From Candidatus Iainarchaeum sp. (GTDB taxonomy: Archaea; Iainarchaeota; Iainarchaeia; Iainarchaeales; UBA10219), in NCBI GenBank assembly GCA_018304425.1, contig JAGVWE010000002.1, forward strand, positions 1 to 64,000: a stretch of DNA of 64,000 nucleotides, read 5' to 3'. A program made the position numbers and the translations under genes. The notes below the pieces were generated by a model. It ran no database searches, was not told the DNA's origin, and saw only the letters and a program-made list of their open reading frames with translations. Below are positions 1 to 64,000 of the stretch, one piece after another. Positions within the stretch are counted from its first letter, which is position 1. Each line of letters begins with the position of its first letter.

Positions 1-620
1 TTGACATCCTCCCCACCCTAAAGGGTGGGGATTCCCTTTGTGTGGGAGAAGTCGGCGAGTGTGCGTTGGAACGCATCGCCTTGGTTGCGGACGTAGGCGC
101 GCATGTGGTTGAGGCCGACGTCGCCGACGGTGCGGTAGAACTTGCCGGGCGTCCACAGGTGGCCTTTGCGGTACATTAACCGCAGGTTGGGATTCAACCG
201 GAAGTACTCGTAACTGCTGCGCCCCTTCAACAGTTGTGCCGCCCGCGCCAACGACATGGCGGGCGGCACCTCGACGACCACGTGCACGTGGTCGGGTTGC
301 ACCGCCAACTCCAACACATGCATGCCGTGCGCAGCCGCGACGTTCAACAGGATGCCCTCCATGTCCCGCTTGTTCCGCTCCTTGCGGAACACGTTCCGCC
401 GGTACTTGGGAATCCACTCAATGTGGTACGCCCACTGGCCCTTGGCATGGGCGACACTATTTAAAACCTGCGCCGCTTTCATAGTGTAACACTCTCCTGT
501 CCTGGCGCGGTCGCTACCGCGCCGGACAGTTGCACTTAAAACCCAGAACAACAGAAATAGACTACGCGGGGCTCGCTCTCATCCCCGCGTTAAAACGCGG
601 GGGTTTCCCGCTCGCCACGG
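1..620 (-). mobile_element. IS200/IS605-family insertion sequence, tnpA-only
   Basis: Subterminal hairpins at both ends: CCCCACCCT-AA-AGGGTGGGG (11-30) and CCCCGCGTT-AA-AACGCGGGG (583-602). On the minus strand the right end reads ...GGAGGATGTCAA and finishes at base 1 (TCAA is the typical right-end cleavage tetramer). The left end is preceded by TTAG (621-624, minus strand), a plausible target tetramer. Encloses tnpA. Confidence 0.88.
18..482 (-). CDS. tnpA: Y1 HUH transposase TnpA (IS200/IS605)
   Basis: YHIEWIPKYRR, HUH motif PDHVH, LKGRSS, LWTPGKF and catalytic YVRNQ. Likely start is ATG 482 (MKAAQ). Confidence 0.95.
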   Translation of the reverse strand: MKAAQVLNSVAHAKGQWAYHIEWIPKYRRNVFRKERNKRDMEGILLNVAAAHGMHVLELAVQPDHVHVVVEVPPAMSLARAAQLLKGRSSYEYFRLNPNLRLMYRKGHLWTPGKFYRTVGDVGLNHMRAYVRNQGDAFQRTLADFSHTKGIPTL

Positions 621-1387
621 CTAATCCAAAGCGGGGCATCCGGATTGTGCGTGTGTGGGTGCGTGTTTGCCCAATCCCTAAGGTAGCCCGTGACCTGGTT
701 TAGCTTGACCTTGCGGCTCCCCGTCTTACCAGTTACGTGAATATAGCAAGAGCCATTCAAGAAAACGAGGTCTTTCAAGCGCAGGCACAAGATTTCGCCT
801 ATTCTGCAGCCGCTTTCAATAAGGCAAGCGATTAAGGCACGATCTCTTGGCGTCTTAGCCGCTCCAAGGACGCGCAAACATTCCTCGTCCGAGGGCAGTT
901 CATCAGCCTTTATTTTGCACTCATCGTGCTTATATGGGTCGTCGCCAGCCAGTTCAGGGCATTCCTCGTAGTTTAAGAGCTTCATCAGAGATGCCTTCTT
1001 TTCTTCTGGCAAACGCCTGACATACCACTTTAGAAAGCCTCGAGTACAGCGTTTAAAGTCCTCGATAGTGTGCAGGGAGTAGCCTTTCTTGGTTAGCGCG
1101 CGCTTGTAGTCACGAATGTGCTGCTCCGTGAAATCATCGAGGGCAACCCCGCCCAGGAAATCGGCGAAACCTTTCATCGTATACAAGAGCTTGGCCTGTC
1201 TTCCAAGAGACAAGGGCTTGTTTCGCCGCCCATACGGCCCAGCCATGTAGTCCTCGTGAAACACCAAGAGCAGCCGATAATTCGCGTTGGCTGCATCCCC
1301 AAGACGGGCAAGCACGCTCTTCAGATTGTTGGCAATCGGGTGGAGAACGAAGCGCGCCCCAGTTCCTTCGATACTTTTTTCTTCCAT
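621..1387 (-). pseudogene. Tyrosine recombinase/integrase interrupted by the IS200 element
   Basis: RDRALIACLIESGCRIGEILCLR (box I Arg) and GKTG (catalytic Lys) are present. The frame enters the IS end after PLWIS, so the HxxR and Tyr motifs are missing. It lies just downstream of the tRNA-Thr 3' end. Confidence 0.88.
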
Positions 1388-1450
1388 AATATGGCCTCCT
1401 GCCAAGGAACTATTTAAGGGGCCAGGGCAGGCACCATACTACAGGCAAAA

Positions 1451-1524
1451 AGCCACCGGTGGGATTTGAACCCACGACCTGCGCATTACGAGTGCGCTGC
1501 ACAACCAGGCTATGCTACGGTGGC
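1451..1524 (-). tRNA. tRNA-Thr(CGT)
   Basis: Minus strand GCCACCG...CGGTGGC-T acceptor stem, anticodon arm GCGCA-CT-CGT-AA-TGCGC, T-loop GGTTCAAATCC. CCA is not encoded. Confidence 0.96.
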
Positions 1525-1579
1525 ATTCCAGGGAATACGGACTTTTTCGGCAAAAGAATTAATAACCCCGTTGGAAAGG

Positions 1580-3058
1580 CTATTTTCCCCGCCACTTCCG
1601 CCAGAGCAGGGACTGCAACTCGCTGATTTTCACGCGGCTTTGCGCCATGGTATTGCGTTCGCGGAGGGTCACGGTCTCGTCCTTGAGCGTGTCGTAATCG
1701 ACCGTGATGGCAAAAGGCACCCCGACCTCGTCCACGCGCGCGTAGCGCTTGCCGATGCTGCCTTTCTCGTCGAAAAAGCTTTCCAGGCCGTGGTCGAGCA
1801 GCAGCTCGTGCACTGCCCAGGCCTTCTCGTACAAGCCGTCCTTTTTCTGGAGTGGGAAGACCGCCACGAAGTGGGGCGCGATTTTTGGGTTCAGGCCCAG
1901 CAGGATTCGTTCTTCTGGGCCGCGTTTTTCCTTGCGGAAGCCCAGGTCCAGCAGGACGTAAAAGGTGCGGTCCAAGCCAATCGAGACTTCGAAGACGTGG
2001 GGGATGAAGGCAGCCTTGTCGCCTTCTTCCTTGATGGACTGGTCAGCCTTGCTGACTTCGCCGTGGCGCTTCAGGTCGTAGTCGGTGCGGTAATTGCAGG
2101 CAATCAACTCAATCCAGCCCAACCCGGTTTCGGCTTCGAAGTCCCAGGTTTCCTTGGCGTAGAAGGCCTTGGTCTCGTCGTCGAGTTCGCGGAAGCGGAG
2201 CTTCTGCGTGGGAATCCCGTACTTCTCGTAGAGTTGCTGGACGCGGGCCAGGCAATAGGCCACGAGCCGCCCGGAAACGATTTTCTGGTCCACGGCTTCC
2301 TGGCAGGAAACCGCCTCAACCTTCTTACCAAGCCGCAGCAAATTCAGCTTGTAGGCCTTGACTTCGTCCCAGCGCTCGACCTCGTTTATTTTCGCGGGAT
2401 TGAAAAAAACTTCTGTTTCCATCTGGCCGAGCTCGCGCTCGCGGAGCAACTGCTGCCGGGGAGCTATCTCATTGCGGAAGCTGCTGCCAACCTGGGAGAT
2501 GCCCAGGGGCAGGGTCTGCCTCGCGACCTTGTAGATGCGGTTGAAGTCCAGGAAAATGTTTTGGCAGGTCTCCGGGCGGAGATAGCAGGGCACGTCGTTC
2601 GAAGCCCCAATCATGACCTTCATCATCATGTTGAACTTCTTGACCTTGTCGAGGGTACCCTTGCACTTGCCGCACACGAGCTTGTGCTCGGCAATCAGTT
2701 TGTCGAGGTGCTCCGTGGTCGCGGCTTCGGGCACGCTTTTCCCCGTCTTTTCTTCGAGTATCTTGTCGGCGCGGTAGAATGCGTGGCATTTCCTGCACTG
2801 CACGATGGGGTCGTTGAAGTTGTCGAGGTGCCCGCTGGCCTTGAACACGGGTTCGGGGAGGATTTGGGACCCGGCGATTTCGACGAAGCCCTCGCGTTCC
2901 ACGAACTCCCGCCTCCAGAAGTCCACGATTTTGCGGCGGATTTTCACGCCCTCGGGGCCGTAGTCGAAGAAGCCGGCAGGGGCATTCGAGTAGATTTCCG
3001 CGGTTGGAAAGAACAGGCCCCTGCGCAGGGCCAGGTTCACGGTTTCCTCGTGTGGCAT
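1580..3058 (-). CDS. glyS: Glycyl-tRNA synthetase (homodimeric archaeal/eukaryal type)
   Basis: GFFDYGPEG, ASGHLDNF, LRPETCQNIF, FRNEIAPRQ, PHVFEVSIGLDR and anticodon-binding domain GSIGKRYARVDEVG. Confidence 0.96.
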   Translation of the reverse strand: MPHEETVNLALRRGLFFPTAEIYSNAPAGFFDYGPEGVKIRRKIVDFWRREFVEREGFVEIAGSQILPEPVFKASGHLDNFNDPIVQCRKCHAFYRADKILEEKTGKSVPEAATTEHLDKLIAEHKLVCGKCKGTLDKVKKFNMMMKVMIGASNDVPCYLRPETCQNIFLDFNRIYKVARQTLPLGISQVGSSFRNEIAPRQQLLRERELGQMETEVFFNPAKINEVERWDEVKAYKLNLLRLGKKVEAVSCQEAVDQKIVSGRLVAYCLARVQQLYEKYGIPTQKLRFRELDDETKAFYAKETWDFEAETGLGWIELIACNYRTDYDLKRHGEVSKADQSIKEEGDKAAFIPHVFEVSIGLDRTFYVLLDLGFRKEKRGPEERILLGLNPKIAPHFVAVFPLQKKDGLYEKAWAVHELLLDHGLESFFDEKGSIGKRYARVDEVGVPFAITVDYDTLKDETVTLRERNTMAQSRVKISELQSLLWRKWRGK

Positions 3059-3284
3059 GGAACCGATTTAAGGGCTGAAACGGTTAAAAAGGGTGCGCCG
3101 TTCCACCTTCAGGCAAAAAGCTTATTAGCCTCGTGAAAGCCAATTCTACCATGGTTAGACGAGTACCCGCCTTTGAAGCGATTAGACGCATGGTTGCCGG
3201 CCCCGCGGGAGCGCGGTCCAGCGGGGCCAATCACGGGCGATAAGCAGGCCCCTGCGAACCTTTGAAGCACGCGCACGAAAGGAG

Positions 3285-3779
3285 TTGCTGCCCCACGTAA
3301 GGCCCGGGCTCTCCCTCGAAGAACACCTGCGGCATGTGAACGCTTCCAGACGAGTCATTTTCAGTTTGCTGCCCGAACGATTGCCTCCACGGGAAGGCGC
3401 CACAGCCATGCACTTGGCCCGCTACCAGGACACGGTGGCCACTGCCCAGGCCCTGCTCGAACATGGAATCGAGTGGACGCCGGCCTTGGCCCGTGACTTC
3501 GAGCGCGCACACCAGTGGAGCCTCGAACACCAGGGGCGAGCCATTCCCCCCGGCTCGCGGACTCGGACCCGGGAGATGAAGGCGTGGGCGCGCGCGGTCC
3601 GCAGCCTCATTAAAAGACGGCAAGAGCGGAGCGTTTCGCCGGAAATGGTCGAGCAAACCCTGGACTACATCAACGAATCACTCCAGCAACTGCTGGGGCT
3701 CCGCAATTACCATTTCTACCAGACGGCGCGAGGCAAGTTCACCACAATGGTGCAAGCGGCTATTCGCCGATCACCTTAA
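3285..3779 (+). CDS. Hypothetical protein (start uncertain)
   Basis: 164-aa ORF filling the gap between glyS and yjbQ, with a promoter-like AAAAGCTTATTA at ~3116. An ATG at 3151 is in another frame and stops at 3243. Confidence 0.5.
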
Positions 3780-4173
3780 TCACCACGCGCTTCTTCCGCT
3801 TCCCATCGAATTCCCCGTAATACACCTGCTGCCAGGGCCCGAGGTCGAGTTTTCCACCGGTTATCGGGAGGATGACTTGGGGATGAACCAGCAGGCTCTT
3901 TAGGTGCGCGTCCCCGTTGTCCTCGCCGGTGTGGTGGTGCCGGTATTTCTTGCCAAAGGGCACGAGCTGCTGGAGGAACTCCTCGATGTCTTGCAGCAGG
4001 CCGTCGTCGGCGTCGTTCACCCAGATGGCCGCGCTGGTGTGCATGGCCCCGACAAAGCAGAAGCCTTCTTTTACCCTGGCCTTTTTCACGGCGGCTTCGA
4101 CCTTGTCCTGGATGTTGATGAACTCGCGGCGCGCTTTCGTCTCGAACCAGAGGTAAGCGGTGTGGGACTTCAT
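3760..4173 (-). CDS. yjbQ: YjbQ/UPF0047 family protein
   Basis: [21 protein letters not shown] and [16 protein letters not shown]. Confidence 0.93.
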
Positions 4174-4217
4174 GCAGGCATCAGGTCACGAACGGAATAA
4201 AAAAGAATGGCCAGCGC

Positions 4218-4997
4218 CTACTTGGTGACACGTGTGCCCACCGCTTCCGCGGATTGCAGGCATTGCCTGATAGCGTGTTGTTTCGCGCCGATGACCTGAA
4301 CAGCGGCAATACTGGAGTCAACGGCATTCAGGCAGGCGAGGACTTTTGGCACCATGCCCCCGGACACCACTCCCTCCCTCATCAGGCCCCTCGCGACCGG
4401 GGCAGAGACCACAGACAGGAGACTAGCCGCATTGCCTTGGTCGGCCAAGATGCCGGGCACGTCCGAGACGAACACCAAGCGCTTGGCCTCCACGGCGTTG
4501 GCCACCGCGACCGCAACCTCGTCCGCGTTGACGTTCAAGCGCATGCGGCTGCCCTTGGCCAGGCAGGAAACCACGGGAATGACGCCCGACGAAAGCAGGC
4601 CCTGCAGTTCCGCGTCATCGACGGAAGAAACACGCCCCACGAAACCGAGGCCCGCCTTCTTCCGTGCGTGCACGACGAACTTTTTTCCGACGTTCAAGCC
4701 AACCGCGCAAGCTCCCTGCGCCTGCAGGCCGCCAACGATGGCCTGGTTCAAGCGCGTGAGCACTCGTTCCACGATCTCCAGCATGCGCGCGTCCGTGCAC
4801 CGCAAGCCGTTCACTGTTTTTTTCCGCAAGCCCTGCCTCTGGGCTTCGACATCGATTTGCTTGCCGCCCCCGTGGACCACCACGAGCTGGAGGCCCGCTT
4901 GCCAAAGCGCGGCCAAGTCCCCGCAGACCGAAGCGAGCAAGGCCGAATCGCCCAGCACCTTGCCCGACAACTTGACGACCACGATTCCCTCCTTCAT
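4218..4997 (-). CDS. argB: Acetylglutamate kinase
   Basis: VVKLSG, VVHGGGKQI, GLRCTD, LNVNAD, SDVPG and GGMVPK. Last gene of the arg operon. Confidence 0.95.
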   Translation of the reverse strand: MKEGIVVVKLSGKVLGDSALLASVCGDLAALWQAGLQLVVVHGGGKQIDVEAQRQGLRKKTVNGLRCTDARMLEIVERVLTRLNQAIVGGLQAQGACAVGLNVGKKFVVHARKKAGLGFVGRVSSVDDAELQGLLSSGVIPVVSCLAKGSRMRLNVNADEVAVAVANAVEAKRLVFVSDVPGILADQGNAASLLSVVSAPVARGLMREGVVSGGMVPKVLACLNAVDSSIAAVQVIGAKQHAIRQCLQSAEAVGTRVTK

Positions 4998-5941
4998 TCC
5001 ACCAACCCCTTGCCCTCGGGAAAGCCCAGCAACAGGTTCATGTTTTGCACGGCCTGGCTGGCCGCGCCCTTGAGGAGATTGTCGAGGCTGCCCACCGTCA
5101 CCAGTTCCCCGTTTTCCTTCCCTTCAAACCCGCCGACGGCAAAGAACGGTTTTCCCTGCGCCGAAGCCAGGTCAGGGCAGCCTTTCCCCCACACCTGGAC
5201 GAAGGGCTTCCCCTTGTAAAACGCCTCATACGCCTTCAGGACGTCCCTTCCGGCCTTTGGCTGCTTCAAGGCGGCATGCTGGGTGCAGAGCAGGCCGCGA
5301 AACAAGGGCACCACGTGGGGCGTGAACGAAAAACGGTTGCCCAGCACGGCCTGGATTTCAGGCACCTGCCTGTGCCCAGTCAAGTCATACGCCCACGCGT
5401 TGTCCTTGACCCTTGCCTTGAACTCCGGTGCCGAAGTTTTTTCACGACCCGCACCCGAGTAACCGGACAGGCAATCGAATACGGTGCGCTTCAGCCAGCC
5501 CTTGCTCGTCAGCGGCAGAGCCGAGAGGATGCAGGCAGTCGCATAGCAGCCTGGGTTCGCAACCAAGTCCGCTCTCCGTATCTCGTCCGCGAAAAGCTCG
5601 GGCAACCCATAGGCCACCCTTTTTTCGCCTGCCTCTTTCACCCCGCGGTGGTCGGCGGACAAGTCGATGACCTTGCAGCCGAACTTCGGCGCGAGTTTCG
5701 CGGCCTCGCCGTGCGGGAGACACAAGAAGACCAGGTCGAGGTCGAGGTCAATGAGTTGCTCAATCGAGTAGCCCGTGAAGCGCAGGCCCTTCGACGGAAA
5801 AGTTTGGTCGAGGCTGCTTACTTTTTTTCCGGCAAAGCGCTGCGAGTTCAACGCCTTTACCTCGACGTCATGGCCTTGCAGCAGCAACTTCAAGAGCTCG
5901 AGGCCTGCGAAGCCGCTGGCTCCCACGATGCCCACGTTCAT
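4994..5941 (-). CDS. argC: N-acetyl-gamma-glutamyl-phosphate reductase
   Basis: IVGASGFAG, IDLSADHR, YGLPEL, VANPGCYAT, SGYSGAG and DNLLKGAASQAVQNMN. Start ATG 5941. Confidence 0.96.
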   Translation of the reverse strand: MNVGIVGASGFAGLELLKLLLQGHDVEVKALNSQRFAGKKVSSLDQTFPSKGLRFTGYSIEQLIDLDLDLVFLCLPHGEAAKLAPKFGCKVIDLSADHRGVKEAGEKRVAYGLPELFADEIRRADLVANPGCYATACILSALPLTSKGWLKRTVFDCLSGYSGAGREKTSAPEFKARVKDNAWAYDLTGHRQVPEIQAVLGNRFSFTPHVVPLFRGLLCTQHAALKQPKAGRDVLKAYEAFYKGKPFVQVWGKGCPDLASAQGKPFFAVGGFEGKENGELVTVGSLDNLLKGAASQAVQNMNLLLGFPEGKGLVE

Positions 5942-7113
5942 ACGGCAAGCGCCTCCTCCAAGACCGCGACGGCCTGCCTGCATTCCTTCAGCGAAACCGT
6001 GAGCGGAGGCAACAACCTGATCGTGTCATCCCCCACGCCGTTAACCAGCAAACCCTGCGCCCTGCACGCGTCCACCACCGCATCCGCTTTCCCGCCTTGC
6101 ACGCCCAAGCCCAGCATCAAGCCCCTGCCCCTGACCCCCTGCAAGGCCGAATCCGGCCCCATAACGGCGTTTAACGCCTTTGCCAGCCAGGCCCCTTTTT
6201 CGGCGGCCCTTGCCTCCAACCCCTGTTCTTGGATGCAGTCCAAAACCGCCAAAGCCGCGGCGCACGCCAGGGGGTTTCCCCCGAAGGTGCTGCCGTGGTC
6301 TCCTTTTCCAAACTCGATGCCGGCCGCGGCAATCGTGGCTCCGATGGGGAAACCGTTCCCCAGGCCCTTGGCCGTGCACACGATGTCGGGCAGGATTTTC
6401 TCGTGCTGGTACGCGAAAAACTTTCCCGTGCGCGCAACCCCGGACTGGACTTCGTCCAGGATGAGGAGCACGTCCCGCTTCGCGCATATTTCCCTCACTT
6501 CCTGGAGATAACCTTCACTCGGAACGAGAACCCCGGCCTCTCCCTGGATGGGTTCGACGAGGAAGGCCGCGGTGTCCGCGCCAATGGCTTTCTCCAAAGC
6601 ACGGGCATCGTTGAATGGAATCTCCTTGAAACCGGGAACCAAGGGCCTGCAGTAGGCCTTGTACTTTTCCTTGGACGTCGCACTCAAGGCGCCCAGCGTC
6701 CTCCCATGGAACGCGTGCTCCGTGGCAATGATTCCCTTTTTGCCCGAAGCCTTTCGCGCGAGCTTGAGGGCGGCCTCAACCGATTCCGATCCGGAATTCG
6801 AGAAAAAACTTTTGCCCAACCCTGAAACCCTCGCCAACCTCTTGGCGAGCAGGGCCTGGGGCTCGGAGTAGTAGAGGTTCGACGTGGAAACGATTTTGCC
6901 GAGTTGCGCCTTCACCGCCTGCAACACCACGGGGTTGCCGTGGCCAACCACGCAGGTTCCCAGCGAGCCGATGAAGTCCAGGTAGGCTTTTCCCTCCAAG
7001 TCGTATACCCGACTACCCTTTCCCCTGGCGACGGCTAAGGGTTTCCTGGTAAAGCAAGGCTGAAAGTGCCTGGCCTCCAACGCCATGACTTGCCTGGATT
7101 GCATGCTTATCAC
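5938..7113 (-). CDS. argD: Acetylornithine aminotransferase
   Basis: NSGSESVEAALK, AFHGRT, EPIQGE, DEVQSG, TAKGLGNG and HGSTFGGNP. Start is uncertain (GTG 7113 overlapping the argJ stop, or ATG 7104). Confidence 0.94.
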   Translation of the reverse strand: MISMQSRQVMALEARHFQPCFTRKPLAVARGKGSRVYDLEGKAYLDFIGSLGTCVVGHGNPVVLQAVKAQLGKIVSTSNLYYSEPQALLAKRLARVSGLGKSFFSNSGSESVEAALKLARKASGKKGIIATEHAFHGRTLGALSATSKEKYKAYCRPLVPGFKEIPFNDARALEKAIGADTAAFLVEPIQGEAGVLVPSEGYLQEVREICAKRDVLLILDEVQSGVARTGKFFAYQHEKILPDIVCTAKGLGNGFPIGATIAAAGIEFGKGDHGSTFGGNPLACAAALAVLDCIQEQGLEARAAEKGAWLAKALNAVMGPDSALQGVRGRGLMLGLGVQGGKADAVVDACRAQGLLVNGVGDDTIRLLPPLTVSLKECRQAVAVLEEALAV

Positions 7114-8291
7114 GTGCAATACGCGGAATTGATTTTCACGTATTCCTCGCTCAAATCACAGCCGAAAGCCGTGGCCGAAGCCCTTCCAATGCCCAGGTCG
7201 ACGAGGATTTCCAGGTGCCTGGCGGAAAGGACTTCCAAGGCAAGAGCCTTGTCAAACTCCTGGGGCCCGCCGCCATTGAACACCTTGACCGGGCCAACGA
7301 ACAAAGCGACCTTCCCCAAATCAAATGCCTGGCCCGTGGAACCCATGGCCGAAAACACTCTCCCCCAATTCAAGTCCCCCCCATGAATGGCTGCCTTGAC
7401 GAGGTTGCTGGACGCGACGGCTTTCGCGAAGGCCACGGCCTGGGCTTCACGCGCCGCGCCCTTCACCTTCACGGCAAACGTCTTGGTTGCGCCCTCTCCG
7501 TCGGCCACGATTTTCTTGGCCAACTCGAGGCAGACAAAGTCCAGGGCCTCCTGAAACTCCGCCACGGAGGGCTTGACTCCGCTCGCCCCGTTGGCGAGTG
7601 CGAACACGCAGTCATTGGTGGACATGTCTCCGTCCACGGAAATCATGTTGAAGCTCTTGTCCACGGCCTGCTTCAATGCTGCCTTCAACGCGGCCGCGTC
7701 GATGACGGCATCCGAGCAAATGACGGCCAGCATGGTGGCCATGTTGGGGTGAATCATGCCACTGCCCTTGGCCATGCCCGCCACCCTGAAACCCTTGCCT
7801 TGCACGGCCACGGTTTTTTCAACGGAGTCCGTGGTCAGGATGGCTTGCGCGGCGTCCAAGGCTGCGAGCCCGGAATCCGACAAGGCGGCCTTCAAGCCCT
7901 TCAACGCCAAAAGCTTGCCCACATCCAAGTGTTTTCCGATGACGCCCGTGGAAGCCGTGAGCACCCGCTCCGGCGGAAGCCCCAGTTCCCCGGCCACCCA
8001 CGCCACTTTCTTGGCCTCGTTTTCAAGGCCCTGCTCCCCCGTGCACGCGTTCGCGACCCCGGAGACAATGGCCACCGCGTTCGCGGCCCCGAAACCATTG
8101 GGCAGTTTCTGCTGGGACAAGAGCACGGGCGCGGCCTTCACGCTGTTGGAAGTGAAGACACCGGCGGCGGCGCACGGCTCCTCGCTGTACACGAGGGAAA
8201 AATCTTTTTTGGCTCTCTTGAAGCCGGCGAACAAGCCCGCGGCCTGAAAGCCCCTTGGAAACGTGATGCCCTGGCCTTGACACGCCTTCAT
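7110..8291 (-). CDS. argJ: Ornithine acetyltransferase / N-acetylglutamate synthase
   Basis: ANACTG, ASTGVIG, AKGSGMIHPNMATML, DGDMSTND, DGEGATK and NWGR. Confidence 0.96.
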   Translation of the reverse strand: MKACQGQGITFPRGFQAAGLFAGFKRAKKDFSLVYSEEPCAAAGVFTSNSVKAAPVLLSQQKLPNGFGAANAVAIVSGVANACTGEQGLENEAKKVAWVAGELGLPPERVLTASTGVIGKHLDVGKLLALKGLKAALSDSGLAALDAAQAILTTDSVEKTVAVQGKGFRVAGMAKGSGMIHPNMATMLAVICSDAVIDAAALKAALKQAVDKSFNMISVDGDMSTNDCVFALANGASGVKPSVAEFQEALDFVCLELAKKIVADGEGATKTFAVKVKGAAREAQAVAFAKAVASSNLVKAAIHGGDLNWGRVFSAMGSTGQAFDLGKVALFVGPVKVFNGGGPQEFDKALALEVLSARHLEILVDLGIGRASATAFGCDLSEEYVKINSAYCT

Positions 8292-8352
8292 GGTCTACCC
8301 TCAAAGCGTGAGCCAAGCCACCCTATTCTTGCAGCAAAACATTTATAGTTCA

Positions 8353-9252
8353 TTATCCCACGCATCCCCCAAGCACGAGCAGCAACGCCTTCTGGGCGTG
8401 CAGCCTGTTCTCGGCCTGGTCGAAGACCACGGAGTTTTTCCCGTCCAGGACTTCGTTGGTGACTTCACAGTTCCTATGCGCGGGCAGGCAGTGCATGAAC
8501 AAGGCCTTGCGCGGCACCAACTGGGCCTGCACCTGGTAGCCCTGGAAGGCCTTGACCTTCTGCTGGACCCCGGCCTCCTGGCCCATGGACACCCAGGTAT
8601 CCGTGTACACGACGTCCGCGTCCTCCACGGCCTTGGCCGGCTCGCGGCAGACCTCCACTTCCGTCAAACCCTGCGCCCACTCCACGATGCCCTGGTCGGG
8701 CTCAAAGCCCTTGGGCGAGGCAACCGACAAGCGCAGGCCCAGCAACGCACCCTCAATCAACAGCGAGTGGCAGACGTTGTTCCCGTCTCCCACGAAGGCC
8801 AGCTTCTTCCCCTTGAAGGAGCCGAGCTTTTCCTTGACGGTCAGCATGTCGGCGAGGCCCTGGCAGGGATGGTAGAGGTTGCACAAGCCGTTGATGACCG
8901 GCTTGTCGGAGGCCATGGCCATTGCCTTCAAGTCAGCGTGCTCGTTCACCCTCGCGACAATCAAGTCAGCGTACCTGGCCATGCACTTGACTTCGTCCTG
9001 CAGGTCCCCCAACACCAGGTTGGTCTGGCGCCAGTCCATGTAAACCACGTGGCCCCCCAGTTGCTTCATGCCCACCTCGAAGGACATCCTGGTTCTGGTG
9101 GACGTCTTCTGGAAGACCATGGCCAGGGTCTTCCCCTCCAAGGCATGCTGGTAGGCCGGGGGGGATTTCTTCACGGCTTCCGCCAACTCGATCAATTTCC
9201 GGGTCTCGGCAACCGAGAACTCCTGCCCCGTCAAAAAGTCATGGCCCTGCAT
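8353..9252 (-). CDS. argF: Ornithine carbamoyltransferase
   Basis: STRTR, HPCQ, GDGNNV, TDTWVSMG, HCLPA and QAENRLH. Confidence 0.97.
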   Translation of the reverse strand: MQGHDFLTGQEFSVAETRKLIELAEAVKKSPPAYQHALEGKTLAMVFQKTSTRTRMSFEVGMKQLGGHVVYMDWRQTNLVLGDLQDEVKCMARYADLIVARVNEHADLKAMAMASDKPVINGLCNLYHPCQGLADMLTVKEKLGSFKGKKLAFVGDGNNVCHSLLIEGALLGLRLSVASPKGFEPDQGIVEWAQGLTEVEVCREPAKAVEDADVVYTDTWVSMGQEAGVQQKVKAFQGYQVQAQLVPRKALFMHCLPAHRNCEVTNEVLDGKNSVVFDQAENRLHAQKALLLVLGGCVG

Positions 9253-10606
9253 GCGTTTTCCCCCACAGTTTCTTCCACGCGCTGGCCAGGACGCGGGACT
9301 TTTCCTCCAACGACTTCTCCTTGGCCGAAAGTTTTTCCTTCAACTGCGGCAGGCCCAATGCGGCCGGCGAACCCAGGAGCTTCGCGTTGAACAATTCGCT
9401 GAAAGCCGGGACCAGCAGGGGTTTTCCTCCAGGCAATTTCTTCGCCGTTTCCTGGTAGGCAGACCTGAACGGCACGCCCTTCTTTGCCGACTCGAGGGCC
9501 TGCCAGGCCGAAAAGATTTCCGGGCTGCAAGCCGCCAGGCACGCGGCCGGGTTCCCCTTCAGGCCCTGGACCACGGACAAAGCCACGGAAACCGCTTCCC
9601 TGGCGGTTTTAAGGCCTTTCAGGAGGGGCTCCTTGGTCAACTGGTAATCGCGGTGGTAACCGGACGGCAGGCCCGCAACGAGGTTTGCCACCTGGAACAG
9701 GCAAGCGCCCACGACGGACGCCTTTCCCCTCAGCAATTCGAAGACATCCGGGTTCTTTTTCTGGGGCATGATGCTGCTGCCCGTGCAGAACTTCTCCGGC
9801 AGGGAGAGGAAACCGAACTCCGGCATCGAGAAGAGGATGGCGTCGGCGGAGAGCTTGCCCAAATCCAGCATCACCTGCTGCAAGGCAGCCAGCACCACGG
9901 CCTCGAACTTGCCGCGCGAGTTCTGCGCATAGAGCACGTTGTTCTGGACGCCGGCAAAGCCCAGCAGCTTGGCTTCGAGTTCCCTGTCCAGCGGCAACTG
10001 GCTGCCATACCCGGCCGCGCTGCCCAGGGGACACTGGTCAATCAAGGCCAGCGCCTGCAGCAACCCTTCCACGTCGTCCGCCAACGCCTCGGCGTGCGCG
10101 GCAAACCACAAGCCCAACGTCGAAGGCATGGCCTTGCGCGAATGGGTGTAGCCCGGCATCAGGGTTTTCTCGTGCTGGCCGGCGAGCACGGCCAGGGCGT
10201 TGGCCAGCGCCACGGTTCCGAGGCCGATGGCCAGCAGCTCCTTTTTCGCGTGCAAGCGCGTGTCGCAGAGCACCTGGTCGTTCCTGGACTTTCCGGCATG
10301 GATTTTGGCGCCAGTCTCGCCGAGCTCCTCCGTCAAAAAGTTTTCGACGGCGGTGTGCACGTCCTCGTCCTCCGGCTTCACCGGGAACAGGCCCTGCGCG
10401 TGCAGGGAGACCACCTGCTGGAGGGCTCCCTTGATGGCCTGGAGTTCCTCTGCCGACAGCAGGCCCGCTTTTTGCAGGGCGTGCGCGTGCGCGAGGTTGG
10501 TCGCGGCGTCAGCCCAAACCAACTGGTTGTCGAGCTCCCAGTCGTCGTCGACCGTGAACGCCTCCACGGCCGCGTCTAACTTGGTTTGTTTTTGCCAGAG
10601 TTTCAT
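9239..10606 (-). CDS. argH: Argininosuccinate lyase
   Basis: EDVH, GKSRNDQ, MPGYTH, PLGSAA and GSSIMPQKKNPD. Confidence 0.97.
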   Translation of the reverse strand: MKLWQKQTKLDAAVEAFTVDDDWELDNQLVWADAATNLAHAHALQKAGLLSAEELQAIKGALQQVVSLHAQGLFPVKPEDEDVHTAVENFLTEELGETGAKIHAGKSRNDQVLCDTRLHAKKELLAIGLGTVALANALAVLAGQHEKTLMPGYTHSRKAMPSTLGLWFAAHAEALADDVEGLLQALALIDQCPLGSAAGYGSQLPLDRELEAKLLGFAGVQNNVLYAQNSRGKFEAVVLAALQQVMLDLGKLSADAILFSMPEFGFLSLPEKFCTGSSIMPQKKNPDVFELLRGKASVVGACLFQVANLVAGLPSGYHRDYQLTKEPLLKGLKTAREAVSVALSVVQGLKGNPAACLAACSPEIFSAWQALESAKKGVPFRSAYQETAKKLPGGKPLLVPAFSELFNAKLLGSPAALGLPQLKEKLSAKEKSLEEKSRVLASAWKKLWGKTHAGP

Positions 10607-10610
10607 GGTT

Positions 10611-11840
10611 TCACGCCCTGGCCACGGCTTGCGCGCGCTTCCGGCTCAACCTGGCCTGCACCTTGAAGGGAAGGCCCTTGATTTTCAGGAACCCAGTGGA
10701 GTCATCCTGGTCGAAGCTGCCGCCTCCTTCCATCGTGGAAACGCTTTCGTCGTAGAGGCTGTGCACGCTCTTCCTGGAAATTGGTTGCGCGTGGCCCTTG
10801 AAGAGCTGGAGCTGCACCTCGCCGGAAACCCCTTGCTGGCTCTGGTCGACGAAGGCGTTGAGGGCCATGAGCTCGGAGCTGAACCAGTAGCCGTTGTAGA
10901 CGAGTTCCGCGTACCTCACCGACAGCTGGTCGCGCAAGTGCATCACATCCCTGTCCATCGTCAAGCCCTCCAGGTCGCGGTGGGCCGCGTAGAGCAGCGT
11001 TTGCCCCGGGGCTTGGTAGACGCCGCGGCTCTTGATGCCGACAAACCGGTTTTCCACCATGTCCAGCCAGCCCACGCCGTGCTTGCCGCCGACGGCGTTC
11101 AAAAGGGTAAGCAGTTCCACTGGGGGAAGTGACTGGCCGTTGACTGACACGGGAAAACCGTCCTCGAAGCCAATGGAAAGCGTTTCAGGCTGGTCCGTGG
11201 TTTGGGAGAGGGGCGCGATGAGGGAGCACACCGCGTCCGGCGCGGGAAAGCCTGGGTCTTCGAGCTTGCCTGCCTCGGTGCTGACATGGGCGAGGTTCTC
11301 GTCGGTGCTCCACGGCTGCGCGTACGTGGCCTTGACTGGGATGCCATGCTGTTCCGCGTAGGCGATGGCCTCCTTTCTGCCGGAAATGAGGGCCCTGAAT
11401 TCCTGGTTCCTCCAGGGAGCGATGATTTCGGCTTCCGGCATCAAGGCATACGCGGAGAGCTCGAACCGGCACTGGTCGTTGCCCTTGCCCGTGGCGCCGT
11501 GGGCCAAGAGGTGCGTGCCCTCTTCTTGCGCGACCTCCACGAGTTTCTCCGTGATGAACGGGCGCGCGATGGAGGTGCCGAGGAGGTAGCGGTGCTCGTA
11601 CTTGGCTTCGGCTTTCACGCATTGGAAGACGCCTTTCACGAAGTCCCCCTTGGCGTCCACGAAACGGAACTTCGAGGCGCCGGAGGCCAGGGCCTTTTTC
11701 TCGAGCGCGGCCGCGTCCAGGCCCGGCTGGCCCACGTCCACGGTCACGCAGACGACGTCATGGCCTTTCGAGGCCAGCCAGTGACAGATGACGCTGGTGT
11801 CAAGGCCGCCGGAATAGGCGAGCACGACTTTTTTCTTCAT
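10611..11840 (-). CDS. argG: Argininosuccinate synthase
   Basis: LAYSGGLDTS, LGTSIARP, HGATGKGNDQ and ENRFVGIKSR. Confidence 0.97.
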   Translation of the reverse strand: MKKKVVLAYSGGLDTSVICHWLASKGHDVVCVTVDVGQPGLDAAALEKKALASGASKFRFVDAKGDFVKGVFQCVKAEAKYEHRYLLGTSIARPFITEKLVEVAQEEGTHLLAHGATGKGNDQCRFELSAYALMPEAEIIAPWRNQEFRALISGRKEAIAYAEQHGIPVKATYAQPWSTDENLAHVSTEAGKLEDPGFPAPDAVCSLIAPLSQTTDQPETLSIGFEDGFPVSVNGQSLPPVELLTLLNAVGGKHGVGWLDMVENRFVGIKSRGVYQAPGQTLLYAAHRDLEGLTMDRDVMHLRDQLSVRYAELVYNGYWFSSELMALNAFVDQSQQGVSGEVQLQLFKGHAQPISRKSVHSLYDESVSTMEGGGSFDQDDSTGFLKIKGLPFKVQARLSRKRAQAVARA

Positions 11841-11951
11841 ATCCTTACTCTACGCGCCCGCCACTTAAAAGCGTTCCGACCGAAAATCGACAAATTGGAC
11901 AAAAACTGTTCAAAAATAGACATTTAAGCCTTTCGCTGCACGAATGACTGC

Positions 11952-12581
11952 ATGTCCCTGGCAAAAACCGTGGAAGCCTATGTCGGCAGCCGGCCCTTCA
12001 TCCGCGCCGCGTTGAAGGAGGGGTTGCTCAACCAGTCTGCGCTGGCCCGGCGGGTCATCGAGGACGAAAAGCTCCGGAAAACCGACTTCGACGCCGTCCT
12101 GGTGGGGCTGCGGAGGTTCGCCGAGAGCGCCAAGCCGGCGAAGTCCCTGGAACACCGGATCCTGGGCCTGCTGCGCGGGTCTAGGCTGCGGGTGGTCAAC
12201 CGCATGTGCACCTTCGTGCTCTCGAACCGCGTGTCCCTGCGGGAGCTCAACAAGCTGATTGGAAGCATCATGGAGCGGGACGAGACCATCCACTTGTTCC
12301 ATGGCAGCCACACCTTCACGGTCGTCACCCAGGACTCGAACCACGCCTTGTTCGTGAAGCACTTCAAGCCCTTCGTGGTGCTGGAGCGCACCGGGCTCGC
12401 TGAGATCACCATCGAGAGCGGCCCGGAAATCGAGCAAATCCCGGGCGTCATGGCTTTCTTTTACTCGCTGTTGGCCGAGCGCGGCATCAACATCAACGAG
12501 ACCCTGTCCAGCTACACCGACACCATCCTGGTGGTCGCGGAGAAGGACGTGCAGAAGGCGATGGAAGCGCTGCGGGTGTGA
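11952..12581 (+). CDS. ACT-domain protein, probable amino-acid-sensing regulator
   Basis: N-terminal helical region (GLLNQSALAR) and C-terminal ACT-like PGVMAFFYSLLAERGININETLS. Divergent from argG. Confidence 0.75.
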   Translation: MSLAKTVEAYVGSRPFIRAALKEGLLNQSALARRVIEDEKLRKTDFDAVLVGLRRFAESAKPAKSLEHRILGLLRGSRLRVVNRMCTFVLSNRVSLRELNKLIGSIMERDETIHLFHGSHTFTVVTQDSNHALFVKHFKPFVVLERTGLAEITIESGPEIEQIPGVMAFFYSLLAERGININETLSSYTDTILVVAEKDVQKAMEALRV

Positions 12582-12587
12582 AGGCAA

Positions 12588-13028
12588 TCAGGCCAGCGGG
12601 TTGATGACTTTCAGCCAGGGGATCTTCTTGAAGTCGGCGTCCTCGCTGTAAACGGTGTCCACGTGGTTCTCTTCCATGATGGCAGCCAGGAGGGCGTCCC
12701 AGAAAGGCGCATGGGTCAATGCCTGATATTCGACGGCCTGTAGAACGGTGCGGAAAGAATAGGAATGGACGTCGAACGAAACCGCGAGGCTGGAAACCCA
12801 TTCACGCGATTTTTCGACCGCGACCGGCCGCCGCACCTTCTGCGTCATGACGAAATGGAATTCCGCAAGATTTTGAGCACTCAAGCAGGCGCTGCCCTCG
12901 GCCATCTTCTCACGCAGAAAGGCCTTGGCCTTGGCATGTTTTTCTCCTTGCGTGTCGTCAAACGCATAGACCAATAGGTTGGAATCAATGAGTCCGAAGC
13001 TGTTTTTGGTGGTGTTCGTACCGGTCAT
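12588..13028 (-). CDS. PIN-domain (VapC) toxin
   Basis: LIDSNLLVY, QNLAEF, FWDALL and SEDADF acidic residues. Overlaps the upstream antitoxin gene. Confidence 0.92.
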   Translation of the reverse strand: MTGTNTTKNSFGLIDSNLLVYAFDDTQGEKHAKAKAFLREKMAEGSACLSAQNLAEFHFVMTQKVRRPVAVEKSREWVSSLAVSFDVHSYSFRTVLQAVEYQALTHAPFWDALLAAIMEENHVDTVYSEDADFKKIPWLKVINPLA

Positions 13029-13257
13029 AGAGTTCCGACCTGTCTTTTATCGTGATCCCGCCAAGGGAATAGCCCTTTTCCATTTCGGCGATCAGAAAAT
13101 CCACGGCCCGCTTGCGCTCGCTCTCGACCTCGAGTTTCTCCAATGCCTCGCCGATGACTTTCGACAGCGAGCCCTTTTTTCCGCCATGCCGCTCATCAGC
13201 TAAGCGCCGCAGTTTTGCTTCCGTGTCCTTGTCCAAGGAGATGGTCAGATGGCCCAT
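12985..13257 (-). CDS. Ribbon-helix-helix (VapB-like) antitoxin
   Basis: HLTISLDKDTEAKLRRLA...GGKKGSLSKVIGEAL and a C-terminal RSELYDR. Directly upstream of the PIN gene. Confidence 0.85.
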   Translation of the reverse strand: MGHLTISLDKDTEAKLRRLADERHGGKKGSLSKVIGEALEKLEVESERKRAVDFLIAEMEKGYSLGGITIKDRSELYDRYEHHQKQLRTH

Positions 13258-13334
13258 GGCTTTTTCACTTATAGACATATACTTACAACTCCTATTTATA
13301 CTTACATCTTTCGAGAATATACTCCAAGAGCACC

Positions 13335-13368
13335 AACAAAATATAAATAATTCGTTGATTGACGTAAT
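13335..13368 (+). promoter_or_regulatory. Island motif M copy 1 (TATA box + palindromic operator-like site)
   Basis: AACAAAATATAAATAATTCGTTGATTGACGTAAT. Near-identical copies at 14158, 28243 and 29962. The TATA box lies ~30 bp before the GNAT ATG. Confidence 0.75.
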
Positions 13369-13372
13369 TCAT

Positions 13373-13945
13373 ATGTCTGAAAGGCTGGCGCTCAACGCCA
13401 TTCTGGTGGAGCGCCTTTCCAGGGCGCACGAAAAATCCCTGAATGGATTCTCTTCCTATGAAAAGGACTTGATTGATTTCTTGCGGGAAGATGCCCTCCC
13501 GAACGAAGAAACATTCATTTCGACGACGCACTTGTGGTTCCATCGGGAATCGGGAAAACTCATGGGCTACATCACGCTCCGGGCTGATGCCTTGAACTTG
13601 ACCGCCCCATTGAAAGAAGATTTCAGGAAGAAAGGCATCAAGTACAAGTCCCTGCCTGCGCTCAAAATCGGAAGGCTTTGCGTTGATGACCGGTTCCTGC
13701 GGCGCGGCCTCGGCACGCTAATGGTTGATTCCGCAATGATCATTGCCGCCGAATTAACTGAAAAAATCGGGTGCCGATTTGTGACCGTGGAAACCAAGAG
13801 ACACCCAGACAAAAGCAGGAACGCCATCCACTTTTACAGGCGCAACGGTTTCAAAATCCTCAAAGAGCGGGAAAAGGGAGCCATCCCGATGTATAAAGAC
13901 ATCTCGAAGATAATGGCGGGACTCACAAACCGAGTGCAGACCTGA
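13373..13945 (+). CDS. GNAT acetyltransferase (TacT/AtaT-like toxin candidate)
   Basis: MGYITL, PALKIGRLCVDDRFLRRGLGT, GCRFVTV and AIHFYRRNGF. Start ATG 13373. Confidence 0.88.
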   Translation: MSERLALNAILVERLSRAHEKSLNGFSSYEKDLIDFLREDALPNEETFISTTHLWFHRESGKLMGYITLRADALNLTAPLKEDFRKKGIKYKSLPALKIGRLCVDDRFLRRGLGTLMVDSAMIIAAELTEKIGCRFVTVETKRHPDKSRNAIHFYRRNGFKILKEREKGAIPMYKDISKIMAGLTNRVQT

Positions 13946-14090
13946 AAAGAGCCTCGTTGGCCTTAATGCGCGCAACGATGGCCTTGTCCACTTTGCTGAT
14001 CGGCTTCTTGTCAAAGGCAACCATTTCACGAAGGAAGCGCCTGGCGTCCTCGCCGCGCAAGCACGGGGTCGCCCGAATAGGTTTAGCCAT
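13923..14090 (-). CDS. Small 55-aa protein, probable GNAT antitoxin (absent from the ORF track)
   Basis: Manual translation: MAKPIRATPCLRGEDARRFLREMVAFDKKPISKVDKAIVARIKANEALFRSALGL*. The TPxLxGEDAxRF segment resembles small GNAT-partner proteins. Convergent with GNAT, overlapping by 23 bp. Confidence 0.7.
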   Translation of the reverse strand: MAKPIRATPCLRGEDARRFLREMVAFDKKPISKVDKAIVARIKANEALFRSALGL

Positions 14091-14157
14091 TCCTGCCACC
14101 ACAAATAGGGTTGTCCCAACTACATATATGCTTTTCCATCATGGAAACAGGCAGCCG

Positions 14158-14191
14158 AACAAAATATAAATAATTCGTCAATCAACGTAAT
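14158..14191 (+). promoter_or_regulatory. Island motif M copy 2
   Basis: AACAAAATATAAATAATTCGTCAATCAACGTAAT. The 12-bp core is the exact reverse complement of the copy 1 core. Confidence 0.75.
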
Positions 14192-14247
14192 ACGTGAATG
14201 AAAAAAGGATAAATACTACCTTATCTTACTTATTTAAGGTGATTAAA

Positions 14248-14448
14248 GTGGTGAATGTGACCTTGTCGGTTCCCAAGGAAGTCCATGACATCATGAAACG
14301 GCATCGCGAAATCAAGTGGACGGAAGTGGCCAGGCAAGCCATCGTGGAAAAGGCTCGTGCGTTGGAGCGCGCCAATGACCCTTTGCGACTCTATACACTC
14401 AAAAGGATGGCTGAATGGGATGACGCAGAAGACGTCTTTAAACTATGA
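14248..14448 (+). CDS. RHH-type antitoxin
   Basis: [31 protein letters not shown], a common archaeal antitoxin pattern. GTG start after an SD-like AGGTGA. Overlaps the PemK gene. Confidence 0.82.
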
Positions 14449-14779
14449 ACAAGGCCAACTCGCCGTAGCTGACGTCTTGTTCTCCAACCAAGTAGGCATA
14501 AAACGGCGGCCGGTCCTGGTAATCAGCCGCGCCGAGTTCAACGAACACGCGGACGATCTGATTTTATTGCGGATTTCCTCAAGCCCGGCCAGGGCAAGGT
14601 TTGACGTCAATCTATCAAATGAAGACGTAATAGGCGGGGAATTAAAAACCACGAGTTCCATCATGGTTGACTTTCCAGCCACCCTGCAAAAGGACCTGGT
14701 CGTGAAAATAGTCGGCAAGATCTCCGAACAAAAACTCGCCGAGGTCAAGCAAAAAATGCGGGAACTCTACGGCCTCTGA
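14420..14779 (+). CDS. PemK/MazF family endoribonuclease toxin
   Basis: [16 protein letters not shown]...[10 protein letters not shown]...S.IMVD...IVGKIS. Start ATG 14420. Confidence 0.9.
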
Positions 14780-14784
14780 CGCCG

Positions 14785-15975
14785 CTACTCCTCCCTATTC
14801 TCTTCCCTCACGCGGATGTAAGTGGTCTCGCCCTTCTTCCCGAAGCGCTCGAGCTGTTCGAGCAGGGGTTTCGGCCAGGCCCGGCTTTTCATGACGTCGC
14901 TCAAGGCGAAGAGGTCAAGGCCCTGCACGTCCTCCCATTTGCCGACCGCTTTGAGGAATTCCTCCAACAGGGGGCGCTTGTCGTCGAATTTGCCGGGAAA
15001 ATTGTATCGCGGATAAAAGTTGACGCTGAGCTTGACTCCCTGGCCCTGGAGCATGGACAAATTGTTGGTCTTCGCGTAGTCGCGGATGGCTTCCTTGAGG
15101 GCCTCGACCTCCAGTTGGACCTTGTCGGCTTCCTTCTTGAGCGAATAGTAGCGGTTGGCCAGCTGGACCCCGGTTTCCTTGGCGGCTTCCTCGGGTTTGA
15201 GGCCCTCGACCTTGTACAAGTGCTTCCACTTCGGGCATTCCGGCTGGAACTCGCACCAGCTACAGAGGGCGCTGGTCTTGGCGGGAAACTCCTGCTCGGC
15301 CTCGATGGCCTTGACCGCGGCCCGCACCTCGGCCTTGAGGGTTTCCAGTTGTTCCGGGGTGCGCGTGGACCTTAGTTCTTTGTCGAAGGCCAGGTAATGC
15401 CAGACCAACTCGACCCTTTCCGCGTCCGGGAAGCGTTCCTTGACCGCAATGGAGTAGAGGGCGAGCTGGCGGTCTCCTTCGAGGGCTTCTTTCTTGGGGA
15501 GGGTCATGCCGGTCTTGTAGTCGTGGATTTCGTAGACGCCGTCCGCGCGCTGGTCGAGGCGGTCCAGGAAGCCCTGCAGGCGCACGTTCTCGCCCAGGTC
15601 GAGTTCCACGCGGTCCTCGATGCCAAGAACTCTTGCCTGGTCGAAGGGATGATAGCGCTGGTAGTAGTCGCGGAGGCACCGTTCGCCGGTCTTTTGGTAG
15701 TCTTCGGCTTCCAGGTGGTCTTTGACGATGACGATGCCGTCGTTCCACTCCCGGGCCCACTCCGCCCCATAGAACGCGAGCAGTTCCTCGAGGGAATGCC
15801 GTTTCTCGACGAGCGCGTCCTTGTAAAGCTTCTCCAGGGCCTCGTGCACCCGCGAACCCATGAACGCCTCAATGCCCTCCCCCTTAAGCGCCTCCCGCTT
15901 CTCCACATACCGCCACTTGAACTGCAACGGACAGGTCTCGAAACACGAAAGCCGTGAGTGAGAATAGGTTGTCAT
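14785..15975 (-). CDS. PD-(D/E)XK RecB/Cas4-like nuclease with a probable Fe-S cluster
   Basis: YSHSRL...CP, GSRVHEALE, GFLDRLD, IHDYKTG, QLALY and CSWCEFQPEC (1+3 Cys arrangement). Confidence 0.9.
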   Translation of the reverse strand: MTTYSHSRLSCFETCPLQFKWRYVEKREALKGEGIEAFMGSRVHEALEKLYKDALVEKRHSLEELLAFYGAEWAREWNDGIVIVKDHLEAEDYQKTGERCLRDYYQRYHPFDQARVLGIEDRVELDLGENVRLQGFLDRLDQRADGVYEIHDYKTGMTLPKKEALEGDRQLALYSIAVKERFPDAERVELVWHYLAFDKELRSTRTPEQLETLKAEVRAAVKAIEAEQEFPAKTSALCSWCEFQPECPKWKHLYKVEGLKPEEAAKETGVQLANRYYSLKKEADKVQLEVEALKEAIRDYAKTNNLSMLQGQGVKLSVNFYPRYNFPGKFDDKRPLLEEFLKAVGKWEDVQGLDLFALSDVMKSRAWPKPLLEQLERFGKKGETTYIRVREENREE

Positions 15976-16146
15976 GAAACATCACTTGGAGGGGCGGTAT
16001 TCCACTCGCCTACCGCCCCATTGAGCAAAGCGAAATGGGGCACGCCGAGCGTGCAGCCGGCGCTCTCGACCGGCTCGCCACTTGAACTGCAACGGACAGG
16101 TCTCGAAACAAGAGAGACGGGAATGCGAGTACGTCGTTCCACCCAT
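15911..16146 (-). repeat. 35-bp perfect direct repeat flanking a 165-bp insertion with a duplicated, recoded gene start
   Basis: 15911-15945 is identical to 16076-16110. The adjoining nine codons encode the same TTYSHSRLS but differ at every third position. Confidence 0.93.
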
Positions 16147-16238
16147 ACCACACAACAGCCCCCAAAAGCAATTAAAAAGCGCTGGGGGACCGAATTTCCG
16201 GTGCGGGAGCCTTGCGCTGGGCAAGGAGCGTGCTTCTT

Positions 16239-16349
16239 GGGCCTCTGCGCAATTACCCGGTGGGACGGAGGCCCAGAAACAAAGGAAACAAGCCGAAGAA
16301 GCGCCGCGAAATAACCAAACCAGGCCAAGGAACGGGTGGCGGGCGGGGC
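16239..16349 (+). repeat. Dispersed island repeat R, copy 1
   Basis: GGGCCTCTGCGCAATTACCCG...CAAAGGAAACAAGCCG...GCGCCGCGAAATAACCAAACCAGG...GGCGGGCGG aligns by eye with the copies at 18791, 27566 and 29830. Confidence 0.7.
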
Positions 16350-16356
16350 AAAGCCC

Positions 16357-16415
16357 CAACCGTTTTACCCCTACAAATTTACATATGTTTAAATATCTGT
16401 AGGTCTAAACGGTTG
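16357..16415 (+). promoter_or_regulatory. Long imperfect inverted repeat spanning the Fic promoter
   Basis: CAACCGTTT..CCTACA / TGTAGG..AAACGGTTG flank TTTAAATA just upstream of ATG 16418. Confidence 0.6.
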
Positions 16416-16417
16416 GT

Positions 16418-17368
16418 ATGGCGTATATCAAGGAGAAGACCATCGCCGGCCGGAAATACTTTTACGTGACGAAATCCGTGCGGTTGCCGGACGGCAAGGT
16501 CAAGACCCTGCAGAAGCTGGTCAAGGACCGGCGTGTTTCCCCCCAGGCGTTCGCGGGCTGGTTCGAGGAAGAGGAGAAAAAAGCATTCTGCGGCTGGGCC
16601 GCGAAAACCTATCCGGCCGACAGCGTGTTCTCGGCGGAACAAATAAGGGCGGCCGAGGAAATGCGGTTCGGGTACCGGAAAATCCTTGCCCGGCTCTCAA
16701 AGCCCCAGCTCAAGGACTTGTTCGACCGCTTCACCGTGAACTTCACGTACGAGTCGAACGCCATCGAAGGCAACTCCCTTACCCTCAAGGACGTGGCCAT
16801 CGTCCTCTTCGAGAACGCCTCCATCAAGGGAAAGGACTTGCGCGAAATCTATGAGACGCGGAACTCGCGCGAGGTGGTCGACCTCATCCTGCGCCGGAAG
16901 CTCAAGGCCACGGAGGCGGACGCCATCCGCGTGCACAAAACGCTGGTCAGGGACATGGACATTCCAACGGGCTACAAGACCGTGCCGAATTACCTGCTTG
17001 GCAGGGACGTGGAGACCACGCCCCCGGAGAAGGTCGCCGGGGCGATGGGGAAGCTCTTCGCCGACTATGAGGCCAACGAAGGGAAGCTGCATCCCGTGCA
17101 GTTGGCGGCGCGCTTCCACGGGGCCTTCGAGAAAATCCATCCCTTCGAGGACGGCAACGGGCGCGTGGGAAGGTTCCTCGTCAACGCGATGCTCGTCAAC
17201 AACGGCTATCCGCCCCTCATCATCCGGAAAAGCCAGCGCACCGCCTACATGAAGTGCTTGAACGACTTCGACCGCGGCTACGCGCGGAACCTGGAGCGGT
17301 TCCTCCTCGAAAAATACAAGGACACCTACCGGAAGTTCTTCGAAGTCTACGCGAAATACCTCAAATAA
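16418..17368 (+). CDS. Fic/Doc family protein
   Basis: FTYESNAIEGN and the canonical HPFEDGNGRVGR. N-terminal beta-strand extension (KTIAGRKYFYVTKSVR). Confidence 0.95.
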   Translation: MAYIKEKTIAGRKYFYVTKSVRLPDGKVKTLQKLVKDRRVSPQAFAGWFEEEEKKAFCGWAAKTYPADSVFSAEQIRAAEEMRFGYRKILARLSKPQLKDLFDRFTVNFTYESNAIEGNSLTLKDVAIVLFENASIKGKDLREIYETRNSREVVDLILRRKLKATEADAIRVHKTLVRDMDIPTGYKTVPNYLLGRDVETTPPEKVAGAMGKLFADYEANEGKLHPVQLAARFHGAFEKIHPFEDGNGRVGRFLVNAMLVNNGYPPLIIRKSQRTAYMKCLNDFDRGYARNLERFLLEKYKDTYRKFFEVYAKYLK

Positions 17369-17446
17369 CGGGGCCGCTGGCGCCCTCGCACGCAGCCCCC
17401 CTATCCACCCCCACGGATAGATCCATTATCGGGGATAGGCCAGGTA

Positions 17447-17495
17447 GCGCCGCCGCGAATCAACCGAACCAGGGCAGGGGACGGCTGGGGCGGGC
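17447..17495 (+). repeat. Island repeat R, copy 2 (3' half only)
   Basis: GCGCCGCCGCGAATCAACCGAACCAGGGCAGGGGACGGCTGGGGCGGGC matches 18860-18905. Its reverse complement supplies the last codons and stop of the AbiEi-like gene. Confidence 0.72.
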
Positions 17496-18071
17496 TCCAA
17501 GCAGGGCGCGGACCTTTTTTTGGGTGCGGGCCGGCGTTTTTTTAAGGAGCCCGTCAAGCGCTTTTTTGTCTAGCCTGCCCTTGATCGCTTCGAGCGCGTC
17601 AGCGGGAATTTTTTCGTTGAAGTACGCGAAGTCGATGAGGGTTTTTTCAGGCGTGGAAACGGGAATCCATTTGCCGTGGCGCTGCACCAACCCGTAGCCG
17701 AAAAACATCCTTGGGTTTACGTGCCGCACCAGGTAATTGGCGCCCAGGGCCTGCCGAACCCCGGTGCGAACCCACCTGGGCGTCACCACCACGGGGTTGG
17801 TTCCCTGATCCCAGAGGCCGTGCAGGGAAAGGGCTTCCTGCAACCCATAATAATGAGGGGCGAAGGCAAAGCCGATGACCATGGGGTCGTCGCTGAAAGT
17901 ATAGTGGCCACGGGTAATACGCTTGAGTGCGCCCTTCTTCAACAAGTAGTGGATGAGGAAGTGGAGGTAGCCTTCACTTATTTTTTTCTGTTTCAGGAAC
18001 ACGCGGCAGTCCCGCAGCGAGAACACGTTTCGCCCGGAAAAACGCGCGACGACGTCCTTCATGTACTTCAT
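17460..18071 (-). CDS. AbiEi-like type IV antitoxin / transcriptional regulator
   Basis: N-terminal wHTH (LKRITRGHY), YYGLQEALSLHGL and VSTPEKTLIDF. Confidence 0.87.
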   Translation of the reverse strand: MKYMKDVVARFSGRNVFSLRDCRVFLKQKKISEGYLHFLIHYLLKKGALKRITRGHYTFSDDPMVIGFAFAPHYYGLQEALSLHGLWDQGTNPVVVTPRWVRTGVRQALGANYLVRHVNPRMFFGYGLVQRHGKWIPVSTPEKTLIDFAYFNEKIPADALEAIKGRLDKKALDGLLKKTPARTQKKVRALLGARPSRPLPWFG

Positions 18072-18715
18072 TTCGAAAACCTCCTCCGAAGCGCGTCCGC
18101 CATTTGGGCGAAGGAAGGCACGGCGCCCGACAAGACCAGGGCATTCAGGTTTTTTTCGTCCACGGGTTGTGGCAAGGAAACCAGTTGGCCCGCCACCTTT
18201 TCCTTGAAACCCTTTTCGTTTCCCGCCAGCCGGCTCAAATGGTATACGTCATAAATGTCGCGCACCAGGCGCCTTCCCCTGAAGGCCGCGAGTTTTTCCA
18301 GCAGCAGGTCCTCGGCGCTCAACGTGAAGACGTCGAGGCTCGAACCGTCCAGTTTCTCGTATTCCCTGACGACGGGTTCCCTGAATTCCCTCAAGGCGGC
18401 CTCGAAGGCGACGTTGATGCCTTCCCGCTCGACCTTGGCGTAAACGCTGTTCGCGGTCTGCTTGTACTTCGCCAACTTCAGGCCAGCTGAAGAGATTTCC
18501 CGGGCAAACGCCTCCCTGAACCCCTTTTTCGGCACGAAATAAAAGTCCAAGTCCTCGGAAAACCGGTTGCCCTGGTAGCACCGCCAAAGGGCCGTTCCCC
18601 CGTGCAGGACCGCTTTCCCCTCCAACGCGTACACGATTTCCAGCACCTGGTCCTGGACAAAAGCGATGTCGCGGTGCAACTGACGCCGCAACCGGTTGAA
18701 CAACGGCAAACGCAT
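18068..18715 (-). CDS. AbiEii-family nucleotidyltransferase toxin
   Basis: LHGGTAL, RFSEDLDF, EKLAA and RDIYD. 4-bp overlap with the AbiEi-like gene. The inverted repeat ACCAAACATA..TATGTTTGGT (18730-18759) covers its promoter. Confidence 0.92.
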   Translation of the reverse strand: MRLPLFNRLRRQLHRDIAFVQDQVLEIVYALEGKAVLHGGTALWRCYQGNRFSEDLDFYFVPKKGFREAFAREISSAGLKLAKYKQTANSVYAKVEREGINVAFEAALREFREPVVREYEKLDGSSLDVFTLSAEDLLLEKLAAFRGRRLVRDIYDVYHLSRLAGNEKGFKEKVAGQLVSLPQPVDEKNLNALVLSGAVPSFAQMADALRRRFSK

Positions 18716-18790
18716 ACAACCATCAATCAACCAAACATATAAAAAAACCTATGTTTGGTCAATCCGACAAAACCCCCTTCAACCGCTTCC

Positions 18791-18907
18791 GGGGCCTTGC
18801 GGGATTGCCCGAGGGGAGGCAAGGCCGACCAGGGGCAAAGGAAGAAAGCCGGGAAGGGCGGCGCCGCAAATTAACCGAATCAGGGCGGGGGACGGCGGGG
18901 CGGGCGG
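18791..18907 (+). repeat. Island repeat R, copy 3
   Basis: GGGGCCTTGCGGGATTGCCCGAGGGGAGGCAAGGCCGACCAGGGGCAAAGGAAGAAAGCC...GCGCCGCAAATTAACCGAATCAGGGCGGGGGACGGCGGGGCGGG. Closest match is the reverse complement of 29830-29945. Confidence 0.78.
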
Positions 18908-18911
18908 AACT

Positions 18912-19082
18912 TCAACACCTCCTCGCCCCCCTATACCCGGCCGCGCGCGCCTCGTCGCGTGATTGGAAGCACACGCAGTTTTCGGAGAAGATGCGGCGGG
19001 CGTAGCTGCAGTGGGGCGCGTGGTAGACGTTCGAGTGCTTGCTGCCGACGAAGGCGCAGACGCCGCAGGCGGCGGGTTGGGC
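18912..19082 (-). pseudogene. 5'-truncated Ada metal-binding-domain fragment
   Basis: Manual translation: ...CAFVGSKHSNVYHAPHCSYARRIFSENCVCFQSRDEARAAGYRGARRC*. No start codon; in-frame TAA at 19083-19085. Confidence 0.72.
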
Positions 19083-19163
19083 TTATACTCAATGGATGGC
19101 GCAGTCAGAAAGGCCCAACCGTGGCCAATAGTCGTTTAAAACATTGAGCCTATTACAGATACA

Positions 19164-21947
19164 ATGTATTCCAAAGAGGAAGCAAAAAAGATTATCGCTG
19201 CGCTGATTGCAAAATACGAAAAGGTAGTGGCTGAGGGCAAATTAAAGGACTACAGTGAAGCTGAAACACAACGCGGATTTATCGAGCCGCTCTTTAAAGC
19301 TCTTGGTTGGGATATTGAGAATAGAGAAGAAGTCTCACTCGAAGAGACCATTTCTAAGAAAAGGGCCGACTATGGTTTTAGAATAAATGGTGCACCCCAA
19401 TTTTACCTGGAAGCAAAACCGCTCAAGGCCGATTTAGAAAACATCAACTACGCATACCAAGTCATTAACTATGCTTGGACCATGGATTGCACTTGGGCCG
19501 TCCTAACAGATTTTGAAGGATTAAAAATTTATAACGCTGAATGGAAAGCCAAGCAGCCAAAGGACCAACTTTTTCTCCCATTTAAATATACTGATTATCT
19601 GGACCGTTTTGATGACCTTTGGCACCTAAGCAAAGCAGCTTTTCAAGAACATGCGCTAGATACTTTGGCGGAACGGTACGGAGGAAAAACTAAGCGGGCT
19701 AACATTACCTCACAAATATTTAATGACTTTATGGCTTGGCGCCTTTTGCTAACTAAAAATATTGCAAAAAACAAGAATGCATTGGATGAAGAAACATTAG
19801 ATGAGGCCGTACAAAGACTACTCGACAGGCTTATATTCATTCGAGTGTGCGAGGATAGGAAAATAGAACCGGAGTCGTTGAGGCAAGATTTTAGGCTTTG
19901 GCAGGCAAACAAGAAAGGCCGATCATTATCCTCAATTCTTGCCGAAAAATTCAGAAAATTCGATAAAATTTACAATAGTAAGCTATTTGCACCCCACCTT
20001 TGCGAAACACTTAGGATCGATGAAGATGTCTTGGAACAGATAATTGACGAATTATACGAAAAAGTCGAGAACGGCACCCCAATCCATCATTACGATTTCT
20101 CCATAATTGAATCCGACGTGCTCGGCAATATTTATGAACAATATTTGGGCCACATACTAAGAAAGACCGCACAGCGTGCCACGCTGTCGGAGAAAAAACA
20201 ACACAGAAAAGAAATGGGCATATTTTATACTCCAACCTACATTGTTGATTACATCGTAAAGAATACTATTGGGGAAAAAACGAAAGGACTCGAAATTAGC
20301 CATTTAACAAAAATAAAGATCCTAGACCCTGCCTGTGGGTCCGGCTCATTCTTGATCAAGGCTTTCGACCAATTGGTGGGGACTTATCGAAACAAGCTTA
20401 AAAATGAAAATCTTTGGTTAATTAAATCAGAAATCCTGACAAAAAATATTTATGGGGTTGATTTGGATGAAAAGGCCGTTGAAATAACTCAACTAAATCT
20501 CTTGCTTAAAGCCCTTGAAAAAAGAGAGTTGCTTCCGGACCTATCCGATAATATCAAGTGCGGAAATAGTCTCATTAGCAACTCATTAAACTATAAGAAA
20601 AACTTCGTTTGGAACGACGAATTCAAAAAAGTGTTCGACGCAGGCAAATTTGATGTCGTAGTTGGAAATCCACCCTACGTCAGACAAGAGGAGCTTAGCC
20701 CGTACAAGAAGCTTTTGGAAAGCTATGAAACGTACCATAGCATGGCAGATCTCTACGTCTATTTCTTTGAAAAAGGCATGAAAGTCCTCAAAGAAGACGG
20801 GCTCTTGGGTTTTATTGTTTCCAATAAGTTCTTGAAGGCTGGCTACGGTAAAAACCTGCGCAAATTCTTGTCTCAATACCACATTTGTGAATTCATAGAC
20901 TTTGGAGATCTCCAAGTATTCAAAGATGCAACAACATACCCTTGCATTATCATACTCAAACATAGAAAGGAATTAAACCCAAAAATTAAAGTAACAAAAG
21001 TATTGACATTGGACTTCGATAGCCTCACAAATTACGTCCAACAAAACTCATTTCTTGTCAATCAAAATAGCCTCGATAATGAAAATGGATGGAACTTCGA
21101 AACTTCACAAACCAGCGCACTAATAGAAAGAATCAAAGCAAATACCACCCCCCTCAAAGATTATCTCAAAAACCAAATTTACTGGGGCATTAAAACAGGT
21201 CTGGGCAAAGCATTCGTTATTGATGGCAGCACAAAGAATCAGCTAATCGCCGAAGATCCAAAAAGCACTGAAATAATTAAGCCATTTTTATCTGGCCGAG
21301 AAATCCGGCGTTATTCAATAATTCAGCCGAGCGAATATGTTATTTTTACCCGACGCGGGATAGATATTGAAAGGTACCAAGCAGTAAAAAAACACTTAGA
21401 AAAGTTCCGACAAGAATTAACCCCTAAAAAAAGCGCCGAGCAAAAAATAGGTCGCAAACCTGGCCCATACATGTGGTATGAAATTCAAGACTCGGTCGCT
21501 TATTATAAGGAATTCGAAAAACCAAAAATTATCTTTGGAATAATGACGACCCAGCCCAGATTTACGTTAGACTACGACGGCTATTACGCAAATAATGCCA
21601 ACTTCATCATCCCATTAGAAGACAAGCATCTGCTAGGAATTCTGAACTCAAAAATGGGCTGGTACCTTGTCTCGCGAATCTGCACTCAAATAAGGGGCGG
21701 TTATCAACTTATATGGCAATATTTCGGCAACTTCCCGGTTCCCAAAGCAAGAGACCCAAAAATCGAAAAGCTCGTTGAAAAAATGCTCGAACTGGCACAA
21801 AAAATCGCCGCACTTAGAGATAAGGAAACGGATGAGAAAAGGAAGGCTGAGAAAGTGTTTCAGACAGTTGATTCTGAAATCAATCAACTCGTTTACAAAT
21901 TATATGGGGTAACCGAAGAAGAAAAGAAAATTATTGAGGGTTCATAA
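19164..21947 (+). CDS. Type IIG restriction-modification enzyme (REase + m6A MTase + TRD)
   Basis: N-terminal HsdR_N-like nuclease (ADYG...LEAK...LTDF), GIFYTP, ILDPACGSGSF, VGNPPY and TaqI-C-like KPKII. The segment is AT-rich. Confidence 0.93.
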   Translation: MYSKEEAKKIIAALIAKYEKVVAEGKLKDYSEAETQRGFIEPLFKALGWDIENREEVSLEETISKKRADYGFRINGAPQFYLEAKPLKADLENINYAYQVINYAWTMDCTWAVLTDFEGLKIYNAEWKAKQPKDQLFLPFKYTDYLDRFDDLWHLSKAAFQEHALDTLAERYGGKTKRANITSQIFNDFMAWRLLLTKNIAKNKNALDEETLDEAVQRLLDRLIFIRVCEDRKIEPESLRQDFRLWQANKKGRSLSSILAEKFRKFDKIYNSKLFAPHLCETLRIDEDVLEQIIDELYEKVENGTPIHHYDFSIIESDVLGNIYEQYLGHILRKTAQRATLSEKKQHRKEMGIFYTPTYIVDYIVKNTIGEKTKGLEISHLTKIKILDPACGSGSFLIKAFDQLVGTYRNKLKNENLWLIKSEILTKNIYGVDLDEKAVEITQLNLLLKALEKRELLPDLSDNIKCGNSLISNSLNYKKNFVWNDEFKKVFDAGKFDVVVGNPPYVRQEELSPYKKLLESYETYHSMADLYVYFFEKGMKVLKEDGLLGFIVSNKFLKAGYGKNLRKFLSQYHICEFIDFGDLQVFKDATTYPCIIILKHRKELNPKIKVTKVLTLDFDSLTNYVQQNSFLVNQNSLDNENGWNFETSQTSALIERIKANTTPLKDYLKNQIYWGIKTGLGKAFVIDGSTKNQLIAEDPKSTEIIKPFLSGREIRRYSIIQPSEYVIFTRRGIDIERYQAVKKHLEKFRQELTPKKSAEQKIGRKPGPYMWYEIQDSVAYYKEFEKPKIIFGIMTTQPRFTLDYDGYYANNANFIIPLEDKHLLGILNSKMGWYLVSRICTQIRGGYQLIWQYFGNFPVPKARDPKIEKLVEKMLELAQKIAALRDKETDEKRKAEKVFQTVDSEINQLVYKLYGVTEEEKKIIEGS

Positions 21948-22156
21948 TGAGCTATGCCCCAACATCGCAAAAGATGGATGTCACGTGCCCTAAGTGCACA
22001 ACTGCGGGAGAAGTGTTATGGTTTCCATCAAATAAAGTAAAAATAGAACTGCCTGGCACCAGATCCGGTAAAACCACCGCCTGGTCCGGCCGCGGCGAAA
22101 CCGTCGAAGGCGCCTGCTCCAAGTGTTGGTACAAGTTCACGGAAGACGATTTGTGA
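21947..22156 (+). CDS. Small zinc-ribbon protein
   Basis: CPKC and CSKC pairs. TAATG coupling to the R-M gene. Confidence 0.6.
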   Translation: MSYAPTSQKMDVTCPKCTTAGEVLWFPSNKVKIELPGTRSGKTTAWSGRGETVEGACSKCWYKFTEDDL

Positions 22157-22216
22157 GCCAGCAGACTCGAATTAAAGCTTTTCGTTCATCCCACATGCAG
22201 TGCGCGGGGTTTTGGT

Positions 22217-23440
22217 TTGGGGCCAGTGAATCGGAAGGACTGGGGTAAATTTATCTCCCCCAGCGTCGATAAGCAGACCCCGTTTTATCGCTGGTATCTG
22301 TACAAGCACGGCTATTCTAAGCGATTGGTCGAACAAATCATAGCCAAATTCAAGCTCAAAGCTGGGCAGAGCGTGCTGGACCCTTTCTGCGGGGGCGGGA
22401 CCACGCTCCTAGCAGCCGCCGAAAACGGGCTCAATGCGGTCGGCTTCGACATAATGTCGTTCCCAGTGCTCGTCTCCAACACGAAAATGCTGCGCCCGAG
22501 CGTCTCTAACGTAGAGAAATATGAAAAGAAATTTACGCTCGAAAAAATAAGGGTCACAAAACCATACTCGCTGCCCGACATCAAAATATTTGAGAAAGCG
22601 TTCAATAAAAAGACGTTGAACTTCTTGCTGAAATTCCGTGGAAAAATCGACGACATAAAAAAACCGGCACTTAAGAACATCTTCCTACTGTGCTATCTGA
22701 AAACGTTAGAAAAGGCTGGCCGAGCACGGAAAAGCGGGGGGTTCCTTCGGCTTACAAAAGCTAGGAACGCTTCACAGAAGAAAATATTCACCCAATTCAC
22801 CAAATTCTTGGACGAGGTCAAGACAGATTTGAAAGCTGCAAGCAAACTAAAAGGAAAAGCGCAAGCAAAAGTTGGTGACAGCCGAAAAATCTCCAGCAAA
22901 CAGAAATTTGATGCAGTGATTAGCTCGCCACCCTATCCGAACCGGCACGACTACACGCGGGTCTATTTGCTCGAAGAAGCGTTAGGGTTCAACAAGAACG
23001 ACAAAGAAATCAAATGGCTCCGATACAAGACGCTGCGCTCGCACGTCGAAGCCAAAAAGCAAAAATTCGACGCGACGGGATATGTAAGGCCCGCCAAGTT
23101 GACACGCGCCATTAAAAAATTAGAAAAAAAAGACCTAAACAACCCCAAAATCGTCGAAATGATTGACGGATTCTTCGAAGATATGTATCTAACTCTCAAA
23201 AATGTCAAAGGTTGTGTCAAAGCCGGCGGGAAAGTGGGCTTTGTAATAAGCAACGCGCGCTACGCCGGTGTGCCGGTTCTAACAGATGAAATACTCAGGG
23301 ATGTAGGTAAACAAGCAGGCCTAGCCACCAAGGAAATTATCTTACTCCGAAATAGAGGGAATAGCAGCCAACAGATGAAAGAATACAATCGACTACCAGC
23401 CAGAGAAAGCCTAGTCATTTTTGAAAAGAGTCTTGGCTAA
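22217..23440 (+). CDS. DNA amino-methyltransferase (probable m4C)
   Basis: RWYLYKHGYS, motif I VLDPFCGGGTT preceding motif IV SSPPY. Start uncertain. Confidence 0.9.
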   Translation: MGPVNRKDWGKFISPSVDKQTPFYRWYLYKHGYSKRLVEQIIAKFKLKAGQSVLDPFCGGGTTLLAAAENGLNAVGFDIMSFPVLVSNTKMLRPSVSNVEKYEKKFTLEKIRVTKPYSLPDIKIFEKAFNKKTLNFLLKFRGKIDDIKKPALKNIFLLCYLKTLEKAGRARKSGGFLRLTKARNASQKKIFTQFTKFLDEVKTDLKAASKLKGKAQAKVGDSRKISSKQKFDAVISSPPYPNRHDYTRVYLLEEALGFNKNDKEIKWLRYKTLRSHVEAKKQKFDATGYVRPAKLTRAIKKLEKKDLNNPKIVEMIDGFFEDMYLTLKNVKGCVKAGGKVGFVISNARYAGVPVLTDEILRDVGKQAGLATKEIILLRNRGNSSQQMKEYNRLPARESLVIFEKSLG

Positions 23441-24547
23441 TTCATCGCTGATAACTTCCCCCGTTTTTTTATATTTGCCAAATGATTTAAGAAGAAACTC
23501 GTGCCGTTTAGTCACAGACGGCTTTTCTACTGATGCCTGCAAGACATATTTGTGGAAGTAGTCAAGCACAGCTTTATTTGTTGGAGCTTTAAAGTCACGC
23601 AGGAGCTTCATTTGATTCTTTATTTCTCTTATAAGCCTTAAATAAAACTGAACAAATTTCGAAACATCGTTGCGCCGGCCTTCATTAATTAATTCTTCAA
23701 CAAATAAATAAGCCGATACTGCCACAGCTCGACTAGATATAAGTTCCGCATCCTTTCCAAATTCTTTATCCATAACTTCCAATACGGCCTCAACATGTTT
23801 GATGCTTTTTGAATCTGCACCAATTTTTTTATATTGCTCAAAATCATTTGCTATATCTTCATAACGGGCCCTACGAAACTCACCGGAAATTCGTTTTGAA
23901 AACGAATTAAGCACCATTTGCGCCAGAGCAAACTCACGAGAAAAACGTTTAAATGAAAGTTTTGTGTGACGAAAAAATAACATGTCTCGGCCTTTAACCT
24001 TAAAAATAAAGTCCCTCAAATCACCAGTCATTGAATGCAACGACTCACCGGATTTTAATGGATCCCCAAGTTGTAACCTGGCAAACGTCTCACGAATAAG
24101 TTTATCGTCTGGCTTTACCAAAATACTAAAATCCAATTTATACTCGTCAGTAATAAACTTAGCAAGTTTGTTTTCCTTCTGTTCAAGTTCACGATAGCTA
24201 AATTCTGGCGCATCTTTTTCTTCAGTCAATTTAACCTTTAATGGTCGCCTTGGAGAAAAATCATCGCCAAAATACGAGGGCTTAAAAAATTCAACGATTG
24301 CCGTAATCCGCTGCTTACCATCAATGCACTCGTATACATCGTCTTTCGTTTCAGCCAAATATATTTTAGGGATGTCAATATCCTGAACCAGTGAATTAAT
24401 TAAACGGGCCTTTTTCCAAGGTGGCCAAATCTCCTCACGCTGATAGTCCGCATCCAAATCGATAAGAGGAAGCCATTTCTCAATGAAGTCCTGAACGTTA
24501 ATCTGAACACTTTTCCTTTTTTTAGATTGATACGCCATAAAAATCAC
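23411..24547 (-). CDS. DUF262 (GmrS/ParB-like) domain protein
   Basis: DYQRE..W, LINSL...IPKIYL, IDGKQR and FARLQ.G.PL. No HNH/DUF1524 motif is visible in the C-terminal half. Confidence 0.88.
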   Translation of the reverse strand: MIFMAYQSKKRKSVQINVQDFIEKWLPLIDLDADYQREEIWPPWKKARLINSLVQDIDIPKIYLAETKDDVYECIDGKQRITAIVEFFKPSYFGDDFSPRRPLKVKLTEEKDAPEFSYRELEQKENKLAKFITDEYKLDFSILVKPDDKLIRETFARLQLGDPLKSGESLHSMTGDLRDFIFKVKGRDMLFFRHTKLSFKRFSREFALAQMVLNSFSKRISGEFRRARYEDIANDFEQYKKIGADSKSIKHVEAVLEVMDKEFGKDAELISSRAVAVSAYLFVEELINEGRRNDVSKFVQFYLRLIREIKNQMKLLRDFKAPTNKAVLDYFHKYVLQASVEKPSVTKRHEFLLKSFGKYKKTGEVISDELAKTLFKND

Positions 24548-25584
24548 ATCTTACAAACAACTTTTAACTTGGTGCTTTGCATACTGTTTGGAGGCAGCAT
24601 TAATTTACATTTTGCAGCAAGCCAGACCTTAAATGGGTTGGCATCCCAATTGGTTTTTGCATTATTAATCGCCTGAGAAAATTGAAGCCTGCCATGTTCT
24701 ATATTAAGCATTTTATCTATATTCGGAAAAAACCCCAAGGCCTTTCGTATTTCAATTCCAGAGTCATCAAAATCAATCAATTCAATTGTAAATCCATGTT
24801 TACGCTTTAGATGTGCCTTAAACAACAAATTAATGAGGCCTGCATCGTTTTTGTCAAACGAACAGCCAATAACACGTAACACATCACATTCGGCAAGAAC
24901 TTCTGCGGCCTTTGCCCAAATAAGATTATAAGGTTCCTCAGAGTACTCTTTTTGTGTGCCTGGCGGAATCCAAGGAACATTAAGTCCTGAGTCTTCCCAC
25001 TCAAAGGAACCATGCAATTTTAATAAAGACATCCCTTTTTTCGCACAAGAAGACGTATGATTGCAATACGGAATGTCCTTTGTTTTTACGTTGTAGACGC
25101 TCCGGTAAGCTCTGTCAAGCAAGCCATCATAATTCAAAGTCATATATGCTAATACTTTCTCTTTTTTGGCAATATTTTTTAGCTGATGGAAAAAAAGAAG
25201 AGCTGAATATAATGTTGGCTTAACAGTCTTCCCATCAACCAACAAATGAGTGGTAATGTCCTTTTTCACTAGGTTTCGCAATGCATTAGCATGCTCATGA
25301 GACCCTTTACGCCTACTCGATTCTATAAGCGTAATAAATTGTTCGATATTTGCTGGCCTGTCTGATAGAACACGTATTAATGCATTCTTCACCCTGTGCA
25401 ATTTTTTTGACTTATTTAAAGCCTGGTGGATACGTTCAGAAATATTGCTTGTAAGCAGCCCCTTTTTTTCTTTAATGTCTTGTGAGAGCTCAGAGCCGTA
25501 CGAATACATAACTTCTGCATGAGTAGCTCCAGCACCAAACAAATAAGCAATTCGGAGGGGTGTGGATGTTCTCGCTTTTTGCAT
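24544..25584 (-). CDS. SIR2-like domain protein (NADase effector candidate)
   Basis: YLFGAGAT, TLNYD, LKLHGS, IPPG..K and VIGCSF..ND. GTGA overlap with the DUF262 gene. Confidence 0.85.
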   Translation of the reverse strand: MQKARTSTPLRIAYLFGAGATHAEVMYSYGSELSQDIKEKKGLLTSNISERIHQALNKSKKLHRVKNALIRVLSDRPANIEQFITLIESSRRKGSHEHANALRNLVKKDITTHLLVDGKTVKPTLYSALLFFHQLKNIAKKEKVLAYMTLNYDGLLDRAYRSVYNVKTKDIPYCNHTSSCAKKGMSLLKLHGSFEWEDSGLNVPWIPPGTQKEYSEEPYNLIWAKAAEVLAECDVLRVIGCSFDKNDAGLINLLFKAHLKRKHGFTIELIDFDDSGIEIRKALGFFPNIDKMLNIEHGRLQFSQAINNAKTNWDANPFKVWLAAKCKLMLPPNSMQSTKLKVVCKM

Positions 25585-25629
25585 ATACTATGACTCCTCG
25601 AGCAAAACTACTTATAAATTTCACCCAGT

Positions 25630-25684
25630 GTCCTTCTTTTTCCGGTCGTCCTTCTCGTCCTTCCGGGTAATCGCGTAGGCCCTT
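25630..25684 (-). repeat. Island repeat R, copy 4 (5' half only)
   Basis: Minus strand AAGGGCCTACGCGATTACCCGGAAG...AAAAAGAAGGAC, near-identical to the start of copy 5. Confidence 0.75.
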
Positions 25685-25699
25685 CGTTGGTTGGTTGCC

Positions 25700-25756
25700 T
25701 GGTTTTTGCACGTTGTCCTGCCAAAACTGATCGGTTGAGCCAGCGTAGAGACGCAT
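25700..25756 (-). pseudogene. Short gene-start remnant (MRLYAGSTDQFWQDNVQ), possibly DUF2075-like
   Basis: ATG 3 bp after the MazG-like stop. From recollection the peptide resembles N-termini of DUF2075 proteins that commonly follow this pyrophosphohydrolase. The frame runs into repeat R4. Confidence 0.45.
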
Positions 25757-25759
25757 TAA

Positions 25760-26122
25760 CTATAATTCCGAGTATTTGGCGTTCTTTCCTTTCGCCTTCC
25801 CCACCGGATACTTCTGCTCGTTCTCCTGCATCTTCGCTTCCAGCGCTTCGGAGAGGTCGATGTCGAGCATTTGGCTCATGCGGAGGAGGAAGTAGAGGAC
25901 GTCCGCCATCTCGTGGCCGATCCCGGCCTTCTTCTGGGGGTCGGCCAGCAGGGCCTCGATATCGGCGTCGGACTTGAAGCGGAACTTTTCCAGCAGCTCG
26001 GCGGCTTCCGTGATAATCCCGATGGAAAGGTCCTTGGCGCCGTGGAACCGGTCCCAGTCCCGGGCCTCGCAGAAGGCCTGGACTTTGGCTTTCAACTCCT
26101 GCAGGTTGGCCTTGGAGTCCAT
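25760..26122 (-). CDS. MazG-like nucleotide pyrophosphohydrolase
   Basis: RDWDRFH..KDL...EAAELLE.F, HEMADV and KMQENEQKYP. Confidence 0.93.
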   Translation of the reverse strand: MDSKANLQELKAKVQAFCEARDWDRFHGAKDLSIGIITEAAELLEKFRFKSDADIEALLADPQKKAGIGHEMADVLYFLLRMSQMLDIDLSEALEAKMQENEQKYPVGKAKGKNAKYSEL

Positions 26123-26362
26123 GCCAAAAAATTGATCCCAACAGGTTAAAACCTCTCACGCCACCCAACCCCACCAAAACACGTTTTTCCGGCAAATGAC
26201 GTGTTTTTATGTTTTTTGGTTCTAGTGGAAATATCGCCTGTTACAACAGCCGATAATTGGCGATTATTGGATGCTATACCATTCAATAATTGGAAACCGT
26301 TGATTTGGCACCGGAAACCTGGTCTAGGGGCGTTTTTAAAGGCGTGGAGGGAAGAGGGGTTT

Positions 26363-27076
26363 ATGGAGGAGAAATTCGCGTACTGGGAGTTCGTGTTGAA
26401 GGGCGCGAACGCGCACGACATACATGGCGTGCAACTACGAGAAAATATCAGGAAGCTTGCCGTGGACGCCGGCGTTCCAGGCGATGTACGCAACGTGAAA
26501 AAGGACCATACTGTCCTTGTTCGATGCAAAGCCCCTGAAGAGCAAGCGGAGAGATTGCTACAAACCATACTGAAAATACCGGACGCGCTCATCAAGTTGC
26601 ATCCCACCGACTCGTTCAAGAGAAAAATGACGAGCGAAGGCGGCGAGCCGCCCAAAATCCCCGACGAGTTCGAAATCATCCGCGAAGACGAGCTCTCCGA
26701 AATGGTGTGGGCGCTGCAGGGCGCTGGAAAGATTTTCGCGGGAGGCGAAAAGTCACGGGAAAGGAAATTGACCCAGGCCCTCAAGCTGGCGTTAATCGAA
26801 ACCAGCGCGTGCGCGGACGAGCATAACCGCGGCACGCCAAACAACCGGAACTTCGTCGTGACCGCGCTGGAGAACTTCATCTCCACCGGCCCCGTAGAAG
26901 ACACAGACCTGGTGAAACAAGTCTATGACCTCTATCAACTATGCGGCCAAGCCAATGAATACCTTAGATTGGCGTTATCTGGGCAGCGCACGCAAGACAA
27001 AGTGAAAGAGTTAAGCGAGCAAATCTTGAAATTGGCGGGCAAGATTTTGGAAAATCTTAATAACCAGAAGGGGTAA
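26363..27076 (+). CDS. Acylphosphatase-like-domain protein with a helical C-terminal extension
   Basis: G..HDIHGVQLR...GVPGDVRN..D.TVLV...FEIIR resembles a degenerate acylphosphatase fold. Start ATG 26363 after GAGGGG. Confidence 0.6.
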   Translation: MEEKFAYWEFVLKGANAHDIHGVQLRENIRKLAVDAGVPGDVRNVKKDHTVLVRCKAPEEQAERLLQTILKIPDALIKLHPTDSFKRKMTSEGGEPPKIPDEFEIIREDELSEMVWALQGAGKIFAGGEKSRERKLTQALKLALIETSACADEHNRGTPNNRNFVVTALENFISTGPVEDTDLVKQVYDLYQLCGQANEYLRLALSGQRTQDKVKELSEQILKLAGKILENLNNQKG

Positions 27077-27088
27077 AGGGGGTATGGG

Positions 27089-27562
27089 ATGAAAAACTTT
27101 CAAAAAATAATGCAAGCCTTCAAAGCCTTGAACGGCAAGGAGCTCGACATGGGCGAATACGAAAACCGGCTAAGGCTGCAAAAAATCGTCTATCTCTTGC
27201 AGGCGGCCGGACTGAAACTCGGTGGCTATCCTTTCTACTGGTACATCAAGGGCCCCTATTCGCCCGCCTTGACTAAATACATCTTCGAATCCCTCGACAG
27301 ACCAAGAACGGCGCATAAAGGCGAGGGCCTAGATACAAGGGAAAAACGCGTGGTGGAAAAACTAAAGACCACGCTTGAAGATGAAATGAGAGACGCCAAG
27401 CAATTAGAACTCTTGGGTTCGCTTGTCTTCATCCGGAACGACGAAAAAGTACGGGACAAAGCCGAGCTCCTAGAACGAATGTATTCGAGGAAACCCTGGT
27501 ATTCGAAAGCGGAAATTGCGGCTCAAATTGAAAAGATTGAGGCGTGCGGGCTATTCAACTAA
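27089..27562 (+). CDS. Panacea/SocA (DUF4065)/YwgA-like protein
   Basis: RLRLQKIVYLLQ, YPFYWYIKGPYSPAL and LELLGSL. Confidence 0.75.
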   Translation: MKNFQKIMQAFKALNGKELDMGEYENRLRLQKIVYLLQAAGLKLGGYPFYWYIKGPYSPALTKYIFESLDRPRTAHKGEGLDTREKRVVEKLKTTLEDEMRDAKQLELLGSLVFIRNDEKVRDKAELLERMYSRKPWYSKAEIAAQIEKIEACGLFN

Positions 27563-27565
27563 GTA

Positions 27566-27675
27566 CCCGCCCCCCGTCCCTCGCTCAGATGGGCGTCCAT
27601 CGGGGCGCAAGGCTGGCCGTCCTTCTTTTTCTTTTCCACCGGGGCGGTGCGCTTCGGGTAATCCCGTAGGCCCTT
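27566..27675 (-). repeat. Island repeat R, copy 5
   Basis: Minus strand AAGGGCCTACGGGATTACCCGAAG...AAGAAAAAGAAGGAC...GCGCCCCG...GAGCGAGGGACGGGGGGCGGG. It fills almost exactly the gap between two convergent stop codons. Confidence 0.75.
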
Positions 27676-28036
27676 ACCCCGTTCCGCCCATCTTCTTCCA
27701 TTCGTTTCGTTGTTTTTGTCGTTCTTTTTGTTCTTGTTTTTTTTGTTTCGCGTTTTCTTTGGCTTGTTTTTGTTTTTCGCGTTGGTCGTAGTCTTGTTCT
27801 TCTTTGAAGCCTTTGGGGTCGAGTTCCAGGTAAATGGTTTTCCAGGCCCGGGGATAGCGTTCTTGGACGTCCAGGTAATGCATGTGGCCCGCCCACCCCA
27901 GCCGGCTGCCACTCAAAATCCCGGCCTCCAAAAGCATTAAGTCTTCGACGTACGCGCGCCGCCGGGAAGTAAACGGCGCGCCCTTAATCGCTTTCCTGAT
28001 GAACTCCGACTTAATCGACGAAAAACCTTCGCCCAT
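27674..28036 (-). CDS. Hypothetical protein with a charged coiled-coil tail
   Basis: 120-aa ORF from ATG 28036 with a K/Q/E-rich C-terminus. Confidence 0.65.
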   Translation of the reverse strand: MGEGFSSIKSEFIRKAIKGAPFTSRRRAYVEDLMLLEAGILSGSRLGWAGHMHYLDVQERYPRAWKTIYLELDPKGFKEEQDYDQREKQKQAKENAKQKKQEQKERQKQRNEWKKMGGTG

Positions 28037-28242
28037 ACCAGCACTCCCGCGGGCCAAGTAAAAAAGGTTTTTGGTGCAAAACCCAGGGGAAAACCGCTCC
28101 CAACCGGGCCGGTTAACCCAAGCCAGGCAAGCCGGGCCACTCCCTTCGCCGGGCCAACGCCACGCAACCGGTCCCGTCAGCGAGCTGCTTCACCAAGGGC
28201 TTCCGCCGAGGGGAGGGAAGGCATGGAAGCAAGGGAAAGACG

Positions 28243-28276
28243 AACAAAATATAAATAGTTCGACGATTGACGTATT
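28243..28276 (+). promoter_or_regulatory. Island motif M copy 3
   Basis: AACAAAATATAAATAGTTCGACGATTGACGTATT. Confidence 0.75.
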
Positions 28277-28362
28277 ATTATAGATTAAAGGGGCCTTCAA
28301 GCGATAGAAATATAAAAACTATCAACAACTATAGTTATTATCAATATTTATTGATAGTTGTG

Positions 28363-29010
28363 ATGGAAATGGTTTCCCTGAAAGCCCCCAAGACCTTTGA
28401 AGTGGTGGAAGCGATCCTGGAACAAAAAAAATTCACGCAATTGGCGTTGAGCAGGCAAGTCGACGCCTCCTTCGGCATTGTCAACCGCACCACCCGCTGG
28501 CTCGAAGCGAAAAACTACGTCAAGAAGACGGGCAAGTTCTATGAGCTGCGGGACCCGGCCGGCATCCTGTCCTCCCTCGCCGTGTTCCGCGACATGAAAT
28601 CATTGATCATCGACGAAGTCACGGTCAGCCTGACGCCCGCGCAAATAAAGGGCCTCCTCCCCCCCGACCGGGTCTGTTACTGCCTGGAGACCGCGCTGGA
28701 AGAATACTCCAATTACTTCCGCGCCAACCGCGTGTGCGTGTATGTGGACAAGAAAGACGTGCCCCGGCTCCTGGCCCTGCTCGAAAACAGGAAAGGGCCT
28801 GGCACGCAAGTCGTCTTCTACGAGGAAAAGCCGCCCGTCAAAGGGAAAAAACCGACGCTGCCCGAATTCAAGGACACGCAGACGACCAATGAAAGCATCA
28901 ACCGCTGGTACACGCCGCGCACGCGCACGGTCATCGACCTGGTGTGCGACAACAAAGCCTACGCGGCCCAGGACCTCTTCATGAGCCTGTGGGGGATCAA
29001 GCTTGCCTGA
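28363..29010 (+). CDS. Winged-helix protein, AbiEi/type IV antitoxin-like
   Basis: FTQLALSRQVDASFGIVNRTTRWLE HTH, YELRDP..IL and RTVIDL. Inverted repeat AACTATCAA..TTGATAGTT at 28317-28359. Overlaps the NTase gene. Confidence 0.75.
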   Translation: MEMVSLKAPKTFEVVEAILEQKKFTQLALSRQVDASFGIVNRTTRWLEAKNYVKKTGKFYELRDPAGILSSLAVFRDMKSLIIDEVTVSLTPAQIKGLLPPDRVCYCLETALEEYSNYFRANRVCVYVDKKDVPRLLALLENRKGPGTQVVFYEEKPPVKGKKPTLPEFKDTQTTNESINRWYTPRTRTVIDLVCDNKAYAAQDLFMSLWGIKLA

Positions 29011-29800
29011 GACCTCATACGCCGGCGACTATCGCCCGGAAGTCACCGACCTCTCCCGCGAAGAACTCCGCAACTTCCTGGACTGGTGCGCCAAACTGCT
29101 CGGCTACGAACCCACCATCATCGGCGGCTGGGCGGTCTACGCGCACGTGCCGGGACATCTCGGCTCCAGGGACATCGACGTGGTGTTCCCCACCAACCGA
29201 GCCATCGACGAAGTCATGGACAGATACTACGCCTACAACGGCTTCAAATGCGAGGGCGACCTCGAAAAGACCTTCCACAAGGAAGCGATGGTCGACGGAA
29301 AGACCGAGAAAATAATCTACGACGCGACGAGCTACGAGCGGAGGAATCGGCTGAAGGAAAAGGACTCCATCGAAATCCCCTGGAACCTCATCGAAACCCA
29401 CAAGGAACGCAAAGACCTGGCCGGCTTGAGCCTCTGGACGCCCAGCCTCGAGCTCCTCCTATTGTACAAGGTGAAAGCCTACCGGGACAGGAGCCATGAG
29501 CTATTGCACAAGGGCCTGCTCATCACGCCCGGCGACCGGAACCGGCTCAACTCCAAGATATGGAAGGACGCGGAGGACATCAAGGCGCTCGACGGCCTCG
29601 GAAAGACGGGCAAGAAGGAATTGAACCAGCTGCTCCGACAAACGGGGTTCAAGGAATATTACAAGGAAACGATGCGAGAAATCAGGCGGGTTTCACAGGA
29701 CTGCACGAAATGCGGCAAAACCATCCGGGCCGGCAACCCCAGCCAATTGAAAATCAACGTGGCACTGCACCTCAAAAAACACGAGATAGACGGCTACTAA
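29003..29800 (+). CDS. Pol-beta-superfamily nucleotidyltransferase (AbiEii-like) with a C-terminal C2H2-like finger
   Basis: IIGGWAV, SRDIDVV, LLLYKVKA and KDAEDI. The tail reads CTKC-x19-HLKKH. Confidence 0.82.
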   Translation: MPETSYAGDYRPEVTDLSREELRNFLDWCAKLLGYEPTIIGGWAVYAHVPGHLGSRDIDVVFPTNRAIDEVMDRYYAYNGFKCEGDLEKTFHKEAMVDGKTEKIIYDATSYERRNRLKEKDSIEIPWNLIETHKERKDLAGLSLWTPSLELLLLYKVKAYRDRSHELLHKGLLITPGDRNRLNSKIWKDAEDIKALDGLGKTGKKELNQLLRQTGFKEYYKETMREIRRVSQDCTKCGKTIRAGNPSQLKINVALHLKKHEIDGY

Positions 29801-29829
29801 GGGAAGAATTTTTCGTACACGCCGTGCAA

Positions 29830-29945
29830 CCCGCCCCGCCGTCCCCCGCTCGCAATCGACCTAATTCGGCGGGCGCTGCAGGGCTCGCTTCCTTTCCTCT
29901 TGGTCGGTCTCGCCTCCGCCCAGATGATCGCGCAAGGCCCCCGGA
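29830..29945 (-). repeat. Island repeat R, copy 6
   Basis: Minus strand GGGGCCTTGCGCGATC...GGAGGCGAGACCGACCAAGAGGAAAGGAAGCGAGCC...GCGGGGGACGGCGGGGCGGG, collinear with copy 3. Confidence 0.78.
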
Positions 29946-29961
29946 GAACCAAGACAAGCCG

Positions 29962-29995
29962 AACAAAATATAAATTATTCGACGATTGACGTATA
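29962..29995 (+). promoter_or_regulatory. Island motif M copy 4
   Basis: AACAAAATATAAATTATTCGACGATTGACGTATA. Followed by the perfect 18-bp palindrome TAATTAAACGTTTAATTA (30026-30043) before the antitoxin. Confidence 0.75.
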
Positions 29996-30044
29996 TTAGG
30001 ATAAAGGGAATCCACCGAAACGATTTAATTAAACGTTTAATTAT

Positions 30045-30287
30045 ATGTCGGGTATGGTGCAAGTGGTGTTGTCTTTGAAGCAGGAGACCGAGCAGAAGCT
30101 GCGCAGGATGGCTCGGGAACTCAAGGGCGGAAAGAAGGGCGCGCTCTCCGCGGTCGTGACCGAGGCGCTCGACGAGTACGAGCAACGGGCCCAACAGATG
30201 CTGGCCCTCGAGAAGCTGCGAAAAATCGCGGACAAGGGCTTAAAGCTCGGCATCACGAAATTCAACCGGGAAGACGCCTATGACTAA
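30045..30287 (+). CDS. RHH antitoxin (paralog of 12985-13257)
   Basis: VVLSLKQETEQKLRRMA...GGKKGALSAVVTEAL...FNREDAYD. Confidence 0.85.
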   Translation: MSGMVQVVLSLKQETEQKLRRMARELKGGKKGALSAVVTEALDEYEQRAQQMLALEKLRKIADKGLKLGITKFNREDAYD

Positions 30288-30708
30288 CGAGGAGCCCATG
30301 CTGGTGGACAGCAACGTCCTGATCTACTTGGTCGACCACTCGGATGCGACCAAACACGCCGCGGCCCGCCGGCTGCTGGAAGAAATCATCCGCCACCCGC
30401 AAAACTATGTCGTGGCCACCCAGAACCTGCGCGAATTCGCTTCCGTGGCTCTCAAGAAGATGGGCCTCGACTACGCGGAACTCCTGGAAGCCTGCGACAC
30501 CTTCACCCGAAGCTTTGGCCGGATCCTGAGCGACACCGTGCGGGACGCCGTGGAAGCCTTCGCCCTCGCCAAGCGAACCAATTCCAGCTATTGGGATGCG
30601 CTATTAGCCAGCACCATGACCCGCAACGACGTGCACACCATCCTCACCGAAGACGAAAAGGACTTCAAGAAGTTTCCCGGCCTCGAAGTCATCAACCCAT
30701 TCAGGTGA
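30280..30708 (+). CDS. PIN-domain (VapC) toxin (paralog of 12588-13028)
   Basis: LVDSNVLIY, QNLREF, YWDALL and TEDEKDF. Confidence 0.92.
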   Translation: MTNEEPMLVDSNVLIYLVDHSDATKHAAARRLLEEIIRHPQNYVVATQNLREFASVALKKMGLDYAELLEACDTFTRSFGRILSDTVRDAVEAFALAKRTNSSYWDALLASTMTRNDVHTILTEDEKDFKKFPGLEVINPFR

Positions 30709-30710
30709 GG

Positions 30711-31007
30711 GGCACCGGCAACCAGAACCCAACGCAATAGCCACCCTCTTCGGTGAACGCGTTTCTGTCCCAAATGGGGCAGGAAAAACCCGCAATTTGT
30801 ATTAACGAAAAAAGCACTATAGGGTACTTGGTGTTGGTGGGGGCACGGGTGCGCGGCAACCATCATTGGGCCACAAAGCCCCTTGAAAGTGCTGCCCGAC
30901 AAGGAGCTCCTTCGGACTTCGGTCCGATAGCCCACTGCTACGGCAAGGGCGAGAAGGATTCTTTTGCCCGTGTAACATCAACACCATTTACTCTCCTTCT
31001 CGGTGCC
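30711..31007 (+). ncRNA. Putative ~300-nt structured non-coding RNA, class unknown
   Basis: Nested stems GGCACCGG/TCGGTGCC, AGGGTA/TACTCT, TGGTGTTGGTG/CATCAACACCA and CACGGGT/GCCCGTG, plus a C(UUCG)G hairpin CGGACTTCGGTCCG. Most wobble pairs favour the + strand. Confidence 0.5.
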
Positions 31008-31082
31008 AGCGTTCGGCGATTGTACCAGTTTCTTGGCCATGATTTATAAGCCTTTTACCTTCCATTGCATGCGGGAAAAAAA

Positions 31083-31589
31083 ATGGCGAAACCCTTGCAA
31101 GGACTGCGAAAGACCTTGGAGGCCCTGCACTTCCGGCTCCGGGTGGCGACTGGCTCGAAACCGGAACGGCCGGGGTTCCGACAGGAGTCCACCGACCTGG
31201 CTGCCTTCCAGCAAAGCGTCAAGCAACGGAGCTACTGGCAGCTGTGCCGCGACGTTTCCGGGAGAGCCGAACTCCTGCGGTTGCGGGCCCTGAGCTGGCG
31301 CGAGCGGCTGGTCGACCACCTGGGCCGCGTCGAAAGGGAAATGGAGCGGCTGCTGCCGGCCAAGGACCGCGCGCAGGTCCTCCAAAAATACGGCGCGGTC
31401 TGGAAGGTGGAAGCCGTGGAAGCCGGGAAAAACCGGGAAGGGTTCGCATGGTACCAGGCCGAGCACGAGCAAGGCGTGCACGAAATCGAGCGCTACTTCG
31501 AGCTCGCCAAACAACAAGACCAGGTCCTCAAAGCCATGGAAGACGAGCTCGAGGCCCGGCGCGAGGCCGAGCCGGCCGAAAAACTCTGA
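31083..31589 (+). CDS. Hypothetical helical protein
   Basis: 168-aa ORF with host-like codon usage and no recognisable motif. Confidence 0.65.
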   Translation: MAKPLQGLRKTLEALHFRLRVATGSKPERPGFRQESTDLAAFQQSVKQRSYWQLCRDVSGRAELLRLRALSWRERLVDHLGRVEREMERLLPAKDRAQVLQKYGAVWKVEAVEAGKNREGFAWYQAEHEQGVHEIERYFELAKQQDQVLKAMEDELEARREAEPAEKL

Positions 31590-31765
31590 TTTGTTCCCCG
31601 CACCGGAAATGACGGGTATCCGGCGCCTTAAATAGGGGCAAGCGCGTAAGGTTAGCGTGGGGGGCAAGCCCATCAGACTGCTTCTTCGGCTCGGCTTGCC
31701 TAACCCATTCACCCCCTCCCCCGAAGGCCACAGGGAATAAAACAACTTCTGCGGATGGATGGGGT

Positions 31766-32476
31766 GTGAAGACCGTGAAACGCGTGGCCATCGTCGCCAA
31801 GCGGGCGAGCGTGCGCGCGAAGACGCGGAAGACCGTGAAGCGGTTTGGCTACCGCATCGTGAACCGGAAACCCGACGTGGTGGTGGCCATTGGAGGGGAT
31901 GGAACCTACTTGCACGCGGAACGGGTTTTCCCGGGTGTGCCCAAGCTCTTGATTCGGGACAGCCGCATTTGCTTGAAGTGCAACGACGAGAGCCTGCGCG
32001 TCCTCCTCAAGGCCTGCGAGGCCGGCTACCGCGTGGAACGCCCGATGAAGCTCGCCGCGGCAGTGCACAGAAACCACTCGAAGACCCGGCCCCGGCTGGC
32101 CGCCAACGACGTCGTGATACGGAATAGAGAGCAAACCCAGGCCATCCGGTTCACCGTGAAAGTAAACGGCAAGGACCTGGATGGAACCCTGATTGGAGAC
32201 GGAGTAGTCATTGCCACGCCGTTCGGCAGCCAGGCCTACTACCAGGCGATCACGGGAAAGGGCTTCCGGAAAGGGATGGGCATCGCGTTCAACAACGTGG
32301 CCGGCAAGCGCAAGGGCTTGGTCGTCCGGGAGACCACGGAAATCACGGTCATTCTCCGGCGCGGCCGCGCCCTGGTCTCCTTCGACAACGACCCCGCCAT
32401 GGTAGCCCTCGCCCCCGGCGACCGGGTAACCGTGAAGAAGGCCAGGGAACGGGCGAGCATCCTGCGGCTGGCCTAA
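31766..32476 (+). CDS. nadK: NAD(+) kinase
   Basis: IGGDGTYL, AANDV and GDGVVIATPFGSQAY. Confidence 0.88.
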   Translation: MKTVKRVAIVAKRASVRAKTRKTVKRFGYRIVNRKPDVVVAIGGDGTYLHAERVFPGVPKLLIRDSRICLKCNDESLRVLLKACEAGYRVERPMKLAAAVHRNHSKTRPRLAANDVVIRNREQTQAIRFTVKVNGKDLDGTLIGDGVVIATPFGSQAYYQAITGKGFRKGMGIAFNNVAGKRKGLVVRETTEITVILRRGRALVSFDNDPAMVALAPGDRVTVKKARERASILRLA

Positions 32477-32542
32477 GGCAAGGGATTCAACGCTCCAAGC
32501 ACGCCCCCAACCTTTAAATACCTTGAAGCCCTAATTTATGGG

Positions 32543-33355
32543 ATGAAGGCAAAAATCGACTTGCTGCGCAGGAAACTCATTCACAAGGCGCGGGAACGGG
32601 TGACCGAGAAGTTCACGGGCCGCGACCAGCACGTCATCAAGGCGATCGGCGTGTTGGGGGACTTGGACAACGTGTTCAACTTGTTGTTCGAGCAGGTCAG
32701 GGAATGGTATGGCATGCACTTCCCGGAACTCGAGCGAATGTGCAACGACAACGCGGTGTACCTGAAGCTGGCCTACCACCTCGGCGACCGCAAGAATTTT
32801 TTGTTCGAGAAAATCTGCGAGCACTACGAGAACCAACTGGCCGCCAAGCAAATCGAGGAAAAGGCCGGGCAGAGCCTGGGCTCGCCCGTCGAAGAAGAAG
32901 ACCTCGCGGAAATCCGGTTGCTGGCCTTGAACGCCTTGAACCTCCGCGAGGAACGCGAGTTTTTGGTGAAGTACCTGGAGAAGGCCATGAAACAGGTGTG
33001 CCCCAATGTCTTGGCCGTGGCCGGTGCCCTCGTGGGCGGAAAGCTGTTGGCCACGGCGGGGAGCCTCAAGCGGATGGCCATGATGCCGGGGAGTACTTTG
33101 CAGGTATTGGGCGCGGAAAAGGCCTTGTTCTCGCACCTCCGCAAGGGCACCTTGAGCCCCAAGCACGGCCACGTGTACCAGCATCCCCTGGTGCGCGGCG
33201 TGGCGAAGAACAAGAAGGGCCGGATGGCGCGCACCCTGGGAGCGAAAATCGCGTTGGCCGCGAAGAAAGACTTTTTCGGCAAAAAAGAGGACTGCCAGGC
33301 GGAACTCCAGGCGCTCAACCGGCGCGCGGAACAACTCGGGGGCGCGCGCAAGTGA
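32543..33355 (+). CDS. nop5: C/D box sRNP protein Nop5 (Nop56/58)
   Basis: REWYGMHFPEL, PNV, STLQVLGAEKALF, PKHG and GRMARTL. Confidence 0.94.
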   Translation: MKAKIDLLRRKLIHKARERVTEKFTGRDQHVIKAIGVLGDLDNVFNLLFEQVREWYGMHFPELERMCNDNAVYLKLAYHLGDRKNFLFEKICEHYENQLAAKQIEEKAGQSLGSPVEEEDLAEIRLLALNALNLREEREFLVKYLEKAMKQVCPNVLAVAGALVGGKLLATAGSLKRMAMMPGSTLQVLGAEKALFSHLRKGTLSPKHGHVYQHPLVRGVAKNKKGRMARTLGAKIALAAKKDFFGKKEDCQAELQALNRRAEQLGGARK

Positions 33356-33882
33356 CGCTCTCCCTGCAGGAGGCCGTGAACCTCTTGTTCGAGTTCCGGT
33401 TCAAGCAGATGACTTCCGCCGACGCGACCATGGACGAAAAAGCGTTCAACGACGCCCGCGAAGTCGTGAAAATCCATTTTGTGACGACCGGCAACGCGGA
33501 GGCCGCCGGCGAGTGGGCGTTGCAGGGCATCGTGCACGACCTGGATGCCCTGAAAAAGCAGGGCCTGTTGTCGGCGGAGCAGGTGGCGCGGCTGGAGGAC
33601 AAGCCCGTGAAACGCTATGCCAGCGTCCGGAAGCTCTTGCGGCTGCCGAGCATCGCGCCGAAGGTGCGCGAGTTGCTGGCGCGGCTGGACGCGCCGAAGC
33701 TCAAGGGCATTTACTCGAAGGAATTCGAGCGCGAGCAAGGCGAGGTGGCCAAGGAATTGATGCGCGAGCAGACCCTGAAAACCCTCAAACAACAGTTTGC
33801 CAAGGCCTCGGAAAAAGACGTGCAAATCGTGGAAGAGTATCTCATGGCGTACGAGCTCGACAAGCAGGAGCAGGGCTCGTGA
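33352..33882 (+). CDS. Hypothetical protein between nop5 and fibrillarin
   Basis: GTGA overlap with the nop5 stop. 176 aa, charged and helical (the C-terminal part of the 32704 ORF). Confidence 0.75.
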   Translation: MTLSLQEAVNLLFEFRFKQMTSADATMDEKAFNDAREVVKIHFVTTGNAEAAGEWALQGIVHDLDALKKQGLLSAEQVARLEDKPVKRYASVRKLLRLPSIAPKVRELLARLDAPKLKGIYSKEFEREQGEVAKELMREQTLKTLKQQFAKASEKDVQIVEEYLMAYELDKQEQGS

Positions 33883-33924
33883 GCCAGCAACCCCTTAAAA
33901 ACAGTTCAGCCCCTCTTTTCCTTG

Positions 33925-34593
33925 ATGCCGCTAAAGAAGCTGTTTGAAGGGGTTTACCGGGGAGAGGGCCGGCTTTGGACCGAGAACCTGGTGCCTGGCA
34001 AGCCCGTGTACGGCGAGGACTTGCGCGACTTCAATGGCCGGGAATTCCGGGCCTGGAACCCGTTCCGCAGCAAGCTGGCTTCCGCCATCGAAAAGGGGTT
34101 GAAGGAGTTCCCGGTGCGGGCGGGCGGCAGGGTGCTGTACCTTGGGAGCAGTGAGGGAACGACTGCCAGCCACTTGTCGGACGTCATCGGGGGAACGGGC
34201 CTGCTGGTGGGAGTGGATGTGAGCGAGCGCAGCATGAAGAAGTTCCTCGAGTTGTGCGAGCAACGCGAGAACATGGTGCCCGTGCTCGCGGACGCGAACC
34301 AGCCGGAGGGCTATGCCGATGCCTTGGAGGACGTGAAGGTCGACTTGCTGTACCAGGACGTCTCGCAGAAAAACCAGGCCGAAATCTTTTTGAAGAACGC
34401 GCGCGCGTTCCTCGGCAAAGGCAAACCAGCCATGCTGTGCGTGAAAGCGCGCTCCATTGACTCCGCGAAGAAGGCCTCGAGGATCATCGGCGACGAAGTG
34501 CGGTTGCTGGAAAAGGAATTCGAAGTGCGGCAGGTACTGGAACTCTCGCCGTTCGAGAAAGACCATGCCCTGGTGTACGGCAGGAAGAAGTGA
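33925..34593 (+). CDS. flpA: Fibrillarin-like rRNA 2'-O-methyltransferase
   Basis: VYGE, WNPFRSKLAS, VLYLGSSEGTTASHLSD, YQDVSQ and KARSID. Confidence 0.96.
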   Translation: MPLKKLFEGVYRGEGRLWTENLVPGKPVYGEDLRDFNGREFRAWNPFRSKLASAIEKGLKEFPVRAGGRVLYLGSSEGTTASHLSDVIGGTGLLVGVDVSERSMKKFLELCEQRENMVPVLADANQPEGYADALEDVKVDLLYQDVSQKNQAEIFLKNARAFLGKGKPAMLCVKARSIDSAKKASRIIGDEVRLLEKEFEVRQVLELSPFEKDHALVYGRKK

Positions 34594-34597
34594 GAGC

Positions 34598-35440
34598 ATG
34601 CAGGCGCGCGCCTATGGCCCAAGCCACGTCACGGGTTTCTTCAAGATTTACGCGAACGGCTCGACGGGAGCCGGCTTCAATCTGGAGGAAGGCATGCGGA
34701 CGAGGGTGGAAACCGGGAAAGGCGGGGGAGAAACGGTGTTGATTAATGGTAAAACCGACGCTGCCCCGGTGTCGCGGAACGTCATCCGGAAGTTCAGGGC
34801 CTTGACCGGGTTCAGGGGTCGGGTCCGGGTGGGACATGAAACCAGGGTCCCCATTGGCTTTGGCTTGGGCATGAGCGGCGCGGGAGCGTACTCGCTGGCG
34901 TTGGCGTTGAACCAGGCGCTGAGGGCGGGCCTGGACGCGCGGGGCGTGCTGCGCCAGGCGTTTGACGCGGAAATCGAGGAAGGCACCGGGCTGGGCACGG
35001 TCATCGCCGACCAGGGCAGGGGCTTGTTGCTGGGCCTTCCCCCATACCCTTCAAGGAAGGCACGGGAACTGAAAAGCGGGTGGCGGCACGCCGTGGTGGG
35101 GTTCTTCCACCCCATCCGGACAAAGTCCATCATCCGCAGCCGGCAGTGGAAGGAAAAAATCAACGAGGCCGGGGAGCGCGCGCTCAAGAAGTTCAGGCGC
35201 GAGCCGACCGCGAAGCGATTCGTGGAGTGTGCGAGGCGGTTCACGTTTGAAACCGGCCTTGCCAGCCGGCAAGTCGAGCGCGTGATGGAAGAAGTTCCTG
35301 GCACGAGCATGGCCATGCTGGGGGAAACCGTGTTCGGGTTGACCAGCCGGCCGGCGGAACTGCGGAAGCAGTTGCAAGCGTACACGGAAAGAGTGCTGGT
35401 GTCGGGGTTCAACCGCTGGCCCGCGAGGGTGGTGAAGTGA
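34598..35440 (+). CDS. Pantoate kinase (archaeal GHMP family)
   Basis: PSHVTGFF, GSTGAG, PIGFGLGMSGAGA, TGLGTV and SMAMLGETVF. Coupled to PPS. Confidence 0.92.
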   Translation: MQARAYGPSHVTGFFKIYANGSTGAGFNLEEGMRTRVETGKGGGETVLINGKTDAAPVSRNVIRKFRALTGFRGRVRVGHETRVPIGFGLGMSGAGAYSLALALNQALRAGLDARGVLRQAFDAEIEEGTGLGTVIADQGRGLLLGLPPYPSRKARELKSGWRHAVVGFFHPIRTKSIIRSRQWKEKINEAGERALKKFRREPTAKRFVECARRFTFETGLASRQVERVMEEVPGTSMAMLGETVFGLTSRPAELRKQLQAYTERVLVSGFNRWPARVVK

Positions 35441-36195
35441 AAACCGAAAACCTGCCCAAAAACCATCCCCGGTATCGCTCCCTGCTGGAACGGCACCGAC
35501 TCGAAGAAGGGGTGCGGAAGGGGTTGACGTCCCTGCAGGGGCTCCTCGCACATGGAAGGGGAGAGGCCTTTGACTACTTGTTTGGCGAGAGGACCCGGTC
35601 GTGGGCGCGGAAGGCCGAACGGGCGGCCGCGGCGGAGTTGTTGTTGGCCCGGCATCCCGTCCTTTCGGTGAACGGGAACACCGCGGCGTTGTGCCCCCTG
35701 GAAATGATTGCGTTGGCGCGGGCGCTGGGCTGCCGGCTCGAAGTCAACTTGTTTTATGGGCCGGCCGGGCGTCGGAAGAAAATCGCGGCCCATTTCAAGG
35801 AACTGGGAGAGGAACTCCTGGGAGCCAAGCCGGACGCGGTGTTGAAGGGCTTGAAATCCAACCGTGCCCGGGTGGACCGTCGGGGCATCTTCAAAGCCGA
35901 CGTGGTGCTGGTGCCGTTGGAGGACGGGGACCGGACCGAGGCCCTGCGGAAGGCCGGGAAGAAGGTCATCGCCATCGACTTAAACCCCTTGTCAAGGACC
36001 GCGCGGAAAGCCGACTTGACGGTGGTCGACCATGTCGCGCGCGCCGTGCCCGCGATAACCCGGGAAGTCAAGCGGTTCAAGCTGACGCCAACGGCCAAGC
36101 TGCGGAAAATCGCGCTGGCCTTTGACAACCGCGCCGGCCTCCGGCAAGCGATAGGGTTTTTAAGCCCAAAAACCAAGGGGGGTGGGAAAGCATGA
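35437..36195 (+). CDS. Phosphopantothenate synthetase (archaeal PPS)
   Basis: HPRYRSL, AHGRGEAFDYL, SVNGN, VPLEDGDR and IDLNPLSRT. Confidence 0.95.
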   Translation: MKTENLPKNHPRYRSLLERHRLEEGVRKGLTSLQGLLAHGRGEAFDYLFGERTRSWARKAERAAAAELLLARHPVLSVNGNTAALCPLEMIALARALGCRLEVNLFYGPAGRRKKIAAHFKELGEELLGAKPDAVLKGLKSNRARVDRRGIFKADVVLVPLEDGDRTEALRKAGKKVIAIDLNPLSRTARKADLTVVDHVARAVPAITREVKRFKLTPTAKLRKIALAFDNRAGLRQAIGFLSPKTKGGGKA

Positions 36196-36758
36196 AGTTG
36201 GAAGTCGAACGACAGTTGTTTCACCTGGTGATGGGAACTGCCTTCGTTTTGGTCGTCCACTTTTTTGGCGTGCAGGAGACCCTTTACTTTTCCCTGGCCT
36301 TGCTGGCGTTGGGCACGGGAGTGGCTTGGCTGCTGGGAAAGGGCGTGCGTTTGCCGTTCGTCTATGACGCGTTGCGGTTGGCGGAGCGGGAGCACGAGAA
36401 GGGCATCCCTGGTTTTGGCGCCTTCAAGTTCGTGTCCGCGGTCTCGCTGCTCACCCTCTTGTTCCAATCGGAGCGCGTGGTGTTGGGCGCGTTGCTGGTG
36501 CTCGCGTACGGGGACAGTTTTTCGACGTGGGTGGGAAAAAACTTTGGCCGGATTAAGACGGCCGGGAACCGGACCCTGGAGGGAACCGTGGCCGGCGTGT
36601 TGTCGAGTTTCCTGATATTGGGCTTGTTCTTCGAGCCCTTCACGGCCTTTGCCACGGCCTTGGCCGGGATGCTGGCGGAATACCTGCCGGTGGACGACAA
36701 CTACTCGATTCCTCTGGTTTCGGCCGCGGCCCTGACGCTCTTGAAGGGCGGGGCCTAA
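36192..36758 (+). CDS. Dolichol/phytol kinase-family (SEC59) membrane protein
   Basis: RQLFHL, LAYGDSFSTWVG, RTLEGT and DDNYSIP, with hydrophobic segments. Confidence 0.9.
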   Translation: MKLEVERQLFHLVMGTAFVLVVHFFGVQETLYFSLALLALGTGVAWLLGKGVRLPFVYDALRLAEREHEKGIPGFGAFKFVSAVSLLTLLFQSERVVLGALLVLAYGDSFSTWVGKNFGRIKTAGNRTLEGTVAGVLSSFLILGLFFEPFTAFATALAGMLAEYLPVDDNYSIPLVSAAALTLLKGGA

Positions 36759-36810
36759 CCGGCTGCAGGGGCAGGAATAAAAAGGCTTTTGCGCCCAAAG
36801 CCGTAGAGCG

Positions 36811-37004
36811 GCCAGTTGGATTGAGTGAAGCCTACCGCCCCGTCGAGCCACTTCGGGCGAAGACGGGGCACGCCTGCGATGTCAACGGCCCTGGAGGTGG
36901 CCGCCTAATCGGCTGGCGCCTCGGCAGCTGTGCGAGGCCGAAAGGCCGAGCCAGCCCGGTCGAGCCCCGCAGGGGGCGAAGACCGTGCACAGATGTCAAC
37001 TGGC
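36811..37004 (+). ncRNA. Putative structured RNA / hairpin element directly upstream of tRNA-Arg
   Basis: Closing stem GCCAGTTG/CAACTGGC. Two related hairpins GTCGAGCC...GGCGAAGAC, each followed by GATGTCAAC. Stem GGCTGGC/GCCAGCC and a GGCC-GAAA-GGCC hairpin. Confidence 0.55.
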
Positions 37005-37013
37005 TGGGCAGTT

Positions 37014-37088
37014 GAGCGGGTCGTCTAGCCTGGATAGGACAGATGCCTCCTAAGCATCAGATCGAGGGTTCAAATCCCTTCCCGCTCG
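37014..37088 (+). tRNA. tRNA-Arg(CCT)
   Basis: GAGCGGG/CCCGCTC-G acceptor stem, anticodon arm GATGC-CT-CCT-AA-GCATC, T-loop GGTTCAAATCC. Confidence 0.96.
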
Positions 37089-37110
37089 CTACGCCTTTTT
37101 ACAAAAGGTG

Positions 37111-37150
37111 TGCGAAAACGTCCCATGCCATGCATGGGACTGGCTGGGCC
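37111..37150. repeat. REP-like hairpin repeat (second copy at 59270-59309)
   Basis: TGCGAAAACGTCCCATGCCATGCATGGGACTGGCTGGGCC versus TGCGAAAACGTCCCGTGCCACGCACGGGACTGGCTCGGCC, with a compensatory A-T to G-C stem change. Confidence 0.85.
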
Positions 37151-37222
37151 GGCCCTAGCAAACCTTTATTAATTTTAGATTCACTTATTATAGTCAATTA
37201 GTAGGGGTATTAGAGGGGAAGG

Positions 37223-40200
37223 GTGGGTAAAATCAGGGCACGGGCGTTACTGGTTTTTGTCACGTTGTTGGCGCTGGCTTGGATGGCTCAGGGAGCCTTG
37301 GCCGAGGAGGCCTCGTTGGCTGAAAGGCTGGGGTTCACGGCAACCGGTTTCGATTTCGCGAAAGTGGACCTGGTGCTCGCGGCCGGAATCCTCATCGTCT
37401 TGTGCGTGGTGTTGTATGCCGTGCTGGCCGTGTTCTTGAAGCCCCAGCAAGGCCAGTCCTATGAGGCGCCCCAGGAGTTGACCGTGGAAGGAATCACGGG
37501 AGGAGAGACAACGCCGCCCAGGGACGAGTCGAATCCCGTCATGAAATTCTATTATTCGTTGGAGGACGGCTGGTATAATTTCTTGGACGGCTTGAACCAG
37601 GTCATCCCCGTCTACAAAATCATCGACCCCATTGACCAGGTCATCCCGTCCTTTGCCTTGTTCTTGTTGCTCTTGTTGTTGCTGCTGGTTGGTGGCCTCT
37701 ACTGGGGCGGCGCCTTCAATGCTCCGGGCCCGGATGGAACCGGGGGCGGAGTGCTGTGGCCGGTCGTGGACTGGATGGGTTCTCTCCTGGGCTGGAAGAA
37801 GGCGGATGCCGCAGGCGTGCAGTTCCTGGTGAGCGACGAGCAGGCCAATCCCGTGGCGGGCGCGCAGGTCGCCGTGGCCTACGGCGAGCAGGCCGAGAGC
37901 TATTCCACCAACGAGTTCGGCGAGTTCTCCATGCCTGTTTACCAGGCTGAAATCTTTTTGGACGTCCAGGCCGAGGGCTTCGAGCGGTTCTCGGAAAACT
38001 ATTCGGTGAACCGGGAGGGCGTGAACCGGGTTTCCTTGAAGCGCGCGCCGCTCTACTTCGCGGAGAACCGCGTGCTGGAACTCGTCGACGAATTCGGGGC
38101 CAGGGTAACGGAGGCCGTGTTCGTGAGCTTTTCCTGCAGTGGCAGCTATAACGCGCCGGCCAGCCAGTCCACGACCACGGGCGAGGTCAGTGTCACGTAC
38201 ACCGGCAACTGCGGCACCCTGATGGCCAGCATCCGGGCGCAGGGCTTTGAAGACCAGACGGTGCTCATGAGCGGCTCGCGGACCGTGGCCGTGTTGAAGA
38301 AGAAGTCGGCCGACCGCTTGAATGGAAAGCTGAACGTCAAGCTGCTCGGCCCCCAAAGCGAGTCCATGACCGGCATGGAAATCCGGCTGTTTGACAACGA
38401 CAACATCTGGAAGAACACCGGGAAATCGGATGCTGCCGGCAGTTACTCGTTCACGGTCACGCCCGGCACCTATTACGTGCTGGTGCAGGACCTTGCAGGC
38501 AAATTTACGTCCACGCAAAGCAATAAGGTGCCGGTGGACGCAGGCGAAGAAGTCCTGGTGGAAGTCCGGATGAGCAAGGCCGGCACCGATGGAAGCGGAG
38601 GAGACGGGGGCGGAACCACGTGCGCCCCGGGCAAGACATTGTGCGCCAATGGGCAGTGTCAAACGAGTTGCGGGCCCGGGGTGTTGCCGGCCTGTCCAGC
38701 CGGGCAAAACCGGTGCGCGGACCGCACGTGCCAGGCGAGTTGCGGGCCTGGACCCATCAACTGCCCCACCGGCACCAACCTCTGCCAAAACGGGACCTGC
38801 AACGCCACCTGCCCCGTAAACCGGCCAAAACCGATGCGCAGACTACTCCTGCCAGGCCGATTGCGGTTCGGGTCCAGGGGATGGCGGGGAGCCCCGGAAA
38901 GTGGAGTTGAAGCTCGTGGACTCGGGTTCGAGGGCGGGAATACAGGGCGTGAACGTGGACTTGTACTTGGAGGGCATCCAGTTGGTTTCGAACGCGCGCA
39001 CGAACTCGGAAGGCGGGGTCGTGTTCGCGAACGCGGACCGCGTGAAACCGTATTCCATCGTGGCAAGCGGGCACCCCAGTTACGTGATGAAGATCGTCAG
39101 CGGCATCCAATCGCAGTTGCTGAACGCCAATCCCATCGTCATCGAGTTGGAGAAGTTGACTCCCACCAATTCGGGGGAAGTCGCGGTCAAGGTGACGGAG
39201 TTGGGGGCGGGCAACGTCAAGCAAGCCGAAGTGTTCTTGTACAACAAGCTCTTGGCGGTGCCCATCGTGAGGGGCTTGACGGCGGACGACGGCAGCGCCT
39301 CGTTTCCGGGGTTGCCGGCGGGGACGTATTCTGCGATGGCGTCCAAGGGGTTGACGCAGGGAAGGAGCGCGGAAGGCACGTTGGCGGCCGGGAGCCGGCT
39401 GGAGTTGGCCGTGCAATTGGTGTTGATGGAGGGCGGCCTCAAGGCCCGGGTCAAGGACGCGCAAGGCAACGGGGTGCAGGCCGCGAAAGTCGAGTACTAT
39501 AACTTGTTGGACAACCGGAAGGTCGGCGAAGCCATCACGGATGTTACCGGCTTGACTCCTGAAGTCAAGCTGAAGATAAACGTCGTGCCCTATCTCGCGG
39601 TTTCAAAGACCGGCTTCTACACCAAGCGCACGGCGGAAACCGAGTTGACGCCGAATGTGACGAAAACCGTTGACGTGACCCTGTCCAGGGAGCAAGCCAT
39701 GGGCCCTTGTTCGCCGGGACAGGCCTTGTGTGCGAACGGCCAGTGCGCGAACAGTTGCGGGCCCGGGTCGAATCCATGTCAGGCCCCAAACAACCTGTGC
39801 TCGAATGGAACGTGTAGTTCGGCTTGCCCCGTGCCCCTCGACTGTCCAGTAGGGCAAAACCGGTGCGCGGACTTTTCGTGCCAGGCCAGCTGCGGGCCCG
39901 GCATCCATCCGGGGTGTCCTACGGGGCAAAGCATTTGCTTGGATGGTTCTTGCCAGGCCAATTGTGGGCCGGGGCCGTTGCCTTCCTGTCCAGTCGGGCA
40001 GGTCCGATGCAATGACCGCACGTGCCAGGCGAGTTGCGGGCCTGGACCCATCAACTGCCCCACCGGCACCAACCTCTGCCAAAACGGGACCTGCAACGCC
40101 ACCTGCCCCGTACTACTCCTGCCAAACCAACTGCGGACCCGGCAACCTCCCAACCTGCCCAACCGGCCAAAACCGATGCGCAGACTACTCCTGCCAGGCG

Positions 40201-43200
40201 AGCTGCGGCGTGGGGCCGTTGCCGCAGCCGGCCGGGGAAATCTCGGTCCGGTTGCAGGAAATCCTGGCAGAGGACTTGAAGTCCCAGGCCAGGGTGTTTG
40301 CGAAGAACACGGCGTACTGGTTGCGGTTCAGCGAAATCATTCCGAACGAGGACAACAAGCAGGTGCAGTCCGTGGTGCGGACTGGCCTGGAGAGCCAGGC
40401 GGACGCGGTTTCTTCGTTGATGGTGGTGCGGGATGCAAAGGCACCGGGCGTGAGCGTGGTGAAGTCGTCTTCGTTTGACCCCGCCAACAATTATGCGGAC
40501 AAGTCTGTGACGGCCGAGGACGCGAAGCAGGCCCGGTTCGGTTTTGGCGATGCCGGCAAGGGCGAGTACGAAGTCATGGTCAAGTCGTTCATTAAGAACA
40601 CTTCGGAGGCCAATGCCCCGGTCGAGATACGGTTTGGGACGAAGGCGGAAGTGAACGGTGTGCCGGTGGAAAAACCGGCGCCGGGCCAGTTGTACACGCG
40701 TTCCTACCGGCTGGGGGAACTCATTTCATGTGACCCCAATGACGTCGGCTGCACGAACTTCGTGTACGCGTTTTACTTGAGTGACCTGACCGGAAAGCAT
40801 TTTTCGGGGAAAATCCCCGTTTTGCCGGGGAAGAGCGTGGAAGTGTGGCAGGGCCTCACCTATTCCTTGGAGTACCGGATATTCAATGCCCACAAGCAGG
40901 GGAAGAGCCTGAGCAACTCCGTGTTGTCGTTCACGAACGCGGACCATGCCTTGGACGTGGTGCCGCCCTCCATTCCCCTGGCTTCCTTCGAGGTGGGCAC
41001 GAGTGTGAGCGGCAGCGTCAACTTCACGCCCAGGTCCGAGGCCGCCGTGACGAGCCTGGCCGTGTCCCTGAATTCAAGCGAGCCCGATTCAAGGGCTACT
41101 CTTTCGTTCAGCGTGCCGGGCAAGAAACAGTTTGCCGCCGTGCTTTACCCCAAGAAGCTGGTGGAAAACGTTCCGGCCAACGTCGTGCTGGAGGTAAGCG
41201 ATGCCGCGACCCGGGAGCGGGCGGCGAATGCCCTGGTCAAGGTTTCAACGGCCGAGGACTTGTCGAATCCCCTGGCGGCGGCCTTGACGGAAGCCGATGG
41301 CGTGGCCGTGTTCTCGGTGCCGGGCCTGCCGACGGGAAGCCGGTTGTTTGCCTCCGTTGAAAAGGAGTTTTACGCGAAAAAAACCGGTCTCGTGTGGGAA
41401 GTGCTGTCCGCGACCACCAGCTTTGTCCCGGATCCCTCCCTTAATTGCCTGAGTATCTCGCCCGCGAAGCTCTCGGTTCACCGCACGTTTGGCGGGGAGT
41501 TCTCGGTGAGTGCGAGGAACTGCGACGAGGAAGCCGAGTTGTTCGTGTATGAGACCGTGGCAGGAACCCCCTTGAAGCTCGTGAACAAGTCGGAGAGCGG
41601 GGCCCGGCTTTCCCTGACCACCGCGCCCAATGCGAGGCTGCCGAAGAATGGTTCCCTGTCCATTGGAGTCATGACCGAGGGCTCGACCTACCAGGGCGAC
41701 TACCTGGTGAACGTGCGCGCGCGGTTCGCCGGGCAGCAGGAGTTCCGGAACCTGGGACGCGTGGAGGTAACGGTGGGCACGAGCCAGGCCAGCGAGAGCT
41801 GTTATGGGTTGAGCAAGGCGTCCTTCGACATCTTCCACCGGCCGGATGACGCGGTCATCACGAACCGGTGCTTCCAGGCGGTGAACGATGCGTTCACGCC
41901 GAGGCTCACCCTATCGAGCCTCAAGGCCCTGTTGCAGCATGCCGGCCTCTCGAGCCTGGGCAAAATCGAGTTTTATTGGTCGGTGTCAAGGGCCAACCCG
42001 GATGGCTCCAGGGAAGTCATCGTGCCTGCCACGTATGCCGCGATTTCGCCGAAGGAAAACCGCCGCGTGGAGTTGGCGGACATCGAAAGCGAGTTGGACA
42101 GCCTGGTCATCGTGGACGTGGACGAAGGCGTGGACGTGGGAGAGGAAGCGGAAGACGAGGGGGGCGGGGAGGAAATGGAGCTCGAGGTCTTCAATACTTC
42201 GGGGGGTCTGGTGAGCACCGACCTGGAGGGCACCATCGTGGTGGCCGAGTACATTGGCGAAGACACGCAGCAGGACCCCTTGATTGAAGTGCAGGCGCTC
42301 AACAACGACTTGCGGGGCCTGGAGCCCGCCTTGTTGACGGTCACGGATTACGTGAAGGTCGCTGACCTCAAGCCCTTCACTGAGATGGGCTTCAAGTACA
42401 CGGTGACGGCGAGGGGCGAGGGCATCGACGTTGCGAAGATTTTCCTTGGAACCATTTCTGCGGACGGTGAGCGCCATGACCTGGGCGGCTTCAACGTGGA
42501 TGCCTTGGCGGGGTTGCAGGGCGTGACTTACACGGTTTCCAACGACCATGCCTGGGTGCAGACCTTGTTTGCGGGCACGCTGACGAACCAGACCACGAAC
42601 CCGGATGACCGGGTCATCGCGCGTTCGGCGGTGGACGTCTTGAAGAAGCGGGACGTGAGCGTGGCTCTTATTTATGACCCGACTTGGGGGCGGAAGTACC
42701 TGCGGCAGGTGTGCGACAACCTGGGGTCGGTTGGCAATGCGTTCGCGCAGGCCGGCTTCAACGTGGACGCCAAGTTGTATGCCATGGGCCGGAAAAGCAA
42801 GTACGTGAAGTGCGACCACGAACTGCTGACCTGGGCGGATGCCTCGAACACCGCGTATGACCGGGTGAGGGATGACGTGCGGGAGGCCTGGGGGGCTGCG
42901 GTGCAGGATTACTTGAAGCGGTTGGCGCCCTCGGATGACCGCCTGATATACGTATTCGTTTTGGCCAACAATGACCCGACCGGCACCGGTTTGGGGGCGA
43001 GGCTGCCGAAAATCACCGGCGTTTCGGCTCCGGAGAGAAAACGGTCGGACAACTGCCTTGCCAACCTGCGGCAGTATGCCGAGCAGGCCCAGCAACGGCA
43101 GCATTGTGCGGCGAACTGCAGCCAGTATAACCAGGATGGGGGAAGCAAGAGCAATGAGGGCAGCGGCTATGACCCCTGCCTGCAGTGCCGGTATGCCAAC

Positions 43201-45003
43201 TTCCAGTCCCAGGACCCGACTTGTACGAACCTCAGCTTGTCGCGCTGGAGGAAGGGAGGCGAGGAGGTGGTGGCGGAGAACGCCGCCAAGGCCGCCGCGG
43301 AAAAGGGGGCCCAGCTTTACTTCTTTTACCCACGCAAACTCGAACAGCGGTCGAGGAGGGCGTATGGGAGCCGGAAGGCGTTGGACGCCGTGGAAGTCAT
43401 GCAGTTGGCGGCTGACTTGTCCAAGGGCAAGGCCACGAGCATCAAGAACCTGGGCAACATCTCGGTCGACTTGGTGGACACGATCCGGGTCATCCAGAAG
43501 TCGTTGAACCCCACGGCCACGGAGACGTTCCACGTGCTGCTCAGGGCAGGGGACACGGACGTGTGCTATGGGCCCAACGACATCGAGGGCTTGACCGGCG
43601 AGAACGCGTTCCCGCGCGCCTTGTTTTCCTGGAATGCCGCGAAAATCCAGGCCGACACGTGCAGCAAGTCCAGCAACAAGGTTGCCTTCTGTGACGCGAG
43701 CCAGTTCAGCTTGTCGCTTATCAAGCGGTTGCTGCTGGTCCAGCAGTTGTACAAGGAAAAGAAGTACGATGACGTGGAAAACCTCTTGCACGACGAAGTG
43801 TACTTGAAGCCGGATGGTTACACGGCGGACCTGCTGTCCGACCTCGATGAGTACTTGCGGTCGCAGGCGTTCTTTGAGACGCCGAGCGGTTACCTGCAGT
43901 GGCTCAAGGAATACTTTTCGAGCCCGGGCAGGCTCGAGTTCGTTTCCGACAACCATTCCCTTACGCCGCTGCCCTCGGCTGGATTGTACCGCATGGACAT
44001 TTCCATTGAGTTCCCGCCGGGAAAACTGGGGCAGTTCATGGAATCGGATGAGCCGGTTGCGTTCATCACCGTGAAACTCAATGAAGTGGTGGGCATGCCG
44101 ACTTCGAACCTCTTCGAGCGGCTGCCCTTGGACGGCGCCATCGTTGAAACGAGCCGGGAAGGCTATGGGGTGAGCTATACGGGCGACCGGGTGCCCATCC
44201 GCTCGGATGAGGGAGTGGAGGCAAGACCCATTCCCGGCAGCGATAACCTGGCATTGGTGAGGGTAGCGCATCGGACGGACTTCGAGTACCTGAACAACGA
44301 GGCGCGGTCGTTCGTCTTCCACGCGAAGGACAACCTGGATGGAACCGTGGACTGGGTGTTCAGCCCGAGCCATGCCGCGCCCGCCTTGTTGAAGGTCGAG
44401 GGCCGGCCCGAGCGCGCGGAAGCATACTACAAGGTGGTGGACGCGCAGGGGGCAAGCGTGGACGTGGGCGCGTTTGGCTCGCTGTGGACGGGAATCGCGA
44501 GCAGCCTCTTCAATTGCGCTGACTTTTCGGGGAAGCGGGTGTTTTACAAGCGCGCGGACGCCCGGAACGCGGGTTGTGCCAAGGAGAAGAGTGGTTACAA
44601 TTACGGGTTCAGCTGGCTGCCAACGGGCGGGCAAGCGGTCTTGGATGCTGGCGCGGTTTACCTGCGCACGATTTTCTACACGCCGGTGGACCAGGTGTAC
44701 AGCGTCAAGAACGTGTGCGCGTCGGGTGAGCCCCTGATTGTTTCGACGGCGCAGACCCTGGACAACTTCGACGAATTCATTGGCTTGAAGCACAACCTGG
44801 AGGCAACCACGTTGAGCGACATGTTCGAGAAGGTGAAGGCGCGGAAGATGTGCTTGAAGGCGAGCGACAACGAGGTAAGGCTTTGGTGGAACGAGGACGA
44901 GTTGTACAAGGAACTGGCAGCGAATTACAACGATCACTTCGATTCCCTGGCCGAGGGCAACGCGGACTTCCAGGCGTGTGGCCCGGAAGCCGCGCAAAAG
45001 TAG
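37223..45003 (+). CDS. Giant (~2,590-aa) membrane-anchored surface protein with carboxypeptidase-regulatory-like domains and Cys-rich repeats, broken by two +1 frameshifts (~38819, ~40113)
   Basis: N-terminal TM helices, repeated beta-sandwich motifs (V.DEQANPVAGAQV, V.DAQGNGVQAAKV, PGTYYV) and CPxGQxRCxDxSCQASCGPG repeats. Coding signal passes from ORF 37223 to ORF 38901 to ORF 39943. Confidence 0.8.
38714..40199 (+). repeat. Near-identical DNA blocks shared by the two Cys-repeat arrays
   Basis: About 100 bp GACCGCACGTGCCAGGCG...GCCACCTGCCCCGTA at ~38720-38818 and ~40014-40112. AACCGGCCAAAACCGATGCGCAGACTACTCCTGCCAGGC at ~38819-38857 and 40161-40199. Confidence 0.9.
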
Positions 45004-45085
45004 GGTGCTGCGATTTCGACAGTAGTTTAAACCTGGCAGGACAGTTGACGAAACGCTTTTAAAGGGTAAAGCCCTATATTTGGCT

Positions 45086-45796
45086 ATGGCTGAAAAGCTG
45101 GACACCATTATTGCCGGAGAAATAGCCCTTTCCAAGGATCCTGGCGGGTCCATGAAGAAGTGGCGGGAAATCTTTGGCATCAGCCAAACCGAGTTGGCCG
45201 AGTACCTGGATGTTTCGAGTTCCACCATTAGCGATTACGAGGGCGGAAGGCGCAAAAGCCCGGGAATTGCTGTGGTAGCGCGTTTGGTGCAGTCATTGCT
45301 GTCACTCGACGAGAAACGAGGCGGCAAGATAAGAAAACAGTTGGAAAAGGACTTTAAACCGAAGGAAGACGTGTTTGACACGCATGAATTCACGGCCTCC
45401 CTTAACGGAAAAGTGTTTGCCGAGAAGATTGGGGCCACTTGTGTCGCCAACCCGGGCCGGCTCAAGGAAACCAGCGTCTACGGTTATACAGTCATCGACA
45501 GCCTCAAAGTCATCCTGGACGTTCCCGTGCACGAGTACATGCAGTTGTATGGGAAGACCCCGGAACGGGCCCTGGTGTTCCAGCACGTGGAAACCGGGCG
45601 AAGCCCCCTCATCGCCGTGAAAATCGGGCGCTTTTCTACGGACATGCGGCCCAACATCGTGGTCCTGCACGGGCTCGCCCACGACAAGGTGGATCCCATC
45701 GCGGTGAAAATCGCGGAGTCGGAGAAAATCCCGTTGCTGACCACGGAAATGCCAATAGAAGAAGTCGTGAAGGGCCTGAAACGGTTCGAGCCTTGA
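45086..45796 (+). CDS. Archaeal XRE-HTH transcriptional regulator (COG1709-like)
   Basis: IAGEIALS..PG, SQTELA...SSTISDYEGGRRKSPG, YGYTVIDS and GRSPLIA. Confidence 0.9.
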   Translation: MAEKLDTIIAGEIALSKDPGGSMKKWREIFGISQTELAEYLDVSSSTISDYEGGRRKSPGIAVVARLVQSLLSLDEKRGGKIRKQLEKDFKPKEDVFDTHEFTASLNGKVFAEKIGATCVANPGRLKETSVYGYTVIDSLKVILDVPVHEYMQLYGKTPERALVFQHVETGRSPLIAVKIGRFSTDMRPNIVVLHGLAHDKVDPIAVKIAESEKIPLLTTEMPIEEVVKGLKRFEP

Positions 45797-45806
45797 ATTG
45801 ATTCCA

Positions 45807-46232
45807 ATGAATGGGGAATTCTTCCGGCCCACTAAAAGAAAAATCTTGCTGGGGCTCGCCCTCGCCGCGTTCTTCTGGTTCTTTCCCATCGCGAGCAAAA
45901 GCGTAGTGGCCTTCCCCTTTTTCAGCCTCACTTCCGCGGAACTCTCTGTTGCGCTGAATGTCCTCGCCGCTTACGTCTTTGGATGCGCCCTCGCCGCCAA
46001 TTTTGGAAACAGAAAGCGGTTGATCATCGTTGCCCTCGCACTCGTCCTCATCTACCTCGCAGTGCCAAAGATAGCGTCCTACTCGGTTGGGGACATCGGT
46101 GGGAGGACGGAAACCTACTGCGATTGCGTTGGGGTTCAGGTTCCCATCAGCCAATGCTGTGGTTCCGGCGTCGACTACTGCATTGGAGTCTGCCAGCGGG
46201 ACGAGAAGATTGAGCGGTGGCCCATTGGATGA
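45807..46232 (+). CDS. Membrane protein with a Cys-rich extracellular tail
   Basis: FFRPTKRKI leader, three hydrophobic segments and CDCVG...CC...YCIGVC. Confidence 0.7.
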   Translation: MNGEFFRPTKRKILLGLALAAFFWFFPIASKSVVAFPFFSLTSAELSVALNVLAAYVFGCALAANFGNRKRLIIVALALVLIYLAVPKIASYSVGDIGGRTETYCDCVGVQVPISQCCGSGVDYCIGVCQRDEKIERWPIG

Positions 46233-46241
46233 ACCGCCGGC

Positions 46242-46946
46242 TCACTTGACGCGCACGCAGAACGTGTAGCGCTTTTTTTCCTTGCCTGACTTGTTCACGC
46301 CCATCAGCTTGAAGGAGCGCGTGATTTTCCCGTGGGTTTTCCGCGCCAGCAACAGGGACAATTTCTTGCCCGCGTGCTTGGAGCCGATGAAGAAATCCAG
46401 CCCTTTCGGGACGACAAAGGAGTCGATGAGGCCCGACAACGGGTCTTCTTCCCGCATGCGGTCGAGCTCGGCCTTCACCAACGACCGGTAACCGTGCACC
46501 TCGTCGTTTTCCAGGTCCTTCGGGAACCGCAACTGCACGATGGACTCATGGTAGTAGGAGGAGAGCTTCATGCAGGAATCACAGGTGCCGCTCAGGGGCT
46601 TGATGAGCGTGAGCCGCTGGACGGCGACTTCGGCGCCGTCCATTTTTCCGCGCACGGTGACCAGCGCCTGCGTGGTCCCATTCTCCTGGGGCGAAAGCTC
46701 CACGGAGAACCTGGGTGAGGCCAGTTCCCGGACCCTGGCCTTGGAGACGAGGATGGCCTGGAGGTCGGCTTCCGACTGCCCGACCCATTTCTCGCGGAAC
46801 CGCACCTTGTTGCAGTGCGGGCAGTGGGGCAGTTCCACCACGGGCGGCAGTTCCAGCAGCTGCCGCGCCTGCGTGAAGCACTTCACGCAAAAATTCTTCA
46901 CGAACGGCCCCTGTTCGGAACCGCATTGGGGGCAAAAATTCTTCAC
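46242..46946 (-). CDS. nmd3: NMD3 ribosome biogenesis factor
   Basis: Four CxxC pairs (FCPQCG, FCVKC, CPHC, CDSC), YHESIVQLR, GLDFFIGS and RYTFCVR. GTG start at 46946. Confidence 0.9.
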   Translation of the reverse strand: MKNFCPQCGSEQGPFVKNFCVKCFTQARQLLELPPVVELPHCPHCNKVRFREKWVGQSEADLQAILVSKARVRELASPRFSVELSPQENGTTQALVTVRGKMDGAEVAVQRLTLIKPLSGTCDSCMKLSSYYHESIVQLRFPKDLENDEVHGYRSLVKAELDRMREEDPLSGLIDSFVVPKGLDFFIGSKHAGKKLSLLLARKTHGKITRSFKLMGVNKSGKEKKRYTFCVRVK

Positions 46947-46957
46947 GGCCAGGCCCT

Positions 46958-48229
46958 CTACAACTCCAGGACGTCGCCGAGGCGCGGGGCAACGGTATTG
47001 AAGCCCTCCCTCTTCAGGTCGGCCATGAACTGTTCCTCGATTTTTTCGTCGCCGTGCACCAGGACGATGTTGTCTGGGTCCCACTTCTTTATGGCGTGCA
47101 GGAGCTCGGACTTGCCCGCATGCGCGGAGAAGTCGAATTTCTCGACTTCCATGCGGACGTCGACCTCGTGCTTGTCGATGACCAGTTTCCCGGTTTCCAG
47201 GAGCCTCCGGCCGGGCGTGTCCGCAACCTGGTAACCGGTCAGGAAAATCTTGGAGTTCGCGTCCTTGTAGAGCTTGGGCAGGTAATAATAGATGGGACCG
47301 CCCTGCAGCATGCCCGAAGTGGTCACAATGACGCTGGGCCGCTTCAAGGCTTCCTTGCGGTTCTTTTCCTTCAACACCCAGTTGGCGCGGTCCAGCGCGC
47401 GCTTGAGGGCCTGCGGTTTCTTGATGTAGTTGGCATACTTGAGGTAAATGCGCGCCGCCTTCAACGCCATGCCATCCAGGTAGACGTCCGCGCCCACCTT
47501 GTACTCGTTCAAGACGTCAATGATTTCCGCGCTCCGGCCCACGGCGAACGCCGCGACCACCGCGTGCCCGCCGCGGTCAATCGTGTTCTGGACTTCCTCG
47601 CAGAACAGCCGCTCCGACTCCTTTCGCGGGGGATGGTCGCGGTCCCCATAACAGCTTTCGATGATGAGGTCATCCACTTTTCCGACGTTGAGGTTGGCCC
47701 CGGTGTGGAGCCTGGTTTCGTTGGGCTTGAAGTCGCCGGTGTACATGAGTTTCCTGCCGCCGAAGTCGAGCTTGGTCAGGGCCGCGCCCAGGATGTGGCC
47801 GGCGTCAAAGAACTCCATCGACGAACGCTGCGAGATGTCCATCTTCTTGCCGAAGTTGATGGGAAAGGTATAGCGTTCCGTGCGCACGATTTCGTCCTCG
47901 GAGAACGGCGCGTCCAAGCCATCCATGTCCGCGATTTTCAGGGTGTCGGCCCACAAGAGCTTGGAGATGTCCAGGGTGGGCGGGGTCATGTAGGTCAGGG
48001 TGTTCGAGGAACTGAACAGGTGCGGCAAATGCCCGGAGTGGTCGAGGTGCGCGTGAGAGATGATGGCCGCGTCCAGGTTGCCCTTGACGGGCAGGGGATA
48101 TTCGACTCCTTTGGGGTGGAGTTTGACACCGCAGTCCAGCATGACCCGGTCGCCGGCCTCCACCACGAAACAACTCCGCCCGACCTCGCGGGCCGCGCCA
48201 TGGAAGGAGATTTTCAGTTTATGGTGCAT
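46958..48229 (-). CDS. Beta-CASP metallo-beta-lactamase ribonuclease
   Basis: EVGRSC, SHAHLDHSG, AGHILG, YTGD, ESCYG, FSAHA and VHGD. Confidence 0.94.
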   Translation of the reverse strand: MHHKLKISFHGAAREVGRSCFVVEAGDRVMLDCGVKLHPKGVEYPLPVKGNLDAAIISHAHLDHSGHLPHLFSSSNTLTYMTPPTLDISKLLWADTLKIADMDGLDAPFSEDEIVRTERYTFPINFGKKMDISQRSSMEFFDAGHILGAALTKLDFGGRKLMYTGDFKPNETRLHTGANLNVGKVDDLIIESCYGDRDHPPRKESERLFCEEVQNTIDRGGHAVVAAFAVGRSAEIIDVLNEYKVGADVYLDGMALKAARIYLKYANYIKKPQALKRALDRANWVLKEKNRKEALKRPSVIVTTSGMLQGGPIYYYLPKLYKDANSKIFLTGYQVADTPGRRLLETGKLVIDKHEVDVRMEVEKFDFSAHAGKSELLHAIKKWDPDNIVLVHGDEKIEEQFMADLKREGFNTVAPRLGDVLEL

Positions 48230-48298
48230 GCAATCAATCCAACGTAATTAGAGTTACAAGGACTTATAAATAGTTAACCGGCCCATCCAAGAAGCGAA

Positions 48299-48775
48299 TC
48301 ACTGTTTTCGCACTAATTTCCCGTCCTTTAAAGCTACCAGCAACGCCTTCGACGTCTGTTTCAGGGCAGGGTGCACGAAGTCCGGCGCGAGTTCGGCGAG
48401 GGGTTCCAAGACGAACCGCCGCTTGTGCAGTTCTGGGTGCGGGATTTTCAGGCCGGGTTCGTCAATGATTTCGTTGCCGTAAAACAGGAGGTCCAGGTCG
48501 ATGGCGCGCGGCCCCCAACGGGTGGAACGCGTCCGGCCCAGGGCGGCCTCAACGGATAGGAGGAAGTCCAGCAGCTGGCGGGGGACAAGGCCGGTTTCGA
48601 GTTCGGCGACGGCGTTCAAGAACCAGGGCTGATCTTCAAAGCCAACCGGCTCGGTCTCGTAAAAGCCGGAAACCCGCTGCACCCGGGCCTTGGCGGCAAG
48701 CAATTGCAGGGCCTGGTGGAGGTTCTTCTCTTTGTCGCCGCGGTTGGAGCCCAAGCCGATGAACACCCGGGTCAT
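48299..48775 (-). CDS. folK: 6-hydroxymethyl-dihydropterin pyrophosphokinase
   Basis: IGLGSN, YETEP, FLNAV, WGPRAIDLDLL, IPHP and RRFVLEPL. Confidence 0.96.
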   Translation of the reverse strand: MTRVFIGLGSNRGDKEKNLHQALQLLAAKARVQRVSGFYETEPVGFEDQPWFLNAVAELETGLVPRQLLDFLLSVEAALGRTRSTRWGPRAIDLDLLFYGNEIIDEPGLKIPHPELHKRRFVLEPLAELAPDFVHPALKQTSKALLVALKDGKLVRKQ

Positions 48776-49143
48776 TCGCCCCGCTTCCTGTAGATTTCCA
48801 CGGTCACGTCCCGCAAACTGTACCTGGGCTTGGGCAACTGCTTGACCACGCGCACCATGACCGCGTCAACCCTAGGATGCCCTAACACGAGGTCGGTTAC
48901 CGTCTCGGCAACCGCTTCAATCAGGTTGAATTCCTTGCCTTCCACCCGGGCCTGGATCTCCTTGTACAAGTCCGCGTAGTTTATGGTGCGCGAGAGGTCG
49001 TCGGCCGCGCCCGCATTCCGCAACTCCGCTTCCAAGCCCACCGTGATGGAAATCGTCTGCTTGGTCATGCGCTCGGTCTCCGTAGCCCCCACGTGGAGCT
49101 GGAACCGCATGTCATTCATGTACAGCCTGTCAGCCATGTTCAT
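48772..49143 (-). CDS. folB: Dihydroneopterin aldolase
   Basis: HVG...ER...Q, DDLSRTINY and NLIEAVAE. Confidence 0.92.
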   Translation of the reverse strand: MNMADRLYMNDMRFQLHVGATETERMTKQTISITVGLEAELRNAGAADDLSRTINYADLYKEIQARVEGKEFNLIEAVAETVTDLVLGHPRVDAVMVRVVKQLPKPRYSLRDVTVEIYRKRGE

Positions 49144-49943
49144 GCCTCCTTGATTGCTTGCACCAGGTCAATGACTCTCCGGGCGTCCCGCACGTCGTGC
49201 ACGCGCACCAGGTCCGCTCCGTTCCACACCGAGACCGCGACCGCGGCCAGCGTTCCTTCGAGGCGGTTGTTCACGTCGAGGCCCAAGACGTTGCCGATAA
49301 AGGACTTGCGCGAGGGCCCCACGCAGAGGGGTTTCCCGAGTTCCTTGAACTCGGCTAGGCGCTTCAGCAACTGCAGGTTGTGTGCCGTGGTCTTGCCAAA
49401 ACCGATGCCCGGGTCGAGGATGACTTGCCGGAGCCCCGCTTCCTTGGCGGCTGCCAGGCGGTCCCGGAAGTAAGCCAGGAGATCCATGACGACATCTACA
49501 TAAACTGGTTTTTCCTGCATGTTCTTGGGGTTGCCCAGCATGTGCATGCAGACCACGGGCACCTGGTAATCGGCCGCCAATTCGAGGATGGCGGGGTTGC
49601 GGAGGCCCGTGACGTCGTTGAGGAGGTTGGCGCCCATTTCCAGGCAGGCCCTCGCGACTTCGGGCTTGTAGGTGTCGATGGAGAGGGGAATTGAGATTTT
49701 GTCCACGAGTTGTTCGAGCACGGGCTGGAGGCGGCGGAGTTCTTCCTGCACCGAAACCGGGTCGCTGCCTGGGCGCGTGCTTTCTCCTCCAAGGTCCAAA
49801 ACGTCGGCCCCTTGCGCGACCATTTCGTGGGCGCGCGCGACCGCGGCCTGCGTGGAGGGAAAGTGGCCGCCGTCCGAGAACGAGTCGGGAGTCACATTCA
49901 GTATGCCCATGATGCGTGGCTTCGAAAAATCGAGGGGTTTCAT
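49140..49943 (-). CDS. folP: Dihydropteroate synthase
   Basis: MGILNVTPDSFSDGG, GGESTRPG, DPGIGFGK, SRKSFIG and VRVHDV. Confidence 0.97.
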   Translation of the reverse strand: MKPLDFSKPRIMGILNVTPDSFSDGGHFPSTQAAVARAHEMVAQGADVLDLGGESTRPGSDPVSVQEELRRLQPVLEQLVDKISIPLSIDTYKPEVARACLEMGANLLNDVTGLRNPAILELAADYQVPVVCMHMLGNPKNMQEKPVYVDVVMDLLAYFRDRLAAAKEAGLRQVILDPGIGFGKTTAHNLQLLKRLAEFKELGKPLCVGPSRKSFIGNVLGLDVNNRLEGTLAAVAVSVWNGADLVRVHDVRDARRVIDLVQAIKEA

Positions 49944-49944
49944 G

Positions 49945-50502
49945 TCATCCCTTGATGAGTGAGAGTGCTTCGGCGCGCGTGGCCTGGTTTTTCTCGAAGA
50001 TGCCGCGCACCGCCGAGGTAATCGTCTTGGCGCCGGGTTTTTTGGCCCCGATCATTTCGAGGCAGAGGTGCCTTCCCTCCACGATGACGAGCGCGCCGCG
50101 GGGTTTCAGTTTTTTCATGAGGAGGTCGGCGAGTTCGGTGACGAGTTTTTCCTGGAGCGTGGGCTTCTTGGCGAGGGCGTCGACGGCTTTGGCGAGGGCG
50201 CTGAACCCGGCGACGCGGTCGTCTTTGGGGATGTATGCGATGCTGGCCTTGCCGAAGAAGGGCAGCAGGTGGTGTTCGCACACGCCGTACAAGGGGATGT
50301 CTTTGACCAACACCATTTCTTCGTGCCTGAGCTCGTGGGTGGTTTCCAGGAGTTTTTCGGGGTCGGCGTCGAGGCCGGAAAAGATTTCGGCGTACATGTC
50401 GGCCACGCGTTCCGGGGTCCTGGTCAGGCCGCTGCGTTTTGGGTCTTCGCCGATGGCTTCCAGCAGCAATTCAATGGCTTTCTTTACCCTGGCTTTGTCC
50501 AT
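49945..50502 (-). CDS. folE: GTP cyclohydrolase IA
   Basis: TPERVA, CEHHLLPFFG, LQEKL and HLCLEMIG. Confidence 0.95.
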   Translation of the reverse strand: MDKARVKKAIELLLEAIGEDPKRSGLTRTPERVADMYAEIFSGLDADPEKLLETTHELRHEEMVLVKDIPLYGVCEHHLLPFFGKASIAYIPKDDRVAGFSALAKAVDALAKKPTLQEKLVTELADLLMKKLKPRGALVIVEGRHLCLEMIGAKKPGAKTITSAVRGIFEKNQATRAEALSLIKG

Positions 50503-50579
50503 TTCTTCCCCAATAGGATTGGCTGGGAAAGGGTTTAAAAGGCTGGCTTTACGGCATTGCCAGGGCTTTCCGCAACCTA

Positions 50580-50846
50580 TTCCGCGCGCAACTCGATTTT
50601 TTTGTTGGCGCCGACCTTGAGTTTGAGGGTGTTTCCTTTCTGGAGGCCCAAGGCCTGCTGGTCTTCGATGTGCACGTGGCCCAACTCGCCGGGCGGTTGC
50701 TCGCCGAGCTCAAATACCAGGGCCAGGCCATTGGGGACGCCGATACCCTCATCGCCGCGCTCGCCTTGCGCCACAACCGAACGCTGGTGACGCGGAATGT
50801 CAAACACTTCCAGCGGGTGCCCAACCTAAAAGTAGTTGAATGGTAA
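50580..50846 (+). pseudogene. 5'-truncated PIN/VapC fragment
   Basis: Manual translation: ...VFDVHVAQLAGRLLAELKYQGQAIGDADTLIAALALRHNRTLVTRNVKHFQRVPNLKVVEW*. No N-terminal xxD(T/S)N motif, plausible start codon or antitoxin. Confidence 0.8.
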
Positions 50847-50855
50847 CGCAGCCCC

Positions 50856-51857
50856 TCAGGCCGCGCGGGGGATGAACCAGAATGCGAACATGGCCAGCCA
50901 GAGGACGGTTGACATTGCGAGCAGGACGACCCCGAGGGCGCTGCCTGGCAAGCGCTTCCAGTCCTTTGCCCTGAGTTGGCTGGCCACGATCCAGCCACTG
51001 GCCAGGATGTCCAGCAGGGGAAACAGGAGGGGGCCAATGACGACGAAGGGCGCGAAGAGGGCGACGAGGGCCTCGGTCTTGAGGAACAGGAAAACCGTCC
51101 AGGGCAGGAAGGGCAGTGCGACCAGGAACAAGACTGCTTTGCTTTTGATGGTCACGGCTTCCCTGCTTTTCAGGAGGCCGAACTTGTACAAGCCGTAGAA
51201 GGCCGCGGAAGCGAGGGCGATGCCGGCCAGGTAAAATACGATGAGGCCCAAGGGGAAGTCGAGGACTGGTTCTGGGGCGGATGGGGTGAGCGGCTGTGCT
51301 GGGGCCGGGGTGCCGGAGTTGTCGACCGGGGTGTCGGAATATTCGGCGCCGGAATACCAGGTGGTGCGCTTGGCTGGAGGCGGGGCGCCGAAGTCGCGTT
51401 CCGTGAGGGCCACGAGGCAGCAGGTCGCTGGCTGGCTTGCGCAGTCGCAGTCGGCTGCCCACGCGCCTGCAACGTCCAAGAGTTTGGTTCCTTGGTCGCA
51501 GACGACTGAAAGGTTTTCGTCGCGGAACCCGGTTCCAACGAAGCGAATGATTTGGCCTGGCGGGTCTTCGACGAAGTCCTTGTCGTCCTCGAAGTCGCCC
51601 AGTGAAATGCAGGCCTTTGCCTCTCCTTGGATGCCCTGCGCCCTTTCGATGTTGTCAAGGTCGAGGGGAATCCATTCCCCGAAGGAGGTCTGAAGGGTGG
51701 CGAACGTGCCCGGGTAGTCCAGCATGTTTCGGACCAGGATTTTGGCCGCGCTCTGGGGGTCAGGCGGACTAATGGTGGCGAACGCGGCCGGCACCACGAG
51801 CAGGGACAGGAACAGGAAAGCGAGAACGGGGACGGGAAAGCCCTTGGCCGGCTGCAT
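50856..51857 (-). CDS. Secreted/membrane protein (signal peptide, Cys-containing ectodomain, C-terminal TM helices)
   Basis: LVVPAAFA signal peptide, Pro-rich linker and several hydrophobic helices. Confidence 0.75.
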   Translation of the reverse strand: MQPAKGFPVPVLAFLFLSLLVVPAAFATISPPDPQSAAKILVRNMLDYPGTFATLQTSFGEWIPLDLDNIERAQGIQGEAKACISLGDFEDDKDFVEDPPGQIIRFVGTGFRDENLSVVCDQGTKLLDVAGAWAADCDCASQPATCCLVALTERDFGAPPPAKRTTWYSGAEYSDTPVDNSGTPAPAQPLTPSAPEPVLDFPLGLIVFYLAGIALASAAFYGLYKFGLLKSREAVTIKSKAVLFLVALPFLPWTVFLFLKTEALVALFAPFVVIGPLLFPLLDILASGWIVASQLRAKDWKRLPGSALGVVLLAMSTVLWLAMFAFWFIPRAA

Positions 51858-51940
51858 GGGCCAAATTAGGGGTTAACTAATATTTAAGGCTGCGGGAGCA
51901 TTATTGCGGTTTTTAAAAAGAACTGCCTCTAGTGGGTTGC

Positions 51941-52561
51941 ATGGCGACCTTGGACCTGGTGCAGTCCCTGGCTTTGGCGAAGAAATACGGCGTGGCGCTC
52001 GCGCCCCACGTGCTCGTGAAGGAGGAAAGCGAAGCAGGCAAGGCCTGCCGGAAAATCGGGTTCCCCTTGGTGCTCAAGCTGGTTTCCTCGGAGGTTTCCC
52101 ACAAGACGGAAGTCAAGGGCGTGGTGTTGAATGTGGGGGACGAGGCAGCGGCGTTGAAGGAATTCCGGCGGATGAAAAAGCTGCCGGGCTTCAAAGGAGT
52201 GGTCGTGCAGCCCATGGTGAGGGGCCTTGAATTGATTGTGGGCGGGAAACGGGATGAACAGTTCGGCCCGACCGTGTTGTTTGGCTTGGGCGGGATTTTC
52301 GTGGAGGTGTTCAAGGACTTGAGCCTGCGGATTTGTCCCTTGACGCGGGCGGATGCCGAGGAAATGCTGGACGAAGTCAAGGCGGCCAAGCTGTTGAAGG
52401 GCTTCCGGGGCGCAAAACCCGTGAACCGGAAGCAGCTCGTTGACCTCATCCTGCACGCCGGCAGGCTCATGGAAAAAGAAGGCGTCCAGGAACTCGACTT
52501 GAACCCCGTCATCGCGAACGAGAAGAACGTGTGGGCGGTGGACGCGCGCGTAATTAAATGA
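51941..52561 (+). CDS. acdB: ADP-forming acetate-CoA ligase, beta (ATP-grasp) subunit
   Basis: GFPLVLK, SHKTEVKGV, FGPTVLFGLGGIFVE, LDLNP and AVDAR. Confidence 0.92.
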   Translation: MATLDLVQSLALAKKYGVALAPHVLVKEESEAGKACRKIGFPLVLKLVSSEVSHKTEVKGVVLNVGDEAAALKEFRRMKKLPGFKGVVVQPMVRGLELIVGGKRDEQFGPTVLFGLGGIFVEVFKDLSLRICPLTRADAEEMLDEVKAAKLLKGFRGAKPVNRKQLVDLILHAGRLMEKEGVQELDLNPVIANEKNVWAVDARVIK

Positions 52562-52579
52562 CGACCGGCCGGGTAACCG

Positions 52580-53455
52580 TCATTCGGCGGGCTCGGCGGG
52601 TTCTTCGGGTCTTGAAAGGCGCGCCATTTTTTCTTTGAGTGCTTTGGCCAGGTCCTTGTTTTGGTAAATGGTTACATCGAAATCGTAGGGGGCCTGGTAC
52701 TGGTTTTGGGCGTAGACGCGGAGCAGGTCTTGGAGGCTGGAAACCTGGCTGTAGAGGTGTTCCATGGCTTTCATGGTTTCGGGGCTTTTCCGGATTTCGA
52801 TGATGGAATTTCCTTGGACGATGAAGTCGTTTTCGAGGCCGTGGTCCACGCCGATGGAGACCGTTCGGCTGCCGGCCAGGCGGTAGAAGTGTGCGATGAG
52901 GGAGTCAAAGGAACTGGTTTTGCGGATGACGGCGCTGGCTTCGCCGACGCTGGCGACCATGTTTTTGAGCAGGGCGAAATCACGGAAAGCGAATTCCAGG
53001 GGCCAGAAAGCGTGGTCAAAGAAGCCGATGACGGCGGGTTTTTCTTTTCCTGCCAGGGTTTTGCGGCGCAGCAGGTCGACGAGGGAAGTGCACAGATGGC
53101 TGTAGTTGGTGAACTTGAAGTTGAGTGTCCCGGTGAAGCCCGGCACGATTTTGAGGGTGGAGCCGTTGCCGGAATAGGTTTGCTCGAGTTTGGAGCCGAA
53201 TTGCTTGACGTGCTGGATCCAGTGGCGGTTGAGGCGGTAGTCGTGACCCAGTCGTTCGAGGACGTGCTCGGTTTCGAGTTGGTTGAGGGTCTTGTGCACG
53301 GCCTGGTAGCTCACGTGGAAGAGTTTCCGGGAACGGATTTCAAAGTAGAGGCCTTTGGCGGTGAGCGGCCAGTTTTCGGCGAGGATGTTGATGATGGCTT
53401 CCTTGGTGGAAGATTCCCTTTCCCTGAGCAAACTGATGGCCCCATCCACAATCAT
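52580..53455 (-). CDS. Winged-helix domain hypothetical protein
   Basis: STKEAIINILAENWPLTAKGLY...VSYQAVHKTLNQL wHTH. Start uncertain. Confidence 0.75.
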   Translation of the reverse strand: MIVDGAISLLRERESSTKEAIINILAENWPLTAKGLYFEIRSRKLFHVSYQAVHKTLNQLETEHVLERLGHDYRLNRHWIQHVKQFGSKLEQTYSGNGSTLKIVPGFTGTLNFKFTNYSHLCTSLVDLLRRKTLAGKEKPAVIGFFDHAFWPLEFAFRDFALLKNMVASVGEASAVIRKTSSFDSLIAHFYRLAGSRTVSIGVDHGLENDFIVQGNSIIEIRKSPETMKAMEHLYSQVSSLQDLLRVYAQNQYQAPYDFDVTIYQNKDLAKALKEKMARLSRPEEPAEPAE

Positions 53456-53691
53456 GCTTTGACCTCGAAAGTCTCGCACATTGGGCTGGTTTATCACGAA
53501 CCCTTATCAGGGTCAGAATTCGGCAGGCGAAAACGGGTTGGCGCTGGCAAGAGCCAAAAACGCGCGTCTATATTGGGGGGGCCACGATTAATATACTTAC
53601 CTCCCACGATTTATGGATTAAGTTAAATAATAGCAAAAATAACTGGAAAAAACGATGGTTTTTTAAGATAAATGTAGATATTATCCATCTT

Positions 53692-54156
53692 ATGTCTAAA
53701 CCCTTGGATGAGGTGGACAAGCTAATCCTCAACCAATTGCTGACGGAAGCCAAAATACCCAATTACAAGGATTTGGGCAAAAAAATGGGCCTTGCGCCCC
53801 AAACCATTCACAACCGCCTCCAAAAACTACAGAAAACCGGTTATATTTTGGGCTTTATCCCACTTCTCGACTTAAAGAAACTAGGCTATGCCCTCACGGC
53901 CCTGGTCCAGGTATCGGCTGCAAAAGGCGACGTCGACACCCTGGCCCGAAAATACTCCAACCACAAGAACGTGGTGGGCATCTACGACATCCTCGGCCAA
54001 TACGACATGCTGCTCATCACCAAATTCCGTTCCCTGGAAGACCTCGACTTTTTCATCAAGGAATTCCAGGGCAAAAACCCCCAGGTGCGCAGCACCCACA
54101 CCATCAGCGTGCTCAACGTGCAAAAGGACACGGTTACCCCGTGCCCCCTCGAATGA
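53692..54156 (+). CDS. Lrp/AsnC family transcriptional regulator
   Basis: LDEVDKLIL, TIHNRLQKLQKTGYI, LGY and GQYDML. Confidence 0.94.
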   Translation: MSKPLDEVDKLILNQLLTEAKIPNYKDLGKKMGLAPQTIHNRLQKLQKTGYILGFIPLLDLKKLGYALTALVQVSAAKGDVDTLARKYSNHKNVVGIYDILGQYDMLLITKFRSLEDLDFFIKEFQGKNPQVRSTHTISVLNVQKDTVTPCPLE

Positions 54157-54173
54157 AATGGAGCAGCCAAGGA

Positions 54174-54193
54174 AATCAACCAATTGGTTGATT
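54174..54193. promoter_or_regulatory. Perfect 20-bp palindrome, candidate transcription-factor site
   Basis: AATCAACCAATTGGTTGATT, about 20 bp upstream of a TATA-like ATATTAAT. Confidence 0.6.
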
Positions 54194-54355
54194 GTCGTTA
54201 AACCGCAACCATATTAATGGCTTGAACAGAAGGCTATGGGCAATAAGGTCCAGCTGGAAGCTGGACTGGTGAGCCAGCCCGGCGTGCCCTTCCCGCTTCG
54301 CGCGGGGAGGCGCACGCTGTAAAACTAGTTCTCCCAATACCTGGAAGGTGAGTGT

Positions 54356-54679
54356 ATGCGAATAGAGGCCAAACTATGGGAGCACACGCTTTACAAACTC
54401 GTGCTTGCGGGAACCCTTCACCTGAACGAGGCGAGGATCCTGAAATGCCTCTGGGAACACGGCAAACTGGATTTGTGGCAGGCCAGCCAGTTCACGGGCC
54501 TGGAAGCCATCGAAACCGCGGAAGCCTGCAGGGGCCTGCACGAAAAAGGAGTCATCCGCGTGACCCCGGAAGGCTATGAAGTCGAAGCAATGGAAGCCGT
54601 GCTGGACCGGCTCATCGAGCAAACTAGTCCGGACAAGCGCGGCATCCTGCAAATAGAGGTGCAGGCCACAGCGAATTAA
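54356..54679 (+). CDS. Small winged-helix-like protein
   Basis: EARILKCLWEHG...GLHEKGVI. SD-like AGGTGA upstream. Confidence 0.7.
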   Translation: MRIEAKLWEHTLYKLVLAGTLHLNEARILKCLWEHGKLDLWQASQFTGLEAIETAEACRGLHEKGVIRVTPEGYEVEAMEAVLDRLIEQTSPDKRGILQIEVQATAN

Positions 54680-54737
54680 GTGCCTGAAAAGCAGCGGCGC
54701 AAAAAAAAGAAAAAAAGGCGGCGGCCAACGGCCGCCC

Positions 54738-55010
54738 CTACTTGAACGTGTCCGCGTTGATGCCCGTGTCGTCGAACTCCGCTGAGTCAAGATCCGCCAG
54801 CAAGGCGTCCACTTCCTTCAGCGAATCATCCACTGCCTGGACGTCGGCCTCCATGGCCTCTACCACAGGAGCCTCGGGTGGGGTGACGGCGGACGGCATT
54901 TCCGCTGACGGGGTTTGCACGACGGGTTGCGCTGGCGGAGCCGCTTTCTGGGCGGTGCAGCCAAGCAACAACAACAGGGAAAGAACCGCGACCACAGAAA
55001 AGGCCTTCAT
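54738..55010 (-). CDS. Small lipoprotein-like protein
   Basis: LLLLLGC lipobox-like signal and an acidic tail. Confidence 0.75.
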   Translation of the reverse strand: MKAFSVVAVLSLLLLLGCTAQKAAPPAQPVVQTPSAEMPSAVTPPEAPVVEAMEADVQAVDDSLKEVDALLADLDSAEFDDTGINADTFK

Positions 55011-56287
55011 GCGGATTCCTCCCCAGCCGCTTCAGCTTCCACCTGGGCGTCAGCATCTGCCTCAGCTTCCGCTTCGGCTTCAACCTCGGCTTCAACCTCG
55101 GCTTCAACCTCGGCTTCCTCCTCGACTTCAACCTCGTGTTCCGGGGTTTCGACTTCCACCTCGGACTCGGTTGAAGCGCTCAGGTCGGCCGAGACATCGA
55201 TGTCTGACTTCGCCTTGCCTGCCTGCAAGGCCTTTATCTCGCGGACGATGCTTTTCACAGCCTTAAAAGCGGCTTTCAGCTTATGCTGCGCGTCCTTGAG
55301 CAGCCGCTTGCCCTCCTGGAAAACCGCTTTCGCGTCCTCCTTGGACTCGGCGGCCTTCCACTTGGCCTCCAGCTGCACCTTCAACTCGGCAACGGCCTTG
55401 AATTCGGCGTCGAGCCGGACCAAAGCCGCTTCGAGCTTGGTCGTGTCCTTGCCGCTGGCTTTCAGCTTTTCAACCAGGACTCCAAGCCGCTCGTGGAACC
55501 CCTTCGCGTGCCGCAACACCGCTTCCAAGCGGTTGTTCAAGGCCCTGGCGAGGTGGAGTTGCCAGCGCTTCAAGGAAGCCTTGGCCGTTGAATCAACGGT
55601 TCCCGCGACCTCGACCAGCTGCGCCTCGGAAATCTCCCCGCCGGCGCTTAACGTGGCCTCGGCTTCCGCCATGGCCCCGGCTTCAGCCGCAGAACCGGCC
55701 TCGGCTTCCGCGCCTTCCTCAATGGCTGCCTGCCGCCGCTCCTTCCAGGCCCGGATTTTCGCGAGCAAGGCGGCCTTCGCCTCGGCCTTCACCCCGGCCT
55801 TCTCCTCGGCAGTCAGTTCCTTCCACTTGCCCCGCACTTCCCTGAGGCGCGCGGCAAGTCTGAGGTTCTTTTCCACGAACTCCTTTCGGCGTTCCTGGAA
55901 CTTTTCCACGCGCGCCTTCACTTTTTCGGCGCGTTCCAGCACGCGTTCCCGGACGTCCTCGGCCCGGTCACGCACGTCCTCGCGCTTGTCCAAGACGTCC
56001 TCGACCTTGTCGCGCACGCCGCCCTGCACGCGCGCGTCCAGGATGTCCTCCGCCTTGTCCCGGACGTCTTCACGCCGATCCCGGACATCTTCCCTTTTGT
56101 CCAGCCGGTTCTCCCGCTTGTCCAAGAGGTCTTCGCGGACGTCTGCCTTGATGCGGGCCTTCACGCTCACACCGGCCTTGGCCCTGACCCCAGCACCGGA
56201 GTCAGAAGACCCTTCCGCGAACACCAGGGGCAAAACGGATGCCAGCAAGAGCAGGGAAAAAAACACTGCTCCCATTTTTTGCTTCAT
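55007..56287 (-). CDS. Secreted coiled-coil protein with (D/K)REDVRD heptads and an EAEVEAE tail
   Basis: Signal peptide from ATG 56287 after GGAGGAGG. Charged heptad repeats. Confidence 0.82.
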   Translation of the reverse strand: MKQKMGAVFFSLLLLASVLPLVFAEGSSDSGAGVRAKAGVSVKARIKADVREDLLDKRENRLDKREDVRDRREDVRDKAEDILDARVQGGVRDKVEDVLDKREDVRDRAEDVRERVLERAEKVKARVEKFQERRKEFVEKNLRLAARLREVRGKWKELTAEEKAGVKAEAKAALLAKIRAWKERRQAAIEEGAEAEAGSAAEAGAMAEAEATLSAGGEISEAQLVEVAGTVDSTAKASLKRWQLHLARALNNRLEAVLRHAKGFHERLGVLVEKLKASGKDTTKLEAALVRLDAEFKAVAELKVQLEAKWKAAESKEDAKAVFQEGKRLLKDAQHKLKAAFKAVKSIVREIKALQAGKAKSDIDVSADLSASTESEVEVETPEHEVEVEEEAEVEAEVEAEVEAEAEAEADADAQVEAEAAGEESA

Positions 56288-56750
56288 GGCTTTACCTCCT
56301 CCCTTTGATTGAAGTACTTGAAAGACGAACCAAAAATACTTAAACGAATCCTCCCCGGCCCCGCCGGCCCCAATGACTCCGAAAGGACTTCCGGTGGTTG
56401 GAGACGTGGGCAACGACCTCCACTGGACGGTCGCTCACCCAAAGCCCGCCACACGCCTCCACGAATTCAAACGGGTTTTCTTTCACGGGATTCACTTCCA
56501 TTCCTTTTTTCCTGGACTCCATGATGCTGCCCATGCCTTAATAAAAGAGGAAACCGGCGGGGTTCAGGCAACGGTTTCCCTGCACGATTGTCGCCGAGGT
56601 AGTTTAAATGCATGCTTTCCAGGCCGGGACCCGGCCACGACATTTAATCCTTTACGAAACTTTATGCGGGCCTCTCACGCGAAAAAAAGCTTTACCCTGC
56701 CTTGGAGGCCCAAAAGAAGGGTTAAAAGCATTTGGCCGCAAGAGGAATGC

Positions 56751-57590
56751 ATGCGGGGAGCAATCAGCGCAGGCACCCTGGCCCTGGTGTTCCTGCTGGC
56801 GGCAGAGGCTTCCGCGGCCACCATCCACGGCAACGTCTTCGAATGGCATTCCCTGGAACCCCTCAACAACGTGGTCATCGACGTCAACTCCACGCCCCCC
56901 CAACGCGTGGTGTCAAGGGACGGCGCCTACTCCTTTGAGTTGCCGCCGGGAACCTATTCCCTTCGCGCCGAATTCTATGAAAACGGGGAACTCAAGTACG
57001 TCTCGGAAGACCGCCTGCGCATCCAAGGCGAGGGCCGGTTCATCTACGACCTCATCCTGTTGCCGCCCCTGGAAGGCCTGGACGGAACGCTGGACGCAAC
57101 CGAGCTCGAGCCCACCCTGGAAGCCAATGACTTCGCCGCACCCCAGCCGGCCACTACCTGGACGCCCGAAAAATTCAGGGAATTCCTTTTCTGGGCCGTG
57201 CTCGCCATCCTGGTGCTGTCCGCCTTCGTCGAACAAGCCGCGCTCCTCAAGTTCCTGGCCGAAGAAAAAGAGAAATTCTTGCGGTGGCAACGCCAACGCG
57301 CCGAGTTAATCGAACAAGAACACGCTAAACCCGTGGTCTCCCCAGCGGAACGGCAAGCCATTGCCTCCGAGGCTGGCCAGTCACCGGCTTTGGACGCCTA
57401 TGCCCGGGAAGTCCTGGACACCCTCCGAAGGTGCGGCAACCGCTTGACGCAAAAAGAGCTGCGCGACAAACTGCCCAGCGTGAGCGAAGCCAAGATTTCC
57501 CTGATCGTATCGGAACTCGAGTCCATGGGCAGGGTCAAGAAAATCAAGCAAGGCAGGGGCAACATCGTGGTGCTGCGCGAAGGCAACTAG
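56751..57590 (+). CDS. Membrane protein with ectodomain and C-terminal wHTH (COG2512-like)
   Basis: Signal peptide, ATIHG..F, YSFELPPGTY, one TM helix and TQKELR...SEAKISLIVSELE..G.VKKIKQGRGN. Confidence 0.87.
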   Translation: MRGAISAGTLALVFLLAAEASAATIHGNVFEWHSLEPLNNVVIDVNSTPPQRVVSRDGAYSFELPPGTYSLRAEFYENGELKYVSEDRLRIQGEGRFIYDLILLPPLEGLDGTLDATELEPTLEANDFAAPQPATTWTPEKFREFLFWAVLAILVLSAFVEQAALLKFLAEEKEKFLRWQRQRAELIEQEHAKPVVSPAERQAIASEAGQSPALDAYAREVLDTLRRCGNRLTQKELRDKLPSVSEAKISLIVSELESMGRVKKIKQGRGNIVVLREGN

Positions 57591-57895
57591 GCCTTTGGCC
57601 GCCAAAGCTCGGGATCCGAGCGGATGAAATACAGCGTGGCTGCCGCAAACACCAGCACGGCCACGATGCTCAACGTGAACGACGAGAACAGCGGGTCCAA
57701 CAACCCCGGCTTTTCAAGGGATGCCGCGGCCTGGCCTGGTGGCAGTGATTGATTCGCGTCAGCGGGCGGCGAAACCGCGAGCGCATTGGAGTCCACCGCA
57801 ACCGGTGCGGGCACGGCTTCCTCCCCACCCTCCTCCTGCGAGAAAAAACCCGGCAGCCACAAGACAAAAAACACGAGCAACGCCAGCCAACGCAT
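57587..57895 (-). CDS. Small membrane protein
   Basis: N-terminal signal peptide and C-terminal TM helix. Confidence 0.65.
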   Translation of the reverse strand: MRWLALLVFFVLWLPGFFSQEEGGEEAVPAPVAVDSNALAVSPPADANQSLPPGQAAASLEKPGLLDPLFSSFTLSIVAVLVFAAATLYFIRSDPELWRPKA

Positions 57896-57941
57896 GCAAG
57901 GAAATAGGCACAACGGAATTAATAAGGGTTTTCCTGGCCCT

Positions 57942-59147
57942 TCAGAGCAGGTGCCCCATCTTGTCGCGCTTGGTGTTCAGGTAACGCGCGTTGAAGGGGT
58001 TGGGTTCGGCTTTGATGGGCACGCGGTCAACGATGGACAAGCCATAGCCTTCGAGGGCATGCAGTTTCTTGGGGTTGTTGGTCAGCAGGCGGATGGAGGT
58101 CAGGCCCAGCGCGGCCAGGACCTGTGCGCCCAAACCGTATTCCCGCACGTCCATGGCAAAGCCGAGCCTTTCATTGGCTTCCACGGTGTCCAGGCCCTGG
58201 TCCTGCAAGGCATAGGCTTCGAGCTTGTGCAGCAAGCCAATGCCTCTCCCCTCCTGGTGGCGGATGTACAAGAGCACGCCGCTGCCCTCCCGCTCGATGG
58301 CGCGGAGCGCACCGGCCAGTTGGGCGTTGCAGTCACAGCGCCGGCTGTGGAAGATGTCTCCCGTCACGCAGCCGGAGTGCACGCGCACCAGGACGCTGGG
58401 CTTGCCGGAGACCTCGCCCTTGACCAGGGCCAGGTATTCCTCGCCATAGATTTTGTCGCGGAATCCAATGGCCTTGAACTCGCCGAAGTCGGTGGGCAGC
58501 CGCGCCTCCGCCACTTTCTCGATGAGCGTGTCCGCCTTCATGCGGTAACGGATGAGGTCGGCAATGGAGACCAGTTTCAGGCCATGCACCCGGCAGAACT
58601 CCGCGAGGTCTGGGAGGCGCGCCATGCTGCCATCGTCTTTCATGACTTCGCAGATGACCGCGGAAGACGCGAGGCCCGCGAGCCGGCACAAGTCCAGCGA
58701 GGCCTCGGTGTGGCCCGCCCGCCGCAGCACGCCCCCGGGTTTCGCGATGAGGGGAAAGACGTGGCCGGGCTGCCGGAAATCGTTTTTCGTGGACTTGGAG
58801 TCGGCGAGGAGCTTGATGGTCTCACAGCGGTCAAAGGCCGAGATGCCGGTAGTGGTGTGGTGGCGGGCGTCCACGGAAACCGTGAAGGCGGTGCCAAAGG
58901 CGTCCTCCATGTCCGTCATGAGGTTCAAGCCGAGTTCCCTGGCGCGTTCTTCGGCGAGCGGCACGCAGATGAGGCCGCGGCCAAACGAGGCCATGAAGGC
59001 AATGGCTTCGGGCGTGCACTTTTCGGCGGCAATGACCAAGTCCCCCTCGTTCTCCCGTTTTTCGTCGTCCACGAGGACAATCAATTGGCCCTGCTGGAGG
59101 GCTTCCAAGGCCTCCGGGATGGGCGCAAAACCCCTGAAATCAGGCAT
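57942..59147 (-). CDS. ribBA: Bifunctional DHBP synthase / GTP cyclohydrolase II
   Basis: DDEKRENEGD, PGHVFPL, GHTEA, RVHSGC, RCDC, QEGRGIG and LLTNNP. Start ATG 59147. Confidence 0.96.
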   Translation of the reverse strand: MPDFRGFAPIPEALEALQQGQLIVLVDDEKRENEGDLVIAAEKCTPEAIAFMASFGRGLICVPLAEERARELGLNLMTDMEDAFGTAFTVSVDARHHTTTGISAFDRCETIKLLADSKSTKNDFRQPGHVFPLIAKPGGVLRRAGHTEASLDLCRLAGLASSAVICEVMKDDGSMARLPDLAEFCRVHGLKLVSIADLIRYRMKADTLIEKVAEARLPTDFGEFKAIGFRDKIYGEEYLALVKGEVSGKPSVLVRVHSGCVTGDIFHSRRCDCNAQLAGALRAIEREGSGVLLYIRHQEGRGIGLLHKLEAYALQDQGLDTVEANERLGFAMDVREYGLGAQVLAALGLTSIRLLTNNPKKLHALEGYGLSIVDRVPIKAEPNPFNARYLNTKRDKMGHLL

Positions 59148-59204
59148 ACCAAAGGAATAAGCCAGGGGATTACTTAAAAAGGTTATGATTAACGAAAACG
59201 AGTA

Positions 59205-59342
59205 AGGGCTTTTTACAACCATCCCCTGTTGGGGGTGACGTCGTCCTGCGAAGCAGGACAACGAAACCCTGCGAAAACGTCCCGTGCCACGCACGGGACT
59301 GGCTCGGCCTTTCGGCCTCGCTTTGGGTTGGCGAGGGCCGGT
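59205..59342. repeat. Intergenic multi-hairpin element sharing modules with 36932-36954 and 37111-37150
   Basis: 59299-59321 is the exact reverse complement of 36932-36954 (GCGAGGCCGAAAGGCCGAGCCAG). 59270-59309 matches 37111-37150. An extra hairpin GTCCTGC-GAA-GCAGGAC is present. Confidence 0.8.
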
Positions 59343-59373
59343 CTTAAAAGCTTGTCCAGGAATTGTGTAGTTC

Positions 59374-59781
59374 ATGCGTTATCCGGTGTACCCTTTCACG
59401 CGGCCCGAGAGCGTGCCGGCGGACGCGGACAGCATCCACCTGGTGCGGCCCGTGCACCACGCCGTGCTTGCCCGCATCGTGGAAAAAACCGGGTTGAAGG
59501 AAATCTACTTGGCGGAGTCCTGTGCCCGGCGGTTGAGCCGCAAGACGCGCAGGTTCCTGGAGGAACGGGGCGTGCAACTGGTGGCCAAGAAAAAACGCGG
59601 CCGCGTCCTCTCGCTGTCCCTCGAAAAAATCAGGCAAATCATCGGCCTCCACCAGGACGACAAGACCCTCCGCGAAATCCAGGCCCAGACAGGGGTGCCG
59701 AAGAGCACGGTCCACTACCTCATCAAGTACGCGGACCGCAGCAAGATCCGCTTCCAGGGCAAGACCGTGCACCTGGAATAA
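59374..59781 (+). CDS. Hypothetical protein with C-terminal HTH (DUF1699-like)
   Basis: IHLVRP...IYLAES...RGR and a TLREIQAQTGVPKSTVHY HTH. Confidence 0.75.
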   Translation: MRYPVYPFTRPESVPADADSIHLVRPVHHAVLARIVEKTGLKEIYLAESCARRLSRKTRRFLEERGVQLVAKKKRGRVLSLSLEKIRQIIGLHQDDKTLREIQAQTGVPKSTVHYLIKYADRSKIRFQGKTVHLE

Positions 59782-59840
59782 GCCTCGTCGTTCGGAGTGG
59801 CCGACGAGGGGGCGTTAACTTAATTAAGCTGGACAGCGCA

Positions 59841-60056
59841 ATGGTAGTGGCTTCCATGACCTTAATCGGGCATTTGCCGGGGCCCTCAGAGGAACTGAGG
59901 CAGAAACTCATCGAAGAAGAGCTGCGGTTGCGTTCGAAGCAGCCCCAGCACTGGGCGAAAACCAAGTACCGCAAGTACGCGAAGCCCTCGCCCGCCGAAC
60001 TCGAGCGGCTGGAAAAGGCGAGGAAGCGGAAAAAAAAGCGGAAGAAAAAAAAGTAG
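59841..60056 (+). CDS. Small Lys/Arg-rich protein
   Basis: C-terminal part of the 59229 ORF, following TATA-like CTTAATTAA. Ends in a poly-K tail. Confidence 0.55.
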   Translation: MVVASMTLIGHLPGPSEELRQKLIEEELRLRSKQPQHWAKTKYRKYAKPSPAELERLEKARKRKKKRKKKK

Positions 60057-60227
60057 TCACCGGTTCCGGTTGAATGATTCCACGGTTTTCACGCGCCGGG
60101 CGGCAGCCGTCTTCAGGTCGCGTTCCAGGGAGGCCCGCAACGACTTGACTTCGCCGGCAATCTTCCGCGAGGCCCGCTCCAACGAGGCCAGTTCGCGGTC
60201 AACGGTGAGTTGCTTTAGTTGTGCCAT
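60057..60227 (-). CDS. Small coiled-coil protein downstream of minD (absent from the ORF track)
   Basis: Manual translation: MAQLKQLTVDRELASLERASRKIAGEVKSLRASLERDLKTAAARRVKTVESFNRNR*. Confidence 0.55.
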   Translation of the reverse strand: MAQLKQLTVDRELASLERASRKIAGEVKSLRASLERDLKTAAARRVKTVESFNRNR

Positions 60228-60237
60228 CTGGGTGCCC

Positions 60238-61005
60238 TCAATAGTTTTTCAGGAACAGGTTGATTTTGTCGGCCAACGAGAGCCGTTCCACATATTTCTT
60301 GCCCAACAGACGATATGCCAGGCGCTTATAGGCCCGGGCCGCGGGGCTCAGGGGATGGCCGAAAACAACGGGGACGCCTTCCGCGATGCTCGTGGGAACG
60401 GTCGGGTCCTCCGGGATTTTGCCGAGAATCGGCAGGTCGTTGATGGTGGAACTGACTTGCGCGTCCTTCATCTCGGCCTTGAAGTGCCCGGAGCGGTTGA
60501 CGACAATGCCCTTCACGTCCACGCCGAGGTCCCTGGCGATCTGCACCGACTTGGCGGTGTCGGCCACGCTTGGAAGCTCGGGGGTGGTCACGACCACCAT
60601 CATTTCGCCGCCCTTGAAAGTGTTCACGACCTCGTTGCCCAGCCCCGGCGCGCAGTCGAACAGGATGACGTCGAACTTCTTGTTAATCTGCTTCATGACG
60701 TTCCGGTAGGCGTCGGGGTCAAAGCCCTCCAGGGAATCGATGAAGATTCCTGACGGAATGACCTTGAGGCGGTTCGCGTAGAGGAAGACCGCCTGCTCCA
60801 GGGAGGCCTTGCCGCGCACCACGTCGTTCAAGGTCACAGCATCGCTGGGGATGTCCAGGTGGAAGCCCACGTTCGGGGTCGGGATGTCGACGTCCACGAT
60901 GACGACGTCGCGGCCCATCAAGGTGAGCGCCATGCCCAGGTTGATGGTCACGGTCGTCTTGCCCACGCCGCCTTTACCCGAACCGACCAGAATGGAGTTT
61001 GGCAT
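60238..61005 (-). CDS. minD: MinD/ParA family ATPase
   Basis: SGKGGVGKTT, VDVD, DCAPG, TTPELPS and IPEDP. Confidence 0.92.
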   Translation of the reverse strand: MPNSILVGSGKGGVGKTTVTINLGMALTLMGRDVVIVDVDIPTPNVGFHLDIPSDAVTLNDVVRGKASLEQAVFLYANRLKVIPSGIFIDSLEGFDPDAYRNVMKQINKKFDVILFDCAPGLGNEVVNTFKGGEMMVVVTTPELPSVADTAKSVQIARDLGVDVKGIVVNRSGHFKAEMKDAQVSSTINDLPILGKIPEDPTVPTSIAEGVPVVFGHPLSPAARAYKRLAYRLLGKKYVERLSLADKINLFLKNY

Positions 61006-61105
61006 GCATTCGCCTCAAAAACAATCCCATAGTATTCCTTTAAATTAGCTTAAATAAACTATCGCCTGAAGCTCGGCTGCAGCCTTGGACGAGGCCCTGG
61101 AACGG

Positions 61106-62161
61106 CTATGGGTACTCAATTAACTGGCTTCCCAGACCCCTGCTTTTTTCCTTGAAGTAGGCGTGCGTCAACTGGATGCACCGCTCCAAGACCTTCTCGA
61201 TGGTTTTGCCGTCCGGGCTGCCTGCGACCGACAGGTTGCCCGCGACCGACAGGTTGTAGCCGGCTGCCGCGGGGTGGCCGCCGCCATAGCCCCCGAATTC
61301 CTGCGCAATCCCCTTGAAGACGTGCTGGTCCAAGTCAAAGCCGGTTTTCACGACCAAGTGGTTGTTGGCCCTGCCCGACACCATGAGGTGGCCCTTGCTT
61401 TCGCCGCCGGCAAAGGCCACGTCCGCTCCCAGCCGTATCATGGAAGAGGCCGCGCTGGCCTCGAAGGCCCCCACGTCCGTTGAAACCAGGATGCGCTCGT
61501 CTGACTTGTAGATGCGGGCCCTACGCGCGGCCTTGAGCACCGCGATTTTCTCGCTGACGTCCGCCTTGACCTTGAAGAGGGAAACGATTTCTGGCAGGGT
61601 CTTGCCGGACTTTTCGAGGACGCGGGACATGATGGTGAAGGTCTCGGGGCTCGCCACGGTGAAGCCCGCCGAGTCCACGATGATGCCTGCCGCGAGGAGG
61701 ACGGCCACTTCCGCATTCAGGTGCTTGTGTTTCCTGGACAGCAGCCGGTACACGAGCTCGCAGGTGCTCACGCAGGCCGGGTCGATGACGCGGAGGGCCT
61801 TGACCGAAATCCGTTCCCTGCCATCCGAGTGGTGGTCGATGACGAGGATGGGCTTTTTGAAGGCTTTTAAGGCCGGCGCCATCCCGCCCAGCATGTCAAA
61901 GGAATTGAAGTCCACGGCAATGGCGCGGTCGAATTCGTCCAGGTTCTCCGGCGAGAGAATGAATGGGATGCCCAGGTTCCTCGCAAGCGCCTTTGCGGAG
62001 AGGTTGATGTGCTCGGGCACGCCAATGGTCAAATCGGCGTGGAAACGGAAGGCAAAATAGAGCGCGGCCGCCGAGCAAAAAGAGTCGACGTCGGCGCCGG
62101 CATGCGTGAGAAGCAGGACTTTTTTTCCGCCGAGCGTGGAAAGGAACGCGGATGGATTCAA
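61106..62161 (-). CDS. DHH family phosphoesterase
   Basis: HAGADVD, VD, IDHH and GGGHPAAAG. Confidence 0.93.
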   Translation of the reverse strand: MNPSAFLSTLGGKKVLLLTHAGADVDSFCSAAALYFAFRFHADLTIGVPEHINLSAKALARNLGIPFILSPENLDEFDRAIAVDFNSFDMLGGMAPALKAFKKPILVIDHHSDGRERISVKALRVIDPACVSTCELVYRLLSRKHKHLNAEVAVLLAAGIIVDSAGFTVASPETFTIMSRVLEKSGKTLPEIVSLFKVKADVSEKIAVLKAARRARIYKSDERILVSTDVGAFEASAASSMIRLGADVAFAGGESKGHLMVSGRANNHLVVKTGFDLDQHVFKGIAQEFGGYGGGHPAAAGYNLSVAGNLSVAGSPDGKTIEKVLERCIQLTHAYFKEKSRGLGSQLIEYP

Positions 62162-62536
62162 TTACATCCCTTCCGCTTTTTTCTCCCTGCCTGTCTCGCC
62201 GGCACCCGTTGCACCCGATCTCTCGATGAGCGACTTGAGTTTGGTCAGCTTGTCAACCAAAGCCGCTTCCTGTTTCTGCAGGGACTTCACGCGGACCTCG
62301 GCGGACTCCTTTTGTTCCCCGATTTCCTTCTCGACTTTCTTGGCGTCGGAGAGGATGAGGATGTTGCCCACTGCCTTGTAGACCTTTTTTTCCTTCGAGT
62401 TCTTCAACTCGCTGAGCGCCGCGTTCAAGGCGTTCGCCTGCAACTGCAGCTGCTGTTTCTGGTTGGTAATGCCCATGAGCTGGGCCCGGTTCCGCTCGAA
62501 CTCGGTCACGTTCTGCTGGATGTTCTGTTCAGCCAT
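62162..62536 (-). CDS. pfdB: Prefoldin beta subunit
   Basis: ALSEL...KVYKAVGNILI flanked by coiled coils, in superoperon position. Confidence 0.92.
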   Translation of the reverse strand: MAEQNIQQNVTEFERNRAQLMGITNQKQQLQLQANALNAALSELKNSKEKKVYKAVGNILILSDAKKVEKEIGEQKESAEVRVKSLQKQEAALVDKLTKLKSLIERSGATGAGETGREKKAEGM

Positions 62537-62792
62537 CGAAATTTCCTCCTTGCAATGCAATCCTCGAAACCAATTCAATGGATTTAAGGTAAGAGTTGGC
62601 GGACGCCTTTAAAGCCGTCGCATCCCCTGCTGTAACTCTCAATGACAGAATGTTCTTATTAACCTTAACGTCCGTCCGCGACCGCTTCTCATGGCTTGCC
62701 CCAATCTCTGGTTTCAAGGCCTTAAAAGCCGTTTCCGCGAGTTCCCGAGAAGGGAACTCTAAGGCCAGTTCAAGCCGGAATTCATCCTTCAA
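62529..62792 (-). CDS. pcc1: KEOPS complex subunit Pcc1
   Basis: LEFPSRELAETAFKALKPE...LRVTAGDATALKASANSYLK, with conserved synteny. TTG start is inferred. Confidence 0.88.
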   Translation of the reverse strand: MKDEFRLELALEFPSRELAETAFKALKPEIGASHEKRSRTDVKVNKNILSLRVTAGDATALKASANSYLKSIELVSRIALQGGNFDG

Positions 62793-63264
62793 ACGAGACA
62801 CGCTCCACGCAAAACGAGGGCCCCAGTTCGGCTTCGCCCCTCCGAAACGAGACCGTCTTCCCCTTTTCCGTCCAAGCGAATTCGGCCTCGCTGCAAACGA
62901 GTTCAGGGTCAAGCAGCCGGCCAAGCAGGTCAGCGGCCTTCTTCCCGCGCACGTCCATGCTCACTTCCCCGACCACGAGCTTCTTCCACGACGCCTCCTT
63001 CACCACCGAGACCTCGGCTGAAAACGACTCCAGCCAGCCGCCCTCGGAGACCGCGATGCCGCGCCACTCGAACCGGTTTCCCTCCAGCGGCGAAACGATG
63101 ACTAGGACTTCAAGCCCCTGGTACCGCGCAAAGGAAACCAGCCAGTCAACGGATTTCCCCGCCCGCGACACAAAGAGCGAGCCGGGGAAAACGGCGGCAA
63201 GGGCTTTTGCCAGCCGCCTTGCCTTCCCCGAAGACTGCTTCGAACAGGAAAACAAGGCAGGCAT
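62782..63264 (-). CDS. Brix/Imp4-domain ribosome biogenesis protein
   Basis: SKQSSGKARRLAKAL, SRAGKSV and GPSF. Lies between rpoP and pcc1. Confidence 0.78.
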   Translation of the reverse strand: MPALFSCSKQSSGKARRLAKALAAVFPGSLFVSRAGKSVDWLVSFARYQGLEVLVIVSPLEGNRFEWRGIAVSEGGWLESFSAEVSVVKEASWKKLVVGEVSMDVRGKKAADLLGRLLDPELVCSEAEFAWTEKGKTVSFRRGEAELGPSFCVERVSFEG

Positions 63265-63280
63265 GCTCGCGCTCCCCACG

Positions 63281-63412
63281 CTACCTCGCCTTGACTTCCT
63301 TGGTTAACGGGTCGCGCACCCTGAACAAGACCTTGTGGGCGCAGACCGGGCACCGGATGACTCCCTTGGGGAGCTCCGGAAACGTTTCCCCGCATTTGCC
63401 GCATTTGTACAT
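63281..63412 (-). CDS. rpoP: RNA polymerase subunit P (Rpo12), absent from the ORF track
   Basis: Manual translation: MYKCGKCGETFPELPKGVIRCPVCAHKVLFRVRDPLTKEVKAR*. Confidence 0.93.
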   Translation of the reverse strand: MYKCGKCGETFPELPKGVIRCPVCAHKVLFRVRDPLTKEVKAR

Positions 63413-63429
63413 GTTTTCAACCTCGCTGT

Positions 63430-63936
63430 TCACTTGCCTTCAGGCGCCTCGGCCCCTTCGGGTGCCTCGGCTTTGTCCCCGGCCTGGGCTTCGGCCTGGG
63501 TCTCGGCTTCTGCCCCGGCCTTCTTCTTCCGGGCTCGCTTGGGTTTCGCGGGCGCGGCTGCCTCGGCGGCCTTGCCGGTTTCCTTTTCCTGTTCGAGTTC
63601 TTCCAGGATTTCCCGGGCCATACCCGTTCCCTTGGTCTCCTCGGTGGCTGCCGTCAGCGCGGAAACCATGGGCATGAAGCTCTTCTGGGAAACCATCTTG
63701 CGGATGATTTTTCCCGCCTGGGTCTCCGGAAGGTAGGTGCCGCCCGAAAACTTCAACTCGCATTTCCTGCAAAAAAAGATGCCCCGCTGCAGGCGCTTGA
63801 CCTTGGCATACCCGCAGTTCGGGCAGGCGTGCTTCTTTTTCTGCTCGGCTTCCACTTTCAGCAACCGCTTCCGGATGCCTATCCCGTACCTTGCACCGTA
63901 CCGGCCGGCACTCAAAACCTTCTGCGTCGAACCCAT
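63430..63936 (-). CDS. rpl37ae: 50S ribosomal protein L37Ae (eL43) with a long C-terminal extension
   Basis: AGRYGARYG..IRK, CPNC, GIFFCRKC and FSGGTY, followed by an A/E/K-rich tail. Confidence 0.95.
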   Translation of the reverse strand: MGSTQKVLSAGRYGARYGIGIRKRLLKVEAEQKKKHACPNCGYAKVKRLQRGIFFCRKCELKFSGGTYLPETQAGKIIRKMVSQKSFMPMVSALTAATEETKGTGMAREILEELEQEKETGKAAEAAAPAKPKRARKKKAGAEAETQAEAQAGDKAEAPEGAEAPEGK

Positions 63937-63946
63937 GCATTCTCAC

Positions 63947-64000
63947 CTATTCACAGTACTGCTTCCGCAACTCCTTGCCCTTCTTGAAGGCAAGCGCCAC
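63947..64000 (-). CDS. 3' end of the upstream gene, probably exosome subunit Rrp42 (partial)
   Basis: ...VALAFKKGKELRKQYCE*. Identity inferred from exosome superoperon order. Confidence 0.55.
   Translation of the reverse strand: MALAFKKGKELRKQYCE

Follow-up and report, generated by a model that had tools for sequence, protein, structure and literature searches.

A clustered family of diverged intergenic repeats at joints between toxin–antitoxin and defence modules of an archaeal genome

Main

A repeat of about 115–125 nt, here termed R, occurs seven times in a 1.48-Mb archaeal genome by nhmmer model search, and six of the copies (R1–R6) lie within a single 13.7-kb island of toxin–antitoxin (TA), AbiE, Fic, type IIG restriction–modification (R–M), GmrSD-like and SIR2-like genes. 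The family is genuine, clustered, cargo-independent, non-coding and unstructured, lacks the hallmarks of known recombination sites, and is small and old. Our best reading is that R is a lineage-restricted, two-block DNA ‘seam’ that marks the joints of independently acquired TA and defence modules.

A small repeat family

The original prediction described six related intergenic copies in the window, the whole 64,000-nt stretch of DNA analysed here. All six are present, and their coordinates agree with those then given exactly or to within a few bases (Table 1), with the motifs in the order described and with the left three pointing rightwards and the right three leftwards (+ + + − − −). The copies also exceed chance: a six-copy nhmmer model from which R7 was absent recovers R7 at E = 1.2e-10, and a gapped consensus pattern matches three times in the window (matched lengths 108, 106 and 104 nt) versus zero times in 100 shuffles. 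The accompanying claim that no copy lies outside the island stands for the window and falls for the genome, as R7 is on another contig. When a model lacking one copy was run against the whole 1.48-Mb genome, six of the seven omitted copies were recovered at E ≤ 2e-4 (R1, 2.3e-10; R2, 2.1e-5; R3, 1.8e-18; R5, 1.9e-4; R6, 1.2e-9; R7, 8.1e-12), and the half copy R4 scored marginally at 0.096. No further copies were found in the window or genome, where the next-best matches have E values of at least 0.3 and lie in coding sequence, and solo 5′ or 3′ end blocks occur nowhere else in the genome. A rough scan-statistic estimate for the clustering of six of seven copies in 13.7 kb is about 3e-9; copies are spaced 1.1–1.4 kb and 1.9–2.3 kb apart within the arms, with 6.7 kb between R3 and R4.

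Each full copy joins a 5′ block (GGGCCT..GATTACCCG) through a purine-rich middle to a G-rich 3′ block (GGGACGG..GGGGCGGG), and conservation along the repeat is block-wise and not uniform. One strand of the repeat is purine-rich. Pairwise identity is 50–78%, and the longest exact run common to any two copies is 20 nt. Indels of 1, 2 and 4 nt in alignments of the copies disrupt any common reading frame, and a protein-coding remnant is ruled out. R2 and R4 retain complementary halves whose breaks fall within about 15 model positions of each other, a coincidence expected by chance roughly 1 time in 4. Mosaicism is mild: the 3′ half of R7 groups with R2 and R3 (75–78%), and in its 5′ block R7 belongs to the R4/R5 type. 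The four tracts of at least three G residues predicted at the 3′ ends of R2 and R3 are there, forming a canonical G-quadruplex (G4) motif (loops of 1–7 nt) that recurs in R7; a sequence scan finds none at this end in R1, R5 or R6. Genome-wide, such motifs number 121.

Folding of the five full copies on both strands yields z values of −1.93 to +0.89 against 200 shuffles each, with folds that differ between copies, and a 5′ hairpin in R1 is the only hairpin better than shuffles. We find no conserved fold: the RNAalifold consensus reaches only −3.96 kcal/mol, and most of its 13 predicted pairs are broken in one or two of five sequences. Across the whole window, two tRNAs alone reach the Rfam gathering score, neither on R, and a search of R at three loci gives no Rfam match at E ≤ 5. 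A structured non-coding RNA thus finds no support in Rfam or in a conserved paired structure.

Table 1 Repeat copies and neighbouring features. Coordinates of R1–R6 are from the covariance model, to which model positions refer; positions are in the window unless prefixed by another contig (C5, C7).
Feature	Position	Strand	Remarks
R1	16235–16346	+	Full-length; covariance model, nhmmer
R2	17430–17496	+	3′ half only, model positions 55–121; covariance model
R3	18788–18906	+	Full-length; covariance model, nhmmer
R4	25624–25686	−	5′ half only, model positions 5–69; covariance model
R5	27563–27677	−	Full-length; covariance model, nhmmer
R6	29828–29945	−	Full-length; covariance model, nhmmer
R7	C5:119015–119142		Outside island; nhmmer
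G4 motif in R2	17472–17494		
G4 motif in R3	18883–18904		
IS200-type Y1 transposase	18–551		
Disrupted PF00589 gene, two halves	590–1405 and C7:98–319		At contig ends
PD-(D/E)XK gene	14785–15975	−	
Fic TATA box	16388–16395		
Fic gene	16418–17368	+	
AbiEi gene	17460–18071	−	
AbiEii start	18730	−	
Ada_Zn_binding fragment	18915–19082	−	5′-truncated, no start codon; profile positions 17–62 of 65
Low-GC block	19100–25625		38–45% GC versus about 59% around
Type IIG R–M gene	19164–21947	+	In low-GC block
DNA methylase	22217–23440	+	In low-GC block
GmrSD_N/DUF262 gene	23411–24547	−	In low-GC block
SIR2_2 gene	24544–25584	−	In low-GC block
Zinc-ribbon ORF			Within low-GC block
SIR2 TATA box	25611–25618		
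157-aa ORF	27089–27562	+	
127-aa ORF	27674–28057	−	
DUF6036-like nucleotidyltransferase gene	29003–29800	+	

Joints and neighbouring genes

A genome-wide scan had been proposed to show whether copies sit at accessory-gene joints; all seven lie at TA or defence loci, which supports the conclusion that R is confined to such accessory loci, in intergenic joints of unrelated modules. R1 occupies the divergent gap between the PD-(D/E)XK and Fic genes, and the Fic TATA box follows its G-rich end by about 40 nt. R2 fills the convergent gap between Fic and AbiEi, and the AbiEi gene does borrow its stop from the repeat as first proposed, with its last 12 or so codons inside R2. The AbiEii start is about 60 nt from R3, there are 5 nt between the G-rich end of R3 and the stop codon of the damaged Ada gene correctly placed there by the earlier reading, and the SIR2 TATA box lies within about 10 nt past the R4 break. 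R5 is the entire gap between the stops of the 157-aa and 127-aa ORFs. In R6, 27 nt separate the G-rich end from the stop codon of the DUF6036-like gene, and 10 nt separate the 5′ end from the D2 promoter/operator of an RHH–PIN pair. R7 is surrounded by a MazE-type antitoxin pair, a weak RHH gene, an HNH gene and a NUDIX gene. The genome also contains long, conserved modules of promoter type: the D2 family and a tRNA-linked hairpin module with 42 members.

Genes adjoining the copies have no relationship to one another or at most an ancient one (AbiEii shares 25% identity with the second nucleotidyltransferase, and the two HTH partners have no significant mutual similarity). R therefore did not spread through duplication of a gene with its flank, and its spread was independent of the cargo. 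Beside one copy lies a 62-nt duplicate of the 5′ end of the PD-(D/E)XK gene. The right edge of the low-GC block coincides with the R4 break. Its left edge is the broken end of the Ada fragment, about 200 nt beyond R3, and entry of the block therefore did not use R3. A PF00589 search of the whole genome finds no recombinase linked to the island; the matches are a Xer-like gene at C1:397 kb, 370 kb away, and one disrupted gene.

Comparison with known elements

The attC repeats of the V. cholerae integron are about 120 nt long, and copies at sedentary integron sites are usually more alike than the copies of R. Like integron arrays and CALINs, the island has a repeat of roughly 100–130 nt punctuating short accessory modules rich in TA genes; copies within the one genome are related, and on the C-rich strand four of them start right after a stop codon. 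For CALINs, Ghaly et al. (2022; PMC9668308), in a study of archaeal integrons, call for attC sites in the same orientation and less than 4 kb apart. Spacing within each arm of the island is below 4 kb as well; unlike integrons, R has no R″/R′ cores, single-strand hairpin or IntI, and its orientation is mixed. A regular-expression search for R″ (RYYYAAC) and R′ (GTTRRRY) pairs 50–150 nt apart finds none on either strand of positions 12000–32000. The original prediction that R is not attC-like is borne out, since core pairs number zero and folding is no better than in shuffles; the 6.7-kb R3–R4 interval, the mixed orientation and the lack of an adjacent IntI complete the case for rejecting an integron attC array or CALIN.

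Xer-dependent pdif/dif modules are the nearest known ‘integrase-free’ cassette logic. The pdif sites of Acinetobacter plasmids are 28 bp, have an 11-6-11 dyad and alternate in orientation (PMC6449649; PMC13141974). Set against that description, the island is similar in having discrete accessory modules, often TA pairs, bounded by conserved sites with no dedicated integrase gene, and differs in that R is about 115 nt, has no dyad better than shuffles at any conserved position and does not alternate in orientation. The best dif-like dyad in each copy, 11-(5..8)-11, has 6–9 of 11 matches at positions that differ between copies, and 37–288 of 300 shuffles equal these scores. With no 11-bp-arm dyad better than shuffles, a Xer/dif site of the pdif type is ruled out. 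A replication origin (ORB) is likewise rejected: Cdc6_C matches are at C3:40 kb and C1:200 kb, outside the window, and R copies are 1–7 kb apart with genes between, unlike inverted ORB repeats, which lie beside an orc1/cdc6 gene.

BOX, ERIC and REP/BIME repeats number tens to hundreds of dispersed copies with stable stem–loops, and their sub-blocks also occur alone. R resembles BOX, ERIC and REP in being non-coding, intergenic, lineage-specific and built of sub-blocks, and departs from them in numbering seven copies, of which a single island has six, and in lacking a conserved fold. Serial integration at a hotspot leaves direct repeats and partial att copies bracketing successively added accessory blocks, as in tandem genomic islands. 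The half copy R2 and full R3 bracket the AbiE pair in just this manner; unlike fresh att duplicates, however, the copies of R are far more diverged, take both orientations and have no linked integrase or tRNA target.

Origin of the repeats

We tentatively favour, at less than an even chance, the view that the copies are decayed seams or att-like relics of stepwise module accretion. On this reading copies arose by recombination at module joints: new modules would have come in, or taken the place of old ones, through recombination at or close beside a copy already present, and the copies would have multiplied with them, either with R serving as portable homology while copies were more alike or through att-like duplication by a recombinase no longer recognizable. 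The complementary halves R2 and R4 would then have been left by illegitimate events at one and the same element. Clustering, restriction to accessory loci, unrelated neighbours, the complementary halves, mosaicism, broken or duplicated pieces of genes and the lack of a reading frame all speak for accretion at seams. Against it stand the absence of a linked recombinase and of any dyad, attC or dif site, the mixed orientation, exact runs of at most 20 nt, the lack of a metagenome variant, a low-GC left edge that is not at R3, and the modest odds against the break coincidence.

The block-wise pattern of conservation might instead stem from a function that R still has in cis. It seems rather unlikely that R acts in cis as a regulatory or transcript-end element, whether a shared upstream module, a 3′-UTR or terminator on the C-rich strand or a small RNA, with its blocks conserved because they bind protein or form a G4. 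Besides the block pattern and the G4 motifs of three copies, this would account for the TTTAAATA box of a co-oriented gene 29–42 nt downstream of the R1 and R7 ends, for the SIR2 TATA box directly after the R4 break and for the opposite strand, on which four of the six copies with a G-rich end (R2, R3, R5 and R6) begin 0–30 nt past a stop codon; the same genome also keeps the D2 family and the tRNA-linked hairpin module. Yet no one orientation rule covers all seven copies, fold and Rfam searches are negative as described above, and the genome’s other TA loci lack R. By inspection, a TATA-like box lies about 30 nt upstream in one of six copies with a 5′ end (R6), and runs of at least four T residues lie within 30 nt downstream in two of six.

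We consider it unlikely that R is instead a decayed small non-autonomous mobile element (MITE-, PATE- or BOX-like) that in the past jumped into intergenic DNA, for the most part over short distances, and has since lost its parent element. Spread independent of adjoining genes, a strictly intergenic location, two unlinked loci and a modular build with half copies would suit such an element, and the IS200-type Y1 transposase in the window attests to past transposon activity in the genome. R nevertheless has no terminal inverted repeats, subterminal hairpins or conserved terminal pairing, its flanks show no target-site duplication on inspection, and neither a parent element nor solo ends occur in the genome. 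The ends of the IS200-type element are perfect hairpins unrelated to R, and six of seven copies share one 13.7-kb stretch.

We also judge improbable a reading in which R serves as the recombination seam of a hitherto undescribed cassette system in archaea, with modules captured and shuffled at a mid-element crossover. Each small, self-promoted TA or defence module would carry one asymmetric site of about 115 nt, crossovers would fall in the stretch separating the purine-rich from the GCGCC box, the place at which R2 and R4 are both broken, and the enzyme would be a host factor encoded outside the island. Two arrays might have grown outward from a central platform later overwritten by the low-GC R–M/SIR2 block.

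Searches of metagenomes and other genomes give no sign of present-day activity. Among the contig pieces listed from four metagenome runs (32 of 221) there are no joints or alternative arrangements, and the four contigs that bridge R2, R4 or R5 are all colinear with the window. Five more runs, from four studies, contain 97–100% of sampled words of positions 15900–25800 and could be the source sample itself; none of the 17 runs listed is recorded as RNA. About 300 related genomes (overlapping samples of 40, 150 and 150) yielded no copy of R, nor did a strict-pattern search of species-representative genomes, viral contigs, plasmids and phages. The original prediction that defence cassettes are gained and swapped finds no support for the present day in the colinear contigs, and the low identity and short exact runs make R poor anchor material today. 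An active integrase-free cassette exchange started by G4, R-loop or homology at R, in keeping with copies at module joints, arms pointing to the foreign low-GC core, three G4 motifs, complementary halves and damaged genes adjoining copies, is thus very improbable given these searches, the divergence of the copies, a left border of the low-GC block away from any repeat and the missing G4 motif at three of six 3′ ends.

Implications

The R family is a lead and not a demonstrated system: it comprises seven old copies in one genome with no activity seen, and cassette exchange by R has no direct support. The way in which very small archaeal genomes build up hotspots of defence and TA genes is poorly understood, and few sequence-defined joints are known beyond integrons and Xer-dependent modules. 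A joint repeat that is not palindromic and spreads irrespective of its cargo would suggest another route by which such islands are assembled.

A repeat family concentrated in an accessory island

The window belongs to contig C1 of a genome of 1.48 Mb (1,477 kb; seven contigs; 58-59% GC), DNA of which is present in groundwater and soil metagenome runs. Its source is read here as a small archaeon, on the strength of a fibrillarin gene, of TTTAAATA boxes ~26 nt upstream of start codons and of a Cdc6_C search positive only in this genome and in archaeal control genomes. An ACT-domain gene and a NAD kinase gene flank an accessory stretch rich in toxin-antitoxin (TA) and defence genes, and GC content drops to 38-45% over ~19.1-25.6 kb. 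The island is edged by two PIN genes, paralogues whose 3′ ends match in inverted orientation (12598-12668 and 30625-30698; 74% identity over 74 nt) and through which the whole island could be inverted.

Genes, repeats and mobile elements of the window and related loci (window positions unless a contig is named)
Feature	Position	Strand	Basis
IS200-type Y1 transposase ORF (only IS200-type element in genome)	18-551	-	
Disrupted tyrosine-recombinase gene	590-1405	-	
tRNA-Thr	1451-1524	-	
Same gene, contig C7	C7:98-319		
ACT-domain gene	11952-12581		Pfam
PIN	12588-13028	-	Pfam
GNAT	13112-13945	+	Pfam
MazF-type toxin	14357-14779	+	Pfam
PD-(D/E)XK nuclease	14785-15975	-	Pfam
Repeat R1	16235-16346	+	
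Fic	16418-17368	+	Pfam
Repeat R2 (3′ half)	17430-17496	+	
AbiEi	17460-18071	-	Pfam
AbiEii	18068-18730	-	Pfam
Repeat R3	18788-18906	+	
Ada_Zn_binding fragment, truncated	18915-19082	-	Pfam
Type IIG R-M enzyme, Eco57I/MmeI-like	19164-21947	+	Pfam
DNA methylase	22217-23440	+	Pfam
GmrSD_N/DUF262 protein	23411-24547	-	Pfam
SIR2_2 protein	24544-25584	-	Pfam
Repeat R4 (5′ half)	25624-25686	-	
MazG-like protein	25760-26122	-	Pfam
Two ORFs without firm family, between the MazG-like gene and the HTH/nucleotidyltransferase pair			
Repeat R5	27563-27677	-	
HTH protein and DUF6036-like nucleotidyltransferase	28267-29800	+	Pfam
Repeat R6	29828-29945	-	
RHH-PIN pair	30045-30708	+	Pfam
NAD kinase gene	31766-32476		Pfam
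Fibrillarin gene	33922-34593		
Repeat R7	C5:119015-119142		
D2 family, window	13333-13370, 14152-14190, 28237-28275, 29956-29994		
D2 family, elsewhere	C5:118924-118976, C1:124983-125026, C1:213026-213069		
Dispersed 42-member module	37062-37167, 59204-59322 and 40 further genome places		

The original prediction described six related copies of a ~115-bp intergenic repeat, here called R, inside the island and none outside it. All six are present at the places described, and an nhmmer model built from them and run against the whole genome found a seventh on contig C5 (R7, E = 1.2e-10), so the family is not confined to the island. Beyond R7, nothing in the genome scored better than E = 0.3 with the six-copy model, weak extra matches fall within coding sequence, and no solo 5′ or 3′ block turned up in fuzzy searches for the two ends. 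Left out in turn, the copies were recovered at E = 2.3e-10 (R1), 2.1e-5 (R2), 1.8e-18 (R3), 0.096 (R4), 1.9e-4 (R5), 1.2e-9 (R6) and 8.1e-12 (R7), the short half copy R4 being the sole marginal one. Six of the seven lie inside 13.7 kb of the 1,477-kb genome (rough scan-statistic estimate, 3e-9). The locus of R7 is accessory like the island, with a MazE/AbrB-type antitoxin gene and its 90-aa partner on one side and a weak RHH gene, an HNH_3 endonuclease and a NUDIX gene on the other.

Diverged copies at module joints

Full copies measure 112-127 nt, with 61-71% GC and 59-69% purine on the sense strand as defined here, and share in order a 5′ block (GGGCCT, two to four variable bases, then a GSGATTACCCG-like stretch), a purine-rich box, a GCGCC box and a G-rich 3′ block. 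The blocks are separated by variable stretches and by 1-, 2- and 4-nt indels; none of these is a multiple of three, so R keeps no reading frame and a protein-coding origin is ruled out. Compared pairwise, the copies are 49-75% identical over the 5′ half, where R3 and R6 are closest (75%), and 38-78% over the 3′ half, where R3-R7, R2-R3 and R2-R7 are closest (75-78%); the longest exact run common to any two copies is 20 nt. R7 joins an R4/R5-type 5′ block to an R2/R3-type 3′ half and is thus mildly mosaic. G-quadruplex (G4)-capable 3′ ends, predicted for R2 and R3, exist in both and also in R7; R1, R5 and R6 lack them, and canonical G4 motifs number 121 in the whole genome.

No one orientation rule fits all seven copies relative to genes. 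R1 and R7 occupy divergent gaps, each with its end 29-42 nt upstream of a co-oriented gene's TATA box, and the SIR2 TATA box lies within ~10 nt beyond the R4 break. The G-rich ends of R2, R3, R5 and R6 lie at a distance of 0-30 nt from an opposite-strand gene's stop codon; R5 fills the entire gap between two convergent ORFs, and the AbiEi gene does end inside R2, as had been proposed. The adjoining genes are unrelated, or, for the two nucleotidyltransferases, only 25% identical with HTH partners not significantly alike, which rules out segmental duplication of a gene with its flank. The copies are far more alike than these genes and therefore did not spread within duplicated gene blocks.

The most economical description of R is an old junction sequence that spread independently of its cargo and is tied to accessory TA and defence loci. 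Next to it are the scars of rearrangement: the Ada fragment, a duplicate of the PD-(D/E)XK nuclease 5′ end, and the two half copies. The half copies are complementary, R2 retaining model positions 55-121 and R4 retaining 5-69, with breakpoints within ~15 model positions, a coincidence that is only a hint because its chance expectation is ~1 in 4. We tentatively favour reading the copies as relics of recombination at module joints, which would have proceeded through portable homology while the copies were younger or through att-like duplication.

The nuclease duplicate is a 62-nt direct duplication (15911-15972 and 16076-16137; 85% identity) whose second member is intergenic, ~100 nt left of R1.

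Putative promoter-type modules in the genome

Members of the D2 family consist of a TATA-type box (AAAATATAAAT) and a palindrome (TTCGNCNATNGNCGAA). Its window copies directly precede TA-type operons (GNAT, the MazF pair, the HTH-nucleotidyltransferase pair and the RHH-PIN pair), and D2 looks like a shared promoter/operator through which a common regulator of unrelated TA modules is possible; the C5 copy, which no gene follows, lies ~50 nt ahead of R7. Members of the dispersed 42-member module are 74-100% identical and contain a hairpin with covarying arms (GTCCCATGC/GCATGGGAC, GGCCTATGC/GCATAGGCC and GTGCCATAC/GTATGGCAC as examples), adjoined by the palindrome CCTTTTGTAAAAAGG. The copies viewed directly adjoin tRNA genes, before or after them, and the module may serve these genes as a conserved promoter/terminator. 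For R itself, a role in cis regulation or at transcript ends would agree with its block-wise conservation and with the genome keeping D2 and the tRNA-linked hairpin module as other long promoter-type modules; we regard such a role as fairly unlikely.

Homology of R to the left flank of D2 is unsupported despite a by-eye resemblance at 28190-28245: the sole match from nhmmer --max at E ≤ 100 was an R6 piece within the flank of one copy (D2c), one of seven flanks.

Mobile elements, structure and distribution

The IS200-type transposase ORF has perfect hairpins on both sides and is inserted within a tyrosine-recombinase gene that has its N-terminal portion beside tRNA-Thr and its C-terminal portion on contig C7. 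Contigs C1, C4 and C7 all begin with the same 99 bases. This disrupted gene at contig ends and an Xer-like gene at C1:397 kb are the only tyrosine-recombinase genes in the genome. That R is a dead mini-mobile element is unlikely.

Several known classes of element were set aside. R is not a PATE of the resident IS200-type element, whose perfect hairpin ends are unrelated to it. As the original prediction held, R is not attC-like: RYYYAAC...GTTRRRY pairs number zero on both strands across 12-32 kb, and attC/CALIN identity is ruled out by the lack of core pairs and of a single-strand fold, which Ghaly et al. (PMC9668308) give as essential in archaeal attCs. A dif-like site (pdif definition from PMC6449649) is ruled out, since the best 11-(5..8)-11 dyads vary in position and are no better than shuffles. 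Origin or ORB repeats were suggested by the cumulative GC skew of the window (1-64000), which decreases to ~30-31 kb and increases beyond; the turn tracks the gene-strand switch at the island's right edge, with no orc1/cdc6 gene nearby, and R is not an origin because those genes lie elsewhere.

R has no Rfam match at gathering score in the window or at E ≤ 5 at three loci, and no conserved structure (RNAalifold consensus -3.96 kcal/mol, many pairs broken). Five copies folded on both strands gave z-scores of -1.93 to +0.89; of halves folded separately, only the R1 5′ hairpin was better than shuffles.

Outside the genome, R3 had no BLAST match in 40 relatives, and a sequence-only covariance model found one match in 150 genomes of the order (E = 0.0044, in coding-looking sequence and judged chance) and none in a 150-genome phylum sample, the three samples overlapping. 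A stricter pattern gave 19 stretches in species-representative genomes, all bacterial and none at E ≤ 1, and none in viral contigs; blastn found no match in plasmids and phages. A metagenome scan returned at least 119 stretches and, among the matches listed, none at E ≤ 0.01 with the R model, but its pattern was too loose, so that it says little and may miss real matches.

Cassette exchange and the low-GC block

Parts of 15900-25800 occur in 17 sequencing runs, none recorded as RNA. Four runs sharing it in part (X6, X7, X9 and X10), compared with 13000-32900, contain that same sequence in short, low-depth contigs (0-2 differences) and are not island variants. No joints against 13000-32900 were listed in these shallow data; among the best 32 of 221 contig pieces, four bridge R2, R4 or R5, all colinearly.

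One X10 contig is listed with six letters between 19195 and 21911, which would skip the bulk of the type IIG R-M gene, an entry unsupported by the joints table. Another contig, listed with X10, matches to 18957, just past R3, and continues with 255 unlike letters. The first might represent a deletion variant and the second the Ada-like gene of a relative, or they may be noise.

The low-GC block is the clearest recent arrival. Its right edge is the R4 break, and its left edge falls where the 5′ end of the Ada fragment is broken off, ~200 nt beyond R3. These edges fit one illegitimate insertion or replacement, removing the 3′ half of R4, a promoter and the beginning of the Ada-like gene; they do not fit exchange between two repeats. 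The original prediction of an active, integrase-free system exchanging defence cassettes at R is weakened by this left border and by the divergence of the copies, and we consider it highly improbable. The remaining probability belongs to explanations not yet thought of.

The observation behind the original prediction is a good one. This genome is the sole member of its family among those compared. R is a variant among intergenic repeat families, of modest interest, which more copies or variants in the source metagenomes would raise.
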